Sequence record: OX090893
DNA length: 64,000 bases
Reading direction: 5' to 3' (one strand)
Origin: Escherichia phage vB_Eco_PATM
In this document: in pieces, positions 1 to 64,000 of the stretch
How positions within the stretch are numbered: position 1 is the first letter of the stretch
How the letters are laid out: each line of letters opens with the position of its first letter
Made by a program: the position numbers and the translations under genes
Notes under the pieces: model-generated
The model's database searches: none
What the model was told of the DNA's origin: nothing
Seen by the model: the letters and a program-made list of their open reading frames with translations, nothing else

Positions 1-445
1 TCTGGAAGATTCTTTCATTCTCCATGATCTGATCGATAACTTCATTTGGATTAGGGATACACTGACGAATAATTTCAGAATATGTCAAAGCGTGTAAAAC
101 TTCCATTTCTGATTGCTTCATCATCATTGCACATGCTTCGTTGTTGCTTAAAAATGGTGCAAACAAAGTGATGATTGATTTAGCAAGTGAATCATTTTCC
201 CATTGGAAAGATAGGTTTTTGATCATAACATCATAGTTGCTTTTAGAACAAGCTACGAAATCTTTTCGTGTCTGATCTAAGTTTACTTCGTTTTCATCCC
301 AATCTTGCTGTTTTTGTAGTTTGTACAGACGATGCATTTCTGGGTATGTTACGTTAATAGAATCAAAAATACCTAACTGTTCTCCCAAAAATACAGGGTA
401 GAAACCTTCTTTGTAAGTGTCGTTGTATAAATTAATTGCTGCCAT
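1..445 (-). CDS. nrdB: Ribonucleotide reductase small (beta) subunit NrdB-like, N-terminal part; gene runs off the window edge
   Basis: Manual minus-strand translation from ATG at 445-443 gives MAAINLYNDTYKEGFYPVFLGEQ... with an E/H/Y-containing stretch (MEVLHALTYSEIIRQ) resembling the iron-ligand region of class I RNR beta; sits next to nrdA. ORF still open at position 1. Confidence 0.6.
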   Translation of the reverse strand, partial: MAAINLYNDTYKEGFYPVFLGEQLGIFDSINVTYPEMHRLYKLQKQQDWDENEVNLDQTRKDFVACSKSNYDVMIKNLSFQWENDSLAKSIITLFAPFLSNNEACAMMMKQSEMEVLHALTYSEIIRQCIPNPNEVIDQIMENERIFQ

Positions 446-809
446 TTAAATCCTCCACAATATCACACATTGCTTTTATTGTATCAATGTGTTCTCTCTC
501 CATACCATTCTCTATGTAAGCCTTCTCTAATGCGTTCCATACACTCTTTGTGAGTAGTACAGTAACTTCTCCCTCATATCTTGCCCTGGTTAAAGCATAC
601 CAGGTAGCTTCGGGATCATTGGAAGCCCATATTTCAACACTGGAAAATTGAAAACCTGCAATATAATGACAACACCAATCGAATGTAAAATCTTTACTAT
701 CTACCAGTGTATAATTGCCCCAACGCCTTTGTGGTGTTGCCCCAGGTAATACAACTAATGTAGGCATATTCCTCCTTAAGAAATGGGGGACAAAGCCCCC
801 TAGCTTCAT
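432..809 (-). CDS. Hypothetical protein (125 aa) between nrdA and nrdB
   Basis: ORF in six-frame track, same strand as the RNR genes; no motif recognised. Confidence 0.4.
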   Translation of the reverse strand: MKLGGFVPHFLRRNMPTLVVLPGATPQRRWGNYTLVDSKDFTFDWCCHYIAGFQFSSVEIWASNDPEATWYALTRARYEGEVTVLLTKSVWNALEKAYIENGMEREHIDTIKAMCDIVEDLNGSN

Positions 810-3070
810 TACATCTTACAAGCCTCACAACCGGATTCTTCATCCTCTTGAGCGAGTGAGGTTGCTGATTTTGTTCGACTATTTAGATAGTACAAAGATT
901 TACCACCAAGTTTTGCAAACTGAAGGATATATTGCATTTCTGATTTAATGGATAAACGACCACCTTCCATCTTAGAATAGTCAATCCACTTGTCACATGA
1001 TGCACCTTGATCTAAGAATTTAGTCAATAGTCCATATGCTTCAGCCATATCTTTATCTGGCGTATCCCAAGCCGATTGGTAAATATCTTTTAGTTTATCG
1101 TAATCTGGCACAATAAACAAGACATTACCTTTTTGGCTTTGTTTATAAACTATAGTATCACGTACAGGATACACAGAGTTAGTCGTATTACTTACAAGAC
1201 TACTAGACTCATTCGGAGCAATAGCTGCTAATACACTATTTCGGATACCACCTTGTGCAATTATATCTTGTCGTAAACCTTCCCAATCCATTTTAAGTTT
1301 AAAATTGCCAATATCGTCTACAGCTTTAGCGTAGGTATCAATAGGCAACCATCCTTCAGGCCATTTGGTTTTATGCATCCATTCTGCATTACCTTTCTCT
1401 TTTGCCAAACGAAGAGAAGCTCTTGCTAACCAGTAATAATGTCTTTCTGCTAATTCGTGAATTAGTTTTTTGCCGTAAGGATCTGAATAAGTAACAAAAT
1501 TACTTGCCAGATAATGTGCCAGGTTTGTAATACCCACACCGATAGACCTACGTGCTTTAGCAGTGATTTCGTTATGTTTAAACGGATACTGCATTGTTTC
1601 AATAACATTATCAATAGTTAGAACGGTATAATATGCAACATCTTCATATTCTTCTGGTGTAACGCGACCAGCTACAATAGAAGACAGGAAGCATAATGCC
1701 AATTCTTGATCTTCTGTATTCTCACCTGTGAAAAGATCAGTCATACTGTGAAATGCTTTCGTAGGTAAGAAAATTTCTTGGCACAAGTTTGACTGATAAA
1801 TAACATCCTTAAACGGAGTATGCTTATTAGCATTATCCGCAAAGAACATATAAATACGTCCTGTCTCTGCTCTTTGTGTAATAATTTCTGCCAGAAGATC
1901 TCGTGCTTTTACAAACTTCTTCTTAATTCGTTTGCGACTAACTTTTTCATATACTTCTTCAAACTCTTCCTCGCTTTTATAAAGCGCCTCATAGAGTTCT
2001 GGTGCTTCGTCATAACTGACTAGCATCCAATCTTTACCTTTTGCTGCACGGCGCAGGAAAGCATTGTTTACTACAATAGAGTAATCAAGTTTATCTACTC
2101 GTTTTTCACTAACAGTAGTTGGGTTTTTCAAACGTACCAGATCTTCAAAATCAGGTTCTAATATTGTAAACGTTACTGTTGCACTTCCACCACGACTTGC
2201 TTGTTTTGATGCTCCAACACTTGTTTCCATCCATTTCAGATATGGTAAAAGACCACCGTGAACGATACGGTTGTTCTTAACACCTTGTCCTGTAGCACGG
2301 GTTTGGAGGTTAACACCAATACCTGCATTATTCAATGTATACTCATGAGCAAGATAGTTAGCAATTGCTAAAGATTCTGCTGTATCGTCTGCTCTAAACA
2401 GACAACAAGAAGCACTACCTTTAATCTTAGTACGCAAAGTTGTTAAATAAGGTGATGGTAAATTAATCTTAAGATCACTTACGTAGGTATATAGACGTTT
2501 AATGTCTTCTACTCTGCGATCTTTTGGTTGGATTTCCATTACCTTCATTGCTACACCAATGAATAAAAATTGTGGTGATTCAAAAACCACATCATTGATC
2601 GCATCTTTCACAAGATACTTATCAACCATCTGGCGCAGTACGGAATAACCATAAGTTAGGTTTTTATCATGATTGATAATTTTACCAATCTCAATAATTT
2701 CTTCTTCTGTATAATCCATTTTCCCCCAATAGCCTTTACTTACAGACATATTGTAGAAATCCAGGAGGGAGGGGATATTGTGATATCCCCCATGAGCCTG
2801 TTTATAGATCATACCAAGAAGTAACCGACCTGCCATATCACTATATGCCTGATCTTTCTTATCAATACATGCTGCTATCATAGCTTTATGTAAATCACGA
2901 GTAGGCACACCGTCGTAACAACGTTTAACAGCTTCGAGTTCAATTTCAGACCAATTTAATTTACCAGCAGCAAACTCTGACCATTTACGAAGTTTTTCTG
3001 GATTAAATTCTTCTTTCTTGCCGTTTGTTTTTGTTACATAACGGATAGATTTGCTTAGATACTGAGTCAC
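809..3070 (-). CDS. nrdA: Ribonucleotide reductase large (alpha) subunit, class Ia
   Basis: 753 aa ORF; SNLCQEI active-site Cys/Glu context, C-terminal CEACKM cysteine pair, length typical of NrdA. Confidence 0.9.
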   Translation of the reverse strand: MTQYLSKSIRYVTKTNGKKEEFNPEKLRKWSEFAAGKLNWSEIELEAVKRCYDGVPTRDLHKAMIAACIDKKDQAYSDMAGRLLLGMIYKQAHGGYHNIPSLLDFYNMSVSKGYWGKMDYTEEEIIEIGKIINHDKNLTYGYSVLRQMVDKYLVKDAINDVVFESPQFLFIGVAMKVMEIQPKDRRVEDIKRLYTYVSDLKINLPSPYLTTLRTKIKGSASCCLFRADDTAESLAIANYLAHEYTLNNAGIGVNLQTRATGQGVKNNRIVHGGLLPYLKWMETSVGASKQASRGGSATVTFTILEPDFEDLVRLKNPTTVSEKRVDKLDYSIVVNNAFLRRAAKGKDWMLVSYDEAPELYEALYKSEEEFEEVYEKVSRKRIKKKFVKARDLLAEIITQRAETGRIYMFFADNANKHTPFKDVIYQSNLCQEIFLPTKAFHSMTDLFTGENTEDQELALCFLSSIVAGRVTPEEYEDVAYYTVLTIDNVIETMQYPFKHNEITAKARRSIGVGITNLAHYLASNFVTYSDPYGKKLIHELAERHYYWLARASLRLAKEKGNAEWMHKTKWPEGWLPIDTYAKAVDDIGNFKLKMDWEGLRQDIIAQGGIRNSVLAAIAPNESSSLVSNTTNSVYPVRDTIVYKQSQKGNVLFIVPDYDKLKDIYQSAWDTPDKDMAEAYGLLTKFLDQGASCDKWIDYSKMEGGRLSIKSEMQYILQFAKLGGKSLYYLNSRTKSATSLAQEDEESGCEACKM

Positions 3071-3081
3071 TTCCTCTCCTA

Positions 3082-3342
3082 TTAATTGTGCATGTTTAGA
3101 ACATCTACATCATAACCGCCACGCATCTCATTATATAAGCCATTTGCGTATAGAAAACCTTCAAAATGATCTATACCTTCAAAACCTTTTGCCTTTGCTT
3201 TGCGGTCTGCTTCTTGTCTTTTTGGGGATAATCTTTTAGATGTATCAAGAATAACTGTTACATTGCAACCTAATGTTTCATCAAAATAGACTTCAATTTC
3301 ACAGCCTTCATATTTATTACTTTCTGTCATTTGGCCTCTCAA
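3082..3342 (-). CDS. Hypothetical protein (86 aa)
   Basis: ORF contiguous with nrdA operon; no motif recognised. Confidence 0.4.
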   Translation of the reverse strand: MRGQMTESNKYEGCEIEVYFDETLGCNVTVILDTSKRLSPKRQEADRKAKAKGFEGIDHFEGFLYANGLYNEMRGGYDVDVLNMHN

Positions 3343-3753
3343 TTAGAATTCAGAATCATCATCTCGTGATGGATCATGTTCATTTCCGAAGTCTTCCATT
3401 TTGATATGAGAGCTACCCCAACCTGTAAAATCTTCTTCTCCAAAGTGCAAAATATCTACACCTTGATAGATTCGCTTATATTTATAGTCTTGTCGAACTG
3501 GGAAAGTATACAATGTAGTATTTGCAAACACCACACGTCGATTGTTGTTACTACGAATATTAACACCACGTTCTACTGTATAATGTCCATCGGTAGACAT
3601 ACCAAGCATTACTAATGCTGCTCGCAATGTAGTGTTATGATACTCGTGAGGAATTTTTCCTCCGTGTTTTTTAGCCATTTCTTTCCAGATCGGTGTAGCC
3701 TTAATGGTAGACATACTTACGGTCGCCCAAATGGTTGTATTAATTAGTGACAT
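3343..3753 (-). CDS. Hypothetical protein (136 aa)
   Basis: ORF with sigma70-like promoter upstream on minus strand (3805-3833). Confidence 0.45.
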   Translation of the reverse strand: MSLINTTIWATVSMSTIKATPIWKEMAKKHGGKIPHEYHNTTLRAALVMLGMSTDGHYTVERGVNIRSNNNRRVVFANTTLYTFPVRQDYKYKRIYQGVDILHFGEEDFTGWGSSHIKMEDFGNEHDPSRDDDSEF

Positions 3754-3804
3754 AAATTCTCCTTCTCTCTTTTAAGGAGAGCATAGCTCTCCTAACGTTA
3801 GCCT

Positions 3805-3833
3805 ATACTACACGAATCTCAATTAAAAGTCAA
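3805..3833 (-). promoter_or_regulatory. Sigma70-like promoter on minus strand (TTGACT-17-TAGTAT)
   Basis: Reverse complement of 3805-3833 reads TTGACT, 17 nt spacer, TAGTAT; followed by a hairpin (GGAGAGC-ATA-GCTCTCC, about 3786-3802) in the leader. Confidence 0.5.
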
Positions 3834-3850
3834 CTATAATTTTAAGTTGA

Positions 3851-4822
3851 TCACCATTTTGTATGGTTAGTCAAAAGTTGACGATGTTGAATCCAACCAC
3901 AGAAGTTTCCACTCCACAAACGATGTTTACGATCCATGTGTGTAATACCTTCTTCCCAAGAAGTAGGGAACGGAGGAATATTAATACCACCTTTCTGTTG
4001 TTTTAATCCTGACAAATCCATTTCTTTCATTGGCGTTGCCTGGTGTTCAAACGGAGATGCATGTACCTTTTGTCCAGACAGCAAACGAGAATAGATATCC
4101 AATGCTTTATCTTTAGTATCATTCAACTTACGATAACTTACCTGAGCGCAACAAGAAGCTGAAATAGCTTTTGCTTCATCTTCTGTCAACATTTTCTCGT
4201 TGGAGAAGGTTTCACCCAAGAAATAACGGATCATACCAGTTTCTGGATCTCGATCACGATTAACGTAAGGTGTATGCCACTCCCCTGGGAAAAGAAGATA
4301 TGGTTCAGAAGATTCATACAGTTTTTTAATTTCTTTAGCAAGAGCCTCAATAGTAGGATCTGCATCAGCATCTACGCGCAACCACAAGAAGTTTTCTAAT
4401 TCTGTAGTGGTTACTACAGTCTTCATACGCTGGAATGGTTCTAGTAGTCGGTTTGCAACCTGTTTATGATAACCAGCAAGGGCAAACTCTTCTGCAAAAC
4501 GTGCAGCACTTAGTGCAGCCAAGTCCCACCATTCTTTTGCAGTGTAACCTGCATCAATCAGGGCATCGTGATCTGTGCCTTTATCTTGCATACCTGGTTG
4601 GTTAGCACCAAAACGATAAGGACGTGCTGGAGATTGCCGTACCATTTCAATCAGAGTTTTAACAGGGATAGCTCGACTTGATGCAGCATTACGAGAAAAC
4701 AAACGATGCGTCATCAATTCAGAGTGAATGATTCGAGGATATTCAAGTTCAAAGGTAACAATATCCTTACCTTCAGATGTTTGAGAGTGTGCAATAATTT
4801 TTGCTGAAATAGAATCTGTCAT
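3851..4822 (-). CDS. thyX: Flavin-dependent thymidylate synthase (ThyX-like)
   Basis: 323 aa; THRLFSRNAASSRA matches the ThyX signature [R]HR-x7-S-x-R with a T for the first R; nucleotide-metabolism neighbourhood. Confidence 0.55.
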   Translation of the reverse strand: MTDSISAKIIAHSQTSEGKDIVTFELEYPRIIHSELMTHRLFSRNAASSRAIPVKTLIEMVRQSPARPYRFGANQPGMQDKGTDHDALIDAGYTAKEWWDLAALSAARFAEEFALAGYHKQVANRLLEPFQRMKTVVTTTELENFLWLRVDADADPTIEALAKEIKKLYESSEPYLLFPGEWHTPYVNRDRDPETGMIRYFLGETFSNEKMLTEDEAKAISASCCAQVSYRKLNDTKDKALDIYSRLLSGQKVHASPFEHQATPMKEMDLSGLKQQKGGINIPPFPTSWEEGITHMDRKHRLWSGNFCGWIQHRQLLTNHTKW

Positions 4823-4831
4823 TATTTCTCC

Positions 4832-5536
4832 TTAAGGTAGTAAAATACTTTCAATTTCTTCCCACTGATTATCTAAACCAGTGATAATTACATTAGGAAG
4901 TTTCTTTAACTCTTCCAAGTATGGATCTTCGTAAATAGTATTGAAATATATTTTCAACGTTTCATCTGGAAACAGGACAAGATTTTCAGCCCTATCATCA
5001 ATAGTTACGTCGCAAGGCAATAAGTATTTTTCTTTTGTTGCGAAAAAACCATTACCAGATGTTCTACTAAAATCCACTTTATCTAAAGACCGTGTTACGT
5101 GTCTATATTTAGAACTAAGGTGTCCACCCTTAGTGTGGCTTGCTATAGATATATTAGCTCCATTTGCAATTATACGATGAACAACATCTGTACTATTAGG
5201 TACTACTCCCATAGTATCATATAGATGTTGGTTATCCCAAAAAGAGTAAGGATCTACACCAAATTGCTTTTTAAAATCAGGGAAATATTTCGTAATATCA
5301 TAATGCACAGTTTTATGTGTATTATCAAATTTGATATTAGATCTACTTACCGCATTTAACCAATTTAACCACTCTATATCCGCAGGAGCTATTACTAAAT
5401 CCCAATCACATACTAGACGCATTATTTCTCCTGTTATAACATTTTCTACACATTGTTTCGTAAATGTCTTCTCCCCCAATAACAATCTGTTCTTTAGAGT
5501 CGATAAGTCTAGCATTGAAAATAGCTTTTCTTCCAC
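4832..5536 (-). CDS. Hypothetical protein; annotated start overlaps tdk, true start probably internal (around 5515 or 5422)
   Basis: 234 aa ORF; 5' 130 nt overlap the thymidine kinase gene, so a downstream Met is more likely. Confidence 0.4.
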   Translation of the reverse strand: MEEKLFSMLDLSTLKNRLLLGEKTFTKQCVENVITGEIMRLVCDWDLVIAPADIEWLNWLNAVSRSNIKFDNTHKTVHYDITKYFPDFKKQFGVDPYSFWDNQHLYDTMGVVPNSTDVVHRIIANGANISIASHTKGGHLSSKYRHVTRSLDKVDFSRTSGNGFFATKEKYLLPCDVTIDDRAENLVLFPDETLKIYFNTIYEDPYLEELKKLPNVIITGLDNQWEEIESILLP

Positions 5537-5969
5537 ATTTACAAATGCTTTTCAATTCTGTAATTGAATCTGCTATGGCTAATAACCGTTCAGAACCTTC
5601 AAACAATTCTGTAGCAAAATCTGTTTTAAGTCCATAGCAGAATACAGGAATATCGTAATTATCTACCACATCTCCAAGAATGTCAACCATATCTTTAGTT
5701 AGGAATTGTGATTCATCTACAAATACTGCATCTACTGGATTTTCTTTAAGCTGTGTATAAATTTCCAGCATATCTTCTTTTGTTTTAACTGGTTTTGCTT
5801 CCTCTTTAATACCTATCCTAGAAGCAATAGCACAACCAGATCTGGTATCTAAAGCTGAAGTTAAAAGAAGAACTTTCATATTTCTTTCTTTATAGTTCCA
5901 AGCTGTTTGTAGAAGATGTGTGCTTTTACCACTGTTCATCGGACTATATCGGAAATAAAGTTTAGCCAT
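5406..5969 (-). CDS. tdk: Thymidine kinase
   Basis: 187 aa; P-loop SPMNSGKST near N-terminus and C-terminal zinc ribbon CKCG...CRKC typical of type II thymidine kinase. Confidence 0.85.
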   Translation of the reverse strand: MAKLYFRYSPMNSGKSTHLLQTAWNYKERNMKVLLLTSALDTRSGCAIASRIGIKEEAKPVKTKEDMLEIYTQLKENPVDAVFVDESQFLTKDMVDILGDVVDNYDIPVFCYGLKTDFATELFEGSERLLAIADSITELKSICKCGRKAIFNARLIDSKEQIVIGGEDIYETMCRKCYNRRNNASSM

Positions 5970-6014
5970 ATTTTCTCCTCTAACGCTCCCGTTTGTGGGA
6001 GCGATAATACTTTA

Positions 6015-6590
6015 TTATTTCTCTTCGTCAAGAAGAATTTTTACTATTTGTTTTCTTCGCTTACTTACTGTACTTTCTGGTGAAATTCCGCGCTTCGTTA
6101 GCCAATTTTTATCCTTTTTAGACTGGCATAAAGCTATCGCTTCCTTCTCCGCTTTTGCTTCCCTGAATGTCATATCGTGCTTGTCAGCATAAGCCAAGAT
6201 AGCGTTACACTGCTTACAAACTACACGCAGGTCGTCTTCTGTTACATACAATAGGCGTAAAACAAAACTTGGGATATCTTCATAACAGGTTAATGTACCT
6301 GCTGCATTAATATGGTCTACTTGAAAGTCTTTCATACCTCCTGTATGTCCACACAATTCACATTTACAATTCCAAACCTGTTTCGGTTTGCCTGTTTTCT
6401 TATCTAAAACTACATTGCCATCTTTATCCAATCTATCGGCTTTAAATCGTACAGATTGGATCTTTTTTATCTTATTCGGGTGTCTCACCCATGCCTTCCT
6501 CAAGCAACCCCTTAAGTATGTATAAAAGGCTGCTTGAGTTTTCCAAGGTGTTCCATCTCCCCAAATAACTTTAGGTTCTTTATTTTCCAA
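6015..6590 (-). CDS. Putative HNH-type zinc-finger nuclease-like protein
   Basis: 191 aa; CELCGH...QVDHINAAG...N...CKQCN pattern resembles an HNH zinc-finger core; weak. Confidence 0.4.
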   Translation of the reverse strand: MENKEPKVIWGDGTPWKTQAAFYTYLRGCLRKAWVRHPNKIKKIQSVRFKADRLDKDGNVVLDKKTGKPKQVWNCKCELCGHTGGMKDFQVDHINAAGTLTCYEDIPSFVLRLLYVTEDDLRVVCKQCNAILAYADKHDMTFREAKAEKEAIALCQSKKDKNWLTKRGISPESTVSKRRKQIVKILLDEEK

Positions 6591-6774
6591 TAGTGCTCAC
6601 CTTTTTAGCTACATAATCTCCAGGTGGAATGTTATACTTAAAGAAAAGCATACGGTCTAAACCCGCCTTACACATGTTTTCTGGGATTGTGATTGTATAT
6701 AGGAGTTTATCTCCACGTTTATTGTATATTTTATATACTTCACCCTCTCCGTATTGTTTACCGTGAGAAGCCAT
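6580..6774 (-). CDS. Hypothetical small protein (64 aa)
   Basis: Small ORF in a minus-strand gene string; no motif. Confidence 0.3.
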   Translation of the reverse strand: MASHGKQYGEGEVYKIYNKRGDKLLYTITIPENMCKAGLDRMLFFKYNIPPGDYVAKKVSTIGK

Positions 6775-7159
6775 CTACACTCTCCTTCAATGTTTCAATA
6801 GCATCTGCTGCTTCAATATACTTACCTTTGTACATTGCTTTTAAAGCCTTACGAACAAGATCATCGTCTGTGTATAAATCAATTAGCTGATTAGCCAACT
6901 CAATTTTTACAGGATTTTTTAAGTTAGGGTAGGCTTCATACAACATATTGTAATATTTATCATGCAATTCTTTTTCAATATGAATAACGTGAATCGCTTT
7001 GTTTAGGTTGATCACACGATCACCTTTGTTTCGACAAGCATACTTAGCTAACTTAGTGAAACAAGGAGTTGCACCAATTAGATATGCAAGTTCCAAAGGT
7101 TGCATACGCATACGTTTGTAGTGATCACCATCAATTTGAATATCCAGTGCTGTAGTCAT
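6758..7159 (-). CDS. Hypothetical protein (133 aa)
   Basis: ORF downstream of the bidirectional terminator at 7175-7198. Confidence 0.4.
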   Translation of the reverse strand: MTTALDIQIDGDHYKRMRMQPLELAYLIGATPCFTKLAKYACRNKGDRVINLNKAIHVIHIEKELHDKYYNMLYEAYPNLKNPVKIELANQLIDLYTDDDLVRKALKAMYKGKYIEAADAIETLKESVDGFSR

Positions 7160-7174
7160 AAATCCTCCAAAAAT

Positions 7175-7198
7175 AAAGGGGCTTTCGCCCCTTTTTTA
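7175..7198. terminator. Rho-independent terminator hairpin with U-runs on both sides (bidirectional)
   Basis: GGGGC-TTTC-GCCCC stem-loop flanked by AAAAA upstream and TTTTTT downstream. Confidence 0.6.
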
Positions 7199-8161
7199 TT
7201 AAATTCCAATAACAGTGTTTACACGCTTCTCTTTGCTACGCAAATTAACACGTCCACGAGACAGGCTATTACATGATGTGCATCTTAGCACTTGGAATGT
7301 ACTAACCGCTGTTGTGTAAACCTTACCAGGAACAACTTCAAGGTGCTCTTTACCGCAACGAGGACAACGAAGTTTTTCATCGTCATAGAATGCAGATACG
7401 TTAGGATGTTGTGGAATCCATGCACGAAGTTTGATGTAAAGATCTCTAAGAGAAACAACATCACCATCATTGTATGTTTGCATACGGAAGAAGGCATGTC
7501 TATCTCCTTCACAACATGCTTTCCACAAAGGAAAACCTTCATTATCAAGTTTAAAGTTTTCTGTATCAAAATACAAACACATTTCTTTAAGCGCATTAGA
7601 AGGTAGTGCAAACTGCTTCTTAGCTGCCTTGAGTGTATCAATTACAACATAATGTGATGGTGGCTCCATACCGTGAAAAGCAAAACGTTGGTTAATATAA
7701 GCCTTATCAAACTTAATACCGTTGTGCGCGATCACAATATCTGCATCGTCAAGCAAGTGCCAGAGATCTTGACATAATTCCCAATCATCTGTATGATCTA
7801 TGTCAAACAAAGGGTAATTGCTAAGGTTCTTACCTTCTACTTCCCCTGTTTCTAAATCAGCAGATGAATAGGAAAGCAAGTAACCTCGACGAATAACTTG
7901 TTCAGGTGCAATAAAGGCTTTGAAACGTGAGAAGCTATACACAATCTCCGGTGCTGTCTCTACGTCAATAATTTTAATTACTGGCCCACCTTTATCTTGC
8001 GGAGCACCACGATGTGGTGAATTTACACGAGCTAAGTAATCATTTACTGTGCTCTTCTTAGTAGAACTTCCCAACACCTCTTGTGCAATCTTACGCGAAG
8101 AATAACCTTGTGCTTTCATAGATACAATCAAGGCTTTCTGTTCGTCTGTTAATTTACTCAA
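7199..8161 (-). CDS. DnaQ-like 3'-5' exonuclease with N-terminal HTH
   Basis: 320 aa; N-terminal HTH-like AQGYSSRKIAQEV; Exo I IIDVETAP, Exo II AHNGIKFD, Exo III-like YNDGD; C-terminal CxxC...CxxC. Confidence 0.5.
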   Translation of the reverse strand: MSKLTDEQKALIVSMKAQGYSSRKIAQEVLGSSTKKSTVNDYLARVNSPHRGAPQDKGGPVIKIIDVETAPEIVYSFSRFKAFIAPEQVIRRGYLLSYSSADLETGEVEGKNLSNYPLFDIDHTDDWELCQDLWHLLDDADIVIAHNGIKFDKAYINQRFAFHGMEPPSHYVVIDTLKAAKKQFALPSNALKEMCLYFDTENFKLDNEGFPLWKACCEGDRHAFFRMQTYNDGDVVSLRDLYIKLRAWIPQHPNVSAFYDDEKLRCPRCGKEHLEVVPGKVYTTAVSTFQVLRCTSCNSLSRGRVNLRSKEKRVNTVIGI

Positions 8162-9192
8162 TGTTCCTCCTGCTCTGAAATATATGCTTGTAGCATACTT
8201 TCAAAAGTTGTTTCATCATTCGCCCAACGTTTCATATATACCAACTGAAAAATTGTCTCTATCCATTCATCAGTTGTCATTTCTACTTCTTCACCATCCC
8301 AAGAAGTAAATTTAACGCCATCTGGGAACCATTCATAATACTGATCTTTAACTGTCTGAAAAAGTTCAGCCTGTGTTTTACATTTGGAAATAAGATTAAA
8401 GCAAGTAATATCTCCAAACTTAACATCGAAATCTTGGTAAGGTCGAATACTATCTGTCTTATCGCCCATTAGCATTTGATAAGCTAACCAGTAACTACCC
8501 CAACCCTTAACTTCTTTTTTCTTACCTTTTTCTACGATCCAGATATCACCGATAGATTCATCAATCAGAATAACACAAGGATTTTTATAAACACCATCCT
8601 CTTTATAAAAGTTAAAGAGTAAACTTGGTGTGTGTAAGCTATCTTTGTCGATAGATGCTACAATATGAGAAAACTTACCAGTTTCCTTGTAGGCTTTATA
8701 CCCTGCATATCCATAGATTTCTAAAGCATCATCTGCCTCAATACCAGTAACAACGTCACCGTTATGTTTTTCAACTAGATAATCTTTAGTATCTGATAAT
8801 TGGATTGGTCTTAAATCTGATCGTTCTGATTTATATTCTTTTGGCATTTTGAAAGAATGCCGGAAGGTTTTTCCTACCCCGATGACACCGCAATACTTTT
8901 GAAGTTTTAGGTGATCCATCATTTGGGTTATTTTTGTCTTTGCAGCTTGAAACGTAAAAGAAATATTATCTGGGACTATTTGAACGTCTTTTATTTCAAA
9001 ATCTTCTCTAGAGAACAACTTCTTACCAGCAGCTTCGCGTTGCGCGTTAAGTGCTCCTAACCATCCTCCAATATTTTTTGAAGATTTACCCCAAAAATCT
9101 GTTCTTGTTTCAAACTCTTTTACATTACCGGAAGCCTTGTGTACAGCGTGGATTTTTCTTTGTTCTAAAGCTGAAGACGCTTGGAACGCCAC
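8158..9192 (-). CDS. 5'-3' exonuclease / flap endonuclease (FEN, RNase H-like)
   Basis: 344 aa; GIEADDALEIYG and ASIDKDSL match the FEN-family EADD and DKD motifs. Confidence 0.55.
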   Translation of the reverse strand: MAFQASSALEQRKIHAVHKASGNVKEFETRTDFWGKSSKNIGGWLGALNAQREAAGKKLFSREDFEIKDVQIVPDNISFTFQAAKTKITQMMDHLKLQKYCGVIGVGKTFRHSFKMPKEYKSERSDLRPIQLSDTKDYLVEKHNGDVVTGIEADDALEIYGYAGYKAYKETGKFSHIVASIDKDSLHTPSLLFNFYKEDGVYKNPCVILIDESIGDIWIVEKGKKKEVKGWGSYWLAYQMLMGDKTDSIRPYQDFDVKFGDITCFNLISKCKTQAELFQTVKDQYYEWFPDGVKFTSWDGEEVEMTTDEWIETIFQLVYMKRWANDETTFESMLQAYISEQEEH

Positions 9193-9284
9193 TTGATCGT
9201 AGTCTATTGCAAGAATTGTGTTCTCGTCAACATATTTGTGCAGGTCTTCCGGTTGGATTAAAATGTAACCGCTAATATTACCTC

Positions 9285-9497
9285 CTATTCATCATCTGAA
9301 CTCTCTGTTGAGAATGTTCGTGTGTAGGGACACTGACGACTTGCAGAAACCTCTATAACCTTGTCGTACATACCATTAGAGTAAAAACAGTATTTTGTAC
9401 TTCCAGAAACTTGTTCTCCAGAATTAATTAAAGTTATTTGACCAGCATAAGAATAAGAACTGATTACTAGAAGTAAACCGACAAGAAGTTTTTTCAT
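9285..9497 (-). CDS. Small secreted protein with N-terminal signal peptide (70 aa)
   Basis: MKKLLVGLLLVISSYSYA hydrophobic signal-like N-terminus; minus-strand promoter just upstream. Confidence 0.45.
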   Translation of the reverse strand: MKKLLVGLLLVISSYSYAGQITLINSGEQVSGSTKYCFYSNGMYDKVIEVSASRQCPYTRTFSTESSDDE

Positions 9498-9538
9498 GGT
9501 GTGTCTCCTTAAAAGCCCACCTAACTAAGTAGGTAGGC

Positions 9539-9568
9539 ATATTAACACATATTAAATTAGTAAGTCAA
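9539..9568 (-). promoter_or_regulatory. Sigma70-like promoter on minus strand (TTGACT-18-TAATAT)
   Basis: Reverse complement reads TTGACT, 18 nt spacer, TAATAT, upstream of the 9285-9497 ORF. Confidence 0.45.
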
Positions 9569-9571
9569 GTA

Positions 9572-10456
9572 TTATTTTTGAATAGTTGACTTAATAAGGT
9601 CTTGCATAATACCACGGATTTCATTAAAGCACAGAAGAACAGATGCTTCAAAAGATCCTTCTTCATCGTTAAAGTATTTAGGGAATTTAATACCACTCAA
9701 CTTAAATTCTTTATCAACAATAAAGTTAACGAAACCGTCATATTCCAGGCCAATGGCAACAACGTGCTTACCATCTTCCATAAGTTCTACTGCACGAGAT
9801 TCATAAAGGGATTCTTTACTCCATACAACCACACCTTCCGAATCTTCAAGTTTAATATAATTACCAAGGGTCAGTCGTTCAGCCTCATGTTCTTCTAAGA
9901 TGGTATCAAAACCTTTAATAATGGCTTCTTCGTGTACACTAAACGGCAGGACTGGGAAAGTACCCAACACCTCACGAAGAAACACAGCAATATCTTCACT
10001 AATTTTCTTAGTACCATTAAGAACGTAGGTAATACTGTTTTCAGTGTCTACAACAACATAGTTATAGAAATCATCTGCCTCTGTTTCTGGGAGCAGAGAA
10101 AACACGATATCAGCCTCAATTGCTTTTTTACTTTCTTTGTCCAAGAAGAATTCTTTAGTAGGGTTTGCAGCAATAAACTCTTGTTCCATCTCTTGAAGTT
10201 TTTCATTAAGAATGCGTTTAACTTTTTTCTTGTTAACTTTCTTAACAGATTGCCCTACTTTAATAACCTCTAAACCAGAGAACACTTTTACATAAGAACC
10301 ATCATCTTCAAAACGAACAAGACCAATGGTATGTGCTTGTTGACCCTGTGCCACAACAAAATCCAGCGGTTTATCTGTTACTGTGTTCAGTGCTGAAATA
10401 GACAGACCATCACCAGAAATCAGGGTTACGCAAGATTTGAAATTTTTAGCAAACAT
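9572..10456 (-). CDS. Hypothetical protein (294 aa)
   Basis: Long acidic ORF in the replication block; no motif. Confidence 0.45.
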   Translation of the reverse strand: MFAKNFKSCVTLISGDGLSISALNTVTDKPLDFVVAQGQQAHTIGLVRFEDDGSYVKVFSGLEVIKVGQSVKKVNKKKVKRILNEKLQEMEQEFIAANPTKEFFLDKESKKAIEADIVFSLLPETEADDFYNYVVVDTENSITYVLNGTKKISEDIAVFLREVLGTFPVLPFSVHEEAIIKGFDTILEEHEAERLTLGNYIKLEDSEGVVVWSKESLYESRAVELMEDGKHVVAIGLEYDGFVNFIVDKEFKLSGIKFPKYFNDEEGSFEASVLLCFNEIRGIMQDLIKSTIQK

Positions 10457-10466
10457 AGTTTTCTCC

Positions 10467-10745
10467 TCAAATAATAACTACAAAATATTTTACACCATCA
10501 TATTCAACAATATGATCAGGATATTTAAATCCTTTATAAGATTTACCAAACAGACTAACAGCCTCATTAGCTTTGTTTTGCGGATTACTCAACCACTGTT
10601 CTTCTGTGTAAAACTTAAACTCTGTTCTCTTACCTTCTTTTTCTAAACCAACAATTTCCTGTGTGATATCTTCAATACCTGCATTCTTCAAGGATTTGAT
10701 TACCTGACGCAAACCGTGTTTAAAGATATCTTCTGCTGTTAACAT
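10467..10745 (-). CDS. Hypothetical protein (92 aa)
   Basis: ORF; no motif. Confidence 0.4.
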   Translation of the reverse strand: MLTAEDIFKHGLRQVIKSLKNAGIEDITQEIVGLEKEGKRTEFKFYTEEQWLSNPQNKANEAVSLFGKSYKGFKYPDHIVEYDGVKYFVVII

Positions 10746-10781
10746 AATACCTCCAATAAGCCCCCGAAGGGGCTTTATTCC

Positions 10782-11504
10782 TTAAGCAATGATTGCTGCG
10801 ATATTAGGTTTAACAAAGGTAGATGGTTTCATAATTTTACCTTTGTCATCAAAGAATACGTACACCTTTTGAACTTCGTTATATACAGCATGTACCCCAG
10901 TATAAGAACCTTCTGCACGATCTTTGCTTCGCATCTCGATAGCATCGCACTCTTTTTCAAGAGCTTCAATAATATCCTTAGTTTCCCAAATAGCCAGGAG
11001 TTGCTTCTTGGTAGGATACTTGGACTCATTGCTATTCAACACTTCACGCATAACCTTCTTCTCGTTATAAACAGAACGCACCAAAGTATCTCGTGCCATA
11101 CGGGTAAGTGTAAGAGACATTAAGGCAAATTGCAAGTCATTTTCTACCATTTTATCAAATTCAATGATAACATCGTAGATGTTTTCTGCCAGAACATCTC
11201 CTGTCGGCATTTCCAGAGCTTTATCAACACCTTCTTTACCAAAGAACATAAACGCCAGGTAGGATGCTACCACAAAAATATCTGCTGCTGCATCAAGTAA
11301 TTCAACGTGATCATTTTCCTGTGCTGCTGCTTGGAACTCTTTAAGTTCTTCTCGTACAAAAGAAAGTTGAGCTTCAAACATCTCTTGAGTAAATTCTGGA
11401 GTTACTCCACCACGTGCCTTAGCATTCCAAGCAACAATTTGATCGGCAGCTTTGATAAAGAAGCTATTGTCCACTTTTACTTGTTTGAAAAAATTCTCGA
11501 TCAT
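10782..11504 (-). CDS. Hypothetical protein (240 aa), possibly all-alpha NTP pyrophosphohydrolase-like
   Basis: Acidic helical stretch ELLDAAADIFVVASY reminiscent of MazG/dUTPase-like EExxE/D sites; speculative. Confidence 0.35.
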   Translation of the reverse strand: MIENFFKQVKVDNSFFIKAADQIVAWNAKARGGVTPEFTQEMFEAQLSFVREELKEFQAAAQENDHVELLDAAADIFVVASYLAFMFFGKEGVDKALEMPTGDVLAENIYDVIIEFDKMVENDLQFALMSLTLTRMARDTLVRSVYNEKKVMREVLNSNESKYPTKKQLLAIWETKDIIEALEKECDAIEMRSKDRAEGSYTGVHAVYNEVQKVYVFFDDKGKIMKPSTFVKPNIAAIIA

Positions 11505-11513
11505 TGTTTCTCC

Positions 11514-11693
11514 TTATTTAAAATATTGTTCTAACAAAACACTAATGCGAACTACCGATTCGCCCATATACGCCCCAGCACAGAGGAAAACAACAAATCT
11601 ACAAAAATTGCAGTACCATTTGTCCACTGGAAACGAGGCTAACATTATAATTGCAATAGCAATTAACATCATAAGAACTGTTACTAATACCAT
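11514..11693 (-). CDS. Small membrane protein (about 59 aa, two hydrophobic segments)
   Basis: Start at 11693 follows RBS AAGAGG on minus strand; VLVTVLMMLIAIAIIMLASF and FVVFLCAGAY hydrophobic stretches. Confidence 0.35.
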   Translation of the reverse strand: MVLVTVLMMLIAIAIIMLASFPVDKWYCNFCRFVVFLCAGAYMGESVVRISVLLEQYFK

Positions 11694-11701
11694 ATTACCT
11701 C

Positions 11702-12865
11702 TTACTCTGCTGGTTCCCAAGTACCTGGAATCATCTTACGTACACGTACCCCAACAGGCTTAGTAGGAATACCTTCGTCTGAAAATTCTTCGTACTCTAT
11801 TTCAACAAATTGACCAATAAGTGTCAAAGCATTTTCTTCTTTACGATAGTTAATGGATTCGTCTGAATCCTTACGCATCAGGAATTCGACTACTTTACCA
11901 TTTTCCATCTCTCCTGTCAATACCCCGTCACCATTTTTATCACGCTTTGCACTTACCACTTTAACTTCAAGCGTCTGACGTGGTTTACGTTTAATAACAT
12001 CATAAGAACGTTTATCAAACTCGTAAACACCTTTTGCATTACGATACACCACACCTTCCGCTTTCTCACGTAGAGCTTTTGCATAGAAAGCATCAAACTG
12101 CTCTTGGTTTTCAATGTACTCTGTATGTACTACACAAATAAGTTCATCTAAACCTTTATCTTCAACAACTTCTTTTAGAGCAGCCAAAACTTGAACCCTC
12201 TTCTCAAATGGTACAGATGCCACAGGAACATCATATACATAGTATTTAAGAAGCGGTGTGTTAGCATTATGCTTTTTCCACGCACTATTAATTTGTTGAA
12301 GGCTAAGGACACCCAAACCAGCAAAAACTTCACCGTCAAGAGGATGACCAACTACTTCTTTAATGAAGGTTGGAATTTCTTCCCAGTGAGGTGGAAGTTT
12401 ATATACCTCCCCAGCTTTAGATAAACATTCACCTTGCATGTTAATCATTGAACGTAGACCATTCAATTTATATTGTGCATAACCTGGGAACAAAACACGG
12501 TCAGCATAATCTTTATAATCCTGACATTTCATGGGTGTGGAAGGAACATGGTTTTCAGCTTCCTCTTTTGTTTTATAATACCCATTCTTAAGTTGCTTTG
12601 TCCATTTGGCAAGAGCTTCTATTTCAGCTTGTTCTTCTGCTGTTGTTTCATTGGAGCGACCAATATTTTTAGGTTCTGCCGTATAAGATTTGCTAGTGAT
12701 CTTTCCACCTAATTGACCATGAGCAACAGTTACAACACTACCTTCGGTATAGACTGACCACTGTTTAATTTTACCTGTAGAAGTTTTACCATATAATGTA
12801 GGATTAGTTTGTTTCATCTTTAACCTCCAGTTGCGAAAGAACCCATTTAGCCATTTCAATTTCAC
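11702..12865 (-). CDS. ATP-dependent polynucleotide ligase (probable DNA ligase); start probably at internal Met near 12817
   Basis: Nucleotidyltransferase motifs: I KLNGLR, IV EGVVYR, V DVIKRK, then a C-terminal OB-like region; about 370 aa. Confidence 0.6.
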   Translation of the reverse strand: MKLKWLNGFFRNWRLKMKQTNPTLYGKTSTGKIKQWSVYTEGSVVTVAHGQLGGKITSKSYTAEPKNIGRSNETTAEEQAEIEALAKWTKQLKNGYYKTKEEAENHVPSTPMKCQDYKDYADRVLFPGYAQYKLNGLRSMINMQGECLSKAGEVYKLPPHWEEIPTFIKEVVGHPLDGEVFAGLGVLSLQQINSAWKKHNANTPLLKYYVYDVPVASVPFEKRVQVLAALKEVVEDKGLDELICVVHTEYIENQEQFDAFYAKALREKAEGVVYRNAKGVYEFDKRSYDVIKRKPRQTLEVKVVSAKRDKNGDGVLTGEMENGKVVEFLMRKDSDESINYRKEENALTLIGQFVEIEYEEFSDEGIPTKPVGVRVRKMIPGTWEPAE

Positions 12866-13007
12866 CGTGTAGTCTGCCTAGTTCATAGGCATCATCAATA
12901 TTACCACCAGTGTAATCATCCACCATAAAGTAAGGATCTTCACTACTGTTAGGCGCGTTTGCAATTCTCGTTAGTTCTTCAATAAATGTCATAGTTAACC
13001 TTACCAA
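12804..13007 (-). CDS. Hypothetical small protein (67 aa)
   Basis: ORF; no motif. Confidence 0.3.
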   Translation of the reverse strand: MVRLTMTFIEELTRIANAPNSSEDPYFMVDDYTGGNIDDAYELGRLHGEIEMAKWVLSQLEVKDETN

Positions 13008-13225
13008 TTATACACAAGAGTTTGAATTTCTTCCATCAAATCTTCAAGATCTGTATCAACATATTCAGAAGATGTTGCCATAAAGTATGTAATCATTGTG
13101 AACCCTTCCGAAGAAAGGGCATCAAGGATATCATTAAACATATCTTCCATTTCAGTATTCTCACCAAATGAGAATAACATTTGTTGGTCTTCGCTTACAC
13201 CTTTAACATAGATAGCTGTACTCAT
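13001..13225 (-). CDS. Hypothetical small acidic protein (74 aa)
   Basis: ORF; no motif. Confidence 0.35.
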   Translation of the reverse strand: MSTAIYVKGVSEDQQMLFSFGENTEMEDMFNDILDALSSEGFTMITYFMATSSEYVDTDLEDLMEEIQTLVYNW

Positions 13226-13228
13226 ATA

Positions 13229-13549
13229 TTAATCCTTAAGACGTTCATTTAAATCTGCAATAACATCACCTAAATCTTCACATTCCAGCGTTAACTCTGA
13301 AACTTGTCCACTCAAATAACAAACTTCTTCATTTAGATCTGAAATAATGTTTTCTAATGAATCTACTTGGTCATCATATGAACGTTTTGTTTCTTCAAGT
13401 TCTTCCGTAAGATCATTAATCAAACGGAGCAAAGATAAGATATAACCGTCTCCTGTCTCGTTCCTCCACTCACTTCCGTAGCGATAAATAATAATTTCAC
13501 CATTATCGACTACTGTAAAATACTTACCTTCACCAGAATAAATTTCCAT
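13229..13549 (-). CDS. Hypothetical coiled-coil protein (106 aa)
   Basis: Heptad-like acidic sequence LINDLTEELEETKRSYDDQVDSLENIISDLNEEV. Confidence 0.4.
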   Translation of the reverse strand: MEIYSGEGKYFTVVDNGEIIIYRYGSEWRNETGDGYILSLLRLINDLTEELEETKRSYDDQVDSLENIISDLNEEVCYLSGQVSELTLECEDLGDVIADLNERLKD

Positions 13550-13558
13550 AAACTCTCC

Positions 13559-13963
13559 TTATTGTAGCTTAAGTGAACTGCGAAGACGTTCCTCTTGCTG
13601 ATCACGAATATGTTGTGGAACCTCATGAATTGAATCGTTACCGTGCCTATTCTCCACAACTAAAGAAATAACTTGATAACCAAACTCTTCGGCAAGAGTT
13701 AAATAAGGTTTAAGTTCTTTTTCTGTAGTAGAGGTATTAGAAACAATAATCTTTTCAACACCATACTGCATATATTTTTGTACTTTGACACGACACCATT
13801 GGTGTGCTTTATGGATATTCTCTTGTTTCCACTCATACACACCATCTTCAGTGTAGTGGTATTGATCTGCCTCACAAATAGGCCAATGATTTTCAGAGAT
13901 AATTTCTGCTACTGTAGATTTACCTGCACCTGAAACACCACGTAAAATGATAAGTTGTTTCAT
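13559..13963 (-). CDS. P-loop nucleotide kinase (polynucleotide 5'-kinase-like)
   Basis: 134 aa; Walker A GVSGAGKST at residues 9-17; small kinase fold like the kinase domain of polynucleotide kinases; directly abuts the ligase-like gene. Confidence 0.55.
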   Translation of the reverse strand: MKQLIILRGVSGAGKSTVAEIISENHWPICEADQYHYTEDGVYEWKQENIHKAHQWCRVKVQKYMQYGVEKIIVSNTSTTEKELKPYLTLAEEFGYQVISLVVENRHGNDSIHEVPQHIRDQQEERLRSSLKLQ

Positions 13964-14896
13964 TTAGCCTCCAAAGAAGTTTTCTATTTCTTTACGTCGC
14001 TCTTGTGGATCTAGAGCAGCCCATTGAACCTTCGTAAAGTTATTTCGAAGCCATTCTAGCAAAGTATAATATTCTTCGTCAACAATTTGTTTAGCATTGT
14101 TTGGGTTGTCCCAAATCATATCCCACTTCTTATTGCCACCACGCATAAGGAACTTCTTAGCAAGATAGTATGGTGACTTAATCTTTAAGAGTAAGTTAAA
14201 CGGATAGTTTGTTTCACGAACAACAAAGCCTTCGTGTCTACAATGTTTAGACATTTCAACAACATCTGAAAATTTAATCATCGGATAAACTTCAGGACGT
14301 TTAAATTTTGTAATAGATGCAATCCCATCAAGAACACCTTCAGGTAACATGAAACTTGTCCCGTCAAGATTTTGAATTCTTGCTCCAATTAAGTATGCGC
14401 CTGGTTCTTCTTCGACAATATGTGGATCAGAAGGATCACAGATTTCAAAAAGGAAAGTTGCTTTTGCACTTTCTGTCCACTTAATGAAATACTCTATGTC
14501 ATCACACTCGGAAACAATACGGTTCTTGGCAATAGTTGCAAAGTCTGATTCTAGGCTCCCTGTTGTTGATACAACAAGTTTCCCTTTGTACACACCTACA
14601 GATGCCATAAAACCGTTTACTTTACGGACAGCATCTACAATTTCGTCTGCTGGAAGATCTGTACCATTTTCAAAACGATTAAAGATTTTAGTAAAAGGCC
14701 AAATAACAACATTGTCTTCTGAGTCAACAACCAACCCACGACAATCTAGAAGTCGTTTGTCAACGTTCCACAAATTATCCCAGAATACATTGTTTTTGTA
14801 TTTAAGCACAGCAAGACCAGCATACTCTCCAGATTTAACTTCTTTTTTATGCACTAAACCTTTTACAATCAGGTCATCACAATTGAACTTAGCCAC
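13964..14896 (-). CDS. RNA-ligase-like nucleotidyltransferase (Rnl/Trl1-type)
   Basis: 310 aa; motif I KVNG, motif IV EGFVVR, motif V LLKIK; KxNG is the Trl1/Rnl1-type variant. Confidence 0.55.
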   Translation of the reverse strand: MAKFNCDDLIVKGLVHKKEVKSGEYAGLAVLKYKNNVFWDNLWNVDKRLLDCRGLVVDSEDNVVIWPFTKIFNRFENGTDLPADEIVDAVRKVNGFMASVGVYKGKLVVSTTGSLESDFATIAKNRIVSECDDIEYFIKWTESAKATFLFEICDPSDPHIVEEEPGAYLIGARIQNLDGTSFMLPEGVLDGIASITKFKRPEVYPMIKFSDVVEMSKHCRHEGFVVRETNYPFNLLLKIKSPYYLAKKFLMRGGNKKWDMIWDNPNNAKQIVDEEYYTLLEWLRNNFTKVQWAALDPQERRKEIENFFGG

Positions 14897-14897
14897 C

Positions 14898-15449
14898 TTA
14901 ATCTCCTTTGATTATCTTATGATGGTCTACAACAACAATATCACGCTTATCCATAATAGAGATGATTTCGTCAAAATGCAAGATTTTCCCGTGTGCATCC
15001 CAACCAACATCCAACATCTTCCCATACAAATGGTCAGGGAATGATCCGTGAGAGTGTCCGTGTAGCATGATTGATCCATGCCCTTGTTTATTCCAGGCAG
15101 CCATAGGGTAATGGCTTAAGACGAAAAACAGCTTCTGATATTTCACTTCGTCATAATAAACCACTTCTCCATACTCTGCAAGCACTTTTCTGTGTTTACT
15201 GTAATCATGGTTTCCAACACAGTAAGTAATATCCCCTTGGAGACGGGAAGCAATCTTACGGGTATCTTCTTCAGTCCCGAAACAGAAGTCCCCAAGATGG
15301 TACATCTTTACTCCTGGTGTTGTGGCACATTTATTCCATGCTTCGATCAGTGCTTCTGTCATATGCTCCATATCTTCCCACGGGCGATATTCAGGAGCAA
15401 ACTCTCGGATACGTTTGTGCATAAAATGCAAATCACTTGTAATAAACAT
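14898..15449 (-). CDS. Calcineurin-like metallophosphoesterase
   Basis: 183 aa; DLHFMH, GDFCFG, GNHD, HGHSH metallophosphatase motifs in canonical order. Confidence 0.7.
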   Translation of the reverse strand: MFITSDLHFMHKRIREFAPEYRPWEDMEHMTEALIEAWNKCATTPGVKMYHLGDFCFGTEEDTRKIASRLQGDITYCVGNHDYSKHRKVLAEYGEVVYYDEVKYQKLFFVLSHYPMAAWNKQGHGSIMLHGHSHGSFPDHLYGKMLDVGWDAHGKILHFDEIISIMDKRDIVVVDHHKIIKGD

Positions 15450-15811
15450 TAGTATAATCCCTCGCTGAATAGTTCACTGTTGTGACCATTTCTTTCGTAG
15501 TTAATTTGTTTGGCGTTATCTGCAATGATATAAGCATCTTTTCGACTCCACCAATTATAATACTGATCAATAAACCCTTGATTATCAGGTAAGCAAAACA
15601 GCTTATCGATCAATCCTGCATCTTTTAAAACATTAAGTTGTGCAGATAGTACAGGATTTGCATGCCTAACACAAGGAATAATTAACTCTTCACCATTGTT
15701 GAGAATATACTTATTCGCAGCGCAGACTATAACACGTTGAGCATAGTGATCCTCACCAATCCAGGTAAGAGGTTGGTAACAAATATCATGTTGATTAGTA
15801 GCGCACATCAA
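15449..15811 (-). CDS. Hypothetical protein (120 aa)
   Basis: ORF adjacent to the phosphoesterase; no motif. Confidence 0.4.
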   Translation of the reverse strand: MMCATNQHDICYQPLTWIGEDHYAQRVIVCAANKYILNNGEELIIPCVRHANPVLSAQLNVLKDAGLIDKLFCLPDNQGFIDQYYNWWSRKDAYIIADNAKQINYERNGHNSELFSEGLY

Positions 15812-15966
15812 TTTTCTCCATACTCTTTTAGTCTATCAGCGAAAAAACTGTAATCAGGAAGTAAAAGATCATTACTCGTATCGCTCCAGTTCTCTTCCTC
15901 TCTATAGATAAAATGCCCTTCATCCTCTTCTTGCTCTGACCAAACTGAATAATGCATAATACCTAC

Positions 15967-16341
15967 TTAATAGTTAACACGTTTAATTTCAACACCATAG
16001 GATGAAATAAAATTTTCCTTAGCTAACATATATTTACCAGCAGCAGAAGGATTTGATGTATGAACATAGATAGTTTTAAGAGCATCCCATTCACCCGCGT
16101 ACAACATACATTCTACATCCAAGAACGCATGATAGCCTTCTTGATCTTCCCCAAGATCATTATCGAAGTGTATTTCTGATATATTGTTGAAATTATCTTC
16201 ATCTGAAACAAAAGATGACCAATCCCCAAAAGATTTTAACCAAATGGCATCCTCATAACCATAATCTTTAGGATCTCTTAAATCGTCTAACCAAAGAATT
16301 TTAGCCACTATCAACCTCCTTCCTGTTTCTCTTCTTTCCAA
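15967..16341 (-). CDS. Hypothetical protein (124 aa)
   Basis: ORF; N-terminal ILWLDDLRDP; no assignable motif. Confidence 0.4.
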   Translation of the reverse strand: MERRETGRRLIVAKILWLDDLRDPKDYGYEDAIWLKSFGDWSSFVSDEDNFNNISEIHFDNDLGEDQEGYHAFLDVECMLYAGEWDALKTIYVHTSNPSAAGKYMLAKENFISSYGVEIKRVNY

Positions 16342-16502
16342 GTTTTACCTTTATCTACCAATTTCTTAGAAACAGCAAATCTTTCCCCATTGATATAAAA
16401 CAAATAAAGAATAAAGGATTTTCCTATAGTTACAGTATCTACTACTTCTACACGCTTCACACCTTGCATGTATTTGGCTTTACCTGAATAAATAAGAAAC
16501 AT
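16311..16502 (-). CDS. Hypothetical small protein (63 aa)
   Basis: ORF in early block. Confidence 0.3.
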   Translation of the reverse strand: MFLIYSGKAKYMQGVKRVEVVDTVTIGKSFILYLFYINGERFAVSKKLVDKGKTWKEEKQEGG

Positions 16503-16780
16503 TACTTATTCCTTTTGTTGTTGATCACATCTAAAGCTGTGTAAGGCTTGTTTGTACCGCTGTATTCAAGAATAATTGGTACATATTCACAGACCAACTC
16601 AAAAGTACCATACACAGAATCTGCAACTGAAATAAGCATTTCAGTGCCTTCGTCGTTCTTAATTAATGAAAATCTTGCCCCTGGTTTATTGAGCACTTCA
16701 TATTTCTTACCTGCTGTCAGCAAACCTGAATACCATTCATTTTGCACAACAGACAAACACTTCAGATATGTTTTTCTCAT
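16502..16780 (-). CDS. Hypothetical protein (92 aa)
   Basis: ORF in early block. Confidence 0.4.
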   Translation of the reverse strand: MRKTYLKCLSVVQNEWYSGLLTAGKKYEVLNKPGARFSLIKNDEGTEMLISVADSVYGTFELVCEYVPIILEYSGTNKPYTALDVINNKRNK

Positions 16781-17118
16781 TTCTTTTTGCTCCTTCTTTT
16801 AGGCTTCTCGTATAAACCTAACACAGCCGATTCTTTTGCACAAATAGGAACTGACTTCATTCCTCGTTTTTTAGCTTCTGGTAGATTCAAAACCCACCAG
16901 CCAAACCAGTACAATTCATCCTCTGTAAAAGGATCTGCCATAGGATCTGCATCACGTTCTTCAAATTTAGCAAGAGCTTCTTCTATCTTTTCTATTGGAG
17001 TATCAAAGACAAAAGCCTCTGTGTCAAATTTTTGTTTCTTAGGAGCGGCTTTTGCCGCCCCATCTTTAGATGCGTGCTTTGTTACGGATCGCTTCTTCGG
17101 TGTTTTCGCCATCAACAA
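16777..17118 (-). CDS. Hypothetical basic protein (113 aa, Lys-rich termini)
   Basis: KKRSVTKHASKDGAAKAAPKKQK N-terminus and KPKRRSKKK C-terminus suggest nucleic-acid binding. Confidence 0.4.
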   Translation of the reverse strand: MLMAKTPKKRSVTKHASKDGAAKAAPKKQKFDTEAFVFDTPIEKIEEALAKFEERDADPMADPFTEDELYWFGWWVLNLPEAKKRGMKSVPICAKESAVLGLYEKPKRRSKKK

Positions 17119-17305
17119 CCTCCATGCGGTGTAAGAAATCTTGCTGGAATCGCCAATACTGTTGACCAGTCCTTACATCTTCGTAGATCACAACAGGATC
17201 AAATACTTTAGCTACACCTGCTGGTTTAGGGAAGCCAACTACACGATATAAACCACCTTTGCTAATACAAGAATATGTTACATCAGTTAAAATTTCTTTT
17301 TTCAT
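17066..17305 (-). CDS. Hypothetical small protein (79 aa)
   Basis: ORF in early block. Confidence 0.35.
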   Translation of the reverse strand: MKKEILTDVTYSCISKGGLYRVVGFPKPAGVAKVFDPVVIYEDVRTGQQYWRFQQDFLHRMEVVDGENTEEAIRNKARI

Positions 17306-17499
17306 TTCTTAATAAACTCCAATACAGGTACGTGATCAGCAGTTAAAGTTACACAATTGTAACTTACCTTTTCAACTTCAGAGAATGCTTCAACCCATAG
17401 CAAGAAATTCTCTTTAGCCTCTTCATAATTCAATGTTGACTTAACAACATGGAACTCACCAAGGATTACTCTATAGATTGTTTGCATAGTTTGATTCAT
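17302..17499 (-). CDS. Hypothetical small protein (65 aa)
   Basis: ORF in early block. Confidence 0.35.
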   Translation of the reverse strand: MNQTMQTIYRVILGEFHVVKSTLNYEEAKENFLLWVEAFSEVEKVSYNCVTLTADHVPVLEFIKK

Positions 17500-17565
17500 T
17501 TATTTTTCCTTTGTTTAAAATGTGTTAAACAATCGCAAATGCTTGTGACGCACTTTGTGATTCCA

Positions 17566-17934
17566 CTAATTAATGTCAGCACTATGATTGTTGAGAGTAT
17601 AGGATACTCCATCGCCCAAGTCAACATGAATCTCAACTCCTAACTGTCTTTCTAATGGTAAACGTTTTGAGAATTGATAATTACAAAGTTTACAGTCTAA
17701 GTCAAGCAACTCATGTTTGCTTAAACCTGCGACGATAACTTTGCTCCCCACTGTCCACTCAATACCTTCAAAGTTATCTCTTCTTTTCAAAATGTCAAGT
17801 AAGAAGATGATTTGTTGCCATTCCGTAGACAAGTCTTCTTCATAGAATGCAGAACAAAAAGTTTTATCATCGTAGAAAGCATACATTATGCCTCCATCTA
17901 TTGTTTCACTTCTAACGTAACGTGTGACCCTCAT
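17566..17934 (-). CDS. Hypothetical protein (122 aa), first gene of the leftward block
   Basis: ORF starting next to the divergent intergenic region. Confidence 0.45.
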   Translation of the reverse strand: MRVTRYVRSETIDGGIMYAFYDDKTFCSAFYEEDLSTEWQQIIFLLDILKRRDNFEGIEWTVGSKVIVAGLSKHELLDLDCKLCNYQFSKRLPLERQLGVEIHVDLGDGVSYTLNNHSADIN

Positions 17935-18065
17935 TATTCCCTCCTGTATGGCTCTGTAACGAGCTAATGGCCTCTAAGATATGCAATCACCTTACCTCAC
18001 AGTAAAACTCGTTACAATCGTTTTTAGGAGGTTCAGGTTGTACTTAAAAATAATCTAAAAAGGTG

Positions 18066-18094
18066 TTGACAAACGCAAAAAAGTATGCTACCCT
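18066..18094 (+). promoter_or_regulatory. Sigma70-like promoter (TTGACA-17-TACCCT, weak -10)
   Basis: TTGACA at 18066-18071 within the AT-rich divergent region. Confidence 0.35.
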
Positions 18095-18276
18095 AACCCC
18101 CGAAAAACGCCGAGCGCAGCGAGGTGGGTGTTATCTAATCTTGTGATACATGATCTAACAGACAACTGAGTAGTCTACACATAGCACTATGTTATGTCTC
18201 TAATACTAACATACATACTCTATACTAACAATAGATTCTTTATTAATTTTATTATTAATTAAATAATAAATATCTA

Positions 18277-18305
18277 TTGACTTTAGATTTATCTGTATGT
18301 AGAGT
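18277..18305 (+). promoter_or_regulatory. Sigma70-like promoter (TTGACT-17-TAGAGT)
   Basis: Hexamers with 17 nt spacer about 40 nt upstream of the 18345 start; RBS AAGGAG precedes the ATG. Confidence 0.55.
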
Positions 18306-18344
18306 AGAGAACATAAAGTCCTAACTCAACTAAGGAGATAAACA

Positions 18345-19238
18345 ATGAAAGTTAGTATTCTACATGGTGTTGGCTGTTATGTTACTGATGTAGACGTTAA
18401 AGTCTTTACATTCTCTGGTGGAGAACAACATGTTCAACTAGACACGAATCTATCAGGTTTCAATCATGCTACAGACAGAATCTTACTCTCTTTAGAAGTA
18501 AGATCTGCTAAAGACTTGATGACTTTGGTTATGACTAAGAATGCATTGGACAATATGCTATATCATAAACCATATTGTGTTGATTTGCTCATGTTGTATG
18601 TGCCATATGCACGACAAGACAGAGTGTGTGAACCTGGGGAAGCATTCGGAGTTAAAGCATTTGCTTCTATAATTAATTCATTAAATTTCTCACGTGTTAT
18701 CGTTGCTGATCCACATAGTGATGTTACTCCAGCAGTGTTTGACAGACTCTGTGTAATACCTCAAGAAGAGATTGCTTACGAAACTTTAAAGTGGAAGTTA
18801 CGTATGGAGAATTTTGCTCTTGTTAGTCCTGATGGTGGTGCTCTTAAGAAAATATTTAAATTATCTAAGAAAATGTCTTTAGATGTGTTCTGTGCAGAGA
18901 AGGTTAGAGATACTGCAACAGGTGCTATTGTTCGTACAGACATTTCTGTACAGGATTTCAATAAGCGTAACCTGATGATCGTAGATGATATCTGTGATGG
19001 TGGTAGAACTTTTATTGAGTTGGCTAAAGTGCTACGTGCTCGTAACGCAGGTAAGATTGAGTTATATGTTACACACGGTATCTTTTCTAAAGGTCTTAAA
19101 GAGTTAAGTGAGCACTTTGACTGCATTCATTCTCTTAATGTGTGGGAAGATAACATCCAAGAAGATTCCGGTGTTCTTGTTAAGAATCAGTCAGATTTGC
19201 AACAACAAATTGTATCTCCATACGTGTGGAATTTTTAA
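18345..19238 (+). CDS. Ribose-phosphate pyrophosphokinase (PRPP synthetase)-like enzyme; candidate ADP-ribose pyrophosphate synthetase of an NAD+ reconstitution pathway
   Basis: 297 aa; PRPP-binding loop LMIVDDICDGGRT; directly followed by a NAMPT-like gene. Confidence 0.65.
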   Translation: MKVSILHGVGCYVTDVDVKVFTFSGGEQHVQLDTNLSGFNHATDRILLSLEVRSAKDLMTLVMTKNALDNMLYHKPYCVDLLMLYVPYARQDRVCEPGEAFGVKAFASIINSLNFSRVIVADPHSDVTPAVFDRLCVIPQEEIAYETLKWKLRMENFALVSPDGGALKKIFKLSKKMSLDVFCAEKVRDTATGAIVRTDISVQDFNKRNLMIVDDICDGGRTFIELAKVLRARNAGKIELYVTHGIFSKGLKELSEHFDCIHSLNVWEDNIQEDSGVLVKNQSDLQQQIVSPYVWNF

Positions 19239-19248
19239 ATAATAAGTG

Positions 19249-19277
19249 TTGACAATAGGGAGTATGCTTAGTAAGAT
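19249..19277 (+). promoter_or_regulatory. Sigma70-like promoter (TTGACA-17-TAAGAT)
   Basis: Consensus -35 with 17 nt spacer upstream of the NAMPT-like gene. Confidence 0.5.
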
Positions 19278-19309
19278 ACTCCCACACTAACAAACAAGGA
19301 GACATAACT

Positions 19310-21043
19310 ATGAATATTTTTGCACCTTTTGCTACTGATTGGTATAAACCTGGTCACAAGCAGATGTACAACCAAAATACAAAACTCATTTTCTCTAATT
19401 TAACTCCTCGTAATGATAAAAACTTTGCACACTATGCAGATCGTGAAGCACGTGGTGTGATTGTTTTAGGTATTCGTCGAGCAGTCACTGATGCTCTTGT
19501 AACTATGTGGGACAGCTTCTTTAAAATGTCTCGTAGTGCAGCAGTAAATAAATTTTATCGTATGTCTAAAAATGCATTAGGTGCTTCTGCTCCTTCTGCT
19601 GAATGTTGGGGAGAATTGCACGATTTAGGTTATCTTCCGCTAGAAGTTCGATCTCTGCCAGAAGGTGTTTTGTGTCCTATTGGTGTTCCTGTGTTTACTG
19701 TGCATAATACTTTAGAAAAATTCTTTTGGTTAACTAACTATGTGGAAACACTCTTGTCAGATGAAACTTGGAAGACAATGACTAATGCCACAGCAGCTTT
19801 TCAGTATAAGCGTATCGCTATGGCGTATGCGATGGCAACGTGTGATAACATTGATCACGTTAATTTCCAGTGTCATGACTTTAGCCTACGTGGTTTAAGC
19901 AATATCGAAGATGGTTATAAGAGTGGTATCGCTCATTTGGCATCTTTCACAGGTACAGATAATATTCTGGCTATTGAAACTGTGCATGATTACTATGGTA
20001 TTGATTATGATCAGTTTGTTGCAGGTTCTATTCCGGCAACAGAACATTCAGTAGCAACGACTAACATTGGAGCTATTGTTGAAGATCTAAAGGAACATTT
20101 TCCACGTCTTAAAGCTGATGTAGATTGGCTTCGTTATGTAGCAGAAAAAGAGTTTCTTCGTCGTTATATTGAAGAAATTGTTCCAGAAGGTTTTTGTTCA
20201 TATGTAGCAGATTCTTATGATTACTGGACTGTATTGACTAACATTCTGGTAGAGTTGAAAGATTCCATCATGTCACGAAATGGTCGTCTTGTTATTCGTC
20301 CAGATTCAGGAGATCCGGTTAAAGTTGTTGCAGGATACAATGTTGAATCTTTTGATAACTATGAAGATCTTTTAAATAATGGTATTGCTACAGCCACTGA
20401 AGTAGTACATTTGGCTGATGTTAATAAGTATTACAATGTTCTTCAGGATTGCAGTGTTGCTGATTGTATTGATGAAACTTATGAGATTCCTTATTGTGAA
20501 GCAGTAGGTTCTATTCAAATCCTTTGGGAAGTGTTTGGTGGTACTATCAACCGAAAAGGCTACAAGGTTCTTGATCAGCACATCGGTATGATTTATGGTG
20601 ATTCTATTACTGTTGAACGAGAACACGAGATCTTACGCCGACTGAAGAAGAAAGGTTTTGCAGCTTCCAATATTGTATTTGGTGTTGGTAGTTATACTTA
20701 TCAGTTCAATACACGAGATACTTTTGGTTTTGCTGTTAAAGCAACAGGTAGTATCATCGGTGAACACGAAATTTTGGTAAGTAAAGAGCCTAAAACTGAT
20801 CCTGGTAAACGCTCTGCAAAAGGTTTTATTAAGGTTGTTAAGGATACAAATGGTAAACTTTCTCTTGTGGATAATCTTTCTTTTAAAGATATCCAAGATG
20901 AAGACAATGAGTTAAAAGTTATCTTCAGGGATGGTACGGTTATTACACCACAAGTAGAAGGACGTGATGAAACATTTACTGATATCCGCAACCGTGTTGA
21001 TGTAGAGGTTCTTCGTACTATGGGAACCATCCAGGTTGACTAA
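19310..21043 (+). CDS. nadV: Nicotinamide phosphoribosyltransferase (NAMPT/NadV)-like enzyme; candidate nicotinamide ADP-ribose transferase
   Basis: 577 aa; length and gene pairing with the PRPP-synthetase-like gene fit phage NadV-family enzymes; no single diagnostic motif verified by eye. Confidence 0.6.
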   Translation: MNIFAPFATDWYKPGHKQMYNQNTKLIFSNLTPRNDKNFAHYADREARGVIVLGIRRAVTDALVTMWDSFFKMSRSAAVNKFYRMSKNALGASAPSAECWGELHDLGYLPLEVRSLPEGVLCPIGVPVFTVHNTLEKFFWLTNYVETLLSDETWKTMTNATAAFQYKRIAMAYAMATCDNIDHVNFQCHDFSLRGLSNIEDGYKSGIAHLASFTGTDNILAIETVHDYYGIDYDQFVAGSIPATEHSVATTNIGAIVEDLKEHFPRLKADVDWLRYVAEKEFLRRYIEEIVPEGFCSYVADSYDYWTVLTNILVELKDSIMSRNGRLVIRPDSGDPVKVVAGYNVESFDNYEDLLNNGIATATEVVHLADVNKYYNVLQDCSVADCIDETYEIPYCEAVGSIQILWEVFGGTINRKGYKVLDQHIGMIYGDSITVEREHEILRRLKKKGFAASNIVFGVGSYTYQFNTRDTFGFAVKATGSIIGEHEILVSKEPKTDPGKRSAKGFIKVVKDTNGKLSLVDNLSFKDIQDEDNELKVIFRDGTVITPQVEGRDETFTDIRNRVDVEVLRTMGTIQVD

Positions 21044-21114
21044 ATAAAAACTTCGTGATAAGATTAAGGTAAGGAGAGCCTGCAACTGCCCTGGATGGGC
21101 TTCACGAAGGATTT

Positions 21115-21336
21115 ATGAAACAACATAATTTTTATTTTCGTTGCCGAGCCTGTAACAGACACTTGACTAATCATTCCCGTAGAGACAGGAATGGTAATAT
21201 TCAAGAGTCGGATCTATGCTCGATTTGTACAAGTTTGGCATTCGACGACAGTCCCGAAAGGGTTTATCAACATCAAAGTGTAACTGATCTTCTTCTAAAT
21301 TACACAGCACCAGAGGAGGAATTAGATTTCACATAA
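21115..21336 (+). CDS. Small zinc-ribbon protein (73 aa)
   Basis: CRACNRH ... CSIC pairs; RBS GAAGGA upstream. Confidence 0.4.
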   Translation: MKQHNFYFRCRACNRHLTNHSRRDRNGNIQESDLCSICTSLAFDDSPERVYQHQSVTDLLLNYTAPEEELDFT

Positions 21337-21349
21337 TTAAGGAAACAGT

Positions 21350-21460
21350 ATGTCTACAGAAATTATTTTTGGCTTATCTGTTTTTATTGCTATTGTATCT
21401 TTTGTATGCGGTTATACACTAGGTTACAGATCAAGAAAAAATATTGTAAAAACTAGTTGA
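21350..21460 (+). CDS. Small hydrophobic single-TM peptide (36 aa), not in ORF track
   Basis: Manual translation MSTEIIFGLSVFIAIVSFVCGYTLGYRSRKNIVKTS with RBS AAGGAA 6 nt upstream. Confidence 0.3.
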   Translation: MSTEIIFGLSVFIAIVSFVCGYTLGYRSRKNIVKTS

Positions 21461-21486
21461 CAACATAGCTAGTTATTTGCTAAGAT
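21457..21486 (+). promoter_or_regulatory. Sigma70-like promoter (TTGACA-18-TAAGAT)
   Basis: Hexamers upstream of the 21516 ORF. Confidence 0.45.
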
Positions 21487-21515
21487 AAGCACAAGTTAAA
21501 CAAAAGGAGAAAACT

Positions 21516-21782
21516 ATGACAGAAAATACTTATGGTAAAGAATTGATTGAGAAGCACGTATTGATTGATAATAAAGGTGGAGCAATCTTTCTTTTTGATC
21601 CTGAATCAGTTCTTACTGAAAACGAAAATGGTAGCGTTAGCCTTAAAACAGAAAGTTTGGTAATTGACTTCCTTGCTCTTCTGGATGAAATGGGGCTTCC
21701 TCACGAAGAAGAAGCAGCTATTGCTTTGATTACAGTTCTTCTGGAGAAACGCGAAGCTGGTGAAATGACCCAGTATGCTTAA
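21516..21782 (+). CDS. Hypothetical protein (88 aa)
   Basis: ORF with RBS AAGGAG; ends immediately before the first tRNA. Confidence 0.45.
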   Translation: MTENTYGKELIEKHVLIDNKGGAIFLFDPESVLTENENGSVSLKTESLVIDFLALLDEMGLPHEEEAAIALITVLLEKREAGEMTQYA

Positions 21783-21789
21783 TATTCAA

Positions 21790-21865
21790 GGTTCCATAGC
21801 TCACTGACGAGAGCGCACACCTCATAAGTGTCGAGGGCAGGGATTGTAACCCTGGGGAACCACCA
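21790..21865 (+). tRNA. tRNA, anticodon CAT (Met/Ile2-type), atypical T-loop
   Basis: Hand-folded cloverleaf: acceptor GGTTCCA/GGGAACC, D-stem GCTC/GAGC, anticodon loop CTCATAA, encoded CCA; T-loop ATTGTAA is non-canonical. Confidence 0.55.
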
Positions 21866-21896
21866 TTTAAAAGGAGGTGCTATGCATCTCCTATAT

Positions 21897-21982
21897 GCAA
21901 GTGTGGTGGAATTGGTGATACACATTGTGCTTAAAACGCAACGCTTAAATGCTTGAGGGTTCGAATCCCTCCACTTGCACCA
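21897..21982 (+). tRNA. tRNA-Leu (anticodon TAA)
   Basis: Acceptor GCAAGTG/CACTTGC, anticodon loop CTTAAAA, long variable arm, T-arm GAGGGTTCGAATCCCTC, encoded ACCA. Confidence 0.75.
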
Positions 21983-21984
21983 AC

Positions 21985-22090
21985 GCCTAGTAGGGTATTT
22001 GGTAATTCCGAGGCCATCAAAGCCTGAAAAATATGTTAGACCACTTTGTCTAACTAAATACGAAATATGGTTCGATTCCATAACTAGGCT
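21985..22090 (+). tRNA. Atypical tRNA-like element (106 nt; perfect acceptor and T-arm but about 30 nt extra internal sequence)
   Basis: Acceptor GCCTAGT/ACTAGGC and T-arm TATGG-TTCGATT-CCATA are canonical, but the interior has a 7-bp hairpin GTTAGAC-N6-GTCTAAC and no clean anticodon arm; no encoded CCA. Confidence 0.35.
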
Positions 22091-22124
22091 TCAATTTAAA
22101 TAATAATTTTTTAGTAAAAATATC

Positions 22125-22153
22125 TTGACATTTACTTAGTTTTTTGTTATAGT
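22125..22153 (+). promoter_or_regulatory. Sigma70-like promoter (TTGACA-17-TATAGT)
   Basis: Near-consensus hexamers 11 nt upstream of the next tRNA-like gene. Confidence 0.55.
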
Positions 22154-22164
22154 TACTGTGAAAA

Positions 22165-22246
22165 CGGGGTGTATCTCACCTGACTTCTAATCAGGCGTTA
22201 ACCGAGTAATTGGAGTATGCAGGTTCGAATCCTGTCACCCCGACCA
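22165..22246 (+). tRNA. Atypical tRNA-like gene, anticodon loop CTTCTAA (TCT, Arg-like); D-arm not foldable by eye
   Basis: Acceptor CGGGGTG/CACCCCG, perfect anticodon arm CCTGA-CTTCTAA-TCAGG, T-arm GCAGG-TTCGAAT-CCTGT, encoded CCA; only 7 nt between acceptor and anticodon stem, 23 nt variable region. Confidence 0.4.
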
Positions 22247-22310
22247 AAAAAGTTTTAAAAACTACTTGACAAGCAAGATAGTTTTATGTTAGATTTAAAG
22301 TATGATAACG

Positions 22311-22400
22311 GGAAGGTAGGGCGCAGCGGTGCGCAACCAGGTTTGAACCCTGGCCCATTGTAGCGATACGGTGATGGTTCGACTCCATTATCTTCCTCCA
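22311..22400 (+). tRNA. tRNA-Ser (anticodon TGA)
   Basis: Acceptor GGAAGGT/ATCTTCC, anticodon arm CCAGG-TTTGAAC-CCTGG, long variable arm, encoded CCA. Confidence 0.75.
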
Positions 22401-22418
22401 AATTCGCTTAGGAGCTTT

Positions 22419-22571
22419 ATGAATTATAAAACTATTGGACAGGTTGTTACCGGAGTTAAGATTGTAAATAATAAAGTTGTTTATGAGTATTCTAATCTTC
22501 AACAATCTGAAGATGGTAAGAATATTCGTATGGTAAAATCAGAACAAAAAGATTCCGGTTGTTTTGAATAA
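22419..22571 (+). CDS. Small hypothetical protein (50 aa) between tRNA genes
   Basis: ATG at 22419 preceded by RBS AGGAG; the longer ORF-track version starts inside the tRNA. Confidence 0.3.
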   Translation: MNYKTIGQVVTGVKIVNNKVVYEYSNLQQSEDGKNIRMVKSEQKDSGCFE

Positions 22572-22579
22572 TTAAGAAC

Positions 22580-22665
22580 GGTAGATTGGTGAAATGGTAG
22601 CCACAACAGTTTGCTAAACTGTCGTCGGAAACGGCGTGTAGGTTCAAGTCCTACATCTACCGCCA
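22580..22665 (+). tRNA. tRNA-Ser (anticodon GCT)
   Basis: Acceptor GGTAGAT/ATCTACC, anticodon arm ACAGT-TTGCTAA-ACTGT, long variable arm, T-arm GTAGG-TTCAAGT-CCTAC, encoded CCA. Confidence 0.75.
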
Positions 22666-22715
22666 AGTTATCTTTAATGTAGCTTGTTGCTCTTAGTTGC
22701 TTGGTGTAACTTTTT

Positions 22716-22790
22716 GGAAGGATGGCTGCAACCATCTTACTTTAATAGAGTAAACTTTCGGCAGATGGCCCCCACCATCTTACCGATACC
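22716..22790 (+). repeat. Two related hairpins sharing CCATCTTAC (GGATGG-CTGCAA-CCATCTTAC and AGATGG-CCCCCA-CCATCTTAC)
   Basis: Seen directly in the inter-tRNA spacer; function unknown. Confidence 0.4.
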
Positions 22791-22835
22791 TCATAGTTAG
22801 TGGTGCGAACACTGGCTATTTTAAAGATAATTTAT

Positions 22836-22911
22836 ACATCGTTAGCTTAGTTGGTAGAGCAAGGGGCTTTTAACTCCAAGGTCGAAGGTTCGAATCCTTC
22901 ACGATGTACCA
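22836..22911 (+). tRNA. tRNA-Lys (anticodon TTT)
   Basis: Acceptor ACATCGT/ACGATGT, D-loop AGTTGGTA, anticodon loop CTTTTAA, T-arm GAAGG-TTCGAAT-CCTTC, encoded CCA. Confidence 0.7.
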
Positions 22912-22916
22912 AACAC

Positions 22917-23003
22917 GTAGGTATCGCATAGCGGCAATTGCTGGAGACTGTAAATCTCCTGCCCTTCGGGGCTTCGTTGGTTCGAGTCCAACTACCTGCA
23001 CCA
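22917..23003 (+). tRNA. tRNA-Tyr (anticodon GTA)
   Basis: Acceptor GTAGGTA/TACCTGC, anticodon arm GGAGA-CTGTAAA-TCTCC, long variable arm, encoded CCA. Confidence 0.7.
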
Positions 23004-23010
23004 AATTAAA

Positions 23011-23095
23011 GATGGATTGGCCTAGTGGTTGGGCGACGGACTGTTAATCCGTGAACGAAAGTTCTAGCAAGGTTCAAATCCTTGATCCATCGCCA
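23011..23095 (+). tRNA. tRNA with anticodon GTT (Asn) and an unusually long hairpin variable arm
   Basis: Acceptor GATGGAT/ATCCATC, anticodon arm ACGGA-CTGTTAA-TCCGT, variable hairpin GAAC-GAAA-GTTC, T-arm CAAGG-TTCAAAT-CCTTG, encoded CCA. Confidence 0.5.
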
Positions 23096-23099
23096 AATA

Positions 23100-23167
23100 G
23101 TGCTTGTAGAGTTAATAGAAACCTCTAGAATTTTCTAGAATTGTAGGTATCAAATCCTACCAAGCAA
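23100..23167 (+). pseudogene. Degenerate tRNA-like element (anticodon arm replaced by the palindrome TCTAGAATTTTCTAGA)
   Basis: Acceptor-like TGCTTG/CAAGCA, D-stem AGAG/CTCT and a T-arm-like GTAGG-TATCAAAT-CCTAC, but the central hairpin has a 4-nt loop and no anticodon loop; no CCA. Confidence 0.3.
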
Positions 23168-23174
23168 ATATTTT

Positions 23175-23249
23175 GCTCCTATCGTATAACGGCTATTACG
23201 GTTGCCTTGTAAGCAACTTATCAGGGTTCGAGTCCTTGTGGGAGCACCA
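23175..23249 (+). tRNA. tRNA-Thr (anticodon TGT)
   Basis: Acceptor GCTCCTA/TGGGAGC, anticodon arm GTTGC-CTTGTAA-GCAAC, T-arm CAGGG-TTCGAGT-CCTTG, encoded CCA. Confidence 0.7.
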
Positions 23250-23270
23250 ATTTAACTCTAAAGGAGTGTA

Positions 23271-23595
23271 TGTGACAGAAAAAGAGTTAGAGAAATATTT
23301 TAATATCAATGTTTTCGATGGTTTTGATGATATTGAAGATGTTGAAAGATATTATGAAGTAGAGTTAGATAAGGATAACATTGTAATTCTTTCTGCCACT
23401 TATGATTGTGCATATTATGAAGGTGAATCTCACGTTTATTTTTATGATATGAAAACATCTTTGTTTTATGAAGTACACGCATATCATTGTTCTTGTTATG
23501 GTTTAGAAGGTCAGTGGGAACCTGAAGAAATAGGTGATTTGGACTTTACTATTGCATATCTAAACAGACGTGGTGCATCTACTATTTTAAAATAA
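23271..23595 (+). CDS. Hypothetical protein (about 108 aa) inside the tRNA island; probable GTG start
   Basis: RBS AAGGAG then GTG at 23271; the longer ORF-track version starts inside tRNA-Thr. Confidence 0.4.
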
Positions 23596-23609
23596 ATATC
23601 AAAAGCCTC

Positions 23610-23639
23610 TTGACAAAGGGGCTAATAATATGTTAGAGT
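23610..23639 (+). promoter_or_regulatory. Sigma70-like promoter (TTGACA-18-TAGAGT)
   Basis: Hexamers upstream of tRNA-Gly. Confidence 0.45.
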
Positions 23640-23650
23640 AATATTGTTAA

Positions 23651-23725
23651 GCGGGTATAGTGTTAATGGTAGCATATGAGGTTTCCACCCTCCAGGTGCA
23701 GGTTCAAGTCCTGTTACTCGCTCCA
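23651..23725 (+). tRNA. tRNA-Gly (anticodon TCC)
   Basis: Acceptor GCGGGTA/TACTCGC, anticodon loop TTTCCAC, T-arm GCAGG-TTCAAGT-CCTGT, encoded CCA. Confidence 0.7.
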
Positions 23726-23824
23726 AGATTATTTAAATGGAATCGCTAGAGAAAATTTCTCTTTTCGCTCATGGTTTTCTCCTTCAAACTCTAGCGGTTC
23801 TTTTTAAGTGATTTTTAGTTTTAT

Positions 23825-23899
23825 TGGAGATTAGCCTAGTGGGAAGGCAACGGCCTTTGAAGTCGTGATGACTAGGTTCGATTCCTAGATCTCCAGCCA
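23825..23899 (+). tRNA. tRNA-Gln (anticodon TTG)
   Basis: Acceptor TGGAGAT/ATCTCCA, anticodon arm ACGGC-CTTTGAA-GTCGT, T-arm CTAGG-TTCGATT-CCTAG, encoded CCA. Confidence 0.7.
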
Positions 23900-23941
23900 A
23901 TTAATTGCATAGCATGAGTATTTCTCATTGGTTAAAAGGAG

Positions 23942-24307
23942 ATGCAAGTGAATTGTGAACATTGTGGTAGTGAGTTTACTTTGATAAAAGGTCATGGTGG
24001 ACAAAACAGATCATACTGTTACACTTGTATTCCAGAAGGTTTAGATAAACAAGTACGCACAAGATTACATCAAGAGCTTAGAAGAGAGCGATCTCATAAG
24101 ATGAAACTTGATTTAGGTTGCAAAGTGTGTGGTTATGCTAAATGTGCAGTAGCACTAGAATGGCATCACCCAGAGGACGATAAGAAACACGATCCATCAA
24201 ATGCAATCAAAAGATCTTGGTCTGCTTACTTAGAAGAGACTGAAAAGTGTATCTTACTGTGTGCCAATTGTCATAGAGAAGTACATGCTGGTCTTATACA
24301 GGTTTAA
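23942..24307 (+). CDS. HNH homing-endonuclease-like protein embedded in the tRNA cluster
   Basis: 121 aa; N-terminal CEHCG zinc finger; HNH core LEWHHPEDDKKHDPSNAIKR ... LLCANCHREVH; RBS AAAGGAG upstream; stop abuts tRNA-Pro. Confidence 0.75.
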   Translation: MQVNCEHCGSEFTLIKGHGGQNRSYCYTCIPEGLDKQVRTRLHQELRRERSHKMKLDLGCKVCGYAKCAVALEWHHPEDDKKHDPSNAIKRSWSAYLEETEKCILLCANCHREVHAGLIQV

Positions 24308-24308
24308 T

Positions 24309-24384
24309 CAGTGCGTAGCGCAGTTGGTAGCGTGGGAGCCTTGGACGCTTCAGGTCGCAGGTTCGAGTCCTGCCGCACTGACCA
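24309..24384 (+). tRNA. tRNA-Pro (anticodon TGG)
   Basis: Acceptor CAGTGCG/CGCACTG, D-arm GCGC-AGTTGGTA-GCGT, anticodon arm GGAGC-CTTGGAC-GCTTC, T-arm GCAGG-TTCGAGT-CCTGC, encoded CCA. Confidence 0.75.
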
Positions 24385-24389
24385 AATTT

Positions 24390-24464
24390 GCAGAGATAGC
24401 TGAGACGGATTAGTGCTACCCTGAAAAGGTAGAAAGGATGGATCGTTACCATCTCTCTGCACCA
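24390..24464 (+). tRNA. tRNA-Phe (anticodon GAA), atypical T-loop
   Basis: Acceptor GCAGAGA/TCTCTGC, anticodon arm CTACC-CTGAAAA-GGTAG, T-arm GATGG-ATCGTTA-CCATC, encoded CCA. Confidence 0.6.
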
Positions 24465-24541
24465 AATAACACCATCCAAGGAGTAGACTTGGTTAACTGT
24501 CAATAGCACATTGAGGCTTCTTACAGTGGTGTACTTATTAT

Positions 24542-24626
24542 GGCTAAGTGGTGGAATGGTATACACGATACGCTTAGAACGTATTGCCCCAGGGGATTGT
24601 GAGTTCGAGTCTCACCTTAGCTACCA
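24542..24626 (+). tRNA. tRNA-Leu (anticodon TAG)
   Basis: Acceptor GGCTAAG/CTTAGCT, anticodon arm ATACG-CTTAGAA-CGTAT, variable hairpin CCCC-A-GGGG, T-arm GTGAG-TTCGAGT-CTCAC, encoded CCA. Confidence 0.75.
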
Positions 24627-24714
24627 TATCTAAGAGATATCATAGGGTTTGCAACGGATATCCACCGTCCTATTAAGGATACCACGCCAAGACGGGTTGT
24701 AAAGGGTTAGCCAT

Positions 24715-24790
24715 TGATAGTGTGAAGCTGGCGTTTCGAGTGCTTTCATAAGGCATTGCGAGAAGAGTTCGATTCTCTTACTATCAACCA
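24715..24790 (+). tRNA. tRNA with anticodon CAT (Met/Ile2-type)
   Basis: Acceptor TGATAGT/ACTATCA, anticodon arm GTGCT-TTCATAA-GGCAT with wobble pairs, T-arm AAGAG-TTCGATT-CTCTT, encoded CCA. Confidence 0.55.
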
Positions 24791-24805
24791 AATTATTACA
24801 GATTG

Positions 24806-24884
24806 TGCGGGATAGAGGAGTCTGGTCGTCCTCGCCAGTTTCATATGCTGGAGATCATCGGTTCGAATCCGATTCCCGCCTCCA
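24806..24884 (+). tRNA. tRNA with anticodon CAT and unpaired 1:72 position (initiator-like)
   Basis: Acceptor TGCGGGA/TCCCGCC with mismatch at the first pair, D-arm GAGG/CCTC, anticodon arm CCAGT-TTCATAT-GCTGG, T-arm ATCGG-TTCGAAT-CCGAT, encoded CCA. Confidence 0.5.
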
Positions 24885-24942
24885 ATAAATACCTCCCTTC
24901 TGGTGTAATGATTAAGTTACATTGACACTTCAAGGAACTCAT

Positions 24943-25025
24943 AGCCGGGTAGATTTAAAAGAGTATGGTACTCAATATGGCTCCAAACCATAGATCAGGG
25001 GGTTCGATTCCTCACCTTGCTGCCA
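24943..25025 (+). tRNA. tRNA-Trp-like (anticodon CCA), irregular acceptor/D region
   Basis: Clear anticodon arm TATGG-CTCCAAA-CCATA and T-arm GGGGG-TTCGATT-CCTCA with encoded CCA; 5' acceptor only pairs 6 of 7 and D-region is long; start coordinate approximate. Confidence 0.4.
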
Positions 25026-25030
25026 ATTAT

Positions 25031-25106
25031 TGTGGTATCGTACAGATGGTTAGTACACTCGACCGATAATCGAGAAACAACGGTTCGACTCCGTTTACCA
25101 CGACCA
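25031..25106 (+). tRNA. tRNA-Ile (anticodon GAT)
   Basis: Acceptor TGTGGTA/TACCACG, anticodon arm CTCGA-CCGATAA-TCGAG, T-arm AACGG-TTCGACT-CCGTT, encoded CCA. Confidence 0.6.
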
Positions 25107-25217
25107 AACTCCGTGCCAGCGGTGTCTTCGAAGAACAAGCCTAGTTCCTTCTGAGATGGAGGGGTGCGACTCCTTAACGCACAACATACTACTACTAAAT
25201 ACTTATCAGGAGATATC

Positions 25218-34782: not shown

Positions 34783-35270
34783 TGAAATGTGAGATCAAAC
34801 GTGGCGATGATATGTCGTTAGATGAATATTTTAGTAAAATGCTGGCTCTGGATAATATAGAAATAGATGCTGGTTTTCTTACTGCTGTTCGCCATCCAGA
34901 ATCAGATCTCACTATCCCTGCAATTGCTGCCATACAACAGTTTGGTAATGAAACAAACAATACTCCTGCACGTCCGTTTTTAACGGATGGTGCAGTCCAC
35001 GCCAGCAAAGAAATACCTAAACATTTTGATGAAGTGTTTAGAGATTATTTACTTCGTGGAAGGGGTTTAGCTGCCTTTGAACCTATTGCAAAAGTTTCAC
35101 GAGAATCTATTGCTAAAGCGATTGCTCTGCAACGTTATAGACCACTATCTCCTGTGACTATTAAAATCCGTAGAGATAAAGGTAACTACTCTTCTCATAT
35201 TCTTATTGATACTGGACACTTAATTAACAGTATTGAATCAGAAATCAAGAAGGGTCGTTCTAAAAAATAA
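34782..35270 (+). CDS. Hypothetical structural protein (162 aa)
   Basis: Translationally coupled ORF (start overlaps previous stop). Confidence 0.45.
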   Translation: MKCEIKRGDDMSLDEYFSKMLALDNIEIDAGFLTAVRHPESDLTIPAIAAIQQFGNETNNTPARPFLTDGAVHASKEIPKHFDEVFRDYLLRGRGLAAFEPIAKVSRESIAKAIALQRYRPLSPVTIKIRRDKGNYSSHILIDTGHLINSIESEIKKGRSKK

Positions 35271-35271
35271 C

Positions 35272-35300
35272 TTGCAATAAGTCTGTTTTTGATGTATACT
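35272..35300 (+). promoter_or_regulatory. Sigma70-like promoter (TTGCAA-17-TATACT)
   Basis: Hexamers upstream of the 35315 ORF. Confidence 0.4.
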
Positions 35301-35314
35301 AAAAAGGAGATACA

Positions 35315-35731
35315 ATGCTATTAGACCAATTTACTCTCCTTGATCTTACAACGTATCAGGGTCGTAAAAGAACCTATGTTCAAGATCCTGATTCGCCAAT
35401 TTCCAATATGGGTAATACAGTAGCATACGAAGACTTTACAATAGAGGCTGCAAGTTTGCAACCAATATCAGGTAGAACACTTCAAGCACTGCCAGAAGGA
35501 TACAGATCTAAGGCACAATATAGCTTCTGGACAAAAACAGAAATCAGAGGCATTCAGCAAGGATCAGATCAATTATCTGACCAAATACTAATAGATGGAC
35601 AATGGTTTTCCATTTATTCTTTGAAAGATTGGACAAGAACATCTTTCTTAATACACACACATTGTGTTGCTATTCTAGATGACCAGAATAACACCTATTC
35701 TTATTCTGAGGAGGGTGGTAATTTTGGCTAA
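35315..35731 (+). CDS. Hypothetical structural protein (138 aa)
   Basis: ORF with RBS AAAGGAG. Confidence 0.45.
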   Translation: MLLDQFTLLDLTTYQGRKRTYVQDPDSPISNMGNTVAYEDFTIEAASLQPISGRTLQALPEGYRSKAQYSFWTKTEIRGIQQGSDQLSDQILIDGQWFSIYSLKDWTRTSFLIHTHCVAILDDQNNTYSYSEEGGNFG

Positions 35732-36380
35732 TATCTATGAACAAATTGAATTGTATGAAAATACGATATTATTAAATATCGCTAAGTTCTTACAAAGACT
35801 CGTGGGGCTTCCGGTTTATGTTATGGATAAGCCATTTGTTAAACCAACAACCCCATATCTGACATTACGTATTGTATCATCTGATGATTCAGGTGGTTGG
35901 TCACAAAAATATTCTTTTAGTGAAGATGCGTTTTCATATCTAATGGACAATAAGTATGAAATAGAACTTATGGCTTTTAGAGGAAGACCAATGACACTTT
36001 TAAGTTATGTTCTTGCGGCACTTCGTGGTGCAGATGAATTAAAATACCAGTATCTTTATTCCAAAGGTATTAGCTTCTTGTCTGCAACAAATGTTGCACA
36101 GGCTAACACTGTTCTGGATGGAGATAAAACTGAACAAAGAGCGAGAATATTTCTTACATTCAATACTACGATGGTTATTGAGGATTTAGTAACTACCGAA
36201 ATTGAAGCAATTAATATGAACATTCATTCGTTCAGAGATGATTACGATGATCCTACTCCAATAGATCTTCCTTTGGATAAGATTTACATTGTTGCTCACA
36301 GAAGTAAAACCTATTACTTTACGACGACTGATGATGGATCATTAATTAAGTATATCCCAACGGATAATTCATTGGAATAA
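35679..36380 (+). CDS. Hypothetical structural protein; start uncertain (ATG 35679 overlaps previous gene; in-frame GTG 35715 / TTG 35724 follow an RBS)
   Basis: 233 aa ORF; RBS GAGGAGG at 35707-35713. Confidence 0.4.
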   Translation: MTRITPILILRRVVILANIYEQIELYENTILLNIAKFLQRLVGLPVYVMDKPFVKPTTPYLTLRIVSSDDSGGWSQKYSFSEDAFSYLMDNKYEIELMAFRGRPMTLLSYVLAALRGADELKYQYLYSKGISFLSATNVAQANTVLDGDKTEQRARIFLTFNTTMVIEDLVTTEIEAINMNIHSFRDDYDDPTPIDLPLDKIYIVAHRSKTYYFTTTDDGSLIKYIPTDNSLE

Positions 36381-36400
36381 AGTTTCTAACAGGAGCATAA

Positions 36401-37807
36401 ATGGCAACTTTTCGTGATAAGGTAGTTTCCGTAACCCTTACCTACGGTGCTACTTCAATTAGTGAAACACAGTTTGATATCCCTCTAATTCTTACAGGGC
36501 ATAACGTTACTGGCAATCTTGTAGATTATTTCACTTCTTCAGACGCACTTCTGCAAGCAGGTTTTGGCACTGCCGATCCAGCTTATAAAATGGCAAAACT
36601 ACTATTTGACGGTCTGTTCGCACCAGAACAAGTTATCGTCGGTAAGCGTGATGTTTCTAAAACAACTCTAACTCCAGTAGTTGAAGATAGTGCAACTTAC
36701 GTTATCACTATTAAAGCAAATTCAAAAAGCAAGGACTTCAAGTTTGTTGCCGATGATACTGCAACTGCTCAAGAGATTGTTGTTGGTTTAACAGAAATGA
36801 TCAACGCAGACATGGTGTATAAAGAATTCTTCACTGTGTCAAACGATGGTAGTGTTATCACTGTAACCCCAGTTGCAGGTAAATACGCTACTATGGATAG
36901 TTCAGGATTCACAACTAAAGTAGAATATGCAAATGATATCTTAGAAGATATTGCTAAAATTGCAGATTATGAAAACAGTTGGTTCTGGTTACTATCTGAT
37001 TCTCACGCAGAACAAGATATTATCGATCTAGCAGGTTATGTAGAAGAGCACGATAAAGTGTATTTCTTCTCTACCTCGCAACCAGGTGTTCTAACTAAAC
37101 AAGAAGATAACATTCTAGAACGCTTAGGTGATATGGGCTACAATAACACTTGTATGGCATTGTGGATGACTAACGCTGATACAGTGTTCCCAGAAGCTGC
37201 TGTAGTTGGTTCTATCTGCTCTGCAACACCAGGTACTACTACCCTGCATGGTAAAACCCTTGTTGGTATCGAGATTGAAAAACTTGGTCAGACAGCAGAA
37301 AACTTTATCGTTCAACAGAATGGTAATATTTACCGTAAAGAACACGGTGTTCTGTTCTACCGTGATGGTTTCATGGTTAGTGGTTTCTATGTTGACTATG
37401 TGGTACACGCTCTGTGGTTCAAAGCTCGCGTAGAAGAATCTCTGTTCGCTCTATTTAAACAGCAATCTATGCTTGGTAGTGGTGTTAGAGCAACTTCTGC
37501 TGGTCTTGCTTTGATTCGTCAGGCTGTTACTGCAAACCCAATCCAAGTAGGTATTAACAATGGTTCTATTGCCAATGAGGTAGTAACTTCAGAGGAAACA
37601 GGACTTCTGGTAAGCCTTAAACCTACTATCTATATCCCATCTCGTGCAGATATGACTGATGCTCAAATCAATGCACGTTTGGTTGATGGTATGGTTATTG
37701 AATACGTATATGCTGGATTCTTCCACTATGTTAAAGTGCAGGTAAACGTTCTGACGAACCGCACTGCAAATAGCCAGAATTCCAATAGCTCTACTGTATC
37801 TTCATAA
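36401..37807 (+). CDS. Tail sheath protein
   Basis: 468 aa ORF directly upstream of a 159 aa tube-sized ORF; size and order typical of contractile-tail sheath. Confidence 0.6.
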   Translation: MATFRDKVVSVTLTYGATSISETQFDIPLILTGHNVTGNLVDYFTSSDALLQAGFGTADPAYKMAKLLFDGLFAPEQVIVGKRDVSKTTLTPVVEDSATYVITIKANSKSKDFKFVADDTATAQEIVVGLTEMINADMVYKEFFTVSNDGSVITVTPVAGKYATMDSSGFTTKVEYANDILEDIAKIADYENSWFWLLSDSHAEQDIIDLAGYVEEHDKVYFFSTSQPGVLTKQEDNILERLGDMGYNNTCMALWMTNADTVFPEAAVVGSICSATPGTTTLHGKTLVGIEIEKLGQTAENFIVQQNGNIYRKEHGVLFYRDGFMVSGFYVDYVVHALWFKARVEESLFALFKQQSMLGSGVRATSAGLALIRQAVTANPIQVGINNGSIANEVVTSEETGLLVSLKPTIYIPSRADMTDAQINARLVDGMVIEYVYAGFFHYVKVQVNVLTNRTANSQNSNSSTVSS

Positions 37808-37814
37808 TTAAAAG

Positions 37815-37838
37815 CAGCGGGGGAAACCCCGCTTATAT
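37815..37838 (+). terminator. Hairpin, possible weak terminator
   Basis: GCGGGG-GAAA-CCCCGC stem-loop followed by TTATAT. Confidence 0.35.
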
Positions 37839-37865
37839 GAAAAGTAGTATAAAAGGAGATCCACT

Positions 37866-38345
37866 TTGGATAAAATGCTTACTGGCGTAATGGCCTATGA
37901 TCCTTCTCAAGTAATCCTGTCTTTGGGTGGTTGGGAACCTTGGGGTTTCGCCGCAGATACCAAAATTGTTATTAACAAAACTAACGATATCATCAACCCA
38001 TATTCAGGTACTGATGGTGACGTTTCCTTGGCGCTTAGTCGTAACCGTTTAGGTACGCTAACAATGTCACTGCAACGTACTTCCCCAGCAAACGAAGTTC
38101 TTGCTGCTTATGCACAAACGATGTATTCTACTCGTCAAGTAGCATTTAGCGTATATCTGGAAGACCCTCGCGGATATTATATCAGCACAATTGGTTGGAT
38201 TCAAAGCCAACCGGACGATACTATTGGTGAAACTATTCAAGAAAACCAATGGGTAATTGGTCTTAAAGATGCAAGCCTACTTCGTTCTACTGTAGGTGTT
38301 GGTGTTAACGCACTTAACTCTATTAGTGCTCTAACTATTCAGTAA
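37866..38345 (+). CDS. Tail tube protein
   Basis: 159 aa ORF following the sheath gene; terminator downstream. Confidence 0.55.
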   Translation: MDKMLTGVMAYDPSQVILSLGGWEPWGFAADTKIVINKTNDIINPYSGTDGDVSLALSRNRLGTLTMSLQRTSPANEVLAAYAQTMYSTRQVAFSVYLEDPRGYYISTIGWIQSQPDDTIGETIQENQWVIGLKDASLLRSTVGVGVNALNSISALTIQ

Positions 38346-38348
38346 TAA

Positions 38349-38375
38349 AAAGGGCAGAAATGCCCTTTATTTTTA
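38349..38375 (+). terminator. Rho-independent terminator
   Basis: AGGGCA-GAAA-TGCCCT hairpin followed by TTATTTTT. Confidence 0.6.
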
Positions 38376-38388
38376 AAGAGAGGAAATA

Positions 38389-38871
38389 ATGGAACAACAA
38401 AAAGATAATACTATTGCAAAATTTGCTCGTCCAGAAGTAATGGTTGAAATTGATCTGGATGAAGGACGCAGTGTAAAATTTAGAGTTCTCAAGTGGAGTC
38501 CAACTAAAGTTTTTGAAAGGATTCCAGAACTAGGTAGTGTACTGGCTGTTCCTATGACAATGTATAATACTGCTCTTATGTCAGCAGACGAAGATCTAGA
38601 AGCTCGTATTGCTATGGCGCTGATCCAGTTATTCAGTGGTCTGGAAGAAAAAAACTTAGCCGCATTCTTACGTAAAATTTTAGATGAAGTTTACACAGAA
38701 GCAGGACACAGTGTTTCCGATAATTTTGATGAATTGTTTTTTGCTCACCCAGAATTAGTTGTTGACTTAGCTGCAAAAGTTCTTGAGGTGAACTATGCCC
38801 CTTTTTTCAAACGAGGTTTCGGAAAACTGTTGACCCAATTTCAAGGAATAGAGACTCTAGCGAAGAGTTAA
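38389..38871 (+). CDS. Tail assembly chaperone (G-like), upstream frame
   Basis: 160 aa acidic ORF just upstream of the tape measure gene; contains a slippery heptamer near its 3' end. Confidence 0.5.
   Translation: MEQQKDNTIAKFARPEVMVEIDLDEGRSVKFRVLKWSPTKVFERIPELGSVLAVPMTMYNTALMSADEDLEARIAMALIQLFSGLEEKNLAAFLRKILDEVYTEAGHSVSDNFDELFFAHPELVVDLAAKVLEVNYAPFFKRGFGKLLTQFQGIETLAKS
38802..38808 (+). other. Candidate -1 programmed ribosomal frameshift site (T TTT TTC)
   Basis: Heptamer is in X-XXY-YYZ register of the 38389 ORF; the -1 frame is open from 38787 to 39146. Confidence 0.5.
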
Positions 38872-38918
38872 GTCCGGCAATTAAATCAGCAATTGAAATT
38901 GCCTCACAAACCCTTAGC

Positions 38919-39146
38919 TTGACATGGTATGAAGTAATTCTTTGTAAGGTAATTAAGAATACCTCCGAAACCTTGTCCTCGTTAGATAATTATGGTGTAG
39001 ATTATCTACTTAAAATTTATGAATATTTAACATTTGAAGACTATGTACAAGATCTTCACGTTAAAGATGCGGATATTAAACGTGGTCAACAGAGAACAAT
39101 AAGAGAACTGGATACGGCTATGAAAAAATTAATTCCAGATTCATAA
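38919..39146 (+). CDS. Downstream -1 frame ORF, probable C-terminal extension of a frameshifted chaperone (GT-like)
   Basis: 75 aa ORF from the track; its frame is the -1 frame of the upstream chaperone and overlaps that gene's last 85 nt without a stop. Confidence 0.4.
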   Translation: MTWYEVILCKVIKNTSETLSSLDNYGVDYLLKIYEYLTFEDYVQDLHVKDADIKRGQQRTIRELDTAMKKLIPDS

Positions 39147-39165
39147 GTAATACGGAGGATTACCC

Positions 39166-41145
39166 TTGTTAGAAATTAACACTTCCAAGATTAAGAATAC
39201 AGTAACGTTTACTGTAGATAAAGACAGTTTAAAAAATACTAAAGACGCAATTAAAAACCTTAAAACTTTTACAGAATCTATTGAACCATCTTTAAATATG
39301 ACTAAAATGCGTCGTCAGTTTAAAAGTATGGAAGAGTATGCTAAAAGAATAAGGCAGCAAATGTCAGGTCTTGGCGGCGGTAATCCTCCACCAATCCCAC
39401 CAACCGGAGGTTCAAGTGGTGGTGGAAAAGGAGGAAGTGGCAGAGGTGGTTCTGGATCTTCTGGAGGACGTAAAACACCAGAGGAAAGAGCCGCAGAAGC
39501 CGCCGCTAAACGTGCAGCACTTGCTAATATGAAGCAAGACGATTTTAGTTTTAAAGCTATGCCTTTTACAAAAGCAGACAGCAGAATTCTAGAAAAATCT
39601 AAAAAGATTGTAGAAGAAACTGTTGAACTTTATCGTAAAGGCGTGATTACTAGCCAACAAATGAACAATACTTTGGCTAGACAGTTAGAAGAACTACGCA
39701 GATCTCATAAAGAGAAGAATGCACAACTTCTTGATGAAGAGAGAGCTAGACGTAGAATTGCCCGTCTGCAAGAAGCAGAAGATAAAAGAAGACAGCGTGT
39801 TCGAGAAAGAGAAAGAAAGGAGTTCGAACGTCAGCAAAGGCGAGAAAAAGAAGCAAGACAGCGAGATAGACAACGTAAGCTATCTGGTGTAGGTAATGCT
39901 GCTATTGCTCTTAACCCTGCTATGTTTGGTGCTGCTCTTTTAGGTGCTGGTTTATATCAAGGTATAAGTAAAATAGCTGAAAGCATCACAACTGCGGCAG
40001 AACGTATTAATATGGTTAGTAAAGGTGGTCAGAACGTACAGGTAAACCCTAATGCAATTTTAACAATGCGTACTTGGGGTGAGATGAACGGTGTAGACTC
40101 TGCCAGCATTATTAAAGCCATTGACAATATTAAAGACGTTCGTGAACGTTTAGGTAATACTGTACTCCACTCTGAATTTGACGAAAAATCAGGTAAATGG
40201 AAAGGTGGAGATAGTGGTATTAATGAAATCATGAACCAATTTGGTTGGTCGAAAGAAGATGTTGCTAAATTCCAGAACAGACCTTTAGACTTTGTTCAAG
40301 CACTTGTTAATGAAGGTCAAAAAAGAGGAATGAACTCTGCGCAAATTGGTCGTTTGATGGAAAACCTTGGTGATGACTTAATGCACTACCAACGTATGTT
40401 TTTGGATAACGGTAAAGAGTACATGAAAGTCTTGGATATGTTAAAAAATTCAGGAGCCACTCTTAACGATGAAAACATCAAAGCAGCACAAGATTTTGTT
40501 AAGCTAAGAGCACAAATTAGTGCAGCAGGAGAAGGTTTTACCAATAACTTACTTATAGGATTTATGGATGGTTTAAAATCTGCACCAGATTTTGCAGAGA
40601 ATATGAAAACTTTCCAAGAAGCTGCTCGTGGTCTTGGTGAAATGTCTGGTAGTATTGTAAGTAGCCTTGCAAAAATTGCGAAATATTTCCTTGATTTTTC
40701 AAATAAGGTTGGGCCAAAAAACAATACTAAAGAAGCTGTAAGAGATTATTATAATGGTACGCAGTATGGGTACGATGCACAGGTTGGTGGTAATCCTTGG
40801 GCTTATTGGCCTATTGGAAGAGATCAATATAAACCTGAAAATCAACCTTTAGGTGACTTTGATAGTAGTTTCTTAACTAGTGCCTTAAACCCAAGTGCTT
40901 CTAGTATCGGTTACAATAGACCTGATTTAACAGCATCTATGCTAACACCACGCCAAGGTGTTCCAGTACCGTTAAGTGTAGAGAATACGGTTGTTATCCC
41001 AGACAACGCATTCCAGATTAATGTTATTCCAGATGGCTATGGTTTTAGTAATTACCTAGATGCGACAATGAATACCAGTTTTAGTAACTTCTCACAAGGT
41101 TTAACTCTTCAGTTAAGCAGTGGACAATCTTCTACTGGTGGTTAA
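39166..41145 (+). CDS. Tail tape measure protein (TTG start)
   Basis: 659 aa; Gly-rich low-complexity region, Arg/Glu-rich helical repeats, long helical body; follows the chaperone pair. Confidence 0.65.
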   Translation: MLEINTSKIKNTVTFTVDKDSLKNTKDAIKNLKTFTESIEPSLNMTKMRRQFKSMEEYAKRIRQQMSGLGGGNPPPIPPTGGSSGGGKGGSGRGGSGSSGGRKTPEERAAEAAAKRAALANMKQDDFSFKAMPFTKADSRILEKSKKIVEETVELYRKGVITSQQMNNTLARQLEELRRSHKEKNAQLLDEERARRRIARLQEAEDKRRQRVRERERKEFERQQRREKEARQRDRQRKLSGVGNAAIALNPAMFGAALLGAGLYQGISKIAESITTAAERINMVSKGGQNVQVNPNAILTMRTWGEMNGVDSASIIKAIDNIKDVRERLGNTVLHSEFDEKSGKWKGGDSGINEIMNQFGWSKEDVAKFQNRPLDFVQALVNEGQKRGMNSAQIGRLMENLGDDLMHYQRMFLDNGKEYMKVLDMLKNSGATLNDENIKAAQDFVKLRAQISAAGEGFTNNLLIGFMDGLKSAPDFAENMKTFQEAARGLGEMSGSIVSSLAKIAKYFLDFSNKVGPKNNTKEAVRDYYNGTQYGYDAQVGGNPWAYWPIGRDQYKPENQPLGDFDSSFLTSALNPSASSIGYNRPDLTASMLTPRQGVPVPLSVENTVVIPDNAFQINVIPDGYGFSNYLDATMNTSFSNFSQGLTLQLSSGQSSTGG

Positions 41146-41150
41146 TGCAT

Positions 41151-41180
41151 AAAGCCTCGCTTCGGCGGGGCTTTTTATTT
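41151..41180 (+). terminator. Rho-independent terminator
   Basis: AGCCTCGC-TTCG-GCGGGGCT hairpin followed by TTTTTATTT. Confidence 0.65.
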
Positions 41181-41183
41181 GTC

Positions 41184-41213
41184 TTGACAAAGAGTTGTTT
41201 TTCGTGATAAAAT
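41184..41213 (+). promoter_or_regulatory. Sigma70-like promoter (TTGACA-18-TAAAAT)
   Basis: Hexamers immediately after the terminator. Confidence 0.5.
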
Positions 41214-41260
41214 GAGTGATAAGGGAGAATGTTTCTTATCACATTAAGAGGTAAAATTAT

Positions 41261-41971
41261 ATGGCAGCAAACACTCCAGAACAACACGTTCAAGCGGTTT
41301 ATAAAGCGGAACAAGATATAAATTCTACAAAAAACACAAATAACTCTGCCTCTACTGTGAAAGGGGAGAATGGTTTTTGTATTTTAGCAAGTGTTTACAA
41401 TAGTGCAAGTGATCAATATATTCAAAACTACCAAGCTATAGTTTTTGATGCTGTTCCAAATATCGGTGTAAAACGTCAAGCAGATGTTACTAGCTATCCT
41501 GTAGAAAATGGTGCTAATGTATCGGATCACGTTCAAGTTAAGAATAATACTTTCTCTTTATCAGGAATGATTACAGAGACACCTGTAAGATTAATGCGAG
41601 ATATGCTATATAGTGCTGGTGTTAACGGTACTCGTATCAGTCAAGCAATTACTTACTTAGATAAAATATTTGATGAAAGACAGCCTATTATTTTAATAAC
41701 AGAACATAAGGTGTATGAGAATGTTATTTTGAAAGGCATATCATATGAATATCAAACAGAATATGCAATGCAATTTGACTTGGAATTTGAACAAGTAAGA
41801 TTAGTTTCTTACGGGGAAACAAATGCTATTGCACTTAAGACAAAACCAAATAAGAATACAGGTGTTAAAAACAAGAAAGGTACTAGTCCAGATGCTGATT
41901 TGGATGCAAGAACAGGGAAAGCAACTGGTACAGAACATCTTAGTGATCACAGTGCAGATGGTAAAAAATAA
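41261..41971 (+). CDS. Hypothetical tail/baseplate protein (236 aa)
   Basis: ORF after tape measure with RBS AAGAGG. Confidence 0.45.
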   Translation: MAANTPEQHVQAVYKAEQDINSTKNTNNSASTVKGENGFCILASVYNSASDQYIQNYQAIVFDAVPNIGVKRQADVTSYPVENGANVSDHVQVKNNTFSLSGMITETPVRLMRDMLYSAGVNGTRISQAITYLDKIFDERQPIILITEHKVYENVILKGISYEYQTEYAMQFDLEFEQVRLVSYGETNAIALKTKPNKNTGVKNKKGTSPDADLDARTGKATGTEHLSDHSADGKK

Positions 41972-41982
41972 GGAGAAAATTT

Positions 41983-42402
41983 TTGGCTATTTCATCTTAT
42001 TCAAAGATCAGTAGAAGCACATCTAATAGTGGCTACAATGCAGTATTTATTGATCGAAATTTAGGTTATTATTCTTGGTACTTACCTACAGAACAGTACC
42101 CAGACCAAACATATACAGTAACTCTCGATGGAGTAGATTATGATATACGTTTGAGATGGAATACAAGAGATCAAGCGTGGCAAATGCAATTAGGATTATC
42201 AGGAGACAACCCTAGTGTAACTTTTAAAGTAACCAATGGTTTAGATCTTCTAGAACCATATAAGTATATAGAATCTGTGCCGGATGGTCAACTCTATTTG
42301 GTAGATACTGTTAAAATAAACGGTAGACCTAATTACTATGACACAGGTGTAGATAAAAGATTTGCTTTGGTTTATATCGACTCTCTTCCATATCAAGCAT
42401 GA
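41983..42402 (+). CDS. Hypothetical tail/baseplate protein (139 aa)
   Basis: ORF with RBS AAGGAG. Confidence 0.45.
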   Translation: MAISSYSKISRSTSNSGYNAVFIDRNLGYYSWYLPTEQYPDQTYTVTLDGVDYDIRLRWNTRDQAWQMQLGLSGDNPSVTFKVTNGLDLLEPYKYIESVPDGQLYLVDTVKINGRPNYYDTGVDKRFALVYIDSLPYQA

Positions 42403-42418
42403 TAAAAGGAGTTTTTAA

Positions 42419-43429
42419 ATGGCAGAAGAAAGAAATTACACAAAAGCTCCTGCACCCAATCTAAACAGAGCATACAAACTGTTAATAGGTACAGCTACTA
42501 ATACTAAAGAAAAAAGGACAAAAAATTCCTCTTTCAAATCTACAGTAGACTTAGATACTAAACTAGGGGATGCTAAAAAATCAACCCCTAATTTGTATGT
42601 TATTACGGAGCACCAAATATCTTTCACAATAAGAAAAGATAATAATAAAGATCCTAATCAAGCCGAGATAACTATTTATAACCTAAGTGATGATACTGTT
42701 AATTATATTAACAAAGGTATTCGTAACAACTTGGCTGTTGCTTTGGCAGTAGGTTATGAAGGTCAAGAGTTAATTATGATCTTTAAGGGAACGGTGCAAT
42801 GGGTGAGTGATACTTTTAACAATACAGACAGACGTACAGTGTTACATTGTCTGGATGGTGGTATTAACATCTCCGAAGCAAGGACAAGCCGAAGTTATCC
42901 GAAAGGTACAAAAGTAAGTAAGGTTGTTAAAGACTTAGTTAAAGATTTAGGTACTACAGAAGGTAATATTCACGTAGACACAGAGAAAACTTTATCATCT
43001 GCAACAGCTATGTGTGGTAACACATCACATTACTTAGAAAGTATCTGTAAAGGTATTGATCATAATGTGTCAATACAAGACGGATCTGTTTACGTAACAC
43101 CAAGATCACAAATGTCTAGTGCAAGATGTGCATATATTAGTGCAGAAACAGGTTTAATTGGTAGTCCAGAACCTTTCCACAATGATATTAAACCGACACA
43201 AAAAGTAACCAAATCTTCTAAGAAAGCTAAAAAGCCTACAGATGGTGTTAAGTTCAGATGTGAAATGAACGGTGCTATCTTACCAGAAAAAACTGTTTGG
43301 CTCAAGAGCCATAACTACGATGGTGGTTTTAAGGTGGTGTCTGTTGTTCATACAGGCGATAGGGAAGGTAAAGACTGGACAACTGAAGTAGAGTCTGTAT
43401 CTGTATCTGCAATTATTAAGAAGGGCTAG
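42419..43429 (+). CDS. Hypothetical baseplate protein (336 aa)
   Basis: ORF with RBS AAAGGAG; position upstream of the spike-like gene. Confidence 0.45.
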   Translation: MAEERNYTKAPAPNLNRAYKLLIGTATNTKEKRTKNSSFKSTVDLDTKLGDAKKSTPNLYVITEHQISFTIRKDNNKDPNQAEITIYNLSDDTVNYINKGIRNNLAVALAVGYEGQELIMIFKGTVQWVSDTFNNTDRRTVLHCLDGGINISEARTSRSYPKGTKVSKVVKDLVKDLGTTEGNIHVDTEKTLSSATAMCGNTSHYLESICKGIDHNVSIQDGSVYVTPRSQMSSARCAYISAETGLIGSPEPFHNDIKPTQKVTKSSKKAKKPTDGVKFRCEMNGAILPEKTVWLKSHNYDGGFKVVSVVHTGDREGKDWTTEVESVSVSAIIKKG

Positions 43430-43431
43430 AA

Positions 43432-44169
43432 ATGGATGCTTTAAATTTTGTAACAGCAATCCGTGGATTAATCAACGAACAAGTTGCGGAAGTACATACA
43501 TCTTTACCTGTAAGGGTAATTGGTGTAGATTATGGATCTAAGACAGTAACTTTAGAATCTATCGTAAAAAATACCAGATCTACTGAAGATGAAATAGATT
43601 ACCCAACATTCCACGATGTTCCTTTTATGGTAAATGGTGGTGGTACAGGTAGAATTTCATTTCCAATTAAAGCAGGAGATATTGGTGTTGTTGTCTTTTC
43701 GGAAAGAGATCCGTCGAATGCTTTCCAGACAGATGGAGATACAGCCAGCAGTGGAACATTAATTCAACCTTGTGGTTTGTATCCAGCTTGTTTTATTCCT
43801 AAGATAGCAACAGCTACAGATTCTTCTGAAGAAGTAGATTCTGAAAAAGTTGTTATCTCAAATAATAAGCAAACTTACGCTTCGTTTGATCCTAACGGTA
43901 ATATATCTGTGTACAACACACAAGGTATGAAAATAGATATGACACCAAACAGTATCGTTCTTACTGATGCAGGAGGAGGAAAACTTACACTGCAAGGTGG
44001 GACTATGACATATAAAGGTGGTACTGTAAATTTAAACGGTTTAACAATCACACCTGACGGTCGTATGAAAGATAGTGGTGGCATTGGTTTACACACACAT
44101 ACACACCCTGTGCGCGGTGTTGAAACTGGTGGTAGCACTGTTACTTCCGACAAACCAAATGGAGGTTAA
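43432..44169 (+). CDS. Baseplate central spike protein (gpV/gp5-like)
   Basis: 245 aa; Gly-rich C-terminus ending GGIGLHTHTHPVRGVETGGST with an HxHxH metal-binding-like apex. Confidence 0.5.
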   Translation: MDALNFVTAIRGLINEQVAEVHTSLPVRVIGVDYGSKTVTLESIVKNTRSTEDEIDYPTFHDVPFMVNGGGTGRISFPIKAGDIGVVVFSERDPSNAFQTDGDTASSGTLIQPCGLYPACFIPKIATATDSSEEVDSEKVVISNNKQTYASFDPNGNISVYNTQGMKIDMTPNSIVLTDAGGGKLTLQGGTMTYKGGTVNLNGLTITPDGRMKDSGGIGLHTHTHPVRGVETGGSTVTSDKPNGG

Positions 44170-44172
44170 CAG

Positions 44173-44808
44173 ATGGGAATACCATTTGATTTAAAACTTG
44201 ATGGTTCTAACGATTTAGTAATGGTGGATGGTGATTTAACACTAACCACAACTAAAAGTGAAATTGCAGCACAGACGCTTGGAATAACACTTAGAACTTT
44301 CCGTGGAGAATGGTTCCTCAATTCTAATTTTGGGGTTCCATATCTGCAAGAGATTATTGGTGTTGCCAAGAAGAAAGAGATTGTTGATCGCATTTTCTTA
44401 TCAACTATCGCAAGTAATGTTTATATAGATAATATTAATTCCTACACATCCTCTTATGATAGAGATGATAGGTATTACTCAATGAACGTTACTGTTACAG
44501 TTGGTGAACAAGTTGTTAGTGCTCTATTCAGTACACAGCCGTCTGAAGAATATATCTATCCAGAAGCTGGTGACGATAATGCAGCAATCACTTGTGAAGC
44601 ATTTGAAATTGTTGAATCTGCAAATAGACTCTATCGCTTTATTAACATTGTTGGTCTTCCTAGAGATACTTATTCTACTTGGTGGAATGAGTGGTCTAAC
44701 GAGGCATTGATTGAAAAATACCTTGTTAACGAAGCCAATAAAGGTCTTGCAACCAATTACAACTATGCTATAACAGCAACAATGGGAGCTACAAATAATA
44801 ATGGCTGA
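44173..44808 (+). CDS. Hypothetical baseplate protein (211 aa)
   Basis: Translationally coupled ORF in the baseplate cluster. Confidence 0.4.
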   Translation: MGIPFDLKLDGSNDLVMVDGDLTLTTTKSEIAAQTLGITLRTFRGEWFLNSNFGVPYLQEIIGVAKKKEIVDRIFLSTIASNVYIDNINSYTSSYDRDDRYYSMNVTVTVGEQVVSALFSTQPSEEYIYPEAGDDNAAITCEAFEIVESANRLYRFINIVGLPRDTYSTWWNEWSNEALIEKYLVNEANKGLATNYNYAITATMGATNNNG

Positions 44809-45274
44809 TTTAACTACAATCAAGGTGTCTGATCTACCTGTAACAACATCTGTTTCAGACACAGATTATTTTGTAACAGATCAATCAGGCATCACTAAGA
44901 AAACATCATTACGTGTTCTTCTTGCGGGTGCTGGTGTTACACGAAATCGTCTTTCTGCAAGGGGTACTGTCACAAATACCCTAGCTTTAGATATTAGCAC
45001 GGCAGAGTATTTCTCTGCCACTTTATCTAGTCCAACTTGCAGTATTTCATTTAGTAATGTTCCAGTTACAACTAACATTGTTCAAAACTTTACACTATCC
45101 CTACGTCAAGGCAGTGGAGCAAATAAAGTAACGTGGCCTCAATCTGTTAAATGGAGTTTTGGTCGCGCTCCTGTTTTGAGTTATAAACAGGGAGCTACAG
45201 ATATTTTTGAATTTGTTAGTTATGATAATGGAGCTACCTGGATAGGTAGTTTAGTGATGGCAGGAGTGATTTAA
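44801..45274 (+). CDS. Hypothetical baseplate/tail protein (157 aa)
   Basis: ORF overlapping the previous stop. Confidence 0.4.
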   Translation: MADLTTIKVSDLPVTTSVSDTDYFVTDQSGITKKTSLRVLLAGAGVTRNRLSARGTVTNTLALDISTAEYFSATLSSPTCSISFSNVPVTTNIVQNFTLSLRQGSGANKVTWPQSVKWSFGRAPVLSYKQGATDIFEFVSYDNGATWIGSLVMAGVI

Positions 45275-48150
45275 TGTCAAGAATTAAGCACAGAATTGAC
45301 AATGTTTTTCAACTGATCGATGGACATATTCAGTTCTTAGATCGTAATACAGGTTTAACTGTAGATCCTACAGTGCAACACTATGTATTAAACCCACAAA
45401 ACGTTCTAGCTAATAACAGACACTTTATAAACTGGACTGCTCAAGAAGGGCAACCAAACGGGGATGCTACAACAGAAGGTCAATCCGTGCTTATTCTTGG
45501 TTGCGCTTATGCATACCTAGCTTCCGGCGATACAAAGTATTTAGACTCTGCTAAAAAATATTGGCAAGCCTATATAGATTACTTCTTTGGTGGTCAACCT
45601 ATCCCAGATCCGCCAGCAAAATATCGCCCTAACTGGATTATTAACGGTAAAGAACCACGTCTTGCACACTATCCTCTTACAGATGATGGCTACCCTACAC
45701 ACGGAGGTTTTAAGGGTAGCTTAATGACGTGGACTAACGGTAGAACAGTTATTCCTCATGGTGCTCCTCATTGGGGAGAATACCTTGACAAAGCATGGTT
45801 TGCTTTTAATGGTAATCTAGGATGGAACTCTGTAAACGCTACAGTATATGCTGTTAATGCAGATGGTACAACAGATTGGTCTAAGAAGGGAGATCAATGG
45901 GATGTTGATTGGATCATTGATCGTCTAGGACGTAAAGTTGACTGGGATGGAAATGTCTTAGAAGAAGGTTTTCCAACATCTCAATACGGAACAGTTCAAC
46001 TAAAAAATACTTCTGTAAATGGTACATATAAATTTAACTACGCGACTTGTAACCCTGTTGAACACGGTGGTTATTTAATGGAGCGTAACACTATGTGGCA
46101 TAACAGACCAGTTAACGTTCCGGTAGAAATGGGCTTTCAGGATAATGCGTCAGATGCCGAAACTTGGTGGTGTGATGCTAATTACCTGATGTACCAAATT
46201 ACAGGGGAAAGAAAATATTGGCTATGCTGGCAGTCTTCACTGTTAGTGTGTCAAGATTATTCAAACATTGATATGTTTGATAAATTCTTCCGTAAGTCTA
46301 CATATGCAACTATTCCGTTTACAGATGGCATCTCTTACGATTATTCGTATCCATCTACAGCAATACCTAAATATTCAAGAGATACTTTAGGTTATATTGT
46401 TATTAGACAAGATGTTGCTGCTCAAACAACATTAGAACAGCAATCCATTTGGTTTAAAGTTGATCAGAAATCTAAGTTACGAGTTCAGTTCCAAGGTGTA
46501 GATGATGCAGGACATGGTATTCTTTTCCGTCCAGAATTGGAGCTAAGTAAGACCAAAGATGAAAATAACACAGTAACTTACCGTTGTGGCTTACCATTAG
46601 GTACAGCTAATATGACAAGCATGGATATTCCATTATCCAGCTTTATGAGAAGTACCCCTCCAAATGGTGGAACATATATTATCGCAGATCCGCGAATTAT
46701 TGTTGACTGGGGTGACAATACTGTGGTACAATTTAAGTATGTAACAGGTATTGCTGGAACTAATGATGACCAGATTGTTACTGCATCAATGGATACGGAT
46801 GGTGGTGTCACTGTTGGTTTTTGGTTAACTCCTACATCAAAAGCTAATGTTAAGTCTATTACATATAGAACATATGAGGATGACTTTAACATGACTATCA
46901 CGGATGCTCAAGGTTGGAGATGGTGGGCTATGCTGCCTAAAACGCAAGGAGCATGGAGTACGAAGACTTTATCAGCTTCTGATTTTCAGTTAAGTGCTTA
47001 CCAGCCTAATCATCCAGATACAGATCCTAAACCTTCAGCAATAAATCTTACTGCGGTAGATCAGGTAAATTTAGTTCTGGATACGGCTCCTGTCAATGGT
47101 TTAACAGGAACAATAGATTTCTATTGTATTAACGATGTACCTGAAAGATATTCGTCATCTTCTGGTGATGATTATACAATGTACTTCCGTATTACTGTAC
47201 AGGCTTCAAGTCCTCATACTGCTAAGTTAGGTGATTGTACTATTATTGACTATAAGTTAAATAGTCTTAATTACACACCAGGAATAATTCCATTCTCTAA
47301 TATCAGTGACCCAAACACTGCATTATACGATGGATGGCGTGGTATTCCATACCCAGGATACCAGTATCCTTCCTTATACTGTTTCGCAGGTAGGGATATT
47401 GATTGGACACGTTTAAACAACAGTATTGATTTCTTGTATGATGCTCAAATGTGGTTTTATAACACGTTTGATCCTGTGATGCCTGGGCCTATGGCACAAG
47501 CATATGTGTGGGATCGTTGGGATGCAAGAAAATACGGTGAACCTAATACGTTTACAATGAAACACTGGAATGAAAAAGCGTGGGATGGTTATGAAGCTCG
47601 TGCATTCTACTGTGCTTGTCATGCTGTATACGAACTTGTACAAAGAGGAGAAACACCTCCTGAAAAACTAGTAACTGTTTGTAAAAATTGGATCAACTAC
47701 CTTAAATGGTTCCAAGACAATAATGATGGAAGAACACCAACTATCTTTAACCCAGATGGTACAGTTCTTGCGCCTATAGATGACTTTACTAGTCATATGT
47801 CTGCACTGTTTATGGCGGGTTGTTCAATCATGGGCTTGGCAGGTTATGATTCACAAATTCCAAACATTGGTATTGTAGCAGACAGATGTTTTGATCTGAT
47901 TCAGCAAAACTATATTGTGCTCTCCCCTAACCATCCAATGAATGGTTGCTGGAGTGTTGCACCGCGTCCAGATTCAGATAACGGAATGTTCTTTGGTTTC
48001 CATGCTGGAGAACTATTACGTGGTTTTGGTTTATATGCTTTATATCGTAAACTAAATCCTCAAAACGCCTTACCAATTTTGGACAATAGTAACATACCGA
48101 CACTAACTGTTCTAACTATGAATGATATTAGTGTTGATGTAACCAAATAA
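45274..48150 (+). CDS. Large structural protein (958 aa), probable baseplate or fibre component
   Basis: Very long Trp/Tyr-rich ORF in the baseplate cluster; no enzymatic motif recognised. Confidence 0.45.
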   Translation: MSRIKHRIDNVFQLIDGHIQFLDRNTGLTVDPTVQHYVLNPQNVLANNRHFINWTAQEGQPNGDATTEGQSVLILGCAYAYLASGDTKYLDSAKKYWQAYIDYFFGGQPIPDPPAKYRPNWIINGKEPRLAHYPLTDDGYPTHGGFKGSLMTWTNGRTVIPHGAPHWGEYLDKAWFAFNGNLGWNSVNATVYAVNADGTTDWSKKGDQWDVDWIIDRLGRKVDWDGNVLEEGFPTSQYGTVQLKNTSVNGTYKFNYATCNPVEHGGYLMERNTMWHNRPVNVPVEMGFQDNASDAETWWCDANYLMYQITGERKYWLCWQSSLLVCQDYSNIDMFDKFFRKSTYATIPFTDGISYDYSYPSTAIPKYSRDTLGYIVIRQDVAAQTTLEQQSIWFKVDQKSKLRVQFQGVDDAGHGILFRPELELSKTKDENNTVTYRCGLPLGTANMTSMDIPLSSFMRSTPPNGGTYIIADPRIIVDWGDNTVVQFKYVTGIAGTNDDQIVTASMDTDGGVTVGFWLTPTSKANVKSITYRTYEDDFNMTITDAQGWRWWAMLPKTQGAWSTKTLSASDFQLSAYQPNHPDTDPKPSAINLTAVDQVNLVLDTAPVNGLTGTIDFYCINDVPERYSSSSGDDYTMYFRITVQASSPHTAKLGDCTIIDYKLNSLNYTPGIIPFSNISDPNTALYDGWRGIPYPGYQYPSLYCFAGRDIDWTRLNNSIDFLYDAQMWFYNTFDPVMPGPMAQAYVWDRWDARKYGEPNTFTMKHWNEKAWDGYEARAFYCACHAVYELVQRGETPPEKLVTVCKNWINYLKWFQDNNDGRTPTIFNPDGTVLAPIDDFTSHMSALFMAGCSIMGLAGYDSQIPNIGIVADRCFDLIQQNYIVLSPNHPMNGCWSVAPRPDSDNGMFFGFHAGELLRGFGLYALYRKLNPQNALPILDNSNIPTLTVLTMNDISVDVTK

Positions 48151-48158
48151 GGAAAATA

Positions 48159-50234
48159 ATGAAACAGGCTATTTTTACTGTAACTCGAAATACGAGAGTA
48201 AATGCCAGTTCATTCAGCTATAAGACCGTCGATGGAACGGCGGTCGCTGGTAGAGATTATGTAGCTAAACAGGGAACAGTAACGTTCCCTTCTGATGCAG
48301 ATTCTGCTACTGTAGTGGTTGATGTATATGAACGTCCGGCAAACTCTTTAGATCTTTATTTTACTCTTGAGATTACTAGCATAAGTCAAAATAACATGAT
48401 GATCAACGAAGAAATTCGTTGTGTTATTACGACTGATCAATCGAATACAACCCCGCTAACTTGGCCTGTTGTGAAGTCTAGAATGTTTGATCCTAAGTTT
48501 TGGACAATAGATTCTCAAGCAACAGAAAGTTGTTCTATTATCTCTAATGGTGATTCTTTCACAGCAAGAATGGTTAATAGGACAGTGGCTGGTCTTGCTG
48601 GGATTATTTGGTCAACTTACGATAAATATGATCACAAAGGATTAGGCTACCAAGAACATTCTGACTTAAGTAAAGAGAAACTTTGGTTTAAAATGGAACT
48701 TAGTCAAGGTGTTCCTGGATTAAAAGAAGAAAAATTAATACCATCCTTAACAGTGACACTGAAGGATGAAACAGTTCATTATGTATCTCTAAACTTTTAT
48801 GCAGAAGAAGTTTCAGAAGATGGTAAGACAGCAACAATCAAACTAGATTTCTCAAATTTAAAATCTGGGCCAGAAAATGATATTGTTGTTGACACTACAC
48901 AGATAGATAATATGTTCTTCTCCTTGATCTCCACAAGGTATCAAGAAATTGAAGATATTATTCCTGTAGACAATGTGGATCTTTCCTTTAAGTTTACCAT
49001 ACTGGAGCCTGATACTGGTTACAGTATGATGAATATGGGTAATTTAAATGTTCCAGCACACACCATAAGAATGTGTACATCTTATGATGATATGTATAAC
49101 CTGACCCCAGAGCGAGTTATTTCTAACACCTACAGATTAGGTTATAGGGATATGATTAACCATTATAATGGTATGTCACACTATTATCAGTTTAGTTGGG
49201 ATGCTGGTTCTAATAAATGGGTTTTGAATAGAACAGAATATTTAAACCCAGCAACAGAAGCATGGTTTGATAATTTCCACGCTAATGCAAAAGCTATGGG
49301 CTACACAGTAATGAACTCCTTAAGTTTTGAACTTATGAGTACAGTGTGTCCTGTAGAATGGGTTCAACATACTTGGAATGATGATCTGGCTGCTACAGGT
49401 TATGAGCCACCAAGTTATGTTTTATCTCCTTCAATTGATGAAGGGATGAATTATTTACAAGGTGTAATAAATAAGATAGCTTCTATATCCGCTGCCAATG
49501 ATCTTCCTGTTATTATTCAGGTTGGTGAACCGTGGTGGTGGTATAACACAGCTACCAATCTACCGTGTATTTATGATTATACAACCAAAGTTGCATTTAA
49601 TAATGAAACTGGATTATATGCACAAGATGTTGGTACAGTTAAGAATTATAAAACTGGTACACCATATGATGAATATTATGCATTCCTATCTAAAACATTA
49701 GGACTGCGTGTTGCTAAATTTGCAACAGATACTAGATTAGCATATCCTGGGGCTAAAGTTACATTATTACCATTTGTGCCATCCATTTTAGGTAACGGTA
49801 TGATGGAGTTTGTTAACTTCCCTAAAGATTATTATATCCCAGAAAACTTTGACTTTTATTGTTCAGAATGTTATGACTGGTTGTTGGAAGGTCAGATGGA
49901 AAGATCTTTCGACGCTATTAAAATACCTAATGAGCAACTAGGTTTTAGTTATGATAAGATACATTATCTTGCAGGGTTTGTTCCAGATGCAACTCTAGCA
50001 CCATTATATGGCTTTGATCCTGAATCAGACTACAGAACATATTTGTGGAAAATGATTATAGGTAATATTGTATTGAATGACCAGAAGTTTGTTGGTTTGT
50101 ATCAATACATATGGGCTTATCCACAAATTATGGCAGATTCATTAACTGTTCTTAATTCAAAATCCCAAGTTTTTTATATGGGTAACGTACCTCTGAATGT
50201 CTTTTTACAAGATACAGTATATGTTTCTTCTTAA
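48159..50234 (+). CDS. Large structural protein (691 aa)
   Basis: Long ORF with RBS AAGGAAA. Confidence 0.45.
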   Translation: MKQAIFTVTRNTRVNASSFSYKTVDGTAVAGRDYVAKQGTVTFPSDADSATVVVDVYERPANSLDLYFTLEITSISQNNMMINEEIRCVITTDQSNTTPLTWPVVKSRMFDPKFWTIDSQATESCSIISNGDSFTARMVNRTVAGLAGIIWSTYDKYDHKGLGYQEHSDLSKEKLWFKMELSQGVPGLKEEKLIPSLTVTLKDETVHYVSLNFYAEEVSEDGKTATIKLDFSNLKSGPENDIVVDTTQIDNMFFSLISTRYQEIEDIIPVDNVDLSFKFTILEPDTGYSMMNMGNLNVPAHTIRMCTSYDDMYNLTPERVISNTYRLGYRDMINHYNGMSHYYQFSWDAGSNKWVLNRTEYLNPATEAWFDNFHANAKAMGYTVMNSLSFELMSTVCPVEWVQHTWNDDLAATGYEPPSYVLSPSIDEGMNYLQGVINKIASISAANDLPVIIQVGEPWWWYNTATNLPCIYDYTTKVAFNNETGLYAQDVGTVKNYKTGTPYDEYYAFLSKTLGLRVAKFATDTRLAYPGAKVTLLPFVPSILGNGMMEFVNFPKDYYIPENFDFYCSECYDWLLEGQMERSFDAIKIPNEQLGFSYDKIHYLAGFVPDATLAPLYGFDPESDYRTYLWKMIIGNIVLNDQKFVGLYQYIWAYPQIMADSLTVLNSKSQVFYMGNVPLNVFLQDTVYVSS

Positions 50235-50245
50235 GGATCTCTAGT

Positions 50246-50491
50246 ATGAGAAAATTTTTAATAGGTATGTTTTGTACATATCCTGATAATAAAGTCAGTT
50301 CTACTAAAGTTTGGAATGCTATTGGTATGATTGTTATGTCCAGTATGTTTATTTATTTGGGAATTGATAAAGAAATTCCTGAATGGATGGGCTGGGCTTT
50401 TGTTTTTATGATCACACCATCCAGACTAATGAAGAATTTAATAGATTTACGTTGGGGCAGATCACCTGCCCCTGATAAGGAGGATAACTAA
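50246..50491 (+). CDS. Small two-TM membrane protein (81 aa), holin-like topology
   Basis: Hydrophobic segments VWNAIGMIVMSSMFIYLGI and WMGWAFVFMITPSRLM with charged C-terminus; sits inside the baseplate cluster. Confidence 0.4.
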   Translation: MRKFLIGMFCTYPDNKVSSTKVWNAIGMIVMSSMFIYLGIDKEIPEWMGWAFVFMITPSRLMKNLIDLRWGRSPAPDKEDN

Positions 50492-51978
50492 TGGCAGATT
50501 ATGGTTTAACAGATGCTGGTTTTGTCATTCCAACGTTTGATGATATTCTAAATAATTATATGACAGCATTGAAAAACACTTTCGGTGCAGATACAGCTAC
50601 ATCTGAAGATACTGTCTTTGGTCAACTGTTTCGTATTATTGCATATACAGATTACACCCTTTGGGAAGGTATGCAAGGTGTTTACAATACCCAAACCTTA
50701 GATGGTGCAGAAGGTATTTACCTTGATGAAATTTTCTCTAAAAGGGGTTTTTATCGTAAAGCTGCTTCTGCTGGTAGTGGTTATGCTTATGTTAAATCTA
50801 ACAATAAGGCAGCTTGGACTTATGAGCTAAGTACAGATGTTTATTTTAACGCCGATAACGATTTGACATATTATGTCAGTGCACCAACAATGTTGAATGC
50901 TAAGATTGGAGCATATACCATTTCTAAAGCAAACGCAACAGCTTCTGGTGAAACTTCTATTACTTTCTACATTCAAAGTGCTATTGATGGTGGTCTTAAC
51001 AGTAAAACACTAAGTCCTAGCAATACAAACTTTATTTTAGATCTTACGAATTTCATTAAAGCTAACGTATCAACAACAGATCGTGCTTTAGTATGGAATG
51101 ATGCTAGTAATGTTTACATGGGTTATAATCCAGAAGATAATGTTAACCCAATAGGTCTAGTAACACCAGTGAAATTTTATGCATCTATTGCAATTGGTAC
51201 AAAATGGAGTGAAATTCCAGTTACGTGTTCAGACGTTGGTTATAATCCAGTAGGTACAGAAAGTATTACAGGTATTTCTTCAACGTTTACAGGCTTTTTA
51301 GATACAGGTAACTTCTATCCATTCTCTCCAGGCACAGATGTTGAAACAGATGCAGAATTCCGTTCTCGTTTCAATGATAATATGGATGAAGCTAATGCTG
51401 CTACTCGTGCTGCTATTGTTAAAGCTCTGCTACTGACAGATGGTGTGACAAAGGTTAAGATTTATGATAACCCTACATTACATGATCAGGAACATGCTCC
51501 AGCTATGACATTCCAGACTATTGTGTATGGTGGTACAGCAGAAGAAGTTGCACAGGTTATTTATAATACTAAGCCTATTAACACCTTAACCTATGGTACA
51601 ACAGCAATTACTATCGTAACAGAAGATGGCGGTCAAGAAGTAATTCGTTTTTCTCCTGGTGACAATGCTGAATATTCACTTAAACTAGTATATCAAACTG
51701 GCAATGGTAGTGTGTTAAGTACAACAGAAAGAGAAAATATTGTTTCTGCTCTTTCAAATCTACAGGCTTATTTTGAGCTAGGGTCAACAGTAACTAACGA
51801 TCAGATAAAAGGTGTAATTTATTCTGCACTTGCGTTCGGACGCTTGACTTCTCTCCGTGTTTATGTTAAACTTAATACTGAGGATGACAGTAAATATAAT
51901 GAGGGAGATATCACTCCAGCGTACAATGTTGTACCATCCTTTGACCTTGATAATATTTCCTACGAGTACGGAGTCTAA
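50491..51978 (+). CDS. Baseplate wedge protein (J-like), 495 aa
   Basis: Size and position (before an I-like gene and the fibre genes); no motif verified. Confidence 0.4.
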   Translation: MADYGLTDAGFVIPTFDDILNNYMTALKNTFGADTATSEDTVFGQLFRIIAYTDYTLWEGMQGVYNTQTLDGAEGIYLDEIFSKRGFYRKAASAGSGYAYVKSNNKAAWTYELSTDVYFNADNDLTYYVSAPTMLNAKIGAYTISKANATASGETSITFYIQSAIDGGLNSKTLSPSNTNFILDLTNFIKANVSTTDRALVWNDASNVYMGYNPEDNVNPIGLVTPVKFYASIAIGTKWSEIPVTCSDVGYNPVGTESITGISSTFTGFLDTGNFYPFSPGTDVETDAEFRSRFNDNMDEANAATRAAIVKALLLTDGVTKVKIYDNPTLHDQEHAPAMTFQTIVYGGTAEEVAQVIYNTKPINTLTYGTTAITIVTEDGGQEVIRFSPGDNAEYSLKLVYQTGNGSVLSTTERENIVSALSNLQAYFELGSTVTNDQIKGVIYSALAFGRLTSLRVYVKLNTEDDSKYNEGDITPAYNVVPSFDLDNISYEYGV

Positions 51979-51980
51979 AA

Positions 51981-52610
51981 ATGGCAGTGAGTGTTGACCA
52001 TGTGACAACGTGGGATAGTATCAATGAAGATGTTAAAGACCTACTGATTGAAGATTTTAAATCTTCTCCGAACATTGTCAAACTACTCTATATCATTTCT
52101 AGCGAAAAACAAAAGATAGATCAGGCAATGATCTATCTTGCCAAACACCGCTTAATCTCTACTGCAACTGGTAAGTATTTAGATCTTATTGGTGAAGAAA
52201 TGGGGATGGAAAGAAATGGTGCTACAGATGAAGAGTATCGTACAATATTAAAAATCAGGGCTTATCGTGTTGCGTCTTCTGGTACGCGAGATGATATCAT
52301 TGATATGTTCGCTCGTTTTACAGGAACAGAAAAAGAAACGATCAATACATACGTTGGATTAAATAAAACATTCGACGTATTCTTTTATAATTTGTGTCTA
52401 CAATCCGATCAGGCAGTAGCACAGTTACTTAACGTTTTCCCGATCCTAAGTAGTTATCGCTTAGGTGCGAAAGCGGGTTCAGCCTTTGGTTTCACTTCCT
52501 ATTATGCCACTAAGCCACCTCATGGTATAGGTGGTTTAGGTTCTCTTTACACAGAGGCTGAAGGAGATGATACAGGGCGAATGACTATGCTGATAGCTCA
52601 AATAGAATAA
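51981..52610 (+). CDS. Baseplate/tail protein (I-like), 209 aa
   Basis: ORF between the J-like gene and the fibre gene. Confidence 0.4.
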   Translation: MAVSVDHVTTWDSINEDVKDLLIEDFKSSPNIVKLLYIISSEKQKIDQAMIYLAKHRLISTATGKYLDLIGEEMGMERNGATDEEYRTILKIRAYRVASSGTRDDIIDMFARFTGTEKETINTYVGLNKTFDVFFYNLCLQSDQAVAQLLNVFPILSSYRLGAKAGSAFGFTSYYATKPPHGIGGLGSLYTEAEGDDTGRMTMLIAQIE

Positions 52611-52623
52611 GGAGTTACCCTTA

Positions 52624-53604
52624 ATGGCAAAGCCACAATACTACCCTGACTGGGCGACACAAACAGTAACCCTCCCAGGAACGGGAAACACAAACAAGAT
52701 TAGACCAAAAGAAACCATCCGTAATGTTGGTATGGACTTTGGTCAGATTATGACTTGTGAAGAAATGAACTGGATCTTAAACAATATTGGGTCTTGGATT
52801 CGCTATATGCAAGATGAATTCTTCCCAACATTGCCTACTACATATCTTCCTATAGTCGGTACTAAAATTACAATGGCAGGTGATGCTACAGGTGAAGTTA
52901 CATGGAATGGTAATGCTGCTGTAACATTATCTATTCAAGTCGTAGATAACAGTCATAATCACTTATCATCTAACATTACAGACGCAACATCAAACCAAGT
53001 TGTAGGTAATGTCCTTGTTAAGCGTGATAATGGTGGTGCTATCTATGCAGGTGATATTTACACTTGTGGTACAAGTGCTACAGATCCTGCAACATTATTT
53101 TTTAGAAACTATAACGGACAAACAGTAGGCAATATGTCTTCTGAACCAGGTGCAGGTGGTCAACTCTATATTTATAGAATAAATCCATCTACTGGAGGAA
53201 CATCTTGTGGAATCCGTTTGTATGATGCAGGTTATGTTTTAATAGACAACCCTCGTTCTAATTCTGGTCAAGATACTGGTAATGGTAATGCTCTTGTAAG
53301 ATTAGATTATCTTAACTCAAGATTAAACTCATTGCAAAGCACACTGCAAAATAATATTAACAACGTTAATAGCAACTTGCAAGGCCAAATTAATAACATT
53401 AACAACAGAGTTTCTTCGGTTGTGTCTTCTATCCGTCTAGGTACACGTATTAGAGCGGGTGTATCTGAATCTCCTTTCTATGCTGGTCATGTGATCACAG
53501 GCTGGGGTTTTGGTGATAAGAAAGAACTTCGTGGTGCTTGGTATTGGTCTGCTCCGCTACAATATTACATTAATGGTAGTTGGATAACAGTAACCAACGT
53601 TTAG
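52624..53604 (+). CDS. Tail fibre protein (326 aa) with Asn-rich heptad region
   Basis: LNSRLNSLQSTLQNNINNVNSNLQGQINNINNRV coiled-coil/Asn repeat; followed by a fibre-assembly chaperone gene. Confidence 0.5.
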   Translation: MAKPQYYPDWATQTVTLPGTGNTNKIRPKETIRNVGMDFGQIMTCEEMNWILNNIGSWIRYMQDEFFPTLPTTYLPIVGTKITMAGDATGEVTWNGNAAVTLSIQVVDNSHNHLSSNITDATSNQVVGNVLVKRDNGGAIYAGDIYTCGTSATDPATLFFRNYNGQTVGNMSSEPGAGGQLYIYRINPSTGGTSCGIRLYDAGYVLIDNPRSNSGQDTGNGNALVRLDYLNSRLNSLQSTLQNNINNVNSNLQGQINNINNRVSSVVSSIRLGTRIRAGVSESPFYAGHVITGWGFGDKKELRGAWYWSAPLQYYINGSWITVTNV

Positions 53605-53616
53605 TAAGGAGAACAT

Positions 53617-54168
53617 ATGAAAAAAGATGTTATTTACACTGGCTTTGAACTATATCAACCAGAATTGACAGAAGAAAATATCATCTATCTTTCAATAGGT
53701 GCTGGTTTTCTTAAAGATAAAGATGGTAATGATTGGTACGAACTTCAGAAATATTTATCCAAAAATTACCCTGATGCCTATTTCTTAACTCTAGATCACA
53801 ACAATGTAGTTGTTGCAGCTACGAAAGATGTTTCTACATATTTTCCCGCTGGTCTTACTGTTCTTGTAACATACAATGTGCCAGATAAAATAGAAGAAGA
53901 AAGCAATCTAGGATCGTGGAAATATGACAATGGTAAGTTTATTTCTTATAATGGGTTTGCAATAGAAGATGCTAACCTTAAAATGGAAAAAGAATTAACT
54001 TGGGCCACAAATCAAATATCTGCAATTCAAGATTTAGAGGAATTACAAGGTTTATCTGAAGAACAAAAAGATTGGTTAGGAAAAGTTAAACTCTATCGTG
54101 CAACATTAATTCAAATTAACGTTGAAGATGCACCTAATATAACTTGGCCTACAAGACCTAAGAAATAG
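53617..54168 (+). CDS. Tail fibre assembly chaperone (Tfa-like)
   Basis: 183 aa; C-terminal LYRATLIQINVEDAPNITWPTRP matches the Tfa-family W-x-YR ... WP-x-x-P ending. Confidence 0.6.
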   Translation: MKKDVIYTGFELYQPELTEENIIYLSIGAGFLKDKDGNDWYELQKYLSKNYPDAYFLTLDHNNVVVAATKDVSTYFPAGLTVLVTYNVPDKIEEESNLGSWKYDNGKFISYNGFAIEDANLKMEKELTWATNQISAIQDLEELQGLSEEQKDWLGKVKLYRATLIQINVEDAPNITWPTRPKK

Positions 54169-54177
54169 GGGTAATGT

Positions 54178-54519
54178 ATGGAGCTAACAGAAGTATGGGA
54201 TATCGCTAAAGAGGCGATTATCCCTCTTATTGGCGTAATCTGGGTGGTCTTCAAACAGAAGATAGATGATATGGCAAGTGATTTGGACAAAATGGAAGAC
54301 AAGTACCGCGAACTAGAAAAGAAGTTGGTGTTTGTTGAATCCACTTATGCTACCAAAGCAGAACTTGCTCAAATGCTTAACCAGATCAACTCTACATTAA
54401 TGGCAAATAATACTGCCTTAGAACAGAAGATTGAAAAAATAATGGATTTAAAAAATGCTCCTGTTCAATTAATGCTAGAGGAGATTACGAAGCGCACACA
54501 AAGTAAGGACAAAAATTAA
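54178..54519 (+). CDS. Membrane-anchored coiled-coil protein (113 aa)
   Basis: N-terminal hydrophobic segment AIIPLIGVIWVVF then charged helical sequence. Confidence 0.4.
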   Translation: MELTEVWDIAKEAIIPLIGVIWVVFKQKIDDMASDLDKMEDKYRELEKKLVFVESTYATKAELAQMLNQINSTLMANNTALEQKIEKIMDLKNAPVQLMLEEITKRTQSKDKN

Positions 54520-56933
54520 TGGCGAATTTTCCAACATATCCTGCTACGACACTAGAACAAGGTGTTGATCTGGTTATATTCTCGTCTAACCAGATGCATG
54601 ATGTTATTAATGGGGATGCTACAGCAACTGTAGAAACCGAAACAGGTTTAATACCTACACTGCGTAAAGCACTTGTTGATAACTTCTTCTTTAAGAGTCC
54701 TGTTGCTTGGTCAGCAGGATCAACTGAAACTGTATTTAACCAGTTACGTTATTTTGAAAACGGTATCTTGAGTGGGTACTATTATGCTCCATCTGCCACT
54801 ACTGCGAACCCTGTACCTATGCAGGGTACACCTGTAGGAGACAGTAACTGGACTCTGTACGCTCTTAAAACTGAACAGTTAGCTTCAGATGTGTATCCTT
54901 GGTATTTTAAAGGTGCTACAGGATATGAAACAGAAATCAGTCCTCCTTATATCTTTGATAATGCTATTGTCACCATTAACGGTGTAATTCAGATTCAGGG
55001 TGAAGCATTTACTATCAAAGATAGTAAAATTATTCTGGCAGAACCATTAGGTTTAGATCCGTCTACTGGTCTACCTAACAAATTGTTTGCTTTTATTGGT
55101 AAAACAACAGCCTCTACTTCTTACGTAGAGAAAAACCTTTTGTCATCTACCACTGGTGCAGCAATGGTTGGTCTTCCATCTGGAGGCAACCTGTTACAAG
55201 CTCAATACTTTGTAACGCCTGAGCAGTTTGGTGCAATTGGTGATGGAGTTACCGATGATACTCAAGCAATTTTAAAAACCATTACTTTCGCTAACACGAA
55301 TAACATTCAAGTACGTGCAGATAAGAATTATAGATTCACAAGCTCAATTGCTATGTCTGGTATTCGTTGGTATGGTGGTACATTCACTGGTAACGGTGGA
55401 ACAATGATTTCTACTGTATCCTGCTGGATTGAAAACGTTCGCTTTGAAAAATGTTATGTTAAGATGTTAGGTGGGGATTGCCGATTCTATCGTAATATCT
55501 TCTCCAACGCAACATCTACAGCAGCATTCTTAATGCAAGCAATGACAAGTGAAGGTACGTTGGACTTCAGTTACAACGAAATGTATGGTTGTAAATATGC
55601 GATCCTGCAACAAGGTACTGGAGAAGTAATGACCTATGGGCGTTACTCTAACAACTATATTCACGATATCAAAGGTGATGCTATTGAACTTAACGTAGTT
55701 CAAAAGCACTACACTGAAGGTTTGATTATCGAGAATAACCACATTGCTAACGTAGATGCTTCTGGACAAGGTGCAAACTGGGGTATTGGTATTGGTGTAG
55801 CAGGTAGTGGCCCATATGGTGTTGATGTTCCTGATTCACAATATGTACGTAATTTCAGTATCATTGGGAATAGGGTTTACAATTGCCGCCAATGTTTACA
55901 CGTTGAAATGGGTAAAAACTTCACAATACGTGATAATGAAGTTTATCCTAACACAGCAGTTTCAACAGGTACAGGTTTAACTACTTGTGGTGTTGCATTA
56001 TACGGATGCCAAGACTTTGAAGTTGATGGTTTAACTGGTTATCTGCTTAATGATCCGTCTGTTTCAACACGCATGGTCTTTATTGACTGGGGTGTTAACA
56101 GTGGAAGATATGCGGGGCCACCAATTAACTTTACAATTAAGAATTTGGATATTCCAGAATCTTCAATTGAGATTGCAACGGCTGGATCAGATGCCTGGGA
56201 AAACTCTACAATTGTTAGTAATATCAATTGTAATGTTTTTAAATGGCGTGGACTACCATCTAGCTCTACCTTTAATAACATTCGTTGCCGTAGTATTGAC
56301 TTTATTGGTCAACATGGAAGCGGAGAAGGAAGTGGTGGCGGTTTCTATACTCGCAGCCAATTCACGTATATGAAGTGGGTAGGATGTACAGCACTTAGCG
56401 GAGATGAAACAACAGTTTCTTTTGCTAAAATCTACACTGATCGTTGCGATCAGGTTGGAAATAACTTTGGTGTTCCAACTGCTGTTGATGGTACAGGTCA
56501 TCGTGGGCCAGTTTTAACTACTATTTCTGAACAATATTTTACAGCTTATGATGAATTCCCAGGTGGGCGTGAATTCCCTACTGGAACAGTTATTCATTGT
56601 GCAAGCGGTAAAAAACATGTTGTTACAGTAGGTGGTGCTTTCTTTAGTAATAACGAGAAAATAAAAGCAACTGTTACAGGTCAAACCTATCTACAGTCTA
56701 ATGCTTTAAACTGGGCTAGTAATGGCTACGCTAAAGCAGCAGGTACTAAGATTGTTATTCCAGGTGCAGGTGCAAATGGCGGCGATCTTGTGACAACTAT
56801 AGCACGTGCTACATATGTGACAAATAGTTTGTACACAATAGATATTGCAGATCCAATTGTAACACCTACAGCAGAGAATACACAAATTAAAGCTCTGAAT
56901 CCTGTTACTTTTGTTACTGTCAATAATGCTTAA
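54519..56933 (+). CDS. Tailspike-like protein with right-handed beta-helix (probable depolymerase) domain
   Basis: 804 aa; repetitive Gly/Asn/Val-rich segments (NNHIANVDASGQGANWGIGIGVAGSG ... IIGNRVYNC ...) typical of parallel beta-helix folds. Confidence 0.55.
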   Translation: MANFPTYPATTLEQGVDLVIFSSNQMHDVINGDATATVETETGLIPTLRKALVDNFFFKSPVAWSAGSTETVFNQLRYFENGILSGYYYAPSATTANPVPMQGTPVGDSNWTLYALKTEQLASDVYPWYFKGATGYETEISPPYIFDNAIVTINGVIQIQGEAFTIKDSKIILAEPLGLDPSTGLPNKLFAFIGKTTASTSYVEKNLLSSTTGAAMVGLPSGGNLLQAQYFVTPEQFGAIGDGVTDDTQAILKTITFANTNNIQVRADKNYRFTSSIAMSGIRWYGGTFTGNGGTMISTVSCWIENVRFEKCYVKMLGGDCRFYRNIFSNATSTAAFLMQAMTSEGTLDFSYNEMYGCKYAILQQGTGEVMTYGRYSNNYIHDIKGDAIELNVVQKHYTEGLIIENNHIANVDASGQGANWGIGIGVAGSGPYGVDVPDSQYVRNFSIIGNRVYNCRQCLHVEMGKNFTIRDNEVYPNTAVSTGTGLTTCGVALYGCQDFEVDGLTGYLLNDPSVSTRMVFIDWGVNSGRYAGPPINFTIKNLDIPESSIEIATAGSDAWENSTIVSNINCNVFKWRGLPSSSTFNNIRCRSIDFIGQHGSGEGSGGGFYTRSQFTYMKWVGCTALSGDETTVSFAKIYTDRCDQVGNNFGVPTAVDGTGHRGPVLTTISEQYFTAYDEFPGGREFPTGTVIHCASGKKHVVTVGGAFFSNNEKIKATVTGQTYLQSNALNWASNGYAKAAGTKIVIPGAGANGGDLVTTIARATYVTNSLYTIDIADPIVTPTAENTQIKALNPVTFVTVNNA

Positions 56934-56935
56934 TT

Positions 56936-56960
56936 AAAAAGGGGCGAAAGCCCCTTTATA
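56936..56960 (+). terminator. Rho-independent terminator
   Basis: GGGGC-GAAA-GCCCC hairpin followed by TTTAT. Confidence 0.5.
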
Positions 56961-56974
56961 AAAGGAGTAGTAAA

Positions 56975-58936
56975 GTGATTTTAACACGTCCAAATAGTGC
57001 CATTGCAGACATGGTAGAGTCTCGCTATAGAAAGCGTAGAAGTTTTGCAAGTGGTTTTACCTTAAGAGATGCTCGTGAAGCATTGCTCTTTGAAGCTGAC
57101 GGTAACTACTATCAGTGGAAAGGTTCTCTACCTAAAGTTGTACCTGCTAACTCTACTCCTACATCTACTGGAGGGATTTCAGATACAGCTTGGAAAAATG
57201 TGGGTAATGCAGATGACATTGCTCAAATAGAATCAGAATTAGATGCTATTGAAGCTGAAATTGAAGATCTTAGAGAATCCATCCCAGAAGCTGGTAAATC
57301 AGCTTACCAGATTGCCGTAGACAATGGTTTCCAAGGTACTGAGACACAGTGGTTGGCTTCTTTAAAAGGTGATCCAGGTGCTCCATTAAAGCTACTAGGG
57401 ACGCTATCTAATACCAACCAATTACCTACAACTGGAAACAATGCAGGGGATGCATGGATTGTAGGCGAGAATATGTATGCTTGGGATGGTACTGCTTGGA
57501 GAAAAGTAAACTCACAGGGGCCAGAAGGTAAATCTGCTTATGAAGTATGGCTTGCAGCAGGAAATGAAGGTACAGAACTAGATTATCTTGCTTCAATTAA
57601 AGGTGATAAAGGGGAGCCTGGCCCAGAGGGGCCACAAGGTGTGCCAGGTAACAATGCTAATGGTTTTGATTACCAAGGTGCAGCCAATTCCGTTTCAGAT
57701 CTTCCTTCTGCATCTCCTGGAAACACATCTCAAGCATGGAGTGTTGGTACATATCTATACGTGTCAAACGGTGTAGAATGGATCAATATGGGTGCTATAG
57801 TGGGGCCAAAAGGAGATAAAGGCGACAAAGGAGATAAGGGTAACACTGGTGATTCCGCTTATCAAGTCTGGTTAAACGCTGGTAACGTTGGTACTATTGA
57901 CGAATATATTGCCTCTCTGAAAGGAGAAAAAGGTGATAAGGGAGACAAGGGTGATCAAGGTGAACAGGGTATACAAGGCTTAACGGGGCCAACTGGTGCA
58001 GGGTTGACCATTATTGATATTCTGACTAGCACTTCTGAACTACCGCAAAGTGGAGAAGATGGTGATGGTTATCTGATCAATAATGAACTTTGGGTTTGGT
58101 TGCAAGGAGCCACACAGTGGACAAATGTTGGTCGTTTAGCTGGTACTCCAATCACTGCAAAAGGACACGTTGCATCTGCAAGTGCACTTCCTCCTACAGC
58201 CAATTACGGTGATGCTTATCTGACGGAAGATACAGGTCATCTTTACATTTACACCTATGATGAACAAACTCAAACTGCTGAATATGTAGATATGGGTAGT
58301 TTGAAAGGTGATAAGGGTGAGAAAGGTGACGCTGGTACTAACGGTACAGATGGTGCAACTTGGATTGTTAAAACAACAGATCCAATCTCTAGTGATGGTA
58401 AACAAGGGGATTATGCCTTTAATATCTCCACTGGCGAGGTGTTCTTAAAAACATCTGCAACTGTCTGGACTTCTCAAGGTACACTACCTAGCATTACAGA
58501 TGCACCTAGTGATGGTAAAATTTATGCTCGTAAAGATGGAGCATGGGAAGAACTCACTAGTTCTGTAGATGGTCAAGATATAGTTCCAACAAAAGTAACA
58601 ACTAATTTTATAGAGGTTACAGCATATACCAACGATTCTGTTACAGGGGACTGGACACCTCCAGGAACACATAACATGAATGTGTTGAATCTTACTGGTA
58701 ACTCTACTATAAAAGCATGGCCTGGTGTCGAAGATAGTACAAAACCTAAACCATTCTCTGCGATAGTTTATCTTATCCAAGATGCCACTGGAGGTCGTAC
58801 TGTTACTTTAGATCCATCTTATAAAGTAATTGGTTCTAGTGATATTAATACAGATCCTAACGGAGTAACAATACTACAACTAACATATTGTGGTGTTGGC
58901 AATTACGTGGATGCTATTGTTGCTAAACGCACATAA
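56975..58936 (+). CDS. Tail fibre protein with collagen-like G-X-Y repeats (GTG start)
   Basis: 653 aa; GPKGDKGDKGDKGNTGDSAY and KGEKGDKGDKGDQGEQGIQGLTGPTGAG collagen-like runs, each followed by SAYQ-W-GN-GT-Y-AS-KG repeat units. Confidence 0.6.
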   Translation: MILTRPNSAIADMVESRYRKRRSFASGFTLRDAREALLFEADGNYYQWKGSLPKVVPANSTPTSTGGISDTAWKNVGNADDIAQIESELDAIEAEIEDLRESIPEAGKSAYQIAVDNGFQGTETQWLASLKGDPGAPLKLLGTLSNTNQLPTTGNNAGDAWIVGENMYAWDGTAWRKVNSQGPEGKSAYEVWLAAGNEGTELDYLASIKGDKGEPGPEGPQGVPGNNANGFDYQGAANSVSDLPSASPGNTSQAWSVGTYLYVSNGVEWINMGAIVGPKGDKGDKGDKGNTGDSAYQVWLNAGNVGTIDEYIASLKGEKGDKGDKGDQGEQGIQGLTGPTGAGLTIIDILTSTSELPQSGEDGDGYLINNELWVWLQGATQWTNVGRLAGTPITAKGHVASASALPPTANYGDAYLTEDTGHLYIYTYDEQTQTAEYVDMGSLKGDKGEKGDAGTNGTDGATWIVKTTDPISSDGKQGDYAFNISTGEVFLKTSATVWTSQGTLPSITDAPSDGKIYARKDGAWEELTSSVDGQDIVPTKVTTNFIEVTAYTNDSVTGDWTPPGTHNMNVLNLTGNSTIKAWPGVEDSTKPKPFSAIVYLIQDATGGRTVTLDPSYKVIGSSDINTDPNGVTILQLTYCGVGNYVDAIVAKRT

Positions 58937-58938
58937 TC

Positions 58939-58965
58939 AAAGCCCCTTCGGGGGCTTATTATTTA
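58939..58965 (+). terminator. Rho-independent terminator
   Basis: AGCCCC-TTCG-GGGGCT hairpin followed by TATTATTT. Confidence 0.55.
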
Positions 58966-58975
58966 AGGAGATTAA

Positions 58976-61795
58976 ATGTATCCTATTCCTTTATTTATGT
59001 CAACAACATCAGCTTCAGTAGTAACAGCTACATCTATAACCACTTCCTCTATTGGTATTGCAATAGTTGGTAGTAAAAAGCAACTGACATACACAGTTTC
59101 ACCGGAAGATGGTGCGTTATTTGATATAGCTTTTTCATCTTCAGATAATACCAAAATGGTTATAGATAATAGTGGTATGATGGAGTTTGTTGCTGAAGGT
59201 GGTTTTGATGCAATAATGACAGCTAAAAATAATTTAGGTGCTGTCTTAACTGATCAATCTGGTGGTTATGCTTCAGAATTAAGTGTGTACACTGAAAGTC
59301 TATCTGCTATGGATGTAGGCACTACTCAACAGTTGGTTGCTACAATCAGTCCAGAAGGTGCTAAAGACCTTCCAGATATGGTAATTACGTATACCACAAC
59401 AGATCCAGAAGTAGCTACTGTAAGCCCTACAGGATTAATAACTGCTCTTAAAGATGGTAATTGCCGTATAGGTTGTACTGCAACGTATCAAGGAACAGTT
59501 GTGGCCTCTGATAGTTCTTATTTAGGTGTTAATGCTATTCCTGTTATTTCTAATGTAACAGCCGTGGCAAACAGCTATGGAGACGTTCGTGTTGCTTGGG
59601 ATGTAGCTGATCCGCTAGATGGTGATACTTATACTGTAGAAGTATTAGATTTAAGTAATAACAGTGTTCAGTGGACTACAACAACCACGAATACTCATGC
59701 TTACTTTGATATCTCTGACTCTATTCCTCTTTATGGGTTTGCTCCAACATACCTTAAAATTAGCGTTAAGAGCACCAAAGCAGCACCTGTTATCTTTAAT
59801 AACTCAATAGCTACAGATGATTCGTTCATTAAAGAAGTTATTGTCTTTGCTGGACAAGATAACGTAAATGCGCACTTTACAGAATTGTCTGGTGCAAATA
59901 AAGCAGCAATGAGTAGCACAACAGCCCGTAATGCATATGCTACGCAACGTGGTTTAGCAAATGCTGAAGTTCTTCCGTTAAATACAGCTTCTGGATCATC
60001 AGCAGCAGATAAATATGCTGACGATAAAGCAGGAACAGGTACACCAGACAACTACTGGTATGATCTGGATAACACAGCAGATGGGCCATGCTTAACTAAC
60101 TTTATCACTAAAGTCACACCTTATGCAAGTAAGGTTAAAGCAATTATTTGGGGACAAGGTGAAAATGATGCTGTATCCGCATCTTCAACTGTTGCAGGTA
60201 GATACAGTAACACTACACGTTACCATGATGCTACGATAGCTATCTTTGATAAGATGCGTACAATAGTTCCTGCTTCTCAAGCAAAAATTGTTTGGCAGAT
60301 CCTAGGACGTTCTTATTTATATGGTGTAGAAGTTAATGGTGTGGATTGGCAGAAATACAGAAATGTACAAAGAACCATCTCTACAGCACGTGATGATGTT
60401 ATCATTGGTTCTTGGGTAGATGGTGCTGAACGTTACAGTGGCTATGTTTATGAAGAAGGTATTGATGGTCGTATCCATTATATTTCTTCTGTATACCAAA
60501 CAGCAGCTACAAAACTTGCTAAATCAGCAGCAGACGGTACAGACCTAACATCAACGTCACCTGTTTGGGTCGATATGGCTGTTCCAACTGGAGCAACAGC
60601 TACTTCCCAATCTAATCAAGATACAATTTTAGCATGGGATGCTCAAGGTTATAGTAAACACTACTTCCGTAATATTAACGTCTTAACAGCATCTGTATTA
60701 ACTGAACAAACACTTAATACGAACAGCTATACGTTTACCTATGCAGATCAAGTAGCACAATATGGTTTTGCAGCAGGAACTACTATATTTGATGTTGCAT
60801 ATTATGACGAAGCAAATGATGTGTTATCTCCTTTAGTACGTTTTAATGTTAACGTTACAGCAGGAACCGAAGAAGATAAACCTGTCGTGATGGACTATGA
60901 TTTGACGCAAGAAACTCTTCCATCAGATGTTAAGGTTAATGGTGGGAACTCTTTTGCTCGTACTTCTGGAGATACACTTGTAGCCACTAATACCTTGGTT
61001 GCTCCGTTGGAGTATGTTGGTACTACCCCTGTAGGCAGACGTGTAACAGCTAACACAGCTTCACAAATTTTTGTCAACAACGCCTTAACAAGTGCAAGTC
61101 CGTGGGTAAAGACCAACTTAACTGTTACAGCTTCATCTGATAACTCTCCGGCTGGAACTACTGCCAATGTATTCAAATTAACTCCGACTACAACATCTGG
61201 TAGTCATATTTTAACTGCAACATATACTAACGCGTATAACATATATGCCGGACGTAACTGGTCTGCCTCTGTTTTCTTGAAAGCGAACGGGATTACTAAG
61301 GCCAAACTAAGATTAAAAGCAGGAACTGAAGTTAATGAGGGTACTTTTGATTTAGCAGCAGGTACATTCGCAGGAAGTGAAGCTAATATTATATCTATGG
61401 GTAACGGTTGGTATCGTGCTATTCTGCATAAAACAGGGATAGCCAAACAGTCCTCCATAAGTTTTGAAATAATTGCCTTGGATGCGACTGGTGCGGAGAT
61501 TTTCGCTGGGGATGGTACTAGTAACCTTGCAGTTTGGTTGCCACAGCTTGAAGGTGCTCCTACAGGAGAAACATCAAAAGCCGGAGCGCCTTATGTCTGC
61601 ACATACCCTGGAAGTTTAGGAGGAGTATCCTTCACTATACCAAGGAACGGACATACTGGTGTGGATGTTTACTATTCCAACGGGGACGTTGTTCGTGACG
61701 TATTCTCTGGTACGGCATCTACTTGGACAATAAACTACTCCAGCTTGTACGATTGGGGATCAGTCTTTATTACAGGTTTGAAATATTACGACTAA
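58976..61795 (+). CDS. Tail fibre/receptor-binding protein with Ig-like (Big_2-type) domains and a putative SASA-type carbohydrate esterase domain
   Basis: 939 aa; Big_2-like VATVSPTGLITALKDGNCRIGCTA; esterase-like VIVFAGQDNVNAHF (GQSN-like) and IIWGQGENDA (QGE-x-D-like). Confidence 0.5.
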   Translation: MYPIPLFMSTTSASVVTATSITTSSIGIAIVGSKKQLTYTVSPEDGALFDIAFSSSDNTKMVIDNSGMMEFVAEGGFDAIMTAKNNLGAVLTDQSGGYASELSVYTESLSAMDVGTTQQLVATISPEGAKDLPDMVITYTTTDPEVATVSPTGLITALKDGNCRIGCTATYQGTVVASDSSYLGVNAIPVISNVTAVANSYGDVRVAWDVADPLDGDTYTVEVLDLSNNSVQWTTTTTNTHAYFDISDSIPLYGFAPTYLKISVKSTKAAPVIFNNSIATDDSFIKEVIVFAGQDNVNAHFTELSGANKAAMSSTTARNAYATQRGLANAEVLPLNTASGSSAADKYADDKAGTGTPDNYWYDLDNTADGPCLTNFITKVTPYASKVKAIIWGQGENDAVSASSTVAGRYSNTTRYHDATIAIFDKMRTIVPASQAKIVWQILGRSYLYGVEVNGVDWQKYRNVQRTISTARDDVIIGSWVDGAERYSGYVYEEGIDGRIHYISSVYQTAATKLAKSAADGTDLTSTSPVWVDMAVPTGATATSQSNQDTILAWDAQGYSKHYFRNINVLTASVLTEQTLNTNSYTFTYADQVAQYGFAAGTTIFDVAYYDEANDVLSPLVRFNVNVTAGTEEDKPVVMDYDLTQETLPSDVKVNGGNSFARTSGDTLVATNTLVAPLEYVGTTPVGRRVTANTASQIFVNNALTSASPWVKTNLTVTASSDNSPAGTTANVFKLTPTTTSGSHILTATYTNAYNIYAGRNWSASVFLKANGITKAKLRLKAGTEVNEGTFDLAAGTFAGSEANIISMGNGWYRAILHKTGIAKQSSISFEIIALDATGAEIFAGDGTSNLAVWLPQLEGAPTGETSKAGAPYVCTYPGSLGGVSFTIPRNGHTGVDVYYSNGDVVRDVFSGTASTWTINYSSLYDWGSVFITGLKYYD

Positions 61796-61797
61796 TA

Positions 61798-61828
61798 AAA
61801 AAGGAGCCATTAGGCTCCTTTTCTTTTA
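61798..61828. terminator. Bidirectional terminator hairpin between convergent genes
   Basis: AGGAGCC-ATTA-GGCTCCT stem-loop with A-run upstream and TTTCTTTT downstream. Confidence 0.6.
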
Positions 61829-61830
61829 TC

Positions 61831-62262
61831 TTAATCAGTGAAAATTACGCTTACATCTTCTTTAGAGAAGAGTTTATGATCTTCACCTTTTGTCTCAAGA
61901 GTTTCATACAGGTTAAGAAGTTCTGAAACATCTTTCTCTACTAGTTTCTTCAATGTTGCAATTTTCTGTTTGCGATTCTTAATACGTTCAGCTACAACCT
62001 TACGTTGGTATCCGGCAGTACGATAACCGGAGAAAGTTACACCAGTAAGACTTGCAGTTACAGGATCGTAGTGACGTTCAATCTGAAATTTATTAAAAGG
62101 TACAGCGTCATCACGAATAATCTTACCGCCATTACTTACTTGACGAAGACCAGTAACTTGTTCCAGTCGTGCCATAGAAATCTTTGGAGACAGACCAGAG
62201 TCCAAGTTCATACCGTTGTTAATCAGTGCCTTCAGGGTGATTTTGCTGTTCAGTGTACTCAT
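61831..62262 (-). CDS. Hypothetical protein (143 aa)
   Basis: ORF overlapping the methyltransferase 3' end by 44 nt. Confidence 0.45.
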   Translation of the reverse strand: MSTLNSKITLKALINNGMNLDSGLSPKISMARLEQVTGLRQVSNGGKIIRDDAVPFNKFQIERHYDPVTASLTGVTFSGYRTAGYQRKVVAERIKNRKQKIATLKKLVEKDVSELLNLYETLETKGEDHKLFSKEDVSVIFTD

Positions 62263-62950
62263 TTAGTCGTTCCTCCGCTTGATTAAAAATATTTACATCG
62301 GCTTCACAGCCTAAGTATTCTCTACCTGTTAAAAGTGCCGCAACTTGTGTTGTTGCACTTCCAGAGAAGAAGTCTAAGACTACATCTCCTTCGTTGGTAT
62401 GTATATTAATAAGGTCACAAAACAAAGTCAAGTGTTTTTGTGTTGGATGAAAACGATCTGCTCCTTGATAGATAGGATACTCAAACACACCCTTATGGTA
62501 GGAAGCATTGAAGGTTGGCTTCGAACCTTTAACACAAACAATAGCCATCTCTTTAGCATTACTAAGGTAGTTAACACCACTGTTGATGGGTACAGGGTTT
62601 GTTTTAATCCATTCAATAGTACGGAACATACGAAAACCAAGCGGTTCCAGGATTTCACGTAGCTCCTGGATCTTCCAGATATCATACCAAACTATGCAAG
62701 TACCACCTTTTCTAAGCACCCTGTAGGCTTCTTTGAATACTTCTTTAAAGTAAGGAATATCTACAACATCCCAATCACCGAAGTTGTAAGATACACGGAA
62801 TCTATCCGTATCTTTTCCAGTAGGCTCTCCAGACTGAAAATTTGTATCACGAGAAATAGCATATGGTGGGTCAGTAAGAATCAAATCTACACTATTGCTT
62901 TCGAGGGTTTGCAAGTAGTTTAATGCGGTGTTGTTTACAAATTCGCTCAT
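62219..62950 (-). CDS. DNA methyltransferase (DPPY class, N6-adenine or N4-cytosine)
   Basis: 243 aa; LILTDPPYA (motif IV) early and FFSGSATT (motif I) late, i.e. beta-class order. Confidence 0.75.
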   Translation of the reverse strand: MSEFVNNTALNYLQTLESNSVDLILTDPPYAISRDTNFQSGEPTGKDTDRFRVSYNFGDWDVVDIPYFKEVFKEAYRVLRKGGTCIVWYDIWKIQELREILEPLGFRMFRTIEWIKTNPVPINSGVNYLSNAKEMAIVCVKGSKPTFNASYHKGVFEYPIYQGADRFHPTQKHLTLFCDLINIHTNEGDVVLDFFSGSATTQVAALLTGREYLGCEADVNIFNQAEERLNEYTEQQNHPEGTD

Positions 62951-62965
62951 TATATCTCCTTCAAA

Positions 62966-62992
62966 GAAAAGGAGCCGTTAGGCTCCTTATAT
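62966..62992 (-). terminator. Terminator hairpin for the 63011-63958 gene
   Basis: AGGAGCC-GTTA-GGCTCCT stem-loop; minus-strand reading is followed by TTTCTTTG; nearly identical to the hairpin at 61802-61819. Confidence 0.5.
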
Positions 62993-63010
62993 TCACACAA
63001 TATTTAACTA

Positions 63011-63958
63011 TTAGAAACAGTGCAGGAAGTTTCGACCATACTGCAAACCAATAGGAGCAAATGGGATATCATCATCGAAATCTTGAACAACAGGTTCTGG
63101 TTCTTTCGGTGTTGGCTCTTTCTTCTCTACTTTTTTAGTTTCTTTCTTAACTTCTTGTACTGGGGTAGACATTCCACGGATAGCAGCAGCTACCTTATCA
63201 GACAAAGCAAGAACTTCACGAGCAGCTTCAATAATCTCTTCTGCCGTTACAGTTTTACCTGTATGATCACGACAAGCGTTAAGAATTGCGTGTCCAACTG
63301 AAGCACCAAGATCATAGTCAGTCACATCAACGCCACGATCTTTAGCAATTTCTGCTTTCAGAGTAACAGTTGCAGATTGTACCACACCAGCCAAGTCGAA
63401 AGCATCACCTTTCACACCAGCACGTAGAAGCTCCAGAGCGCCGTTTACAGCGTGTCCTGTTTCAATCCCTACGGTATCACGTTTTTTGTAGTTAGGCTTG
63501 CTACCGTCATTATTAGATGGCTTATTTCCACCTTTTGAAGAAGATTGTGCTTGCTGAACACCTTCTGTTGAAAGAATAGTGATTTTACCTTTAGAGGAAT
63601 TGTAGTATGTTTTGCCATTCCATTCAGAAGGTTTAACATCCATAGTTAGTTCTACACCTTTTTCGATAGTAACCCACTTATCACCATCTTTAACTTGCAG
63701 GTTTTCATGTTCTGGGTGCAGTTTAACTTCACCTAGGCTAACCCAAACACCTTTATCATCAGCACCAGCACCTTTCTCTTTAATAAGCAGAGATGCTTTG
63801 TGAGTTGATTCAATTTTCTTATCTGGCTGACCTGCAACCTTAATATAAGAGACTTTCATTTCATCAAACTTATCTAGTTTGACATATTCGACAATACCTT
63901 CAGCCCAGAATGCTTCTTTTTTAGTACGGCGGTCGATTTCAGAATTAATTACTGGCAT
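63011..63958 (-). CDS. Protein with SSB-type C-terminal acidic tail (DFDDDIPF); putative single-stranded DNA-binding protein
   Basis: 315 aa; Gly/Ser-rich linker then DFDDDIPF followed by 15 more residues; N-terminal domain not obviously like E. coli SSB. Confidence 0.45.
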   Translation of the reverse strand: MPVINSEIDRRTKKEAFWAEGIVEYVKLDKFDEMKVSYIKVAGQPDKKIESTHKASLLIKEKGAGADDKGVWVSLGEVKLHPEHENLQVKDGDKWVTIEKGVELTMDVKPSEWNGKTYYNSSKGKITILSTEGVQQAQSSSKGGNKPSNNDGSKPNYKKRDTVGIETGHAVNGALELLRAGVKGDAFDLAGVVQSATVTLKAEIAKDRGVDVTDYDLGASVGHAILNACRDHTGKTVTAEEIIEAAREVLALSDKVAAAIRGMSTPVQEVKKETKKVEKKEPTPKEPEPVVQDFDDDIPFAPIGLQYGRNFLHCF

Positions 63959-64000
63959 AAATTCTCCTCTATAATTACATTACTTTAACACAAAACTCTC

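Follow-up and report, generated by a model that had tools for sequence, protein, structure and literature searches.

A DNA ligase and an RNA-repair-type ligase, each with Asn in motif I, in a phi92-like Escherichia phage

Two ligase genes of Escherichia phage vB_Eco_PATM both encode Asn at the third position of motif I (K-x-N-G). We conclude, with a probability of about 0.8, that one encodes a real DNA ligase and the other an RNA-repair ligase of Rnl1/Trl1 type, that the two are kin at superfamily level only, and that Asn in both is a coincidence. Both enzymes belong to the covalent lysine nucleotidyltransferase superfamily. The window, i.e. the whole stretch of 64,000 nucleotides analysed here (record OX090893), shares 98.7% nucleotide identity with phage outra and 97.8% with phi92; its source is a phi92-like (Justusliebigvirus) E. 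coli myophage. The two ligases and their relevant parts are located as follows.

11702..12817, minus strand: ATP-dependent DNA ligase, phi92 gp091 orthologue, 371 aa (PF01068, phrog_114, PDB profile, AF2)
11756..11767, minus strand: OB-domain P351-T-K-P354 of the DNA ligase (alignment)
12452..12469, minus strand: DNA-ligase motif I, K117-L-N119-G-L-R122, aa 117-122 (sequence, alignment to solved ligases)
12518..12817, minus strand: N-terminal DNA-binding domain (NTD) of the DNA ligase, aa 1-100 (profile comparison with AsfvLIG NTD and WGR)
13964..14896, minus strand: Rnl1/Trl1-type ATP-dependent RNA ligase, phi92 gp096 orthologue, 310 aa (PF09511, phrog_562, 2c5u, AF2)
14612..14623, minus strand: RNA-ligase motif I, K92-V-N94-G, aa 92-95 (sequence, T4 Rnl1 alignment)

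The open reading frame of the DNA ligase spans 11702..12865; its start, the ATG at 12817 that gives 371 aa, was taken from the annotation of phi92 and EmilieFrey. KLNGLR contains the only K-x-[DNH]-G of the whole protein and aligns with K-R-N-G-V-R of AsfvLIG (Lys151/Asn153 in paper numbering), with K-I-D-G-I-R of the Chlorella virus ligase and with K-L-D-G-I-R of Lig E. KVNG likewise occurs once in the RNA ligase, where K92/N94 lie over K99/D101 of T4 Rnl1 (K99-E-D101-G) and R53/K70 over Arg54/Lys75. The KxNG originally seen in both ligases was confirmed, on the minus strand, at aa 117-122 and aa 92-95, and judged from these alignments both are true motif I, not chance tetrapeptides.

Conservation was examined in close-homolog sets of 121 sequences per protein (the query and its 120 best homologs, identity down to ~47%). 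At motif I position 3 of the DNA ligase, 112 sequences have N and nine have D, with K, G and R invariant; in the RNA ligase N is found in 121/121, with invariant Lys and Gly. The nucleophilic lysine, rightly described before as intact, is accompanied by preserved catalytic motifs in both proteins. In the DNA ligase, the residues of motifs III/IIIa/IV/V (D161/E163, Y195/D196, E254/G255, K276/K278), as well as R360, are invariant or nearly so. Such conservation is a pattern of purifying selection on the active site, and it makes it highly improbable that one or both Asn variants are dead or impaired and retained for a non-enzymatic role. This idea draws on T4 Rnl1, which doubles as a tail-fibre attachment factor (the PHROG name bears a 'tail fiber attachment' label), and on replacements of the motif I Asp by Ala: D275A of LigIV abolishes nick sealing, and D29A leaves the Chlorella virus ligase almost or entirely inactive on pre-adenylated substrate. 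Asn, however, differs from Ala, the Asn enzymes AsfvLIG and Trl1 are active, and the remaining catalytic residues are invariant or nearly so across hundreds of homologs.

By profile and fold, the DNA ligase groups with ATP-dependent DNA ligases alone. It matches PF01068 with 43.8 bits (cut-off 26.2), phrog_114 with E=7e-75 and, below the cut-off of that model, NCBIfam NF006592 with E=1e-19. All 27 of 27 matches in a PDB profile search are ATP-dependent DNA ligases, AsfvLIG (NP419L; PDB 6imj/6imk/6iml/6imn) being the top one (E=6e-24) and aligned from the NTD through the C-terminus. The AF2 model (pLDDT 92.9) matches closed AsfvLIG-DNA complexes with TMq 0.77-0.78 over ~410 columns (Foldseek, PDB), whereas ligases devoid of an AsfvLIG-type NTD reach at most 0.61. 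Among the 47 best BFVD matches, all named ones are DNA ligases (10/47 are nameless); an NAD+-dependent DNA ligase and an mRNA guanylyltransferase occupy ranks 48-49. On these profiles and models the DNA-ligase call for 11702..12817 is solid. The suspicion that Asn puts this call in question is thus not borne out, and it is countered also by the closest solved relative, AsfvLIG, a proven DNA ligase with KxNG. Grouping of both proteins with ATP-dependent DNA ligases, named beforehand as the refuting outcome, was found for the DNA-ligase-like protein, not for the other one, which groups with Rnl1/Trl1 RNA ligases. The DNA ligase most likely closes nicked phage DNA by the usual three-step reaction, which would comprise adenylylation of Lys117, transfer of AMP onto the 5'-phosphate and attack by the 3'-OH.

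The phage enzyme shares with AsfvLIG the NTD-NTase-OB layout, a full-length fold and profile match, K-x-N-G in motif I, Leu where the human enzyme has Phe635 (invariant L173, corresponding to AsfvLIG L211) and, at the OB site that matches human R871, a residue other than Arg. It differs in sequence (~21% identity), in its OB pair (T352-K353 versus L402-Q403), in a shorter NTD (~100 versus 120 residues) and in its bacterial host. The NTase and OB_2 core is also common to minimal NT-OB_2 ligases (Chlorella virus 2q2t, Lig E 4d05/6gdr; PDB profile E=1e-15 to 3e-18), which, unlike the phage enzyme, have KxDG, an R-F pair and no NTD at all. An N-terminal WGR-type domain is shared with bacterial WGR-NT-OB_2 ligases (Williamson & Leiros 2020, PMC7470946).

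A profile of the NTD only finds residues 69-111 of AsfvLIG as its best PDB match (E=0.0015) and the WGR protein 2ra8 as the second (E=0.0038). Aligned directly with WGR (hhalign), the domain gives a probability of 95.6% and E=1.3e-8, shuffled controls giving E of 0.04 or worse. The Pfam WGR model matches just 1/134 members of the DNA-ligase family, and the phage NTD carries an insert of ~10 residues, KNxGKxNETT. From these sequence comparisons, the NTD, homologous to that of AsfvLIG, is identified as a divergent WGR domain. The AsfvLIG NTD had earlier been named a novel fold; its counterpart here reads as WGR.

The second protein belongs to a different family. It matches PF09511 with 53.6 bits (cut-off 28.3) and phrog_562 with E=4e-67, and its family profile matches T4 Rnl1 (2c5u) with E=3.9e-10; Trl1 was not matched at sequence level in this profile search. 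Its AF2 model (pLDDT 92.0), on the other hand, matches T4 Rnl1 and the fungal Trl1 ligase domain equally (Foldseek E ~1e-11 to 1e-12; TMq 0.62-0.68 for Trl1). With T4 Rnl1 (2c5u, 5tt6) it has in common an Rnl1-type adenylyltransferase domain, including the N-terminal subdomain, as well as motifs I, III, IV and V, the PF09511 assignment and a phage location beside end-healing genes. It differs by KVNG instead of KEDG, by Thr112 where motif Ia of T4 Rnl1 has, by alignment, Lys119, and by its length (310 versus 374 aa), the helical C-terminal region being shorter. Because of this shortening the T4 tRNA-specificity domain is not evidently conserved, and substrate specificity may differ from that of T4 Rnl1. 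The likeness to the fungal Trl1 ligase domain (Rnl6; 6n0t, 6n67) extends to KxNG in motif I and EGFV[VI]R in motif IV; unlike Trl1, the phage protein has no fused kinase or 2H cyclic phosphodiesterase domain, and end healing here falls to a metallophosphoesterase. KxNG was correctly said to be known from Trl1-type ligases: fungal Trl1-LIG is described with this motif I, and its Asn150 touches waters of Mn1 (PMC6379707). Asn is fixed in the phage RNA-ligase clade, as in fungal Trl1, whose Asn touches the waters around the catalytic metal.

One superfamily, a distance of 1.1 kb, a common strand and K-[LV]-N-G in both might suggest recent paralogy between the two ligases, or an exchange of sequence, with Asn shared by descent. 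Their supposedly paralogous look did not survive comparison of the family profiles (hhalign), which yields a probability of 0.2%, E=0.35 and an alignment out of register, with motif I not placed on motif I. The proteins fall into separate Pfam families (PF01068 versus PF09511) with different appended domains, the RNA-ligase model matches AsfvLIG with E ~1e-4 and TM 0.37 only, and the Asn codons differ (AAT at 12461-12463, AAC at 14615-14617). At the level of these comparisons the paralog reading is refuted, its remaining probability being practically negligible. Other phages combine the residues differently: FV3 pairs a KLDG DNA ligase with a KKNG RNA ligase and phiMK a KLDG with a KVNG enzyme. 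Since KxDG DNA ligases thus occur together with KxNG RNA ligases, Asn in both enzymes is best read as coincidence.

Next, we turn to the genomic context of the RNA ligase, which includes the following genes.

10782..11504, minus strand: MazG-like nucleotide pyrophosphohydrolase (PF01503 E=3e-7, phrog_671)
13559..13963, minus strand: P-loop kinase, 134 aa, probable 5'-OH polynucleotide kinase for end healing (PF13671 AAA_33 E=1.8e-10)
14898..15449, minus strand: calcineurin-like metallophosphoesterase, 183 aa (phrog_547 E=5e-55; 1xm7 E=1.3e-6)
15967..16308, minus strand: cREC (cyclic-phosphate-processing receiver-like) domain protein, gene start taken from EmilieFrey (PF20274 cREC_REC E=3.9e-13)

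The kinase matches phrog_2071 and phrog_505 (polynucleotide kinase) and is 42% identical to its FV3 orthologue; a weak match (E=0.02) to 1ly1, the kinase domain of T4 Pnkp, aligns the P-loop as well as the Asp of 'eaDQY'. The metallophosphoesterase, which also hits PF12850 below the Pfam cut-off (E=3e-4), is by sequence a probable healing enzyme for 2',3'-cyclic phosphate or 3'-phosphate ends. The cREC protein is 46% identical to FV3_00076, which adjoins the FV3 RNA ligase, and the MazG-like gene is orthologous to that of FV3, in a conserved neighbourhood. Orthologues of the cassette are present in FV3 and phiMK. Cassettes of this type have already been described in rV5-like phages: the genes of ours, through their FV3 orthologues, resemble the rV5/Mydo-type RNA-repair neighbourhood (section 3.7.3 of Iyer, Burroughs, Aravind et al. 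2022, PMC9503650), although no sirtuin, which defines that system, was found in the 64-kb window. Sixteen tRNA genes lie 5-10 kb from the cassette. The RNA ligase would act as the sealing enzyme of this set (kinase, metallophosphoesterase, cREC, MazG-like), its likely job being the rejoining of tRNAs cut by host anticodon nucleases.

The same surroundings invite the thought that the 'DNA ligase' itself belongs to RNA repair and seals RNA or RNA-containing duplexes, its Trl1-like Asn marking that role. A distance of 1.1 kb separates it from the genes of the RNA ligase and kinase; RNA-repair genes lie within ~2-5 kb of the ligase in Justusliebigvirus, Vequintavirus FV3, Klebsiella phage BIS47 and Pakpunavirus, and 32/134 members of the family show a secondary match to PF09414 RNA_ligase. 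Phages sharing this synteny are relatives, however, and may have inherited the arrangement. Sequence and fold place the protein among DNA ligases alone, with an OB domain and an AsfvLIG-like NTD of the DNA-encircling kind. In Felix O1-like phage finno, the ligase family (here KLDG) has the genes of DNA polymerase, DHFR and thymidylate synthase as neighbours; no RNA ligase lies nearby, and RNA-repair genes were not found within 5 kb. The DNA-ligase family occurs in 988 phage records, of which 100 bear the name of a Salmonella phage and 14 that of Felixounavirus; the RNA ligase occurs in 749, 15 of them under Salmonella phage names (Felixounavirus outside the ten commonest names). Asn is moreover independent of the pairing, the DNA ligases of FV3 and phiMK having Asp. 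A role in RNA repair is therefore very unlikely, and we keep to the DNA-ligase reading.

How readily Asp and Asn replace each other was assessed in the DNA-ligase family, a very large one among phages (3430 clusters at 50% identity, E<=1e-30), tallies being made on the best 150 of the 3430 cluster representatives. Of these, 90 carry D at motif I position 3, 54 carry N and one carries E; the 37% share of Asn may exceed the family-wide one, because representatives were ranked by a profile of the Asn-rich clade. A neighbour-joining tree of 144 representatives, rough at ~30% identity, implies at least 24-26 N/D switches.

Motif I position 3 covaries with one OB-domain position. T352 aligns with AsfvLIG L402, whose counterpart is R871 of human LIG1 (Chen et al. 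2019), and with R of Chlorella virus PRFP; in this column lies the Arg which forms a salt bridge with the motif I Asp. This bridge forms between the Asp carboxylate and the OB-domain Arg in the closed clamp of LigIV, whose Asp is a candidate metal-binding residue as well (PMC6035275), and likewise between D570 and R871 in human LIG1 (Chen et al. 2019). Arg is found in the T352 column in 28/90 Asp-type but 0/54 Asn-type representatives (Fisher p=4e-7, kinship ignored), and arises in 16 separate clades, each Asp-type. As 62/90 Asp-type representatives are also without Arg, its loss permits Asn but does not dictate it. With Thr352, followed by Lys353, in place of Arg, the motif I residue of the phage enzyme would miss its charge partner, and Asn would supply the remaining hydrogen-bonding role. 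AsfvLIG likewise pairs Asn153 with Leu402/Gln403.

Alternatively, Asn might be adaptive and alter the ligase, by lower mismatch fidelity as in AsfvLIG or by a changed metal dependence, instead of being a near-neutral swap. AsfvLIG, the closest solved relative, is error-prone; Asn153 and Leu211, of the set N153/L211/L402/Q403, are two of four residues important for its catalytic efficiency (Chen et al. 2019). Both have equivalents in the phage enzyme (N119, L173), and Asn is stably retained in the phi92-like clade (112/121). Yet AsfvLIG mutants including N153D, assayed in combinations only, gained neither fidelity nor efficiency, and the residues were concluded to serve complex assembly, not mismatch discrimination (Chen et al. 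2019). The OB residues differ (T-K here, L-Q in AsfvLIG), and the switching between N and D, at least 24 times among the 144 representatives, speaks for easy interchange. We consider an adaptive role rather unlikely and prefer a near-neutral swap. Asn at motif I position 3 is common in DNA-ligase and RNA-ligase families alike and therefore casts no doubt on the DNA-ligase call.

The source phage is a phi92-like myophage of E. coli (Justusliebigvirus, Stephanstirmvirinae). Its region 11000-16500 shares 98.7% nucleotide identity with phage outra and 97.8% with phi92; coverage of this region reaches 80% or more in 55 phage records. Records labelled 'Campylobacter phage' (e.g. C14 and C11) also match these E. 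coli phage genes, five of them at the nucleotide level; at the protein level, C14 and C11 are 46-47% identical to the RNA ligase, as are rV5-like phages such as FV3. This suggests that the 'Campylobacter phage' records are mislabelled or contaminated. The genes considered here all lie on the minus strand:

10782-11504, minus strand: MazG-like pyrophosphohydrolase
11702-12817, minus strand: DNA ligase of 371 aa, counted from the annotated ATG (its ORF extends to a GTG at 12865)
between 12804 and 13549, minus strand: three small ORFs, separating the kinase from the DNA ligase
13559-13963, minus strand: P-loop kinase
13964-14896, minus strand: RNA ligase, 310 aa
14898-15449, minus strand: metallophosphoesterase
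15449-15811, minus strand: conserved 120-aa protein, phrog_839 (profile length 253), situated between the genes for cREC and the phosphoesterase
15967-16308, minus strand: cREC-domain protein (PF20274)

The original prediction held that both ligases carry Asn instead of Asp in motif I (KxNG), and this proved correct, the DNA ligase containing one K-x-[DNH]-G sequence and the RNA ligase one KVNG. In the DNA ligase the motif reads KLNGLR (residues 117-122, window 12452-12469, minus strand) and aligns with KRNGVR of AsfvLIG, the African swine fever virus DNA ligase and closest solved relative, with KIDGIR of the Chlorella virus ligase and with KLDGIR of Lig E. KVNG of the RNA ligase (residues 92-95, window 14612-14623, minus strand) aligns with K99-E-D101-G of T4 Rnl1. 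Both are thus genuine motifs I. When each protein was compared with its 120 best homologs (n=121 with the query, the lowest identity being about 47%), the motif's Lys and Gly were invariant in both sets. The third position was occupied by Asn in 112 and by Asp in 9 of the 121 DNA ligases, and by Asn in all 121 RNA ligases.

The presence of KxNG in both enzymes had raised doubt whether the DNA-ligase call was right. We found no support for this doubt, since sequence profiles and fold alike point to ATP-dependent DNA ligases. The protein matches PF01068 with 43.8 bits (cut-off 26.2), as do 134 of 134 diverse family members, and phrog_114 with E=7e-75. All 27 PDB sequences retrieved by a 41-member family profile at E<=0.01 are ATP-dependent DNA ligases. 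AsfvLIG is the top match (E=6e-24), aligned from residue 74 in its N-terminal domain (NTD) to the C-terminus, followed by Lig E and the Chlorella virus, P. marinus and T4 ligases. The C-terminal OB-domain model PF14743 scores 16.9 bits here, below its cut-off of 28, and matches 107 of 134 family members; NCBIfam gave sub-threshold DNA-ligase matches only.

The AlphaFold model (pLDDT 92.9) superimposes in Foldseek on closed DNA-bound AsfvLIG structures with TMq 0.77-0.78 over about 410 columns, whereas ligases devoid of an AsfvLIG-type NTD reach at most 0.61. Among the 47 best matches in a viral structure library, all the named ones are DNA ligases (10 are nameless), including the enzymes of pithovirus-like viruses, Solivirus and abalone asfa-like virus, which match over most or all of the length; an NAD+-dependent DNA ligase and an mRNA guanylyltransferase follow at ranks 48-49. 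Catalytic residues are preserved as well. K117, G120 and R122 are invariant, and in the alignment K117 falls on the matching lysine of AsfvLIG, of Chlorella virus ligase and of Lig E. Motifs III, IIIa, IV and V vary little or not at all at D161/E163, Y195/D196, E254/G255 and K276/K278, and the motif VI arginine, R360, is conserved. As far as computation can tell, the DNA-ligase call is right, and the protein is predicted to seal nicks of duplex DNA with ATP.

Conserved proximity could also be taken to mean that the DNA ligase is functionally coupled to the RNA-repair genes next to it. We set this explanation aside because the syntenic phages are mutually related and because the context in Felix O1-like phages is replicative: in finno, the family gene adjoins those for DNA polymerase, DHFR and thymidylate synthase, and RNA-repair genes were not found within 5 kb of it. 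Annotation splits the finno homolog (positions 4799-6092 of L007, our finno sequence) into two 'DNA ligase' CDSs that overlap, of 219 and 1137 nt; a wrongly assigned start or a frameshift at its NTD may be the reason.

The assignment of the RNA ligase rests on PF09511 (53.6 bits, cut-off 28.3) and phrog_562 (E=4e-67). A single-sequence search of PDB returned nothing at E<=1, and a family profile was needed; this matched T4 Rnl1 with E=3.9e-10, motifs I, III, IV and V being aligned. K92, E151, E222/G223 and K238/K240 are invariant, and so are R53 and K70, which align with Arg54 and Lys75, the residues of T4 Rnl1 in contact with the ATP gamma-phosphate. The structural model (pLDDT 92.0) resembles T4 Rnl1 and the ligase domain of fungal Trl1 about equally (Foldseek E about 1e-11 to 1e-12, TMq 0.57-0.68). 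There are differences from T4 Rnl1, too. The profile match stops at residue 238, corresponding to residue 250 of the T4 chain (native numbering is one lower), and the C-terminal helices (242-307) are shorter, a C-terminal tRNA-specificity domain of the T4 type thus not being evident. Lys119 of T4 Rnl1, the essential lysine of motif Ia, is replaced according to the alignment by Thr112 (window 14561-14563, minus strand), and this threonine, within S-T-T-G-S, is invariant in the clade.

The statement that KxNG is known from Trl1-type RNA ligases holds true: KVNG at residue 92 and EGFVVR at residue 222 find their counterparts in TLKENG and EGFVIR of CthTrl1. In Trl1, Asn150 contacts waters of the catalytic Mn (PMC6379707). 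Unlike Trl1, where the ligase is fused to a polynucleotide kinase and a 2H cyclic phosphodiesterase, the phage enzyme is a stand-alone protein of 310 aa, and kinase and metallophosphoesterase are encoded by separate genes. Asn is not universal among relatives of the RNA ligase, as a comparison of five phages revealed:

Acinetobacter phage Liucustia: KVNG
FV3: KKNG
Fusobacterium phage FNU2: KENG, within a fusion protein of 738 aa whose annotation is metallophosphoesterase
Streptomyces phage Comrade: KKDG
T4: KEDG

The RNA ligase gene is flanked by those for the P-loop kinase (weakly similar to the kinase domain of T4 Pnkp), the metallophosphoesterase and the cREC protein, with the MazG-like gene nearby. 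NCBIfam matched neither the RNA ligase nor the phosphoesterase nor the cREC protein. In phage V5 (rV5) and Proteus phage Mydo, such a neighbourhood was predicted to be a sirtuin-centred RNA-repair system (Iyer et al. 2022, PMC9503650). The phi92-like cassette shares with the rV5 type the tRNA ligase, cREC, nucleotide kinase and MazG genes along with a calcineurin-like phosphoesterase, but its 64-kb window lacks the defining sirtuin. FV3 possesses orthologues of every part of the cassette plus Sir2, encoded between its cREC and MazG genes (7271-8032 of L006, our FV3 sequence). No SIR2 Pfam match was found in the 25 ORFs scanned between 432 and 21043, and tblastn with FV3 Sir2 detected nothing anywhere in the window. 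The 120-aa ORF at 15449-15811, which has no Pfam match, might be regarded as a truncated Sir2; we rejected this possibility, as BLASTP against FV3 Sir2 gave E=1.3 and tblastn located no such gene in the window.

At a distance of 5-10 kb from the cassette, 16 tRNA genes are clustered, tRNA-Lys(UUU) among them (21790-25106, plus strand). Judging from homology and context, the cassette most likely heals and seals tRNAs cut by host anticodon nucleases. Just beyond a strand switch near 18 kb begins a pair of genes that is a candidate for NAD+ salvage, one PRPP-synthetase-like (18345-19238, plus strand) and the other nicotinamide/nicotinate phosphoribosyltransferase-like (19310-21043, plus strand). 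The same pair comes after the RNA ligase and kinase genes in the Pakpunavirus phiMK.

Next, we examined how frequent Asn is in motif I of DNA ligases. A characterised precedent exists in AsfvLIG, whose motif reads K151-R-N153-G (Chen et al. 2019). An exhaustive profile search yielded 3430 family clusters (50% identity) at E<=1e-30, and nearly all of the best 150 cluster representatives are full length including the NTD. In the family HMM alignment of these best 150, 90 have Asp at position 3 of motif I, 54 have Asn and one has Glu; the 37% share of Asn may be an overestimate, because the profile used for ranking was derived from a clade rich in Asn. This tally was made by hmmalign; a regex tally was unreliable, leaving 18 sequences unmatched. 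On an NJ tree, parsimony requires at least 24-26 switches between Asp and Asn, compared with about 43 for random placement. Asn in motif I is hence not very unusual in this phage DNA-ligase family.

Six metagenomic representatives of 706-785 aa (P0244, P0270, P0285, P0294, P0311 and P0319) contain a large insertion at motif I. In five of the six it directly follows Gly (K-L/I-D-G, then C-F at the start and V-H-N at the end of the insertion, then C-R), and in all four scanned with Pfam the inserted stretch is an intein that includes a homing endonuclease of the LAGLIDADG type.

A possible reason why Asn is permitted at this position lies in the OB domain. Asn153, Leu211, Leu402 and Gln403 were described as four 'unique' nick-site residues of AsfvLIG; in human LIG1, Asp570 of motif I forms a salt bridge with Arg871 of the OB domain, while AsfvLIG has Leu402/Gln403 at the OB positions and Leu211 replacing Phe635 (Chen et al. 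2019). N119 and L173 of the phage enzyme match Asn153 and Leu211, L173 being invariant, whereas T352/K353 replace Leu402/Gln403. In the column of AsfvLIG Leu402 and human Arg871, Arg occurs in 28 of the 90 Asp-type representatives and in none of the 54 Asn-type ones (Fisher p=4e-7, a value that ignores phylogeny). This Arg is found in 16 separate clades, each of them Asp-type. Lys occupies the next column in 28/54 Asn-type representatives, as against 11/90 of the Asp-type ones. Once the Arg partner is lost, the negative charge would become dispensable, and an amide could fill the remaining hydrogen-bonding role. Since most Asp-type members are also devoid of Arg, its loss permits Asn and does not force it. 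The literature searched yielded no usable primary data on D-to-N mutagenesis of T4 Rnl1 Asp101 or Chlorella virus ligase Asp29, and only secondary mentions of mutants D29A and D275A. We regard Asn as a tolerated variant with characterised precedents in AsfvLIG for DNA and in Trl1 for RNA.

The two ligases had also been thought to look paralogous, which would offer a common origin for their shared Asn. This could not be upheld: hhalign of the two family profiles gave a probability of 0.2% and no similarity, and the enzymes carry different appended domains. Other phages combine the motifs differently, FV3 having a KLDG DNA ligase with a KKNG RNA ligase and phiMK a KLDG DNA ligase with a KVNG RNA ligase; the DNA ligase of finno is likewise KLDG. 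As about one third of the DNA ligases sampled and virtually the entire RNA-ligase clade have Asn, its presence in both enzymes of one phage is unremarkable. The shared Asn is coincidental, and both genes are ordinary, already annotated members of known families. With correct annotations in dozens of near-identical phage genomes, the question originally asked is of little import; its by-products could interest ligase enzymologists.

One of these by-products concerns the NTD (residues 1-100, window 12518-12817, minus strand), which is homologous to that of AsfvLIG. An NTD-only profile found AsfvLIG residues 69-111 first in PDB (E=0.0015) and 2ra8, a WGR-domain protein, second (E=0.0038); PF05406 is present in 71 of the 74 listed homologs of the 2ra8 fragment. 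Alignment of 112 diverse NTDs with WGR domains by hhalign gave a probability of 95.6% and E=1.3e-8 over 60 columns, compared with E of 0.04 or worse for reversed or shuffled controls. The Pfam WGR model (PF05406) itself does not match this NTD even at E<=10 and matches one of 134 family members (E=0.007). By these profile comparisons, the AsfvLIG-type NTD, that of the phage enzyme included, appears to be a divergent WGR domain. The NTD of AsfvLIG was called a completely novel fold (Chen et al. 2019). Bacterial WGR-NT-OB_2 ligases have been noted, with AsfvLIG treated as unique, a single node of the sequence network (Williamson & Leiros 2020, PMC7470946), and a bacterial or phage origin of the ASFV ligase was already inferred (Yutin & Koonin 2009). 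We found no paper linking the AsfvLIG NTD to WGR in the literature searched.

Taken together, we tentatively propose, with a probability of roughly 0.3, that the 'novel-fold' NTD, Asn153 and Leu211 of AsfvLIG are hallmarks of a huge phage family of WGR ligases, one that at 50% identity comprises more than 3000 clusters and from which the asfarvirus and pithovirus-like ligases came. Its members with KxNG and a non-Arg OB position would represent a mechanistic subclass, which may seal mismatched or damaged nicks at low fidelity like AsfvLIG. The prevalence of KxNG, its exclusion from sequences with the OB Arg and the putative WGR nature of the NTD are modest new points in need of biochemical and structural confirmation. 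KxNG is not peculiar to ASFV: about one third of the representatives sampled from this very large family of phage ligases have it. It is strictly absent from sequences retaining the OB Arg, which gives a structural rule, open to testing, as to when a carboxylate is required in motif I. The AsfvLIG NTD, proposed as a drug target as it was thought unique, appears to be a divergent WGR domain widespread in phages, whose ligases are easy to express and might serve as models of AsfvLIG or as new ligases for biotechnology.

Follow-up and report, generated by a model that had tools for sequence, protein, structure and literature searches.

The window analyzed here (the whole stretch of DNA, 64,000 nucleotides) belongs to a phi92-like Justusliebigvirus that carries a set of three adjacent genes encoding a P-loop kinase, an RNA ligase, and a metallophosphoesterase. 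With a probability of roughly 75%, this trio constitutes a co-translated module for RNA end-healing and end-sealing, a split functional equivalent of T4 Pnkp plus Rnl1 and of bacterial Pnkp. The observed basis for this reading consists of the protein families and folds, the conservation of catalytic residues, the operonic coupling of the genes, their co-conservation in permuted order, and the existence of kinase-ligase fusions. Judged from sequence comparisons and structural models, the RNA heal-and-seal interpretation appears well supported; the same reading, offered in a first-pass annotation of this DNA, is supported.

In the proposed mechanism, the repair steps would presumably follow one another in this order. 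The metallophosphoesterase would remove the 3'-terminal phosphate, and the P-loop kinase would phosphorylate the 5'-OH. The Rnl1-type ligase, adenylylated at Lys92, would then pass AMP to the 5'-phosphate and seal the break. Phages of the phi92 and rV5 lineages encode a cREC (cyclic-phosphate-processing receiver-like) protein upstream, which may assist in opening the cyclic phosphate. The biological target is presumably host-cleaved tRNA, and by analogy with the T4 paradigm the module may act against host anticodon nucleases.

Organization of the locus

The kinase gene (13559-13963, 134 aa), the ligase gene (13964-14896, 310 aa, with a GTG start), and the phosphoesterase gene (14898-15449, 183 aa) all lie on the minus strand, with 0-1 nt between the ORFs. 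The first-pass annotation had described three adjacent, tightly packed minus-strand genes with the motifs given below, and both the list of ORFs and the gene junctions agree with that description. The phosphoesterase/ligase junction reads TAA-g-GTG, and at the ligase/kinase junction (TAAATG) the kinase start directly follows the ligase stop. Upstream of the trio, the gene for the 120 aa p839 protein (phrog_839; 15449-15811, minus strand) has a stop codon that overlaps the phosphoesterase start as TAATG, an arrangement pointing to translational coupling. Shine-Dalgarno-like sequences (GGAGG and AAGGAG) are found shortly 5' of the starts. A scan of 12800-18400 for promoters and terminators gave 20 vs 19.3 and 3 vs 2.7, respectively, counts equal to those of shuffled controls, so the scan is uninformative about operon boundaries.

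The cREC gene (15967-16341, minus strand; PF20274, 3.9e-13) is, like p839, a lineage-specific accessory. Its product retains the Rec-like acidic residues D19, D20, D60, and D62 together with K103, and proteins of this kind are predicted to open cyclic phosphates (PMC7824862, PMC9503650). The p839 protein has no match in Pfam, NCBIfam, or the PDB, and the NCBIfam search with all five proteins gave no usable assignment. The matches to PHROG families (1e-55 to 1e-67), to PF09511 (3.6e-14), and to AAA_33 (1.8e-10) are far beyond chance.

The trio is situated within a long same-strand block that includes genes for a MazG-like protein (10782-11504), a DNA ligase, thymidylate synthase, thymidine kinase, and ribonucleotide reductase. 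The ligase gene at 11702-12865 had been set apart from that of the trio in the first-pass annotation, and it does encode a distinct enzyme, an ATP-dependent DNA ligase (PF01068, 3e-11; phrog_114, 7e-75). The trio had also been placed next to a large tRNA island. The island itself is present (21790-25106, plus strand, 16 tRNAs), but it lies ~6.3 kb from the trio, on the opposite strand, and is separated from it by ~10 small ORFs and two NAD+-salvage genes; consequently, it is near the trio rather than next to it.

Conservation of the trio across viral loci

Linkage was counted over 70 ligase-anchored viral loci, with distances of up to 7 kb from the ligase gene considered. All three genes are present in 62 of the 70, in the order MLK in 33 loci and KLM in 27. 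The phosphoesterase gene is found within 7 kb of the ligase gene in 67/70 loci, usually directly adjacent to it, and the kinase gene is present in 64/70. Among phages, the trio is co-conserved, with its order permuted, down to ~30% identity of the ligase, and the linkage persists though the surrounding genes change. The kinase and phosphoesterase genes also pair beside a member of PF09414, an RNA ligase family distinct from that of the trio. Across the subfamily of the trio ligase, the three genes form the conserved core, an observation that is new here.

Other components are lineage-specific: a sirtuin occurs in 11 of the 70 ligase loci, cREC in 10 (all phi92-like or rV5-like), MazG in 13, and p839 in only 3. 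Within the same 7 kb, 38/70 ligase loci have a NAMPT-like gene and 28/70 a Prs-like gene; these two genes resemble NARP1.

The metallophosphoesterase

The product of the gene at 14898-15449 is a binuclear metallophosphoesterase and a putative 3'-end healer (2',3'-cyclic phosphodiesterase/3'-phosphatase). It carries the sequences DLHFMH, GDFCFG, GNHD, and HGHSH, and all five signature motifs of its superfamily (DxH, GD, GNH[DE], H, and GHxH) are present. In particular, D6/H8, G53-D54, G79-N80-H81, H113, and G131-H132-x-H134 are invariant in 28 homologs whose identity extends down to 36%. The protein matches phrog_547 at 4.8e-55. As a single sequence it matches PF12850 at 3.3e-4 with 21.1 bits, below the cut-off of 27, and many of its homologs have precomputed matches to PF12850 or PF00149.

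Within the PDB, the family profile matches aq_1665 (1xm7) at 1.7e-21, and the other matches at E<=1 are GpdQ, YfcE, and 3ck2; neither lambda phosphatase nor the CthPnkp phosphatase is matched at this threshold. By these profile comparisons the protein is placed outside the lambda-phosphatase/CthPnkp clade, in an uncharacterised clade whose sole solved relative, aq_1665, is likewise uncharacterised. CthPnkp and lambda phosphatase are the metallophosphoesterases that have been proven to heal RNA 2',3'-cyclic phosphates (PMC2190708, PMC3675462), and the phage enzyme would presumably act on a comparable substrate in RNA repair.

A different function for this enzyme has to be weighed. The phosphoesterase, cREC, and p839 could hydrolyze phosphorylated or cyclic species of ADP-ribose or nucleotides in an NAD+-centered conflict with the host, so that RNA end healing would not be their primary role and the ligase and kinase would act on RNA separately. 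This is rather unlikely, but several observations point toward it. In 36 of 80 phosphoesterase-anchored loci, neither the ligase gene nor the kinase gene is nearby, and one close relative of the locus (L072) keeps cREC, p839, and the phosphoesterase gene (adjacent to p839) and has lost the ligase and kinase genes. The NARP1-resembling NAMPT-like and Prs-like genes are frequent near the ligase gene, dedicated phosphatases feed NARP1 in phages, and Iyer et al. allow for processing of ADPr>P by phosphoesterases of this kind. However, the near-universal presence of the phosphoesterase gene at ligase loci, mostly adjacent and in two gene orders, and its pairing with the kinase gene beside a second RNA ligase family argue for a function in RNA repair. 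Moreover, the published NARP1-associated phosphatase (the NARP1-rescuing "phage phosphatase" of 2026, which was considered as a possible member of the trio phosphoesterase family and rejected) is a Macro-domain protein and belongs to another family. If the phosphoesterase did not heal RNA, most such phages would have no 3'-healing activity to serve the ATP-dependent ligase.

The RNA ligase

The ligase contains the motifs KVNG (residues 92-95), EGFVVR (222-227), and LLKIK (236-240). It matches PF09511 (RNA_lig_T4_1) over profile positions 2-227 of 227 with 53.6 bits (gathering score 28.3, E 3.6e-14), and it matches phrog_562 at 4e-67. A phmmer search of the PDB with the single sequence found no match, so the family profile was required; the latter matches T4 Rnl1 (2c5u, 9do4) at 5e-10. 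The AF2 model has a pLDDT of 91.3. When this model is used in a Foldseek search, T4 Rnl1 and Trl1-LIG come first (1e-11 to 1e-13, TM ~0.63), with the Trl1 ligase domains scoring equal to T4 Rnl1; Rnl3, Rnl2, and Rnl5 rank next, and DNA ligases appear at 7e-5 or worse. On the evidence of profile and modeled fold, this protein is an ATP-dependent RNA ligase of the Rnl1/Trl1 type and the predicted sealing enzyme. The RNA-ligase-like character noted at first pass is thereby supported: taken together, the searches group the protein with T4 Rnl1 and fungal Trl1 rather than with DNA ligases or capping enzymes.

The catalytic residues are retained. Across 28 homologs, K92, G95, E151, E222-G223, and K238/K240 (motifs I, III, IV, and V) are invariant and align to K99/G102, E159, E227-G228, and K240/K242 of T4 Rnl1. 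The same homologs show no variation at R53 or K70 and retain F72 in at least 90% of cases; these three align to T4 Rnl1 R54, K75, and F77, residues that are reportedly essential according to mutagenesis from the Shuman laboratory. Two other invariant residues differ from their T4 Rnl1 counterparts: N94 aligns to D101, which makes motif I KxNG, and T112 aligns to K119. KxNG is the motif I of Trl1 ligases (PMC10946426), and in neither residue does the protein depart from the wider family, only from T4 Rnl1 itself. The C-terminal region is all-helical in the AF2 model and comprises only ~66 aa (242-307), about half the length of the tRNA-specificity domain of T4 Rnl1 (~residues 255-374). Motif V is followed by an invariant basic cluster consisting of K248, R252, and K257.

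The kinase

The kinase has a Walker A motif, GVSGAGKST, at residues 9-17, whose lysine, K15, is conserved in 138 of 139 sequences, and it matches AAA_33 at 1.8e-10. The best PDB matches of its profile are Pnkp1 (4xrp), T4 Pnk, and CthPnk, and there is a weak match, confined to the P-loop, to nicotinamide riboside kinase. The AF2 model (pLDDT 91.1) gives the same picture: the best 18 Foldseek matches are all T4 Pnk or CthPnk (TM 0.73-0.77), the tRNA kinase PSTK comes next, and UMP-CMP kinase is reached only at rank 48 (TM 0.50). By fold, the nearest relatives of the protein are 5'-OH polynucleotide kinases, with NMP kinases far lower, in keeping with the first-pass assignment to RNA repair. It is described here as a Pnk-fold P-loop kinase and a putative 5'-OH polynucleotide kinase, with a polynucleotide 5' end as its presumed substrate; databases often label it "ATPase".

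Residues of the active site are conserved with one exception. D33 (136/139) aligns to the general-base Asp of T4 Pnk (D35) and CthPnk (D38), and the role of this Asp of the DxxR motif has been described (PMC3902929). T77, in the sequence S-N-T-S, is present in 129/139 and aligns to the S-D-T-N of T4 (T86; CthPnk T80), where the Thr anchors the first phosphodiester. The Arg of DxxR, at kinase position 36, is found in 0/139 sequences; this position is occupied by F (88), H (16), L (12), W (7), M (7), or Q (3). In T4 (R38) and CthPnk (R41) this Arg contacts the first phosphodiester and positions the Asp, and it is essential and common to RNA-repair Pnks. R8, which lies ahead of the P-loop and is present in 133/139, is a candidate substitute.

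The kinase clade, which contains 608 representative clusters at E<=1e-30, includes fusion proteins. Fusions with the trio-type ligase subfamily occur with either domain first (P0443, P0449), and other fusion partners are a 2H CNPase (P0474) and HD domains. In extensions without Pfam annotation, HD-like motifs (P0463, P0501) or part of a ligase (P0382) can be recognized. Likewise, in phrog_8238, a profile of 737 positions, the kinase match is N-terminal and the ligase match C-terminal. Among the best 150 kinase-clade representatives there are no kinase-phosphoesterase fusions, and the best 120 homologs of the kinase, as well as the best 120 of the phosphoesterase, are stand-alone proteins.

Comparison with known RNA repair systems

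The T4 system, in which tRNA repair by Pnkp and Rnl1 counters the PrrC anticodon nuclease, is likewise a phage-encoded heal-and-seal pair, whose 5' kinase has the Pnk fold and whose ligase belongs to the Rnl1 family. Of the 12 essential Rnl1 residues, ten are identical in the trio ligase, and among structural matches of the trio proteins T4 Rnl1 and T4 Pnk rank best. The two systems differ in 3' healing: T4 relies on a HAD (DxDxT) phosphatase that forms one chain with the kinase (PMC3592404), whereas the trio has a separate binuclear metallophosphoesterase; the contrast with the single T4 polypeptide had been drawn correctly at first pass. In addition, the trio kinase does not have the DxxR Arg, and the trio ligase has KxNG rather than KxDG, Thr where T4 Rnl1 has K119, and a shorter C-terminal domain (~66 aa against ~120 aa).

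In terms of chemistry, the closest analogue is bacterial Pnkp (Clostridium thermocellum, Pnkp-Hen1), which had not been named at first pass. CthPnkp shares the P-loop kinase, binuclear metallophosphoesterase, and ATP-dependent ligase modules (PMC3675462, PMC2190708), and its kinase is among the best fold matches of the trio kinase. However, CthPnkp is one polypeptide and the phage trio comprises three ORFs; the CthPnkp phosphatase is of the lambda-phosphatase clade, to which the phage phosphoesterase profile has no match at E<=1; and the CthPnkp ligase domain is Hen1-dependent and is not of the Rnl1 type.

An independent prediction comes from Iyer et al. 2022 (PMC9503650, section 3.7.3), who described a sirtuin-centered RNA-repair neighborhood in Escherichia phage V5 and Proteus phage Mydo. 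The same families are found there (a T4-like tRNA ligase, cREC, a "nucleotide kinase", MazG, and a calcineurin-like phosphoesterase), and the rV5-like loci L004-L008 and L013 are direct relatives of the phi92-like locus. A sirtuin is present in V5/Mydo, whereas the phi92-like window has all the other members without it: a tblastn search of the window with an rV5-type SIR2 protein (PF02146, 1.3e-23) found no match. The phosphoesterase was called "occasional" by these authors but is near-universal across the ligase subfamily as counted here (67/70).

The likeness to Trl1 raises the question of whether the trio might instead follow the eukaryote-like 2'-phosphate route, with a ligase that requires a 2'-PO4. 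On such a route, which is unlikely, cREC would open the cyclic phosphate to give 3'-OH/2'-PO4, the kinase would phosphorylate the 5' end, and the junction 2'-phosphate would be removed by the metallophosphoesterase or, in rV5-like phages, by the linked sirtuin. Pointing in this direction are the invariant Asn of motif I as in Trl1 (T4 Rnl1 has KEDG), the equal fold scores of Trl1 ligase domains and T4 Rnl1, the cREC gene adjacent to the trio, and the addition in rV5-like relatives of a sirtuin that Iyer et al. regard as a KptA/Tpt1 analogue. By their position after motif V, K248, R252, and K257 may lie roughly where Trl1 holds the 2'-PO4 via two Arg residues, and the LIG-KIN fusions of the kinase clade mirror the domain order of Trl1. 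Among known systems, fungal and plant Trl1 and the split tRNA ligases of Mucorales and Branchiostoma share with the trio ligase the Rnl1-like fold and KxNG motif I, and the split enzymes, as in the trio, are stand-alone ligases with separately encoded healing enzymes (PMC10946426).

Yet Trl1 works with a 2H cyclic phosphodiesterase and requires a 2'-PO4 as well as Tpt1, and no 2H domain or homologue of Tpt1/KptA was found in the locus. cREC and the sirtuin are present at few of the ligase loci (10/70 and 11/70), which leaves the metallophosphoesterase as the sole candidate cyclic phosphodiesterase in most family members, and known metallophosphoesterase healers leave 2'-OH/3'-OH ends (PMC2190708). 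The window itself, as noted, has no sirtuin. It is equally doubtful that the phages have a Trl1-like pathway of their own, in which a KxNG ligase would need a 2'-PO4, made by cREC or by the metallophosphoesterase acting as the cyclic phosphodiesterase and later taken off by the metallophosphoesterase (or, in rV5-like phages, the sirtuin), and a Pnk-fold kinase would have its DxxR Arg relocated to R8.

Finally, it is highly improbable that the locus holds no repair system but merely a nucleotide or nucleoside kinase, a nucleotidase, and a ligase with a T4 gp63-like role in tail-fiber attachment, clustered as part of an early nucleotide-metabolism block: although the composition of the same-strand block, the PHROGs family name for the ligase ("RNA ligase and tail fiber protein attachment catalyst"), the "ATPase" label of the kinase, its missing acceptor-binding Arg, and its weak P-loop match to nicotinamide riboside kinase would fit, the kinase clade is covalently joined to the trio-type ligase and to a 2H cyclic phosphodiesterase, the linkage is kept despite permuted order and changing neighbors, and polynucleotide kinases and a tRNA kinase outrank UMP-CMP kinase by fold.

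Significance of the module

Experimental knowledge of RNA repair by phages comes almost entirely from T4 Pnkp/Rnl1. The heal-and-seal trio would represent a widespread alternative to the T4 system, present in at least 62 distinct viral loci, in which the 3' end is predicted to be healed by a metallophosphoesterase from an uncharacterised clade and the 5' end by a kinase of the Pnk fold without the supposedly essential Arg. Relatives in GenBank already carry the annotations polynucleotide kinase, RNA ligase, and phosphoesterase; with this annotation and the earlier computational description, the finding is sound rather than surprising. What the sequence comparisons add, besides the conserved core, is a kinase clade that has no DxxR Arg.

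The trio lies near a 16-tRNA array and a NARP1-like pair for NAD+ reconstitution, and so these phages seem to stack three counter-measures, aimed at defenses that target translation and NAD. A literature search found no experimental paper and no biochemical or genetic data on the three proteins. Since the module had already been flagged by annotation and by comparative genomics, its value lies in biochemical characterization rather than in discovery. The module occurs in culturable phages of the BASEL collection, for example EmilieFrey (Bas61), which makes direct tests against tRNA-cleaving defense systems feasible.

Gene layout of the probable RNA-repair locus

The window comes from a Justusliebigvirus, a phi92-like Escherichia phage; over positions 13000-16500 it shares 98.5% identity with phage outra and 97.8% with phi92. 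(Five records matching this E. coli-phage region by megablast carry Campylobacter phage or Campylobacter jejuni host labels, which may reflect mislabelled hosts or contamination.) Three minus-strand genes are transcribed in the order metallophosphoesterase (14898-15449, 183 aa), ligase (13964-14896, 310 aa, GTG start) and P-loop kinase (13559-13963, 134 aa); they lie exactly where the first-pass annotation had placed them and contain every motif that it quoted. The junctions are TAATG between the upstream ORF and the phosphoesterase gene, TAA-g-GTG between phosphoesterase and ligase, and TAAATG between ligase and kinase, with Shine-Dalgarno-like sequences just 5' of the gene starts. Given these tight junctions and Shine-Dalgarno-like sequences, it is almost certain that the three genes are transcribed together and that their translation is coupled; a scan of the locus for consensus promoters and terminators gave no excess over shuffled sequence and was uninformative.

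The upstream ORF, p839 (phrog_839; 15449-15811, minus strand, 120 aa), occurs only in phi92-like loci, and its stop codon overlaps the start of the phosphoesterase gene. It has no detectable homology, with no match in Pfam, NCBIfam or PDB. Also just upstream of the trio is cREC (15967-16341, minus strand), a cyclic-phosphate-processing receiver-like protein (PF20274) in which the Rec-like acidic residues are conserved.

The trio is best read, with a probability of roughly 0.75, as an RNA heal-and-seal module. The RNA-repair role proposed in the first-pass annotation is supported by the Rnl1/Trl1-type ligase, the Pnk-fold kinase, the metallophosphoesterase, their conserved linkage, and kinase-ligase fusions.

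Linkage of the three genes and the role of the phosphoesterase

Viral loci were collected in three sets, anchored on the ligase (n=70, ligase identity from 98% down to ~30%), the kinase (n=77) or the phosphoesterase (n=80). Near the ligase, the phosphoesterase is found in 67 of the 70 loci, the kinase in 64, and all three genes together in 62; the order is phosphoesterase-ligase-kinase in 33 of these trio loci and kinase-ligase-phosphoesterase in 27. Because the linkage outlasts gene-order rearrangement, it argues for functional coupling of the trio. The kinase has a phosphoesterase nearby in 51 of its 77 loci and an Rnl1-type ligase in 33, while in 15 a different RNA ligase family is nearby (PF09414 with a PHA02142 OB domain, Rnl2/Rnl5-type). 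Loci with the kinase-phosphoesterase pair beside the PF09414 ligase include L163, L169-L172, L181, L182, L195 and L199, and also L134:4425-5513. Kinase and phosphoesterase thus act like a healing pair that can sit next to a ligase of either type.

The binuclear-metal motifs of the phosphoesterase are all present, and none of them varies among homologs as distant as 36% identity, consistent with its assignment as a calcineurin-type enzyme. In a search of PDB with the family profile, the sole solved relative is the uncharacterised Aquifex aq_1665 (1xm7, 1.7e-21); lambda phosphatase and CthPnkp phosphatase, metallophosphoesterases proven to heal RNA 2',3'-cyclic phosphates (PMC2190708, PMC3675462), go undetected. 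Since there is no detectable tie to these proven healers, we infer a role in RNA 3'-healing from superfamily chemistry and context. Phosphoesterase-anchored loci have a kinase nearby in 36 of 80 cases and an Rnl1-type ligase in 43. That the phosphoesterase and cREC serve primarily in small-molecule or NAD-related chemistry seems unlikely: the phosphoesterase does stand alone, with neither ligase nor kinase nearby, in 36/80 loci, but this reading sits poorly with its presence in nearly all ligase-anchored loci. In one close relative, L072 (IMGVR_UViG_3300014004_000001:6121-7893), the genes for sealing and 5'-healing have been naturally deleted or replaced: cREC, p839 and a phosphoesterase sharing 90% identity with the window's enzyme are still there, but a 123-aa ORF occupies the place of ligase and kinase. 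This ORF contains an HEAIH motif and has no match in Pfam. Because the phosphoesterase is retained there, it may have a second, ligase-independent role.

The ligase

The ligase matches Pfam RNA_lig_T4_1 above the curated cut-off, and T4 Rnl1 is the sole PDB match of its family profile (28 homologs, E 5e-10). Mutagenesis by the Shuman laboratory reportedly found R54, K75, F77, K99, D101, G102, K119, E159, E227, G228, K240 and K242 of T4 Rnl1 to be essential. By profile alignment, R54, K75, F77, K99 and G102 correspond to ligase residues R53, K70, F72, K92 and G95, and E159, E227, G228, K240 and K242 to E151, E222, G223, K238 and K240, all invariant or near-invariant; the K119 position is an invariant Thr, and the D101 position an invariant Asn, making motif I KxNG. 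The AlphaFold model (pLDDT 91.3) is nearest to T4 Rnl1 and fungal Trl1 ligase domains (Foldseek E 1e-11 to 1e-13), followed by Rnl3, Rnl2 and Rnl5, with DNA ligases far behind at 7e-5 or worse, in line with the earlier description of an RNA-ligase-like enzyme. The helical C-terminal region is ~66 aa, whereas the tRNA-specificity domain of T4 Rnl1 is ~120 aa. KxNG is the motif I form of Trl1-type tRNA ligases (PMC10946426), a feature that would fit a Trl1-like repair route through a 2'-phosphate, itself an unlikely reading. The separate ligase at 11702-12865 is, as had been supposed, an ATP-dependent DNA ligase.

The kinase

Pfam assigns the kinase only a generic AAA_33 domain. In the PDB, its family profile matches polynucleotide kinases acting on 5'-OH ends best: Pnkp1 (4xrp), the Mucorales kinases 9d8a and 9drz, T4 Pnk and CthPnk. 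Likewise, Foldseek ranks 1-18 for the model (pLDDT 91.1) are all T4 Pnk or CthPnk; the tRNA kinase PSTK follows, and UMP-CMP kinase does not appear before rank 48, which speaks against an NMP kinase. A DxxR motif, with Asp and Arg both essential, is common to RNA-repair Pnks (PMC3902929). Among 139 unique clade members, 136 retain the Asp (D33), 129 the Thr (T77) that anchors the phosphodiester, and 133 have R8, immediately N-terminal of the P-loop; at the DxxR Arg position, Arg occurs in 0/139 (Phe 88, His 16, Leu 12, others). Because this defining feature is absent, the kinase is not filed as a canonical T4/Cth-type Pnk, and its predicted polynucleotide kinase activity rests on context. H54 (126/139), C57 (132/139) and H113 (136/139) are near-invariant and, with H107 (85/139), lie in helix 47-66 and the lid loop; they could form a metal site.

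An exhaustive profile search gave 608 clade representatives at E<=1e-30. In P0443 (kinase-ligase) and P0449 (ligase-kinase) the kinase is fused to the subfamily of the window's ligase (ligase HMM E 1e-92 and 1e-98), which counts against a role outside repair altogether, a very improbable reading. P0474 joins the kinase to a CNPase (2H cyclic phosphodiesterase) and P0390 to an HD phosphohydrolase domain confirmed by Pfam; in P0463 and P0501, HD-like motifs were recognized only by visual inspection. All these long fusion proteins carry the clade signature R-GxxxxGK[ST]...A-D-x-[YFW]-[FHWM]. The kinase domain also occurs in proteins of eukaryotic type, ~2300 aa long, that contain CUE, DUF1771 and Smr domains (P0413, P0428).

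Known systems and neighboring genes

T4 Pnkp and Rnl1 follow the same logic as the trio; bacterial Pnkp, a single polypeptide that unites kinase, metallophosphoesterase and ligase, is closer to the trio in enzyme chemistry than the T4 pair is. As a prediction the module is not new: BASEL phage EmilieFrey is annotated with polynucleotide kinase, RNA ligase and putative phosphoesterase, phage Paula with 'RNA ligase /RNA repair', and Iyer et al. described the rV5-type neighborhood, including MazG (PMC9503650). No experimental work on the module was found in the literature searched. The picture of Iyer et al. is refined in that ligase, phosphoesterase and kinase form the conserved core, while sirtuin (11/70 ligase-anchored loci; none in the window), cREC (10/70) and MazG (only 13/70) are lineage-specific add-ons. 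Downstream of the trio, in the same minus-strand block, are a MazG-like pyrophosphohydrolase (10782-11504; PRA-PH 3.2e-7, phrog_671) and an RdgC-like protein (9572-10456).

Damage by host anticodon nucleases is a reasonable inference for the target of the module. The tRNA island is present, as 16 genes at 21790-25106 (plus strand), but rather than next to the trio it lies ~6.3 kb off on the other strand. Three of its genes encode tRNAs with a CAT anticodon, and others encode those for Lys(UUU), Tyr, Asn and Gln, all four typical anticodon-nuclease targets; the array would serve as a replacement strategy beside the repair module. A Prs-like gene (18345-19238, plus strand) stands beside a NAPRTase/NAMPT-like gene (19274-20935, plus strand; PF04095, 3.7e-38), and the pair resembles NARP1 (Adps + Namat), by which phages reconstitute NAD+ in a two-gene pathway. 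Of the 70 viral loci anchored on the Rnl1-type ligase, 38 have a NAMPT-like gene and 28 a Prs-like gene no more than 7 kb from the ligase.

Follow-up and report, generated by a model that had tools for sequence, protein, structure and literature searches.

A cREC-domain gene in the promoter-proximal block of a Justusliebigvirus coliphage and its predicted link to a neighbouring RNA-repair set

At the promoter-proximal end of a long leftward operon, a Justusliebigvirus (phi92-like) coliphage carries ten small, mostly translationally coupled genes that form a mosaic rather than a single system. We favour, with modest confidence, the reading that one of them, the cREC-domain gene O3, acts together with the adjoining genes for a calcineurin-like phosphoesterase, a kinase and a ligase in an RNA end-healing and sealing pathway, that O6 is an accessory of this pathway, and that the remainder of the block is mixed. 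The window (the whole 64-kb stretch of DNA analysed) is 99.2% identical to phage outra, and the block at 15449-17934 is phi92 gp098-gp106 (Table 1). The original prediction listed nine small ORFs here; all nine are genuine and their coordinates essentially right, and a tenth gene, O8b (17496-17612), had been missed. The reality of the genes, their family assignments, their linkage and their predicted folds were established in this analysis.

Table 1. Positions of the block genes and of neighbouring features in the window
Feature	Position	Strand	Length	Description
MazG-like gene	10782-11504			
P-loop AAA_33 kinase	13559-13963	-		Pfam AAA_33, E 1.8e-10
Rnl1-type RNA ligase	13964-14896	-		Pfam RNA_lig_T4_1, E 3.6e-14
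Calcineurin-like metallophosphoesterase	14898-15449	-		Immediately downstream of O1; Pfam Metallophos_2, E 3.3e-4, below cut-off
O1 (phi92 gp098)	15449-15808	-	119 aa	Arn.3-family domain (PF26092)
O2 (gp099)	15808-15957	-	49 aa	Very acidic (pI 4.1, charge -11); phrog_18323
O3 (phi92 gp100)	15967-16308	-	113 aa	cREC (cyclic-phosphate processing receiver-like) domain protein; Pfam PF20274
O4 (gp101)	16311-16502	-	63 aa	Basic; phrog_15376
O5 (gp102)	16502-16780	-	92 aa	phrog_10169
O6 (phi92 gp103)	16777-17112	-	111 aa	Lys/Pro/Ala-rich N tail, 65-aa core, Lys/Arg C tail
O7 (gp104)	17066-17305	-	79 aa	DUF1653-like (sub-threshold); phrog_12584
O8 (gp105)	17302-17499	-	65 aa	phrog_15683
O8b	17496-17612	-	38 aa	Candidate tenth gene, unannotated; single-pass membrane peptide MEYPILSTIIVLTLISGITKCVTSICDCLTHFKQRKNK
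O9 (gp106A)	17566-17934	-	122 aa	Acidic; first gene of leftward operon; phrog_14390
Promoter-like element in divergent spacer	18066-18123	+		TTGACA (18066-18071), 17 nt, TGC-TACCCT (18086-18094), box CCGAGCGCAGCGAG (18110-18123)

The ORFs had been described as lacking recognisable motifs, which does not hold: O1 belongs to the Arn.3 family, and residues 15-103 of the 124-aa O3 ORF match the Pfam family PF20274 (cREC_REC) with an E-value of 3.9e-13 and 50.3 bits (gathering cut-off 27), in agreement with UniRef, where O3 is named a cREC domain-containing protein. Six lineages that share 46-56% identity all carry the O3 motifs W.DD.R.P, FDNDLG and VHTSNP unchanged, and the receiver-type acidic pocket is kept (W-x-D8-D9 and F-D49-N-D51-L-G, with V-H-T-S-N-P likewise invariant), the pocket being defined as two Asp after strand 1 and one Asp after strand 3, with strands assigned from the published topology. 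O3 is surrounded by genes for an RNA ligase, kinase and phosphoesterase, by a MazG-like gene and by a NARP1-like pair, the context expected of cREC genes (RNA-repair or NAD/ADPr genes, never a histidine kinase); the same pattern of neighbours is found in rV5, PVP-SE1 and KpS8, where cREC directly follows the RNA ligase. The domain has been predicted in silico to be a cyclic-phosphate esterase confined to RNA-repair and NAD contexts (PMC9503650); our literature search found no experimental paper on cREC activity, and its chemistry is predicted only.

The enzymes beside the block have recognisable relatives: the nearest solved relative of the phosphoesterase is Aquifex aq_1665 (1xm7, E 1.3e-6), and the ligase and kinase are 78% and 67% identical to PVP-SE1 gp106 and gp108, respectively. 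In the pathway that we propose, O3, with its receiver-like fold and DD...D acidic pocket, would open cyclic phosphates without metal; the monoester left behind would be taken off by the phosphoesterase, whose gene is the third downstream of O3; 5'-OH ends would receive a phosphate from the P-loop kinase; and joining of the healed ends would fall to the Rnl1-type ligase. In this way the pathway would undo the cuts that metal-independent ribonucleases of the host make in tRNA or other RNA. We infer every biochemical step, as well as the RNA substrate, nucleic-acid binding by O6 and the timing of expression.

The Lys-rich termini that the original prediction had noticed in the ORF at 16777-17118 (O6) are real and predicted to be disordered, with the start corrected to 17112: in the AlphaFold2 (AF2) model a beta-alpha-alpha-beta-alpha core (pLDDT 82-91) lies between tails with pLDDT 48-61. 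The model had no fold match in the PDB, a search of BFVD returned only its own family, and neither O6 nor O1 matched a fold or family of known function. The gene occurs in 341 phage records, and in three separate groups of phages it accompanies the genes for phosphoesterase, RNA ligase and kinase. In Aeromonas phage 2L372X it directly precedes phosphoesterase-Rnl1-kinase; in PVP-SE1 and KpS8 the phosphoesterase gene follows it at once or nearly so; and in all Stephanstirmvirinae examined the calcineurin-like phosphoesterase is its neighbour or lies close by. Of 13 lineages, 12 have the phosphoesterase within 6 kb of O6 and 11 have cREC there; this co-occurrence comes mostly from two related subfamilies, and hence represents few independent observations. 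Because of its disordered Lys-rich tails and this linkage, O6 may be a nucleic-acid-binding (probably RNA-binding) accessory of the repair pathway. Five Stephanstirmvirinae lineages (phAPEC8, L027, Klebsiella phage phi1_175008, L026 and Tr1) keep O6, cREC and the phosphoesterase with no RNA ligase or kinase at the locus, and a phage ligase is therefore not a strict requirement for the trio. The "transposase-like" label carried by gp103 was rejected, no recognisable transposase, integrase or HTH domain or fold being present in O6.

A different explanation, possible but rather doubtful, is that the small ORFs encode host-takeover or anti-defence proteins that work independently of one another, by binding host proteins, and stand at the start of an early operon. 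The argument from position, already made in the original prediction, is supported by surroundings rich in known or predicted counter-defence genes (the NARP1-like pair, the MazG-like gene and the RNA-repair set), which flank the block, and Ksap2, another small Stephanstirmvirinae protein, is a known Avs2 trigger. O1 also points this way: it is 46% identical to T2 arn.3 (tblastn, E 8e-23), a gene that sits in the motA-arn-asiA host-takeover cluster, between motA and arn/asiA. The PF26092 assignment is precomputed for all 21 close O1 homologs, and the domain occurs in 1535 of 50,697 deposited phage genome records (~3%); the predicted fold is confident, with no solved structure alike, and the invariant residues (R/H/Q/D/R/Q/S/E) look like an enzyme-type polar set. 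We rejected the identification of O1 with Arn itself (the T4 anti-restriction nuclease and McrBC inhibitor, a label found in some records), since the T2 match falls on arn.3 (record positions 156862-157323) and not on arn (156002-156280); Arn.3 should not carry the GenBank label "anti-restriction nuclease", which is that of the adjacent gene, arn.

Some of the remaining genes also speak for a takeover role. O2, small and strongly acidic, always lies beside the cREC gene: it is 80% identical to phAPEC8_00129 (dN/dS 0.08), a weaker homolog adjoins cREC in Klebsiella phage phi1_175008, and its stop overlaps the O1 start in an ATGA-type junction. O4 shows 73-76% identity in phAPEC8 and Klebsiella phage phi1_175008 (dN/dS 0.07). 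O5 and the genes between O3/O4 and O8/O9 vary among lineages, O5 being 65% identical in phAPEC8 and 62% in IMG/VR locus L027, and absent from Klebsiella phage phi1_175008 and Tr1. Three lineages share O7 at 72-74% identity (dN/dS 0.14-0.16), O8 at 53-59% and O9 at 34-48% (dN/dS 0.18). The final 47 nt of O7 overlap the O6 start out of frame, an overlap kept in phAPEC8, Klebsiella phage phi1_175008 and Tr1. O9, present in 132 phage records and found only in Stephanstirmvirinae, has a start (AGGAGG-N5-ATG) that aligns across all five lineages and 22 C-terminal residues that are unconserved. Membership of O7 in DUF1653 (PF07866) was rejected, as O7 itself gave no Pfam match to the family and every member tested scored below the gathering threshold (13.5 bits for phAPEC8 and 17.8 bits for Pantoea phage Phynn; cut-off 23.5). 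Against the takeover explanation, none of the ten ORFs matched a PADLOC model at E <= 1, no solved-structure relatives of the block proteins were found, and the literature search found no experiment on any block protein. Six genes (O1, O3, O6, O7, O8 and O9) are common to the whole subfamily and are thus too conserved to resemble a hotspot of fast-turnover anti-defence inhibitors, no convincing leftward sigma-70 promoter was found for the block, and the T2 arn.3 homolog has been reported in a middle transcript. For the seven unassigned genes a takeover role nevertheless does not conflict with the reading that we favour: O2, O4, O5, O7, O8, O8b and O9 are lineage-restricted small proteins and plausible candidate binders of host or defence proteins. 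Two or three block genes belong to the neighbouring RNA-repair/NAD-salvage set.

The divergent arrangement that had been described is confirmed by a 410-bp spacer between the block and a plus-strand PRS-like gene (Pribosyltran/Pribosyl_synth), which is followed after 71 nt by a NAPRTase-like gene in the NARP1 architecture. The spacer holds a promoter-like element that occurs once in the window and whose layout is conserved in phAPEC8, Klebsiella phage phi1_175008, Tr1 and IMG/VR locus L009, with variable spacers and an invariant box, CCGAGCGCAGCGAG. This arrangement raises the unlikely alternative that cREC and the phosphoesterase, perhaps with O6 and O1, are NAD-salvage helpers serving the NARP1-like pair: cREC would open an ADP-ribose cyclic phosphate, the esterase would strip the phosphate from ADPR-1''/2''-P, and ADPR would be regenerated for Adps/Namat, a role that by analogy would match that of the Macro-domain phosphatase Adpp of NARP1-AP. 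Of 13 lineages, 9 have the PRS-like and NAPRTase-like pair within 6 kb, and the pair is divergently arranged in both Stephanstirmvirinae and Seunavirus/Mydovirus, and Klebsiella phage phi1_175008, L026 and Tr1 have NARP1-like genes, cREC and the esterase with no RNA ligase. The chemistry also fits, in that the NARP1 intermediate ADPR-PP spontaneously yields ADPR-cyclic-phosphate, an ADPR-1P phosphatase is a known NARP1 extension, and cREC is predicted to process just such a 1''-2'' cyclic ADPr phosphate (PMC9503650). However, phAPEC8 and L027 keep cREC and the esterase with no NARP1-like pair nearby, the cREC gene of rV5 adjoins the ligase with no NARP1-like pair in the 15 kb examined, and the helper known for NARP1, a Macro domain, is encoded within that operon rather than by a divergent gene. 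A variant to which we give a shade less credence treats O6, cREC and the phosphoesterase as a conserved three-gene core, possibly joined by O1, that would process phosphorylated or cyclic-phosphate ADP-ribose (for example ADPR-cyclic-P arising from the NARP1 intermediate, or the ADPR-1''P that aRES-type defences produce) and feed ADPR to the divergent pair; if true, the core would be a non-Macro, two-enzyme equivalent of NARP1-AP and would provide the first assigned cREC substrate.

That the nine ORFs are real genes under purifying selection is, on sequence evidence, clear. They correspond to annotated CDSs of phi92, outra and JLBYU50, and each has a syntenic homolog in phAPEC8, Klebsiella phage phi1_175008 and/or Citrobacter phage Tr1, with 34-83% amino acid identity to these diverged relatives and dN/dS of 0-0.26 where dS is unsaturated. 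The tight packing originally reported is borne out by junctions along the block of -1, -1, +9, +2, -1, -4, -47 and -4 nt, followed by an apparent 66-nt gap, and most block genes are translationally coupled. Starts were set at ATG for O1 (15449-15808, rejecting TTG at 15811), at GTG after GGAGG for O3 (15967-16308, rejecting 16341) and at ATG after GGAGG for O6 (16777-17112, rejecting 17118). Fortuitous reading frames or errors of annotation in AT-rich DNA, as might be suspected from the small size of the ORFs (49-122 aa), the 37% GC content at which long chance ORFs are common and several antisense ORFs of similar size, can be dismissed for the nine given syntenic protein-level conservation down to 34% identity with dS saturated, Shine-Dalgarno sites before most starts, PHROG family matches for all nine and a strand-consistent GC skew over the leftward block. 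The apparent gap between O8 and O9 is occupied by O8b, whose stop overlaps the O8 ATG (ATGA) and whose syntenic counterpart is phAPEC8_00138, an annotated gene likewise of 38 aa (pairwise E 0.001, 35% identity over 26 aa); among 10 Justusliebigvirus genomes, five of its six variable sites fall on the third codon position, two of which alter the overlapping O9 frame.

The block itself is ordinary, consisting of conserved hypothetical genes deposited since the phi92 genome. Homology searches found no housekeeping function for them, and the original prediction, which such a finding was to overturn, is therefore left standing in this respect; the idea of an undescribed system is not borne out, as the type of cREC neighbourhood has already been described computationally (PMC9503650) and each of the nine proteins exactly matches a hypothetical protein already on deposit. 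The block nonetheless offers a short, well-defined target list in phages of the BASEL collection (Bas60-62): cREC, with its predicted chemistry, placed between an RNA-repair set and an NAD+-reconstitution pair; the widespread Arn.3 domain, with a confident predicted fold and enzyme-like invariant residues; and O6, a basic-tailed protein that tracks the repair phosphoesterase in three phage groups. Assigning any of the three would annotate hundreds to thousands of phage genes and correct several misleading labels that are spreading in GenBank.

Among known systems, the preferred RNA-repair reading has its counterpart in the rV5 and Proteus phage Mydo-type neighbourhoods of Iyer, Burroughs and Aravind (PMC9503650, PMC7824862), which comprise a T4-like ligase, cREC, kinase, MazG and sometimes a calcineurin-like esterase (PMC9503650); the same gene set is present in the window, with the cREC acidic pocket conserved. 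The two differ in that cREC directly follows the ligase there, whereas here the esterase, O1 and O2 separate them, and in that relatives of the window phage keep cREC and the esterase after loss of ligase and kinase. They differ further in the sirtuin that anchors the described type 2 phage RNA-repair neighbourhood (PMC9503650): the rV5 Sir2-like protein had no tblastn match within the 64-kb window (in phAPEC8 a match lies ~30 kb from the locus), and the type 2 system, in which the sirtuin is coupled to ligase, cREC and kinase, was accordingly rejected. The divergent pair resembles NARP1 (Adps and Namat), judged from domains and gene order, in its adjacent PRS-like and NAMPT-like genes, as in Bas63 genes 79-80. 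As in NARP1-AP, nearby phosphoesterases could in principle clean up ADPR phosphate derivatives, but the candidate helpers here are cREC and a calcineurin-like enzyme, lie on the opposite strand and are also present without NARP1. O7 is similar in size to DUF1653 (PF07866), a likeness of fold having been remarked by the phi92 authors. O1 shares a ~95-aa domain with Arn.3 of the T4/T2 arn.4-arn.3-arn.2-arn.1-arn cluster, and both lie among accessory genes near host-takeover or counter-defence genes; T2 Arn.3, however, is a 153-aa protein with an N-terminal extension that O1 lacks, and no arn, motA or asiA neighbours O1. Finally, T4 counters the PrrC anticodon nuclease by tRNA repair with Pnkp and Rnl1, and the logic is common to both: 2',3'-cyclic phosphate and 5'-OH ends would be healed and then sealed with an Rnl1-type ligase. 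In T4 the healing is done by one bifunctional kinase-HAD phosphatase, whereas in the window it would be split over cREC, the calcineurin-like esterase and the AAA_33 kinase.

By nucleotide similarity the phage is placed in Justusliebigvirus (phi92-like myoviruses of the Stephanstirmvirinae), since a megablast search with 15000-18400 matched 122 deposited phage records, 55 of them with at least 80% query coverage at an identity of at least 95%, and the best match was Escherichia phage outra at 99.2%. Four records labelled 'Campylobacter phage' (A150, A145, C3 and A110a) are 97.4% identical to the window phage over the whole query, and probably represent phi92-like phages that were mislabelled or arose as contaminants. 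The block at 15449-17934 (-) corresponds to gp098 to gp106A/B of phi92, to outra_22 to outra_29, and to bas60_0245-0253 of Bas60 (Ksap2, Bas60_220, the Avs2 trigger of that phage, lies outside it); all nine originally predicted proteins have exact matches among deposited proteins, those of the BASEL phages Bas60-62 included. The nine minus-strand ORFs (O1 to O9) exist as first predicted, except that three starts are shifted on the basis of annotated records and Shine-Dalgarno sites, and that a probable tenth gene, O8b, had been missed. Junctions along the block are -1, -1, +9, +2, -1, -4, -47 and -4 nt, followed by a seeming gap of 66 nt. Chance open frames are ruled out by syntenic homologs of each ORF at 34-83% identity in phAPEC8, Klebsiella phage phi1_175008 and/or Citrobacter phage Tr1 (tblastn), and dN/dS is 0.0-0.26 wherever dS is unsaturated (Nei-Gojobori). 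All nine match PHROG families of unknown function; no housekeeping role, the alternative named alongside the original prediction, appeared. GenBank labels for these genes are misleading and spreading: 'anti-restriction nuclease' for O1, 'RNA ligase and tail attachment protein' or 'nudix hydrolase' for O3, and 'transposase-like protein' for O6.

Coordinates of the block genes, their neighbours and the elements of the divergent spacer
Feature	Coordinates	Strand	Remarks
MazG-like/PRA-PH pyrophosphohydrolase	10782-11504	(-)	homologous to rV5 ORF85
ATP-dependent DNA ligase	11702-12817		
AAA_33 kinase	13559-13963		
Rnl1-type ligase	13964-14896		
Calcineurin-like esterase	14898-15449	(-)	metallophosphoesterase
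O1	15449-15808	(-)	start revised to 15808
O2	15808-15957	(-)	
O3	15967-16308	(-)	start revised to 16308 (GTG after GGAGG)
O4	16311-16502	(-)	
O5	16502-16780	(-)	
O6	16777-17112	(-)	start revised to 17112 (ATG after GGAGG)
O7	17066-17305	(-)	
O8	17302-17499	(-)	
O8b	17496-17612	(-)	38 aa from internal ATG 17612; one hydrophobic helix, basic C-terminus; single-pass membrane ORF; unannotated
O9	17566-17934	(-)	
Promoter-like element	18066-18123	(+)	TTGACA 18066-18071, 17 nt, TGC-TACCCT 18086-18094
Invariant box CCGAGCGCAGCGAG	18110-18123	(+)	about +10 to +25 of predicted transcript
PRS-like gene	18345-19238	(+)	
NAPRTase-family gene	19310-21043	(+)	adjoins PRS-like gene

O3 scores 50.3 bits (cut-off 27; E-value 3.9e-13) with the Pfam family cREC_REC (PF20274), and its UniRef name agrees. 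When it is aligned with the homologs of phAPEC8, phi1_175008, Tr1, rV5 and PVP-SE1 (46-56% identity), the motifs W-x-DD-x-R-x-P, FDNDLG, VHTSNP and K-x-MLA are invariant across the six lineages, and are predicted to form a receiver-type acidic pocket; a profile search of PDB chains with the cREC alignment returned nothing. As described by Iyer, Burroughs and Aravind, cREC is a receiver-like domain that occurs without histidine kinases and only in RNA-repair and NAD/ADP-ribose contexts; its predicted role is to resolve RNA ends carrying a 2',3'-cyclic phosphate as well as 1''-2'' cyclic ADPr phosphate, and its authors call it experimentally uncharacterised (PMC9503650, PMC7824862). A literature search found no later experimental work on cREC.

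O1 belongs to a second recognisable family, that of Arn.3, so that the absence of motifs first claimed for the block fails for both O3 and O1. Homologs of O1 were found by tblastn in 1535 of 50,697 phage records (Tevenvirinae, Ackermannviridae, jumbo phages and others), and the T2 match is arn.3, within the cluster motA - arn.4 - arn.3 - arn.2 - arn.1 - arn - asiA; the 'anti-restriction nuclease' label in some records was mis-transferred from the adjacent arn. A 2026 preprint gives the functions of arn.1-arn.4 as unknown and places these genes in a middle transcript. PF26092 is precomputed for close homologs, and scanning all 1.8 billion representatives yielded 319 relatives, in all of which the domain of about 95 aa is C-terminal; a check for domain fusions in the ten longest proteins among 150 Arn.3 representatives found no Pfam domain in their N-terminal extensions. 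Family-wide, R48, H49, G78, F79, A92, L113, S115 and E116 are invariant and V28, A30, A31, Q77, D81, R89, Q101, L118 and Y119 nearly so, a set suggestive of a ligand site or an active site. A profile search of PDB chains with the Arn.3 alignment found nothing, and no recurring partner gene was seen in four unrelated phages (T2, Kuttervirus Se-J, Serratia 2050HW and Pantoea F5M2A). In the last of these (vB_PdiM_F5M2A, a Certrevirus; L015 3664-4425), the Arn.3 homolog has a NADAR-domain gene two genes downstream, a single case without a pattern.

The Lys-rich ends ascribed to O6 are real across 34 homologs: a near-invariant MAKTPKK precedes a Lys/Pro/Ala-rich N-terminal tail of varying length, and the C-terminus carries a Lys/Arg run. 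In an AlphaFold2 model both tails are disordered around a 65-aa beta-alpha-alpha-beta-alpha core (pLDDT 82-91), for which no fold relatives were found in the PDB and only its own uncharacterised family in BFVD; Pfam and NCBIfam searches do not support the 'transposase-like' reading. O6 would probably bind nucleic acid. The informative feature of the gene is its linkage to the esterase. In every Stephanstirmvirinae locus examined the latter lies 0.8-2.3 kb downstream in the same operon. In PVP-SE1 it follows O6 directly, in KpS8 after one small gene, and the O6 homolog of Aeromonas phage 2L372X (Plateaulakevirus) has phosphoesterase, RNA ligase 1 and kinase immediately behind it. Within 6 kb of O6, the esterase was found in 12 of 13 lineages, cREC in 11, a pair of genes resembling NARP1 (Adps + Namat) in nine and an Rnl1-type ligase in seven. 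This linkage suggests an accessory role for O6 in the esterase/cREC module.

Ligase and kinase are less constant members of the locus, which complicates an RNA-repair reading of the set. Both are absent from it in phAPEC8, L027 (an IMG/VR locus), phi1_175008, L026 (another of the loci compared) and Tr1, all of which keep O6 and cREC; the full-length esterase is kept in all but phAPEC8, where only its first 62 codons remain (L004 3854-4039), a truncation indicating that ligase and kinase were lost there by deletion. Compared with PVP-SE1, the window's ligase is 78% and its kinase 67% identical, its cREC only 46%, so that horizontal transfer of the ligase-kinase pair is probable. Because five lineages lack this pair, and because of its likely mobility, O6, cREC and the esterase are taken to be the stable core. 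Such a core leaves room for another explanation, namely that it serves the PRS-like and NAPRTase-like pair across the spacer, whose architecture matches that of the NAD+ reconstitution system NARP1 and which is divergent to the cREC/esterase operon in the window, PVP-SE1, KpS8, phi1_175008 and Tr1. The NARP1 intermediate ADPR-PP spontaneously becomes ADPR-cyclic-phosphate (NARP1 preprint), and the NARP1 pathway is shown to be extended by an ADPR-1''P phosphatase (later preprint); however, cREC occurs without a nearby NARP1-like pair in phAPEC8, L027 and rV5.

The spacer (17935-18344) holds one strongly conserved element in an alignment of five lineages, unique in the window and confined to Stephanstirmvirinae-like contigs. 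We interpret it as an extended -10 promoter that points rightward and probably drives the NARP1-like pair; the layout TTGAC[AT]-17/18-TGCTACCCT, with variable spacers, also occurs in the other four Stephanstirmvirinae lineages. An RNA structure was rejected in favour of this promoter because its seven invariant pairs show zero covariation. Rfam gave no matches in 15000-18500, the spacer contains no convincing repeats, and a consensus scan gave no convincing sigma-70 promoter candidate for the leftward operon. A further conserved stretch, AGGTAAGGTGATTnnnnATCTTA, lies at about 17965-17995 (-), 35-60 nt upstream of the O9 start.

O8b spans the seeming 66-nt gap that separates O9 from O8, and its TGA overlaps the O8 ATG (ATGA coupling). 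Its counterpart phAPEC8_00138 is an annotated 38-aa ORF of the same position and layout; the two proteins are weakly similar, with 35% of 26 aligned residues identical and a pairwise E of 0.001. Substitutions among ten Justusliebigvirus genomes favour the O8b frame over that of O9: five of six variable sites fall at O8b third codon positions (by our own calculation, binomial p ~0.02 for at least five of six on one codon position), two of the five altering the overlapping O9 frame, and the 22 C-terminal O9 residues that overlap O8b are unconserved in relatives. O8b is thus a probable gene. It shares 47 nt with the 3' end of O9, the same length as the out-of-frame O7/O6-start overlap (17066-17112, -), which is kept in the window, phAPEC8, phi1_175008 and Tr1.

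O9, O8, O7, O6, O3 and O1 are common to the whole subfamily, and O5 is restricted to the Justusliebigvirus/Phapecoctavirus branch; O2 (49 aa, pI 4.1) adjoins cREC in the window, phAPEC8 and, more diverged, phi1_175008. O7 resembles DUF1653 only below threshold, and searches gave no functional hint for O4, O5, O8 or O9. PADLOC models matched none of the ten ORFs, NCBIfam gave no meaningful matches for block ORFs, and single-sequence searches of PDB chains with O1, O3, O6, O7 and O9 found nothing below E 0.1. Atd1, an anti-TIR protein reported from Justusliebigvirus and Phapecoctavirus, is a MazG-like enzyme and not among the nine ORFs.

The block has one assignable member, cREC. A counter-defence-rich accessory neighbourhood, as anticipated, was borne out; an undescribed system was not, the block being a mosaic of deposited conserved hypothetical genes whose cREC member sits in a neighbourhood type known in silico. 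Its main value lies in the chemistry predicted for cREC, in the Arn.3 domain as a fold orphan and in the linkage of O6 to the esterase. The neighbourhood type, 'prototyped by Escherichia phage V5 and Proteus phage Mydo', comprises a sirtuin, T4-like ligase, cREC, nucleotide kinase, MazG pyrophosphatase and, in some cases, a calcineurin-like esterase (PMC9503650). The window contains all of these except the sirtuin, which was not found within it, and the order differs: cREC directly follows the ligase in rV5, PVP-SE1 and KpS8, whereas the esterase, O1 and O2 intervene in the window.

Follow-up and report, generated by a model that had tools for sequence, protein, structure and literature searches.

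A probable divergent promoter region in phi92-like phages and a promoter-plus-hairpin cassette found at three conserved loci

The divergent early promoter regions of rV5-like phages are non-coding stretches from which two long transcription units diverge, and UP-assisted sigma-70 phage promoters combine TTGACA-N17, in some cases an extended -10, and an A/T tract just upstream of the -35. The 410-nt region that we describe here shares these traits. Unlike the rV5-like regions, it has two predicted rightward promoters in tandem, 211 bp apart, and in the first of them, P1, the -10 is non-consensus and invariant (TACCCT) and the transcribed sequence includes a conserved hairpin. Short composites of a promoter and a stem-loop are known from T4-type phages as PeSL (promoter-early stem-loop), described as terminator/promoter composites, numerous in hyperplastic regions, that flank variable genes and act as recombination points (PMC2839356, PMC4122927). 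Small hairpins also serve as signals in the ops element, a 12-nt sequence (GGCGGTAGnnTG) whose non-template hairpin, GGCGGTAGCGTG, has a C:G pair (C3:G8) closing a G..A loop that holds G5 and T6 (PMC5995543).

The phage analysed, Escherichia phage vB_Eco_PATM (record OX090893), is phi92-like (Justusliebigvirus) and 98-99% identical to the phages outra and phi92. The 64,000 nucleotides covered are called the window. Phages of the phi92-like and phAPEC8-like groups are widely isolated therapy candidates and, to our knowledge, their transcription programme is essentially unmapped. We found no transcriptome for Stephanstirmvirinae in the literature.

A probable two-way promoter region at the switch of gene direction

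The gap occupies 17935-18344 and is bounded by a leftward ATG (17934) and a rightward ATG (18345), between ORFs listed at 17566-17934 (minus strand) and 18345-19238 (plus strand). It is the sole site in 62 kb at which both gene direction and GC skew switch, the skew passing from about -0.19 to +0.10 exactly at the gap. It contains no ORF of at least 30 aa and no tRNA, and carries no annotation in the phi92 record. Rfam searches of the window region and of 18 related loci gave no family at gathering score. Small ORFs are annotated there in some Klebsiella-phage records; they are not conserved, and we rejected a hidden gene. An earlier, sequence-only reading had proposed a non-coding divergent control region where transcription changes direction, and the flip of both ORFs and skew bears this out. 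The promoters, inverted repeat, direct repeat and A/T run that it listed were likewise all found in place. The features are as follows.

17934-17932 and 17944-17940, minus strand: start codon of the leftward gene and its RBS, GGAGG (from the sequence, the ORF list and the phi92 annotation)
17955-17963 and 18008-18016, listed on the minus strand: inverted repeat TGTAACGAG / CTCGTTACA, 44 nt between the arms
17989-18017, minus strand: low-confidence candidate leftward promoter, -35 TTGTAA (18017-18012), 17-nt spacer, -10 TAAGGT (17994-17989)
18066-18094, plus strand: predicted promoter P1, -35 TTGACA (18066-18071), N17, extended -10 TGc (18086-18088), -10 TACCCT (18089-18094)
18110-18124, plus strand: GA mini-hairpin CCGAGC-GCA-GCGAGG, which can extend to 18108-18126
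18121-18103, minus strand: terminator-like hairpin with T5, the complement of the GA hairpin and an A5 run; 5-bp stem
18134-18230, plus strand: leader with five CTAAY motifs, at 18135, 18155, 18200, 18206 and 18225
18203-18211 and 18222-18230, plus strand: direct repeat ATACTAACA, within the CTAAY cluster
18239-18273, plus strand: pure A/T run of 35 nt, directly upstream of P2
18277-18305, plus strand: predicted promoter P2, -35 TTGACT (18277-18282), N17, -10 TAGAGT (18300-18305)
18332-18337 and 18345, plus strand: RBS AAGGAG and ATG of the gene for ribose-phosphate pyrophosphokinase, a homolog of phi92 gp107

Cross-clade alignment of the gap used a clade of Klebsiella phages whose PRPP synthetase is ~62% identical. 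The order of elements is kept there: leftward promoter, rightward P1, leader, AT run, rightward P2. Conserved blocks comprise the leftward RBS (CCTCCTGTAT), the P1 -35, the extended -10, the hairpin, the AT run, the P2 -35 and -10 (CTATTGAC and TATGTA(G/C)A(G/C)TAG) and the rightward RBS; the sequence between the blocks diverges. Promoter-like matches in a consensus scan are not enriched over the gap as a whole (8, against 5.9 expected from shuffles), and the case for P1 and P2 therefore comes from conservation and not from counts. The earlier reading had counted at least two plus-strand sigma70-like promoters; the two described here keep their conserved blocks even in a distant clade.

The extremely A/T-rich run had also been noted, as a possible regulator site or origin. 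Its presence stands, as 35 nt of pure A/T, and a UP element of P2 offers a simpler account than either of those roles. Pure A/T runs of at least 18 nt occur three times in the 64 kb (18239-18273, 22093-22113 and 30651-30684). All three lie directly 5' of a TTGAC(A/T)-N17-TA..T promoter, the second and third abutting TTGACA-N17 promoters. Across clades the run stays A/T-rich, with length polymorphisms of 11-14 nt, and the layout at P2 is that of a UP-element promoter, in which an A/T tract (expected between about -38 and -60) runs up to a consensus-like -35 and -10. Most simply, then, the run would be the UP element of P2.

The leftward side is less well defined. Its first gene encodes a 122-aa homolog of phi92 gp106A, in which a Pfam search found no match. 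Leftward transcription would start somewhere in 17985-18065, the exact promoter being uncertain. The candidate TTGTAA-N17-TAAGGT, proposed from sequence with low confidence, was not recovered by the consensus promoter scan of the gap. The same block, TT(G/C)TAA-N17-TAAGGT, is present in phage A7_1 (BLAST E = 0.1), and the equivalent promoters of the Klebsiella-phage clade are much better (TTGACA-N17-TATCAT, TTGACT-N17-TATCTT). A minus-strand promoter beside the A/T run, TTGTTA-N17-TAGTAT, was rejected, as it does not align with a Klebsiella-clade counterpart.

We read the gap as a conserved two-way promoter region, largely an ordinary one, and propose a model, which we judge probable as a whole, of a divergent promoter region with tandem P1 and UP-assisted P2, the P1 hairpin cassette being triplicated in Stephanstirmvirinae. 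The leftward unit would carry DNA-metabolism and small genes, and the rightward unit NAD-salvage, tRNA and structural genes; the ribose-phosphate pyrophosphokinase gene is followed by a NAMPT-like gene and then by an array of 16 tRNAs, 3.3 kb long and untranslated. We infer that P1 and P2 are active promoters at which host sigma-70 RNA polymerase would initiate rightward. P2 would be a strong phage promoter of standard type, its activity raised by the adjoining UP element, the 35 nt of pure A/T. P1 would belong to the extended -10 type, and its -10, TACCCT, is unusual and invariant. The P1 transcript is predicted to begin near G18102 and, 8-9 nt into its sequence, would fold into a small conserved hairpin that has tandem G.A pairs and a loop of the form GNA or GNNA.

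The P1 hairpin cassette and its distribution

P1 has the make-up of a sigma-70 extended -10 promoter, with TTGACA at 17 nt and TGn adjoining the -10. TACCCT matches TATAAT at three of six positions, which are the critical ones (T-12, A-11 and T-7); P1 is missed by a generic promoter scan. It is invariant across clades in the alignment, and its architecture is identical in all ten distinct cassette copies tabulated, where the -35 is TTGAC(A/T) or TTTACT at the same spacing. TACCCT is invariant in all cassette copies, and by inspection every copy has a purine 7-8 nt past the -10. Within the window, TTGACA-N14-TGnTAnnnT occurs 10 times against 3.0 expected, mostly on the strand of its own transcription unit.

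The GA mini-hairpin begins after 15 nt from the -10 of P1 and would span about +9 to +23 of the transcript, the sequence on the non-template strand being that of the RNA. Its stem consists of C-G, C-G, G.A, A.G, G-C and C-G, with the loop GCA, and it is unique in the window (0 expected). Among the cassette copies the loop varies (GCA, GAA, GATA, GGGA, GAAA or GAAT) and is closed by G..A in all of them, the hairpin halves are 1 or 2 nt apart depending on the copy, and the outer pair is C-G in most and A-T in two. The minimum free energy fold of the RNA is this same hairpin in six of six variants, making up 65-93% of the RNA ensemble; folding with DNA parameters gives it little stability. In unrelated metagenome instances the GA core lies within longer complementary stems in 29 of 108 cases, against 6 expected. 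Covariation within the cassette amounts to one pair, mismatched in two copies, and this evidence is thin because the family has only ~12 distinct sequences.

Two further structures were considered here and rejected. Read on the minus strand, the hairpin and the adjoining A run resemble an intrinsic terminator (18121-18103). One such match falls in the gap where 0.7 is expected. Neither the other cassette copies nor the orthologous Klebsiella-clade site have the T run, the structure does not align with a Klebsiella-clade counterpart, and the resemblance is probably fortuitous. Another candidate mini-hairpin (CAC-GAA-GTG and the like), located between the -10 and the GA hairpin, was abandoned because it contains the predicted start purine and because it is missing from the copy 2 sequences and from the window copy.

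P1 and its mini-hairpin recur as a cassette in 133 phage records, at 245 places and usually at two or more places per record. All 133 apparently belong to Stephanstirmvirinae or close relatives, as judged by organism name; in Vequintavirinae the cassette was not detected. Genomes of the phi92 type carry it at three conserved loci, which in phi92 lie at 47.9 kb (+), 7.94-7.97 kb (-) and 129.8 kb (-). Copy 2 always has the loop GATA and the -35 TTTACT across genera, and in three genera it is always antisense to the flanking genes. These locus-specific signatures, kept across genera, indicate old orthologous loci and not recent shuffling. In the model, the P1 cassette would be one of three anciently triplicated, position-specific copies common to Stephanstirmvirinae.

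Among metagenomic sequences, the strict cassette pattern was found in 15 IMG/VR stretches, at 2-3 per large contig, where by our own estimate a few chance matches are expected in a collection of such size. One of the contigs, L027, is clearly a chance match. Cassette-like sequence upstream of tRNA arrays in two others (L019 and L029) would suggest a wider family, which we treat as unproven; in L019 the promoter features are missing and a separate promoter lies upstream. Most of the 120 matches from a metagenome scan are chance matches rich in G+C or copies of a recurrent hairpin of another kind, CATTCC-GAGCGAAGCGA-GGAATC, unrelated to the cassette. The literature on this motif, on promoters and transcriptomes of phi92, phAPEC8 and Vequintavirinae, and on GA-cis yielded no description of the cassette, and a multi-copy promoter-plus-mini-hairpin cassette has apparently not been described so far.

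Repeats in the leader and alternative roles for the region

The leader contains CTAAY five times against 0.6 expected, the sole such cluster in 64 kb, and an imperfect 24-nt repeat at 18134 and 18199. The direct repeat of the sequence-only reading is indeed there twice, at 18203 and 18222, and direct repeats of at least 9 nt arise in 20% of 1000 dinucleotide shuffles of the gap, so that it is not significant alone. Cross-clade alignment found neither the CTAAY motifs nor the direct repeat conserved in the Klebsiella-phage clade, and the leader's folding energy shows no excess over shuffles on either strand. The CTAAY cluster and a 12-bp stem on the minus strand, described below, are left over, with no account in our model.

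Could P1 yield mainly a short non-coding RNA of ~140-175 nt, from ~18102 to the A/T run, and not an mRNA? Such an RNA would be paralogous to one made from cassette copy 2, which in three genera is intergenic, runs against its flanking genes and is followed by 120-150 non-coding nt. The leader has no ORF, and in phi92-like genomes ACTAAC..CTATA..ACTAAC is common to the regions downstream of copies 1 and 2 (3' of the cassette in the latter). However, no plus-strand intrinsic terminator is predicted ahead of P2, the leader folds no better than its shuffles (z = 0.02), and the cross-clade consensus fold is weak, with little covariation. Nor do the regions downstream of copies 1 and 2 align, the TGTTAY word that they share is not significant, and the putative RNA has no Rfam family. 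We regard this as an unlikely reading, though the best of the alternatives.

The inverted repeat, which had been described as having its arms about 50 nt apart, is present with 9-nt arms and 44 nt between them. When the 410 nt were dinucleotide-shuffled 1000 times, 19% of the shuffles held a perfect inverted repeat of at least 9 nt with a gap of up to 100, and this one too is not significant alone. In phage A7_1, of the Vequintavirinae, there is a weak parallel, ACGAGGT...ACCTCGT. Together with the short repeats, the inverted repeat could provide operators for a putative phage or host regulator timing an early switch, its two 9-bp arms, with centres 53 bp or about five helical turns apart, bracketing the leftward promoter. 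The arms do flank the candidate leftward -10, the right arm overlapping its -35; TGTAACGAG is over-represented in the window (3 against 0.36 expected), and the CTAAY cluster is unique there. In the corresponding leader of the Klebsiella-phage clade the palindromes are different ones, TACTATA..TATAGTA. Against operators stand the frequency of such repeats in shuffles and the lack of conservation of the inverted repeat outside the genus, seen for the Klebsiella-phage clade in the cross-clade alignment. Moreover, the repeat extends to a 12-bp stem through two G.U pairs (MFE -23.3 kcal/mol; z = -2.6, matched by 3 of 200 shuffles), but solely in the minus-strand RNA; this makes an RNA hairpin a better fit than a DNA site. 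We therefore hold the operator reading to be distinctly doubtful.

Transcription-linked origins have their models in the T7 primary origin and lambda ori, and the gap could be imagined as one, with P1 transcription passing through CTAAY protein-binding motifs into an A/T unwinding element at which an R-loop or a phage primase-helicase would start DNA synthesis. The elements do come in a suggestive order (promoter, five short repeats including two pairs ~20 bp apart, 35-nt A/T run), the 5' end of the P1 RNA is G-rich and the cumulative GC skew has its minimum at ~18 kb. That minimum is confounded as a sign of an origin because it coincides with the coding-strand switch. For rV5, a published analysis located no origin and found that skew changes track transcription direction alone (PMC3606486). 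DnaA-box and IHF matches are not above background (1 weak against 2 expected), and the repeats are cores of 5-7 nt, shorter than iterons of 17-22 nt, that the Klebsiella-phage clade does not conserve. The two remaining A/T runs of the window are also promoter-proximal, and the cassette sits at three loci, one directly followed by a gene. The origin suggested by the earlier reading thus finds no specific support, and we consider it very improbable.

A divergent promoter pair with a transcribed hairpin at P1 remains the reading that we prefer. There the hairpin would most likely act co-transcriptionally or at the RNA 5' end, and its possible roles include transcript stabilisation, promoter-proximal pausing and polymerase resistance to termination.

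Relation to known hairpin signals and significance

The work pins down the main divergent promoter region of phi92-like phages and identifies a three-copy promoter-plus-hairpin cassette, with its sequence features, conservation, copy number and predicted fold. Should the hairpin turn out to govern pausing, RNA stability or antitermination, a compact regulatory module would be added to those known; it would explain how these phages express long untranslated tRNA arrays and could serve phage engineering as a portable part. If it has no control role, the locus is an ordinary early promoter pair, and genome annotation still gains defined promoter features.

By its design the hairpin comes close to the 3' hairpin of the Rfam family GA-cis (RF02987), GCCGCcGAgcGaAagcGAgGGGGC, with the same arrangement of CGAGC, a GNRA-type loop and GCGAG, and a tandem-GA internal loop. 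The window aligns to that hairpin with high posterior probability, but scores 15.4 bits against a gathering cutoff of 34.7 (E = 0.9-4.9), matches the GA-cis 5' stem solely across a 61-nt insertion, and has a loop of 3 nt instead of 4; in seven loci with other cassette copies GA-cis gave no match at E <= 3. With PeSL the cassette shares its nature as a short promoter and stem-loop composite repeated within the genome of a large lytic myovirus. It departs from PeSL in having three copies only, in a hairpin that follows the promoter and is too small for a terminator, and in the locus-specific signatures that its copies keep across genera.

Further parallels are small leader hairpins just past a promoter, as in ops/RfaH, lambda nut boxB and the boxB-boxA leader of rrn P2. 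It is tempting to speculate that the GA mini-hairpin, 8-23 nt into the P1 transcript, represents, as RNA or as non-template DNA in the bubble, a new sequence class among the promoter-proximal signals that control elongation, a proposal that we put forward as quite improbable. The hairpin would modify host RNA polymerase, with or without a phage or host factor, and the modified polymerase would escape both Rho-dependent and intrinsic termination as it passes the untranslated leader, downstream hairpins or terminators, and the 3.3-kb tRNA array. That array, in the rightward unit, is untranslated and would profit from being shielded against Rho. The three cassette copies would then be three 'licensed' transcription entry points of Stephanstirmvirinae genomes.

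Sequence comparison places the cassette near these signals and outside their classes. Copy 2, AGCGATAGCGAG, matches ops at 9 of 12 positions and keeps T6 in its GATA loop, but not G5; the window copy, AGCG-CA-GCGAG, has a 3-nt GCA loop without the G5 and T6 that RfaH reads. The E. coli rrn P2 leader, verified in sequence, has TTGACT..TATTAT, then GCCGCTGAGAAAAAGCGAAGCGGC, then boxA, and shares AGCGAAGCG with the cassette copies that have a GAA loop. The hairpin is present in the cassette, but its flanks lack the boxA consensus (TGCTCTTTAACAA or CGCTCTTA); the best candidate beside it, TGTTATCTAATC, matches at 7 of 12 positions, and a boxA-like TGTTAY after the hairpin was set aside, its recurrence not being significant. 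The cassette's tie to the ops, nut and rrn elongation signals is one of resemblance, not membership; in the improbable reading above it would be a functional analogue of nut, put or ops sites and of the rrn leader.

Conservation and repeats at a divergent junction

Because phi92 genes 37-106 run leftward and 107 onward rightward, the non-coding gap at 17935-18344 (410 nt) counts among the main divergence points of the genome. GC skew changes sign here, as expected where the coding strand changes. Over the surrounding 1.5 kb, identity is 98-99% with two Escherichia phages, outra and phi92, and with about 50 more Justusliebigvirus genomes, and the phi92 record carries no annotation inside the equivalent gap. 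Several records labelled 'Campylobacter phage' (e.g. A150, C3, B15; host Campylobacter jejuni) likewise show 98% identity to these E. coli phages in the stretches compared; their host labels or samples are questionable.

Features of the gap and its neighbours
17566-17934, minus: 122-aa homolog of phi92 gp106A, left of the gap; no match in a Pfam search
17955-17963 / 18008-18016: inverted repeat TGTAACGAG / CTCGTTACA, arms 44 nt apart
18017-18012 and 17994-17989, minus: best leftward promoter candidate, weak, TTGTAA-N17-TAAGGT
18066-18094, plus: promoter P1, TTGACA (18066-18071), 17-nt spacer, TGc, TACCCT (18089-18094)
18110-18124, plus: GA mini-hairpin CCGAGCGCAGCGAGG, fifteen bases past the P1 -10
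18203 and 18222: direct repeat ATACTAACA, two copies
18239-18273: pure A/T run
18277-18305, plus: promoter P2, TTGACT (from 18277), N17, TAGAGT (ending 18305)
18345-19238, plus: phi92 gp107 homolog, a ribose-phosphate pyrophosphokinase, right of the gap; a NAMPT-like gene lies 3' of it
21790-25106: array of 16 tRNA genes downstream of the NAMPT-like gene, about 3.5 kb past the promoters

A 151-nt 'hypothetical tRNA' is additionally entered in the phi92 GenBank record, within the NAMPT gene (phi92 49736-49886); ARAGORN does not detect it at the corresponding window position.

Every feature listed by the sequence-only reading, including two promoter-like sites on the plus strand, is found in the gap, and conservation supports its core proposal, in which a divergent control region includes two promoters pointing rightward. 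In a 148.7-kb IMG/VR contig and Klebsiella phages KP2025, KP13-26 and phi1_175008, PRPP synthetase is only about 62% identical and the divergent junction is the same. Cross-clade alignment of the gap confines identity to discrete blocks.

Blocks conserved in the cross-clade alignment
Leftward ribosome-binding site
GGT(G/A)TTGAC of the first rightward promoter
(A/G)TGCTACCCTAA
GCCGAGCG(C/A)AGCGAGG
A/T tract with the end ATAAATA(T/A)CTATTGAC
TATGTA(G/C)A(G/C)TAG
Rightward ribosome-binding site

The PRPP synthetase homolog of KP2025 is labelled 'baseplate wedge protein' (PP919962.1; retrieved stretch L168, 1066-1464), probably a misannotation, because the phi1_175008 ortholog is annotated ribose-phosphate pyrophosphokinase.

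The repeats are present as first listed but statistically weak: dinucleotide shuffling of the 410 nt yields a perfect 9-nt inverted repeat about 20% of the time, and a perfect 9-nt direct repeat about as often. Generic promoter-like matches likewise show no excess over shuffles (8 vs 5.9 expected). The direct repeat is part of a cluster of five CTAAY motifs (0.6 expected), the sole such cluster in the 64 kb, in the leader between the P1 hairpin and the A/T run; in the leftward RNA, the inverted repeat lengthens into a stem of 12 bp, two of them G.U (z = -2.6). Neither the inverted repeat nor the CTAAY motifs are conserved in the Klebsiella clade, whose equivalent leader has other palindromes. 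The only recurrence of the leftward candidate is a brief, marginal match to Vequintavirinae phage A7_1. Inspection of the sequences and alignment shows far clearer leftward promoters at the corresponding site of the Klebsiella clade (TTGACA-N17-TATCAT and TTGACT-N17-TATCTT). The region is mostly ordinary, and its interest lies in the P1-type promoter with its GA mini-hairpin, a unit that we call the cassette.

The promoter-plus-hairpin cassette

With the gap as BLAST query, Phapecoctavirus genomes and further Klebsiella phages gave short matches that coincide with P1 and the hairpin. Scanning IMG/VR with a strict pattern (GCTACCCT-N8-20-CGAGCG-N1-3-AGCGAG) gave 15 stretches, with 2-3 occurrences per large contig, and BLAST with a 69-nt consensus found 245 places in 133 phage records. 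By organism name, all 133 appear to be Stephanstirmvirinae or close relatives (Justusliebigvirus, Phapecoctavirus and Klebsiella- and Citrobacter-phage relatives), with no Vequintavirinae record among the matches listed. The records examined carry no annotation of the cassette, and no description of it was found in the searchable literature.

The window holds one copy, and phi92-like genomes hold three.

Cassette copies in phi92
47.9 kb: copy 1, equivalent to the window copy
7.94-7.97 kb (FR775895.2 7941-7975; L032), minus, opposite to copy 1: copy 2, in the gp023/gp024 gap
129.8 kb: copy 3, ahead of a small membrane-protein gene

Ten distinct copies share TT(G/T)AC(A/T), a 17-nt spacer, TGc and TACCCT, followed by AA in all but one (AG in rel62 copy 2). 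A purine 7-8 nt past the -10, with pyrimidines before it, provides a normal start-site context, and the hairpin follows after another 5-9 nt. P1 is an extended -10 promoter in which only the three critical -10 positions are kept. Each locus retains its own signature across genera, copy 2 invariably showing TTTACT, loop GATA and antisense orientation, so the triplication is old and every copy has stayed in place.

Other cassette loci were noted in retrieved stretches (L-numbers, local coordinates). Copy 2 (phi92; L022 3041-3215; L017 8620-8800; L030 8516-8700) is intergenic and opposes the flanking early genes in three genera, an orientation suggesting that a short RNA, non-coding or antisense, is made from at least one cassette. 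Between copy 2 and the 3' end of a convergent gene lie 120-150 non-coding nt, and the copy is a candidate antisense or small RNA gene. A discrete small RNA from window P1 is not supported by folding and terminator predictions for its leader. Copy 3 (L025 10307-10455; L005 1491-1650; L023 4693-4830; L171 905-1035) precedes a long conserved hairpin, AGCTATTCGTTCC...GGGACGGATAGCT, which a following T run makes terminator-like in the Klebsiella-phage contigs; next come RBS and ATG of a gene for a small membrane protein (MD.MTMRF...), an arrangement that looks like an attenuator. Past the cassette in Phapecoctavirus leaders (L003 2560-2660; L006 1590-1680), CGTTAGAT is repeated, and AAGAACA / TGTTCTT / AAGAACA allow two mutually exclusive pairings just 5' of the RBS, suggesting a switchable structure.

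The hairpin follows the formula N-C-G-A-G-C / G(N)NA / G-C-G-A-G-N'. A single strand that folds is favoured over a protein site in duplex DNA, because the spacing of the halves varies (1 or 2 nt by copy) while the tri- or tetraloop is always G...A-closed (GCA, GAA, GATA, GGGA, GAAA, GAAT, GAGA), because the outer pair is swapped (C-G in most copies, A-T in two; mismatched in two), and because of the internal GA/AG, the classic tandem sheared G.A arrangement, and the RNA fold. With RNA parameters the same hairpin is the MFE structure of six variants, at 65-93% of the ensemble. DNA parameters, which model sheared G.A and GNA loops poorly, give it little stability.

Judged by its pairing, the GA core is a recurrent hairpin module in nature, since 29 of 108 distinct metagenome instances have at least 4 further complementary flanking pairs (about 6 expected). 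A CATTCC-GAGC-GAA/GGA/GATA-GCGA-GGAATC hairpin with this core recurs across numerous unrelated contigs, often G+C-rich, from soil metagenomes (L051, L054, L061, L076, L077, L092, L104, L147, L154 and others), and a second family (Ga0058701 contigs) carries GCC-GAGCGGAGCGA-GGC twice in 75 nt. GCTACCCTA...CGAGC-GNRA-GCGAG heads large tRNA arrays in two unrelated viral contigs (L019 6420-6640 minus; L029 5851-5881 minus), in L019 60 nt before the first of >25 tRNAs and with a separate TTGCCC-N17-TATAGT promoter upstream; given how specific the pattern is, either a chance occurrence or a tie between the hairpin and expression of tRNA arrays may explain this.

The A/T run and the origin question

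The A/T run stops 3 nt short of the P2 -35. The window has three pure A/T runs of at least 18 nt, and the other two (22093-22113, 30651-30684) likewise stop a few nucleotides short of TTGACA-N17-TATAGT and TTGACA-N17-TAGACT, respectively. As all three directly precede a promoter, the economical reading is an UP element of a strong sigma-70 promoter. The two further strong promoters lie inside the tRNA region (22093-22153) and just past a 522-aa ORF ending at 30657 (30651-30720). Run length differs by insertions of 11-14 nt among isolates of both clades (window vs L007, AV123 and KP13-26), which looks like slippage of TAAAT/TTAAT units.

The possible replication origin raised by the sequence-only reading has no specific support: DnaA-box and IHF matches are not above background, the repeats are short, and the GC-skew minimum is confounded with transcription direction, as the rV5 authors also reported (PMC3606486).

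Proposed action and resemblance to known systems

The cassette's sequence architecture, conservation across genera and copy number are observed, and its fold is predicted. In the model that we propose, transcription by the host sigma-70 polymerase begins at about 18102 from P1 and at about 18312 from P2, with the A/T run stimulating P2. Both promoters would supply transcripts of the NAD-salvage genes and tRNA array, since no terminator is predicted on the plus strand between them. The hairpin may function in the RNA, at the 5' end of the P1 transcript, or in the non-template DNA when polymerase is at about +15 to +30, with transcript stabilisation, promoter-proximal pausing or termination resistance as candidate roles.

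Rfam matched one family alone, GA-cis (RF02987), and its consensus hairpin GCCGCcGAgcGaAagcGAgGGGGC is built to the same plan; we rejected membership, as the score is below threshold (15.4 bits vs 34.7) and no copy besides the window's matches. For termination resistance, the resemblances are leads rather than tests. No significantly conserved boxA-like sequence lies 3' of the phage hairpin, whereas in the E. coli rrn P2 leader boxA follows a hairpin with AGCGAAGCG, which lies as far from a TTGACT promoter as the cassette hairpin does from its own promoter. The ops hairpin read by RfaH, GGCGGTAGCGTG (PMC5995543), has G5-T6 loop bases that are absent from the window copy, but it matches cassette copy 2 at 9 of 12 positions.
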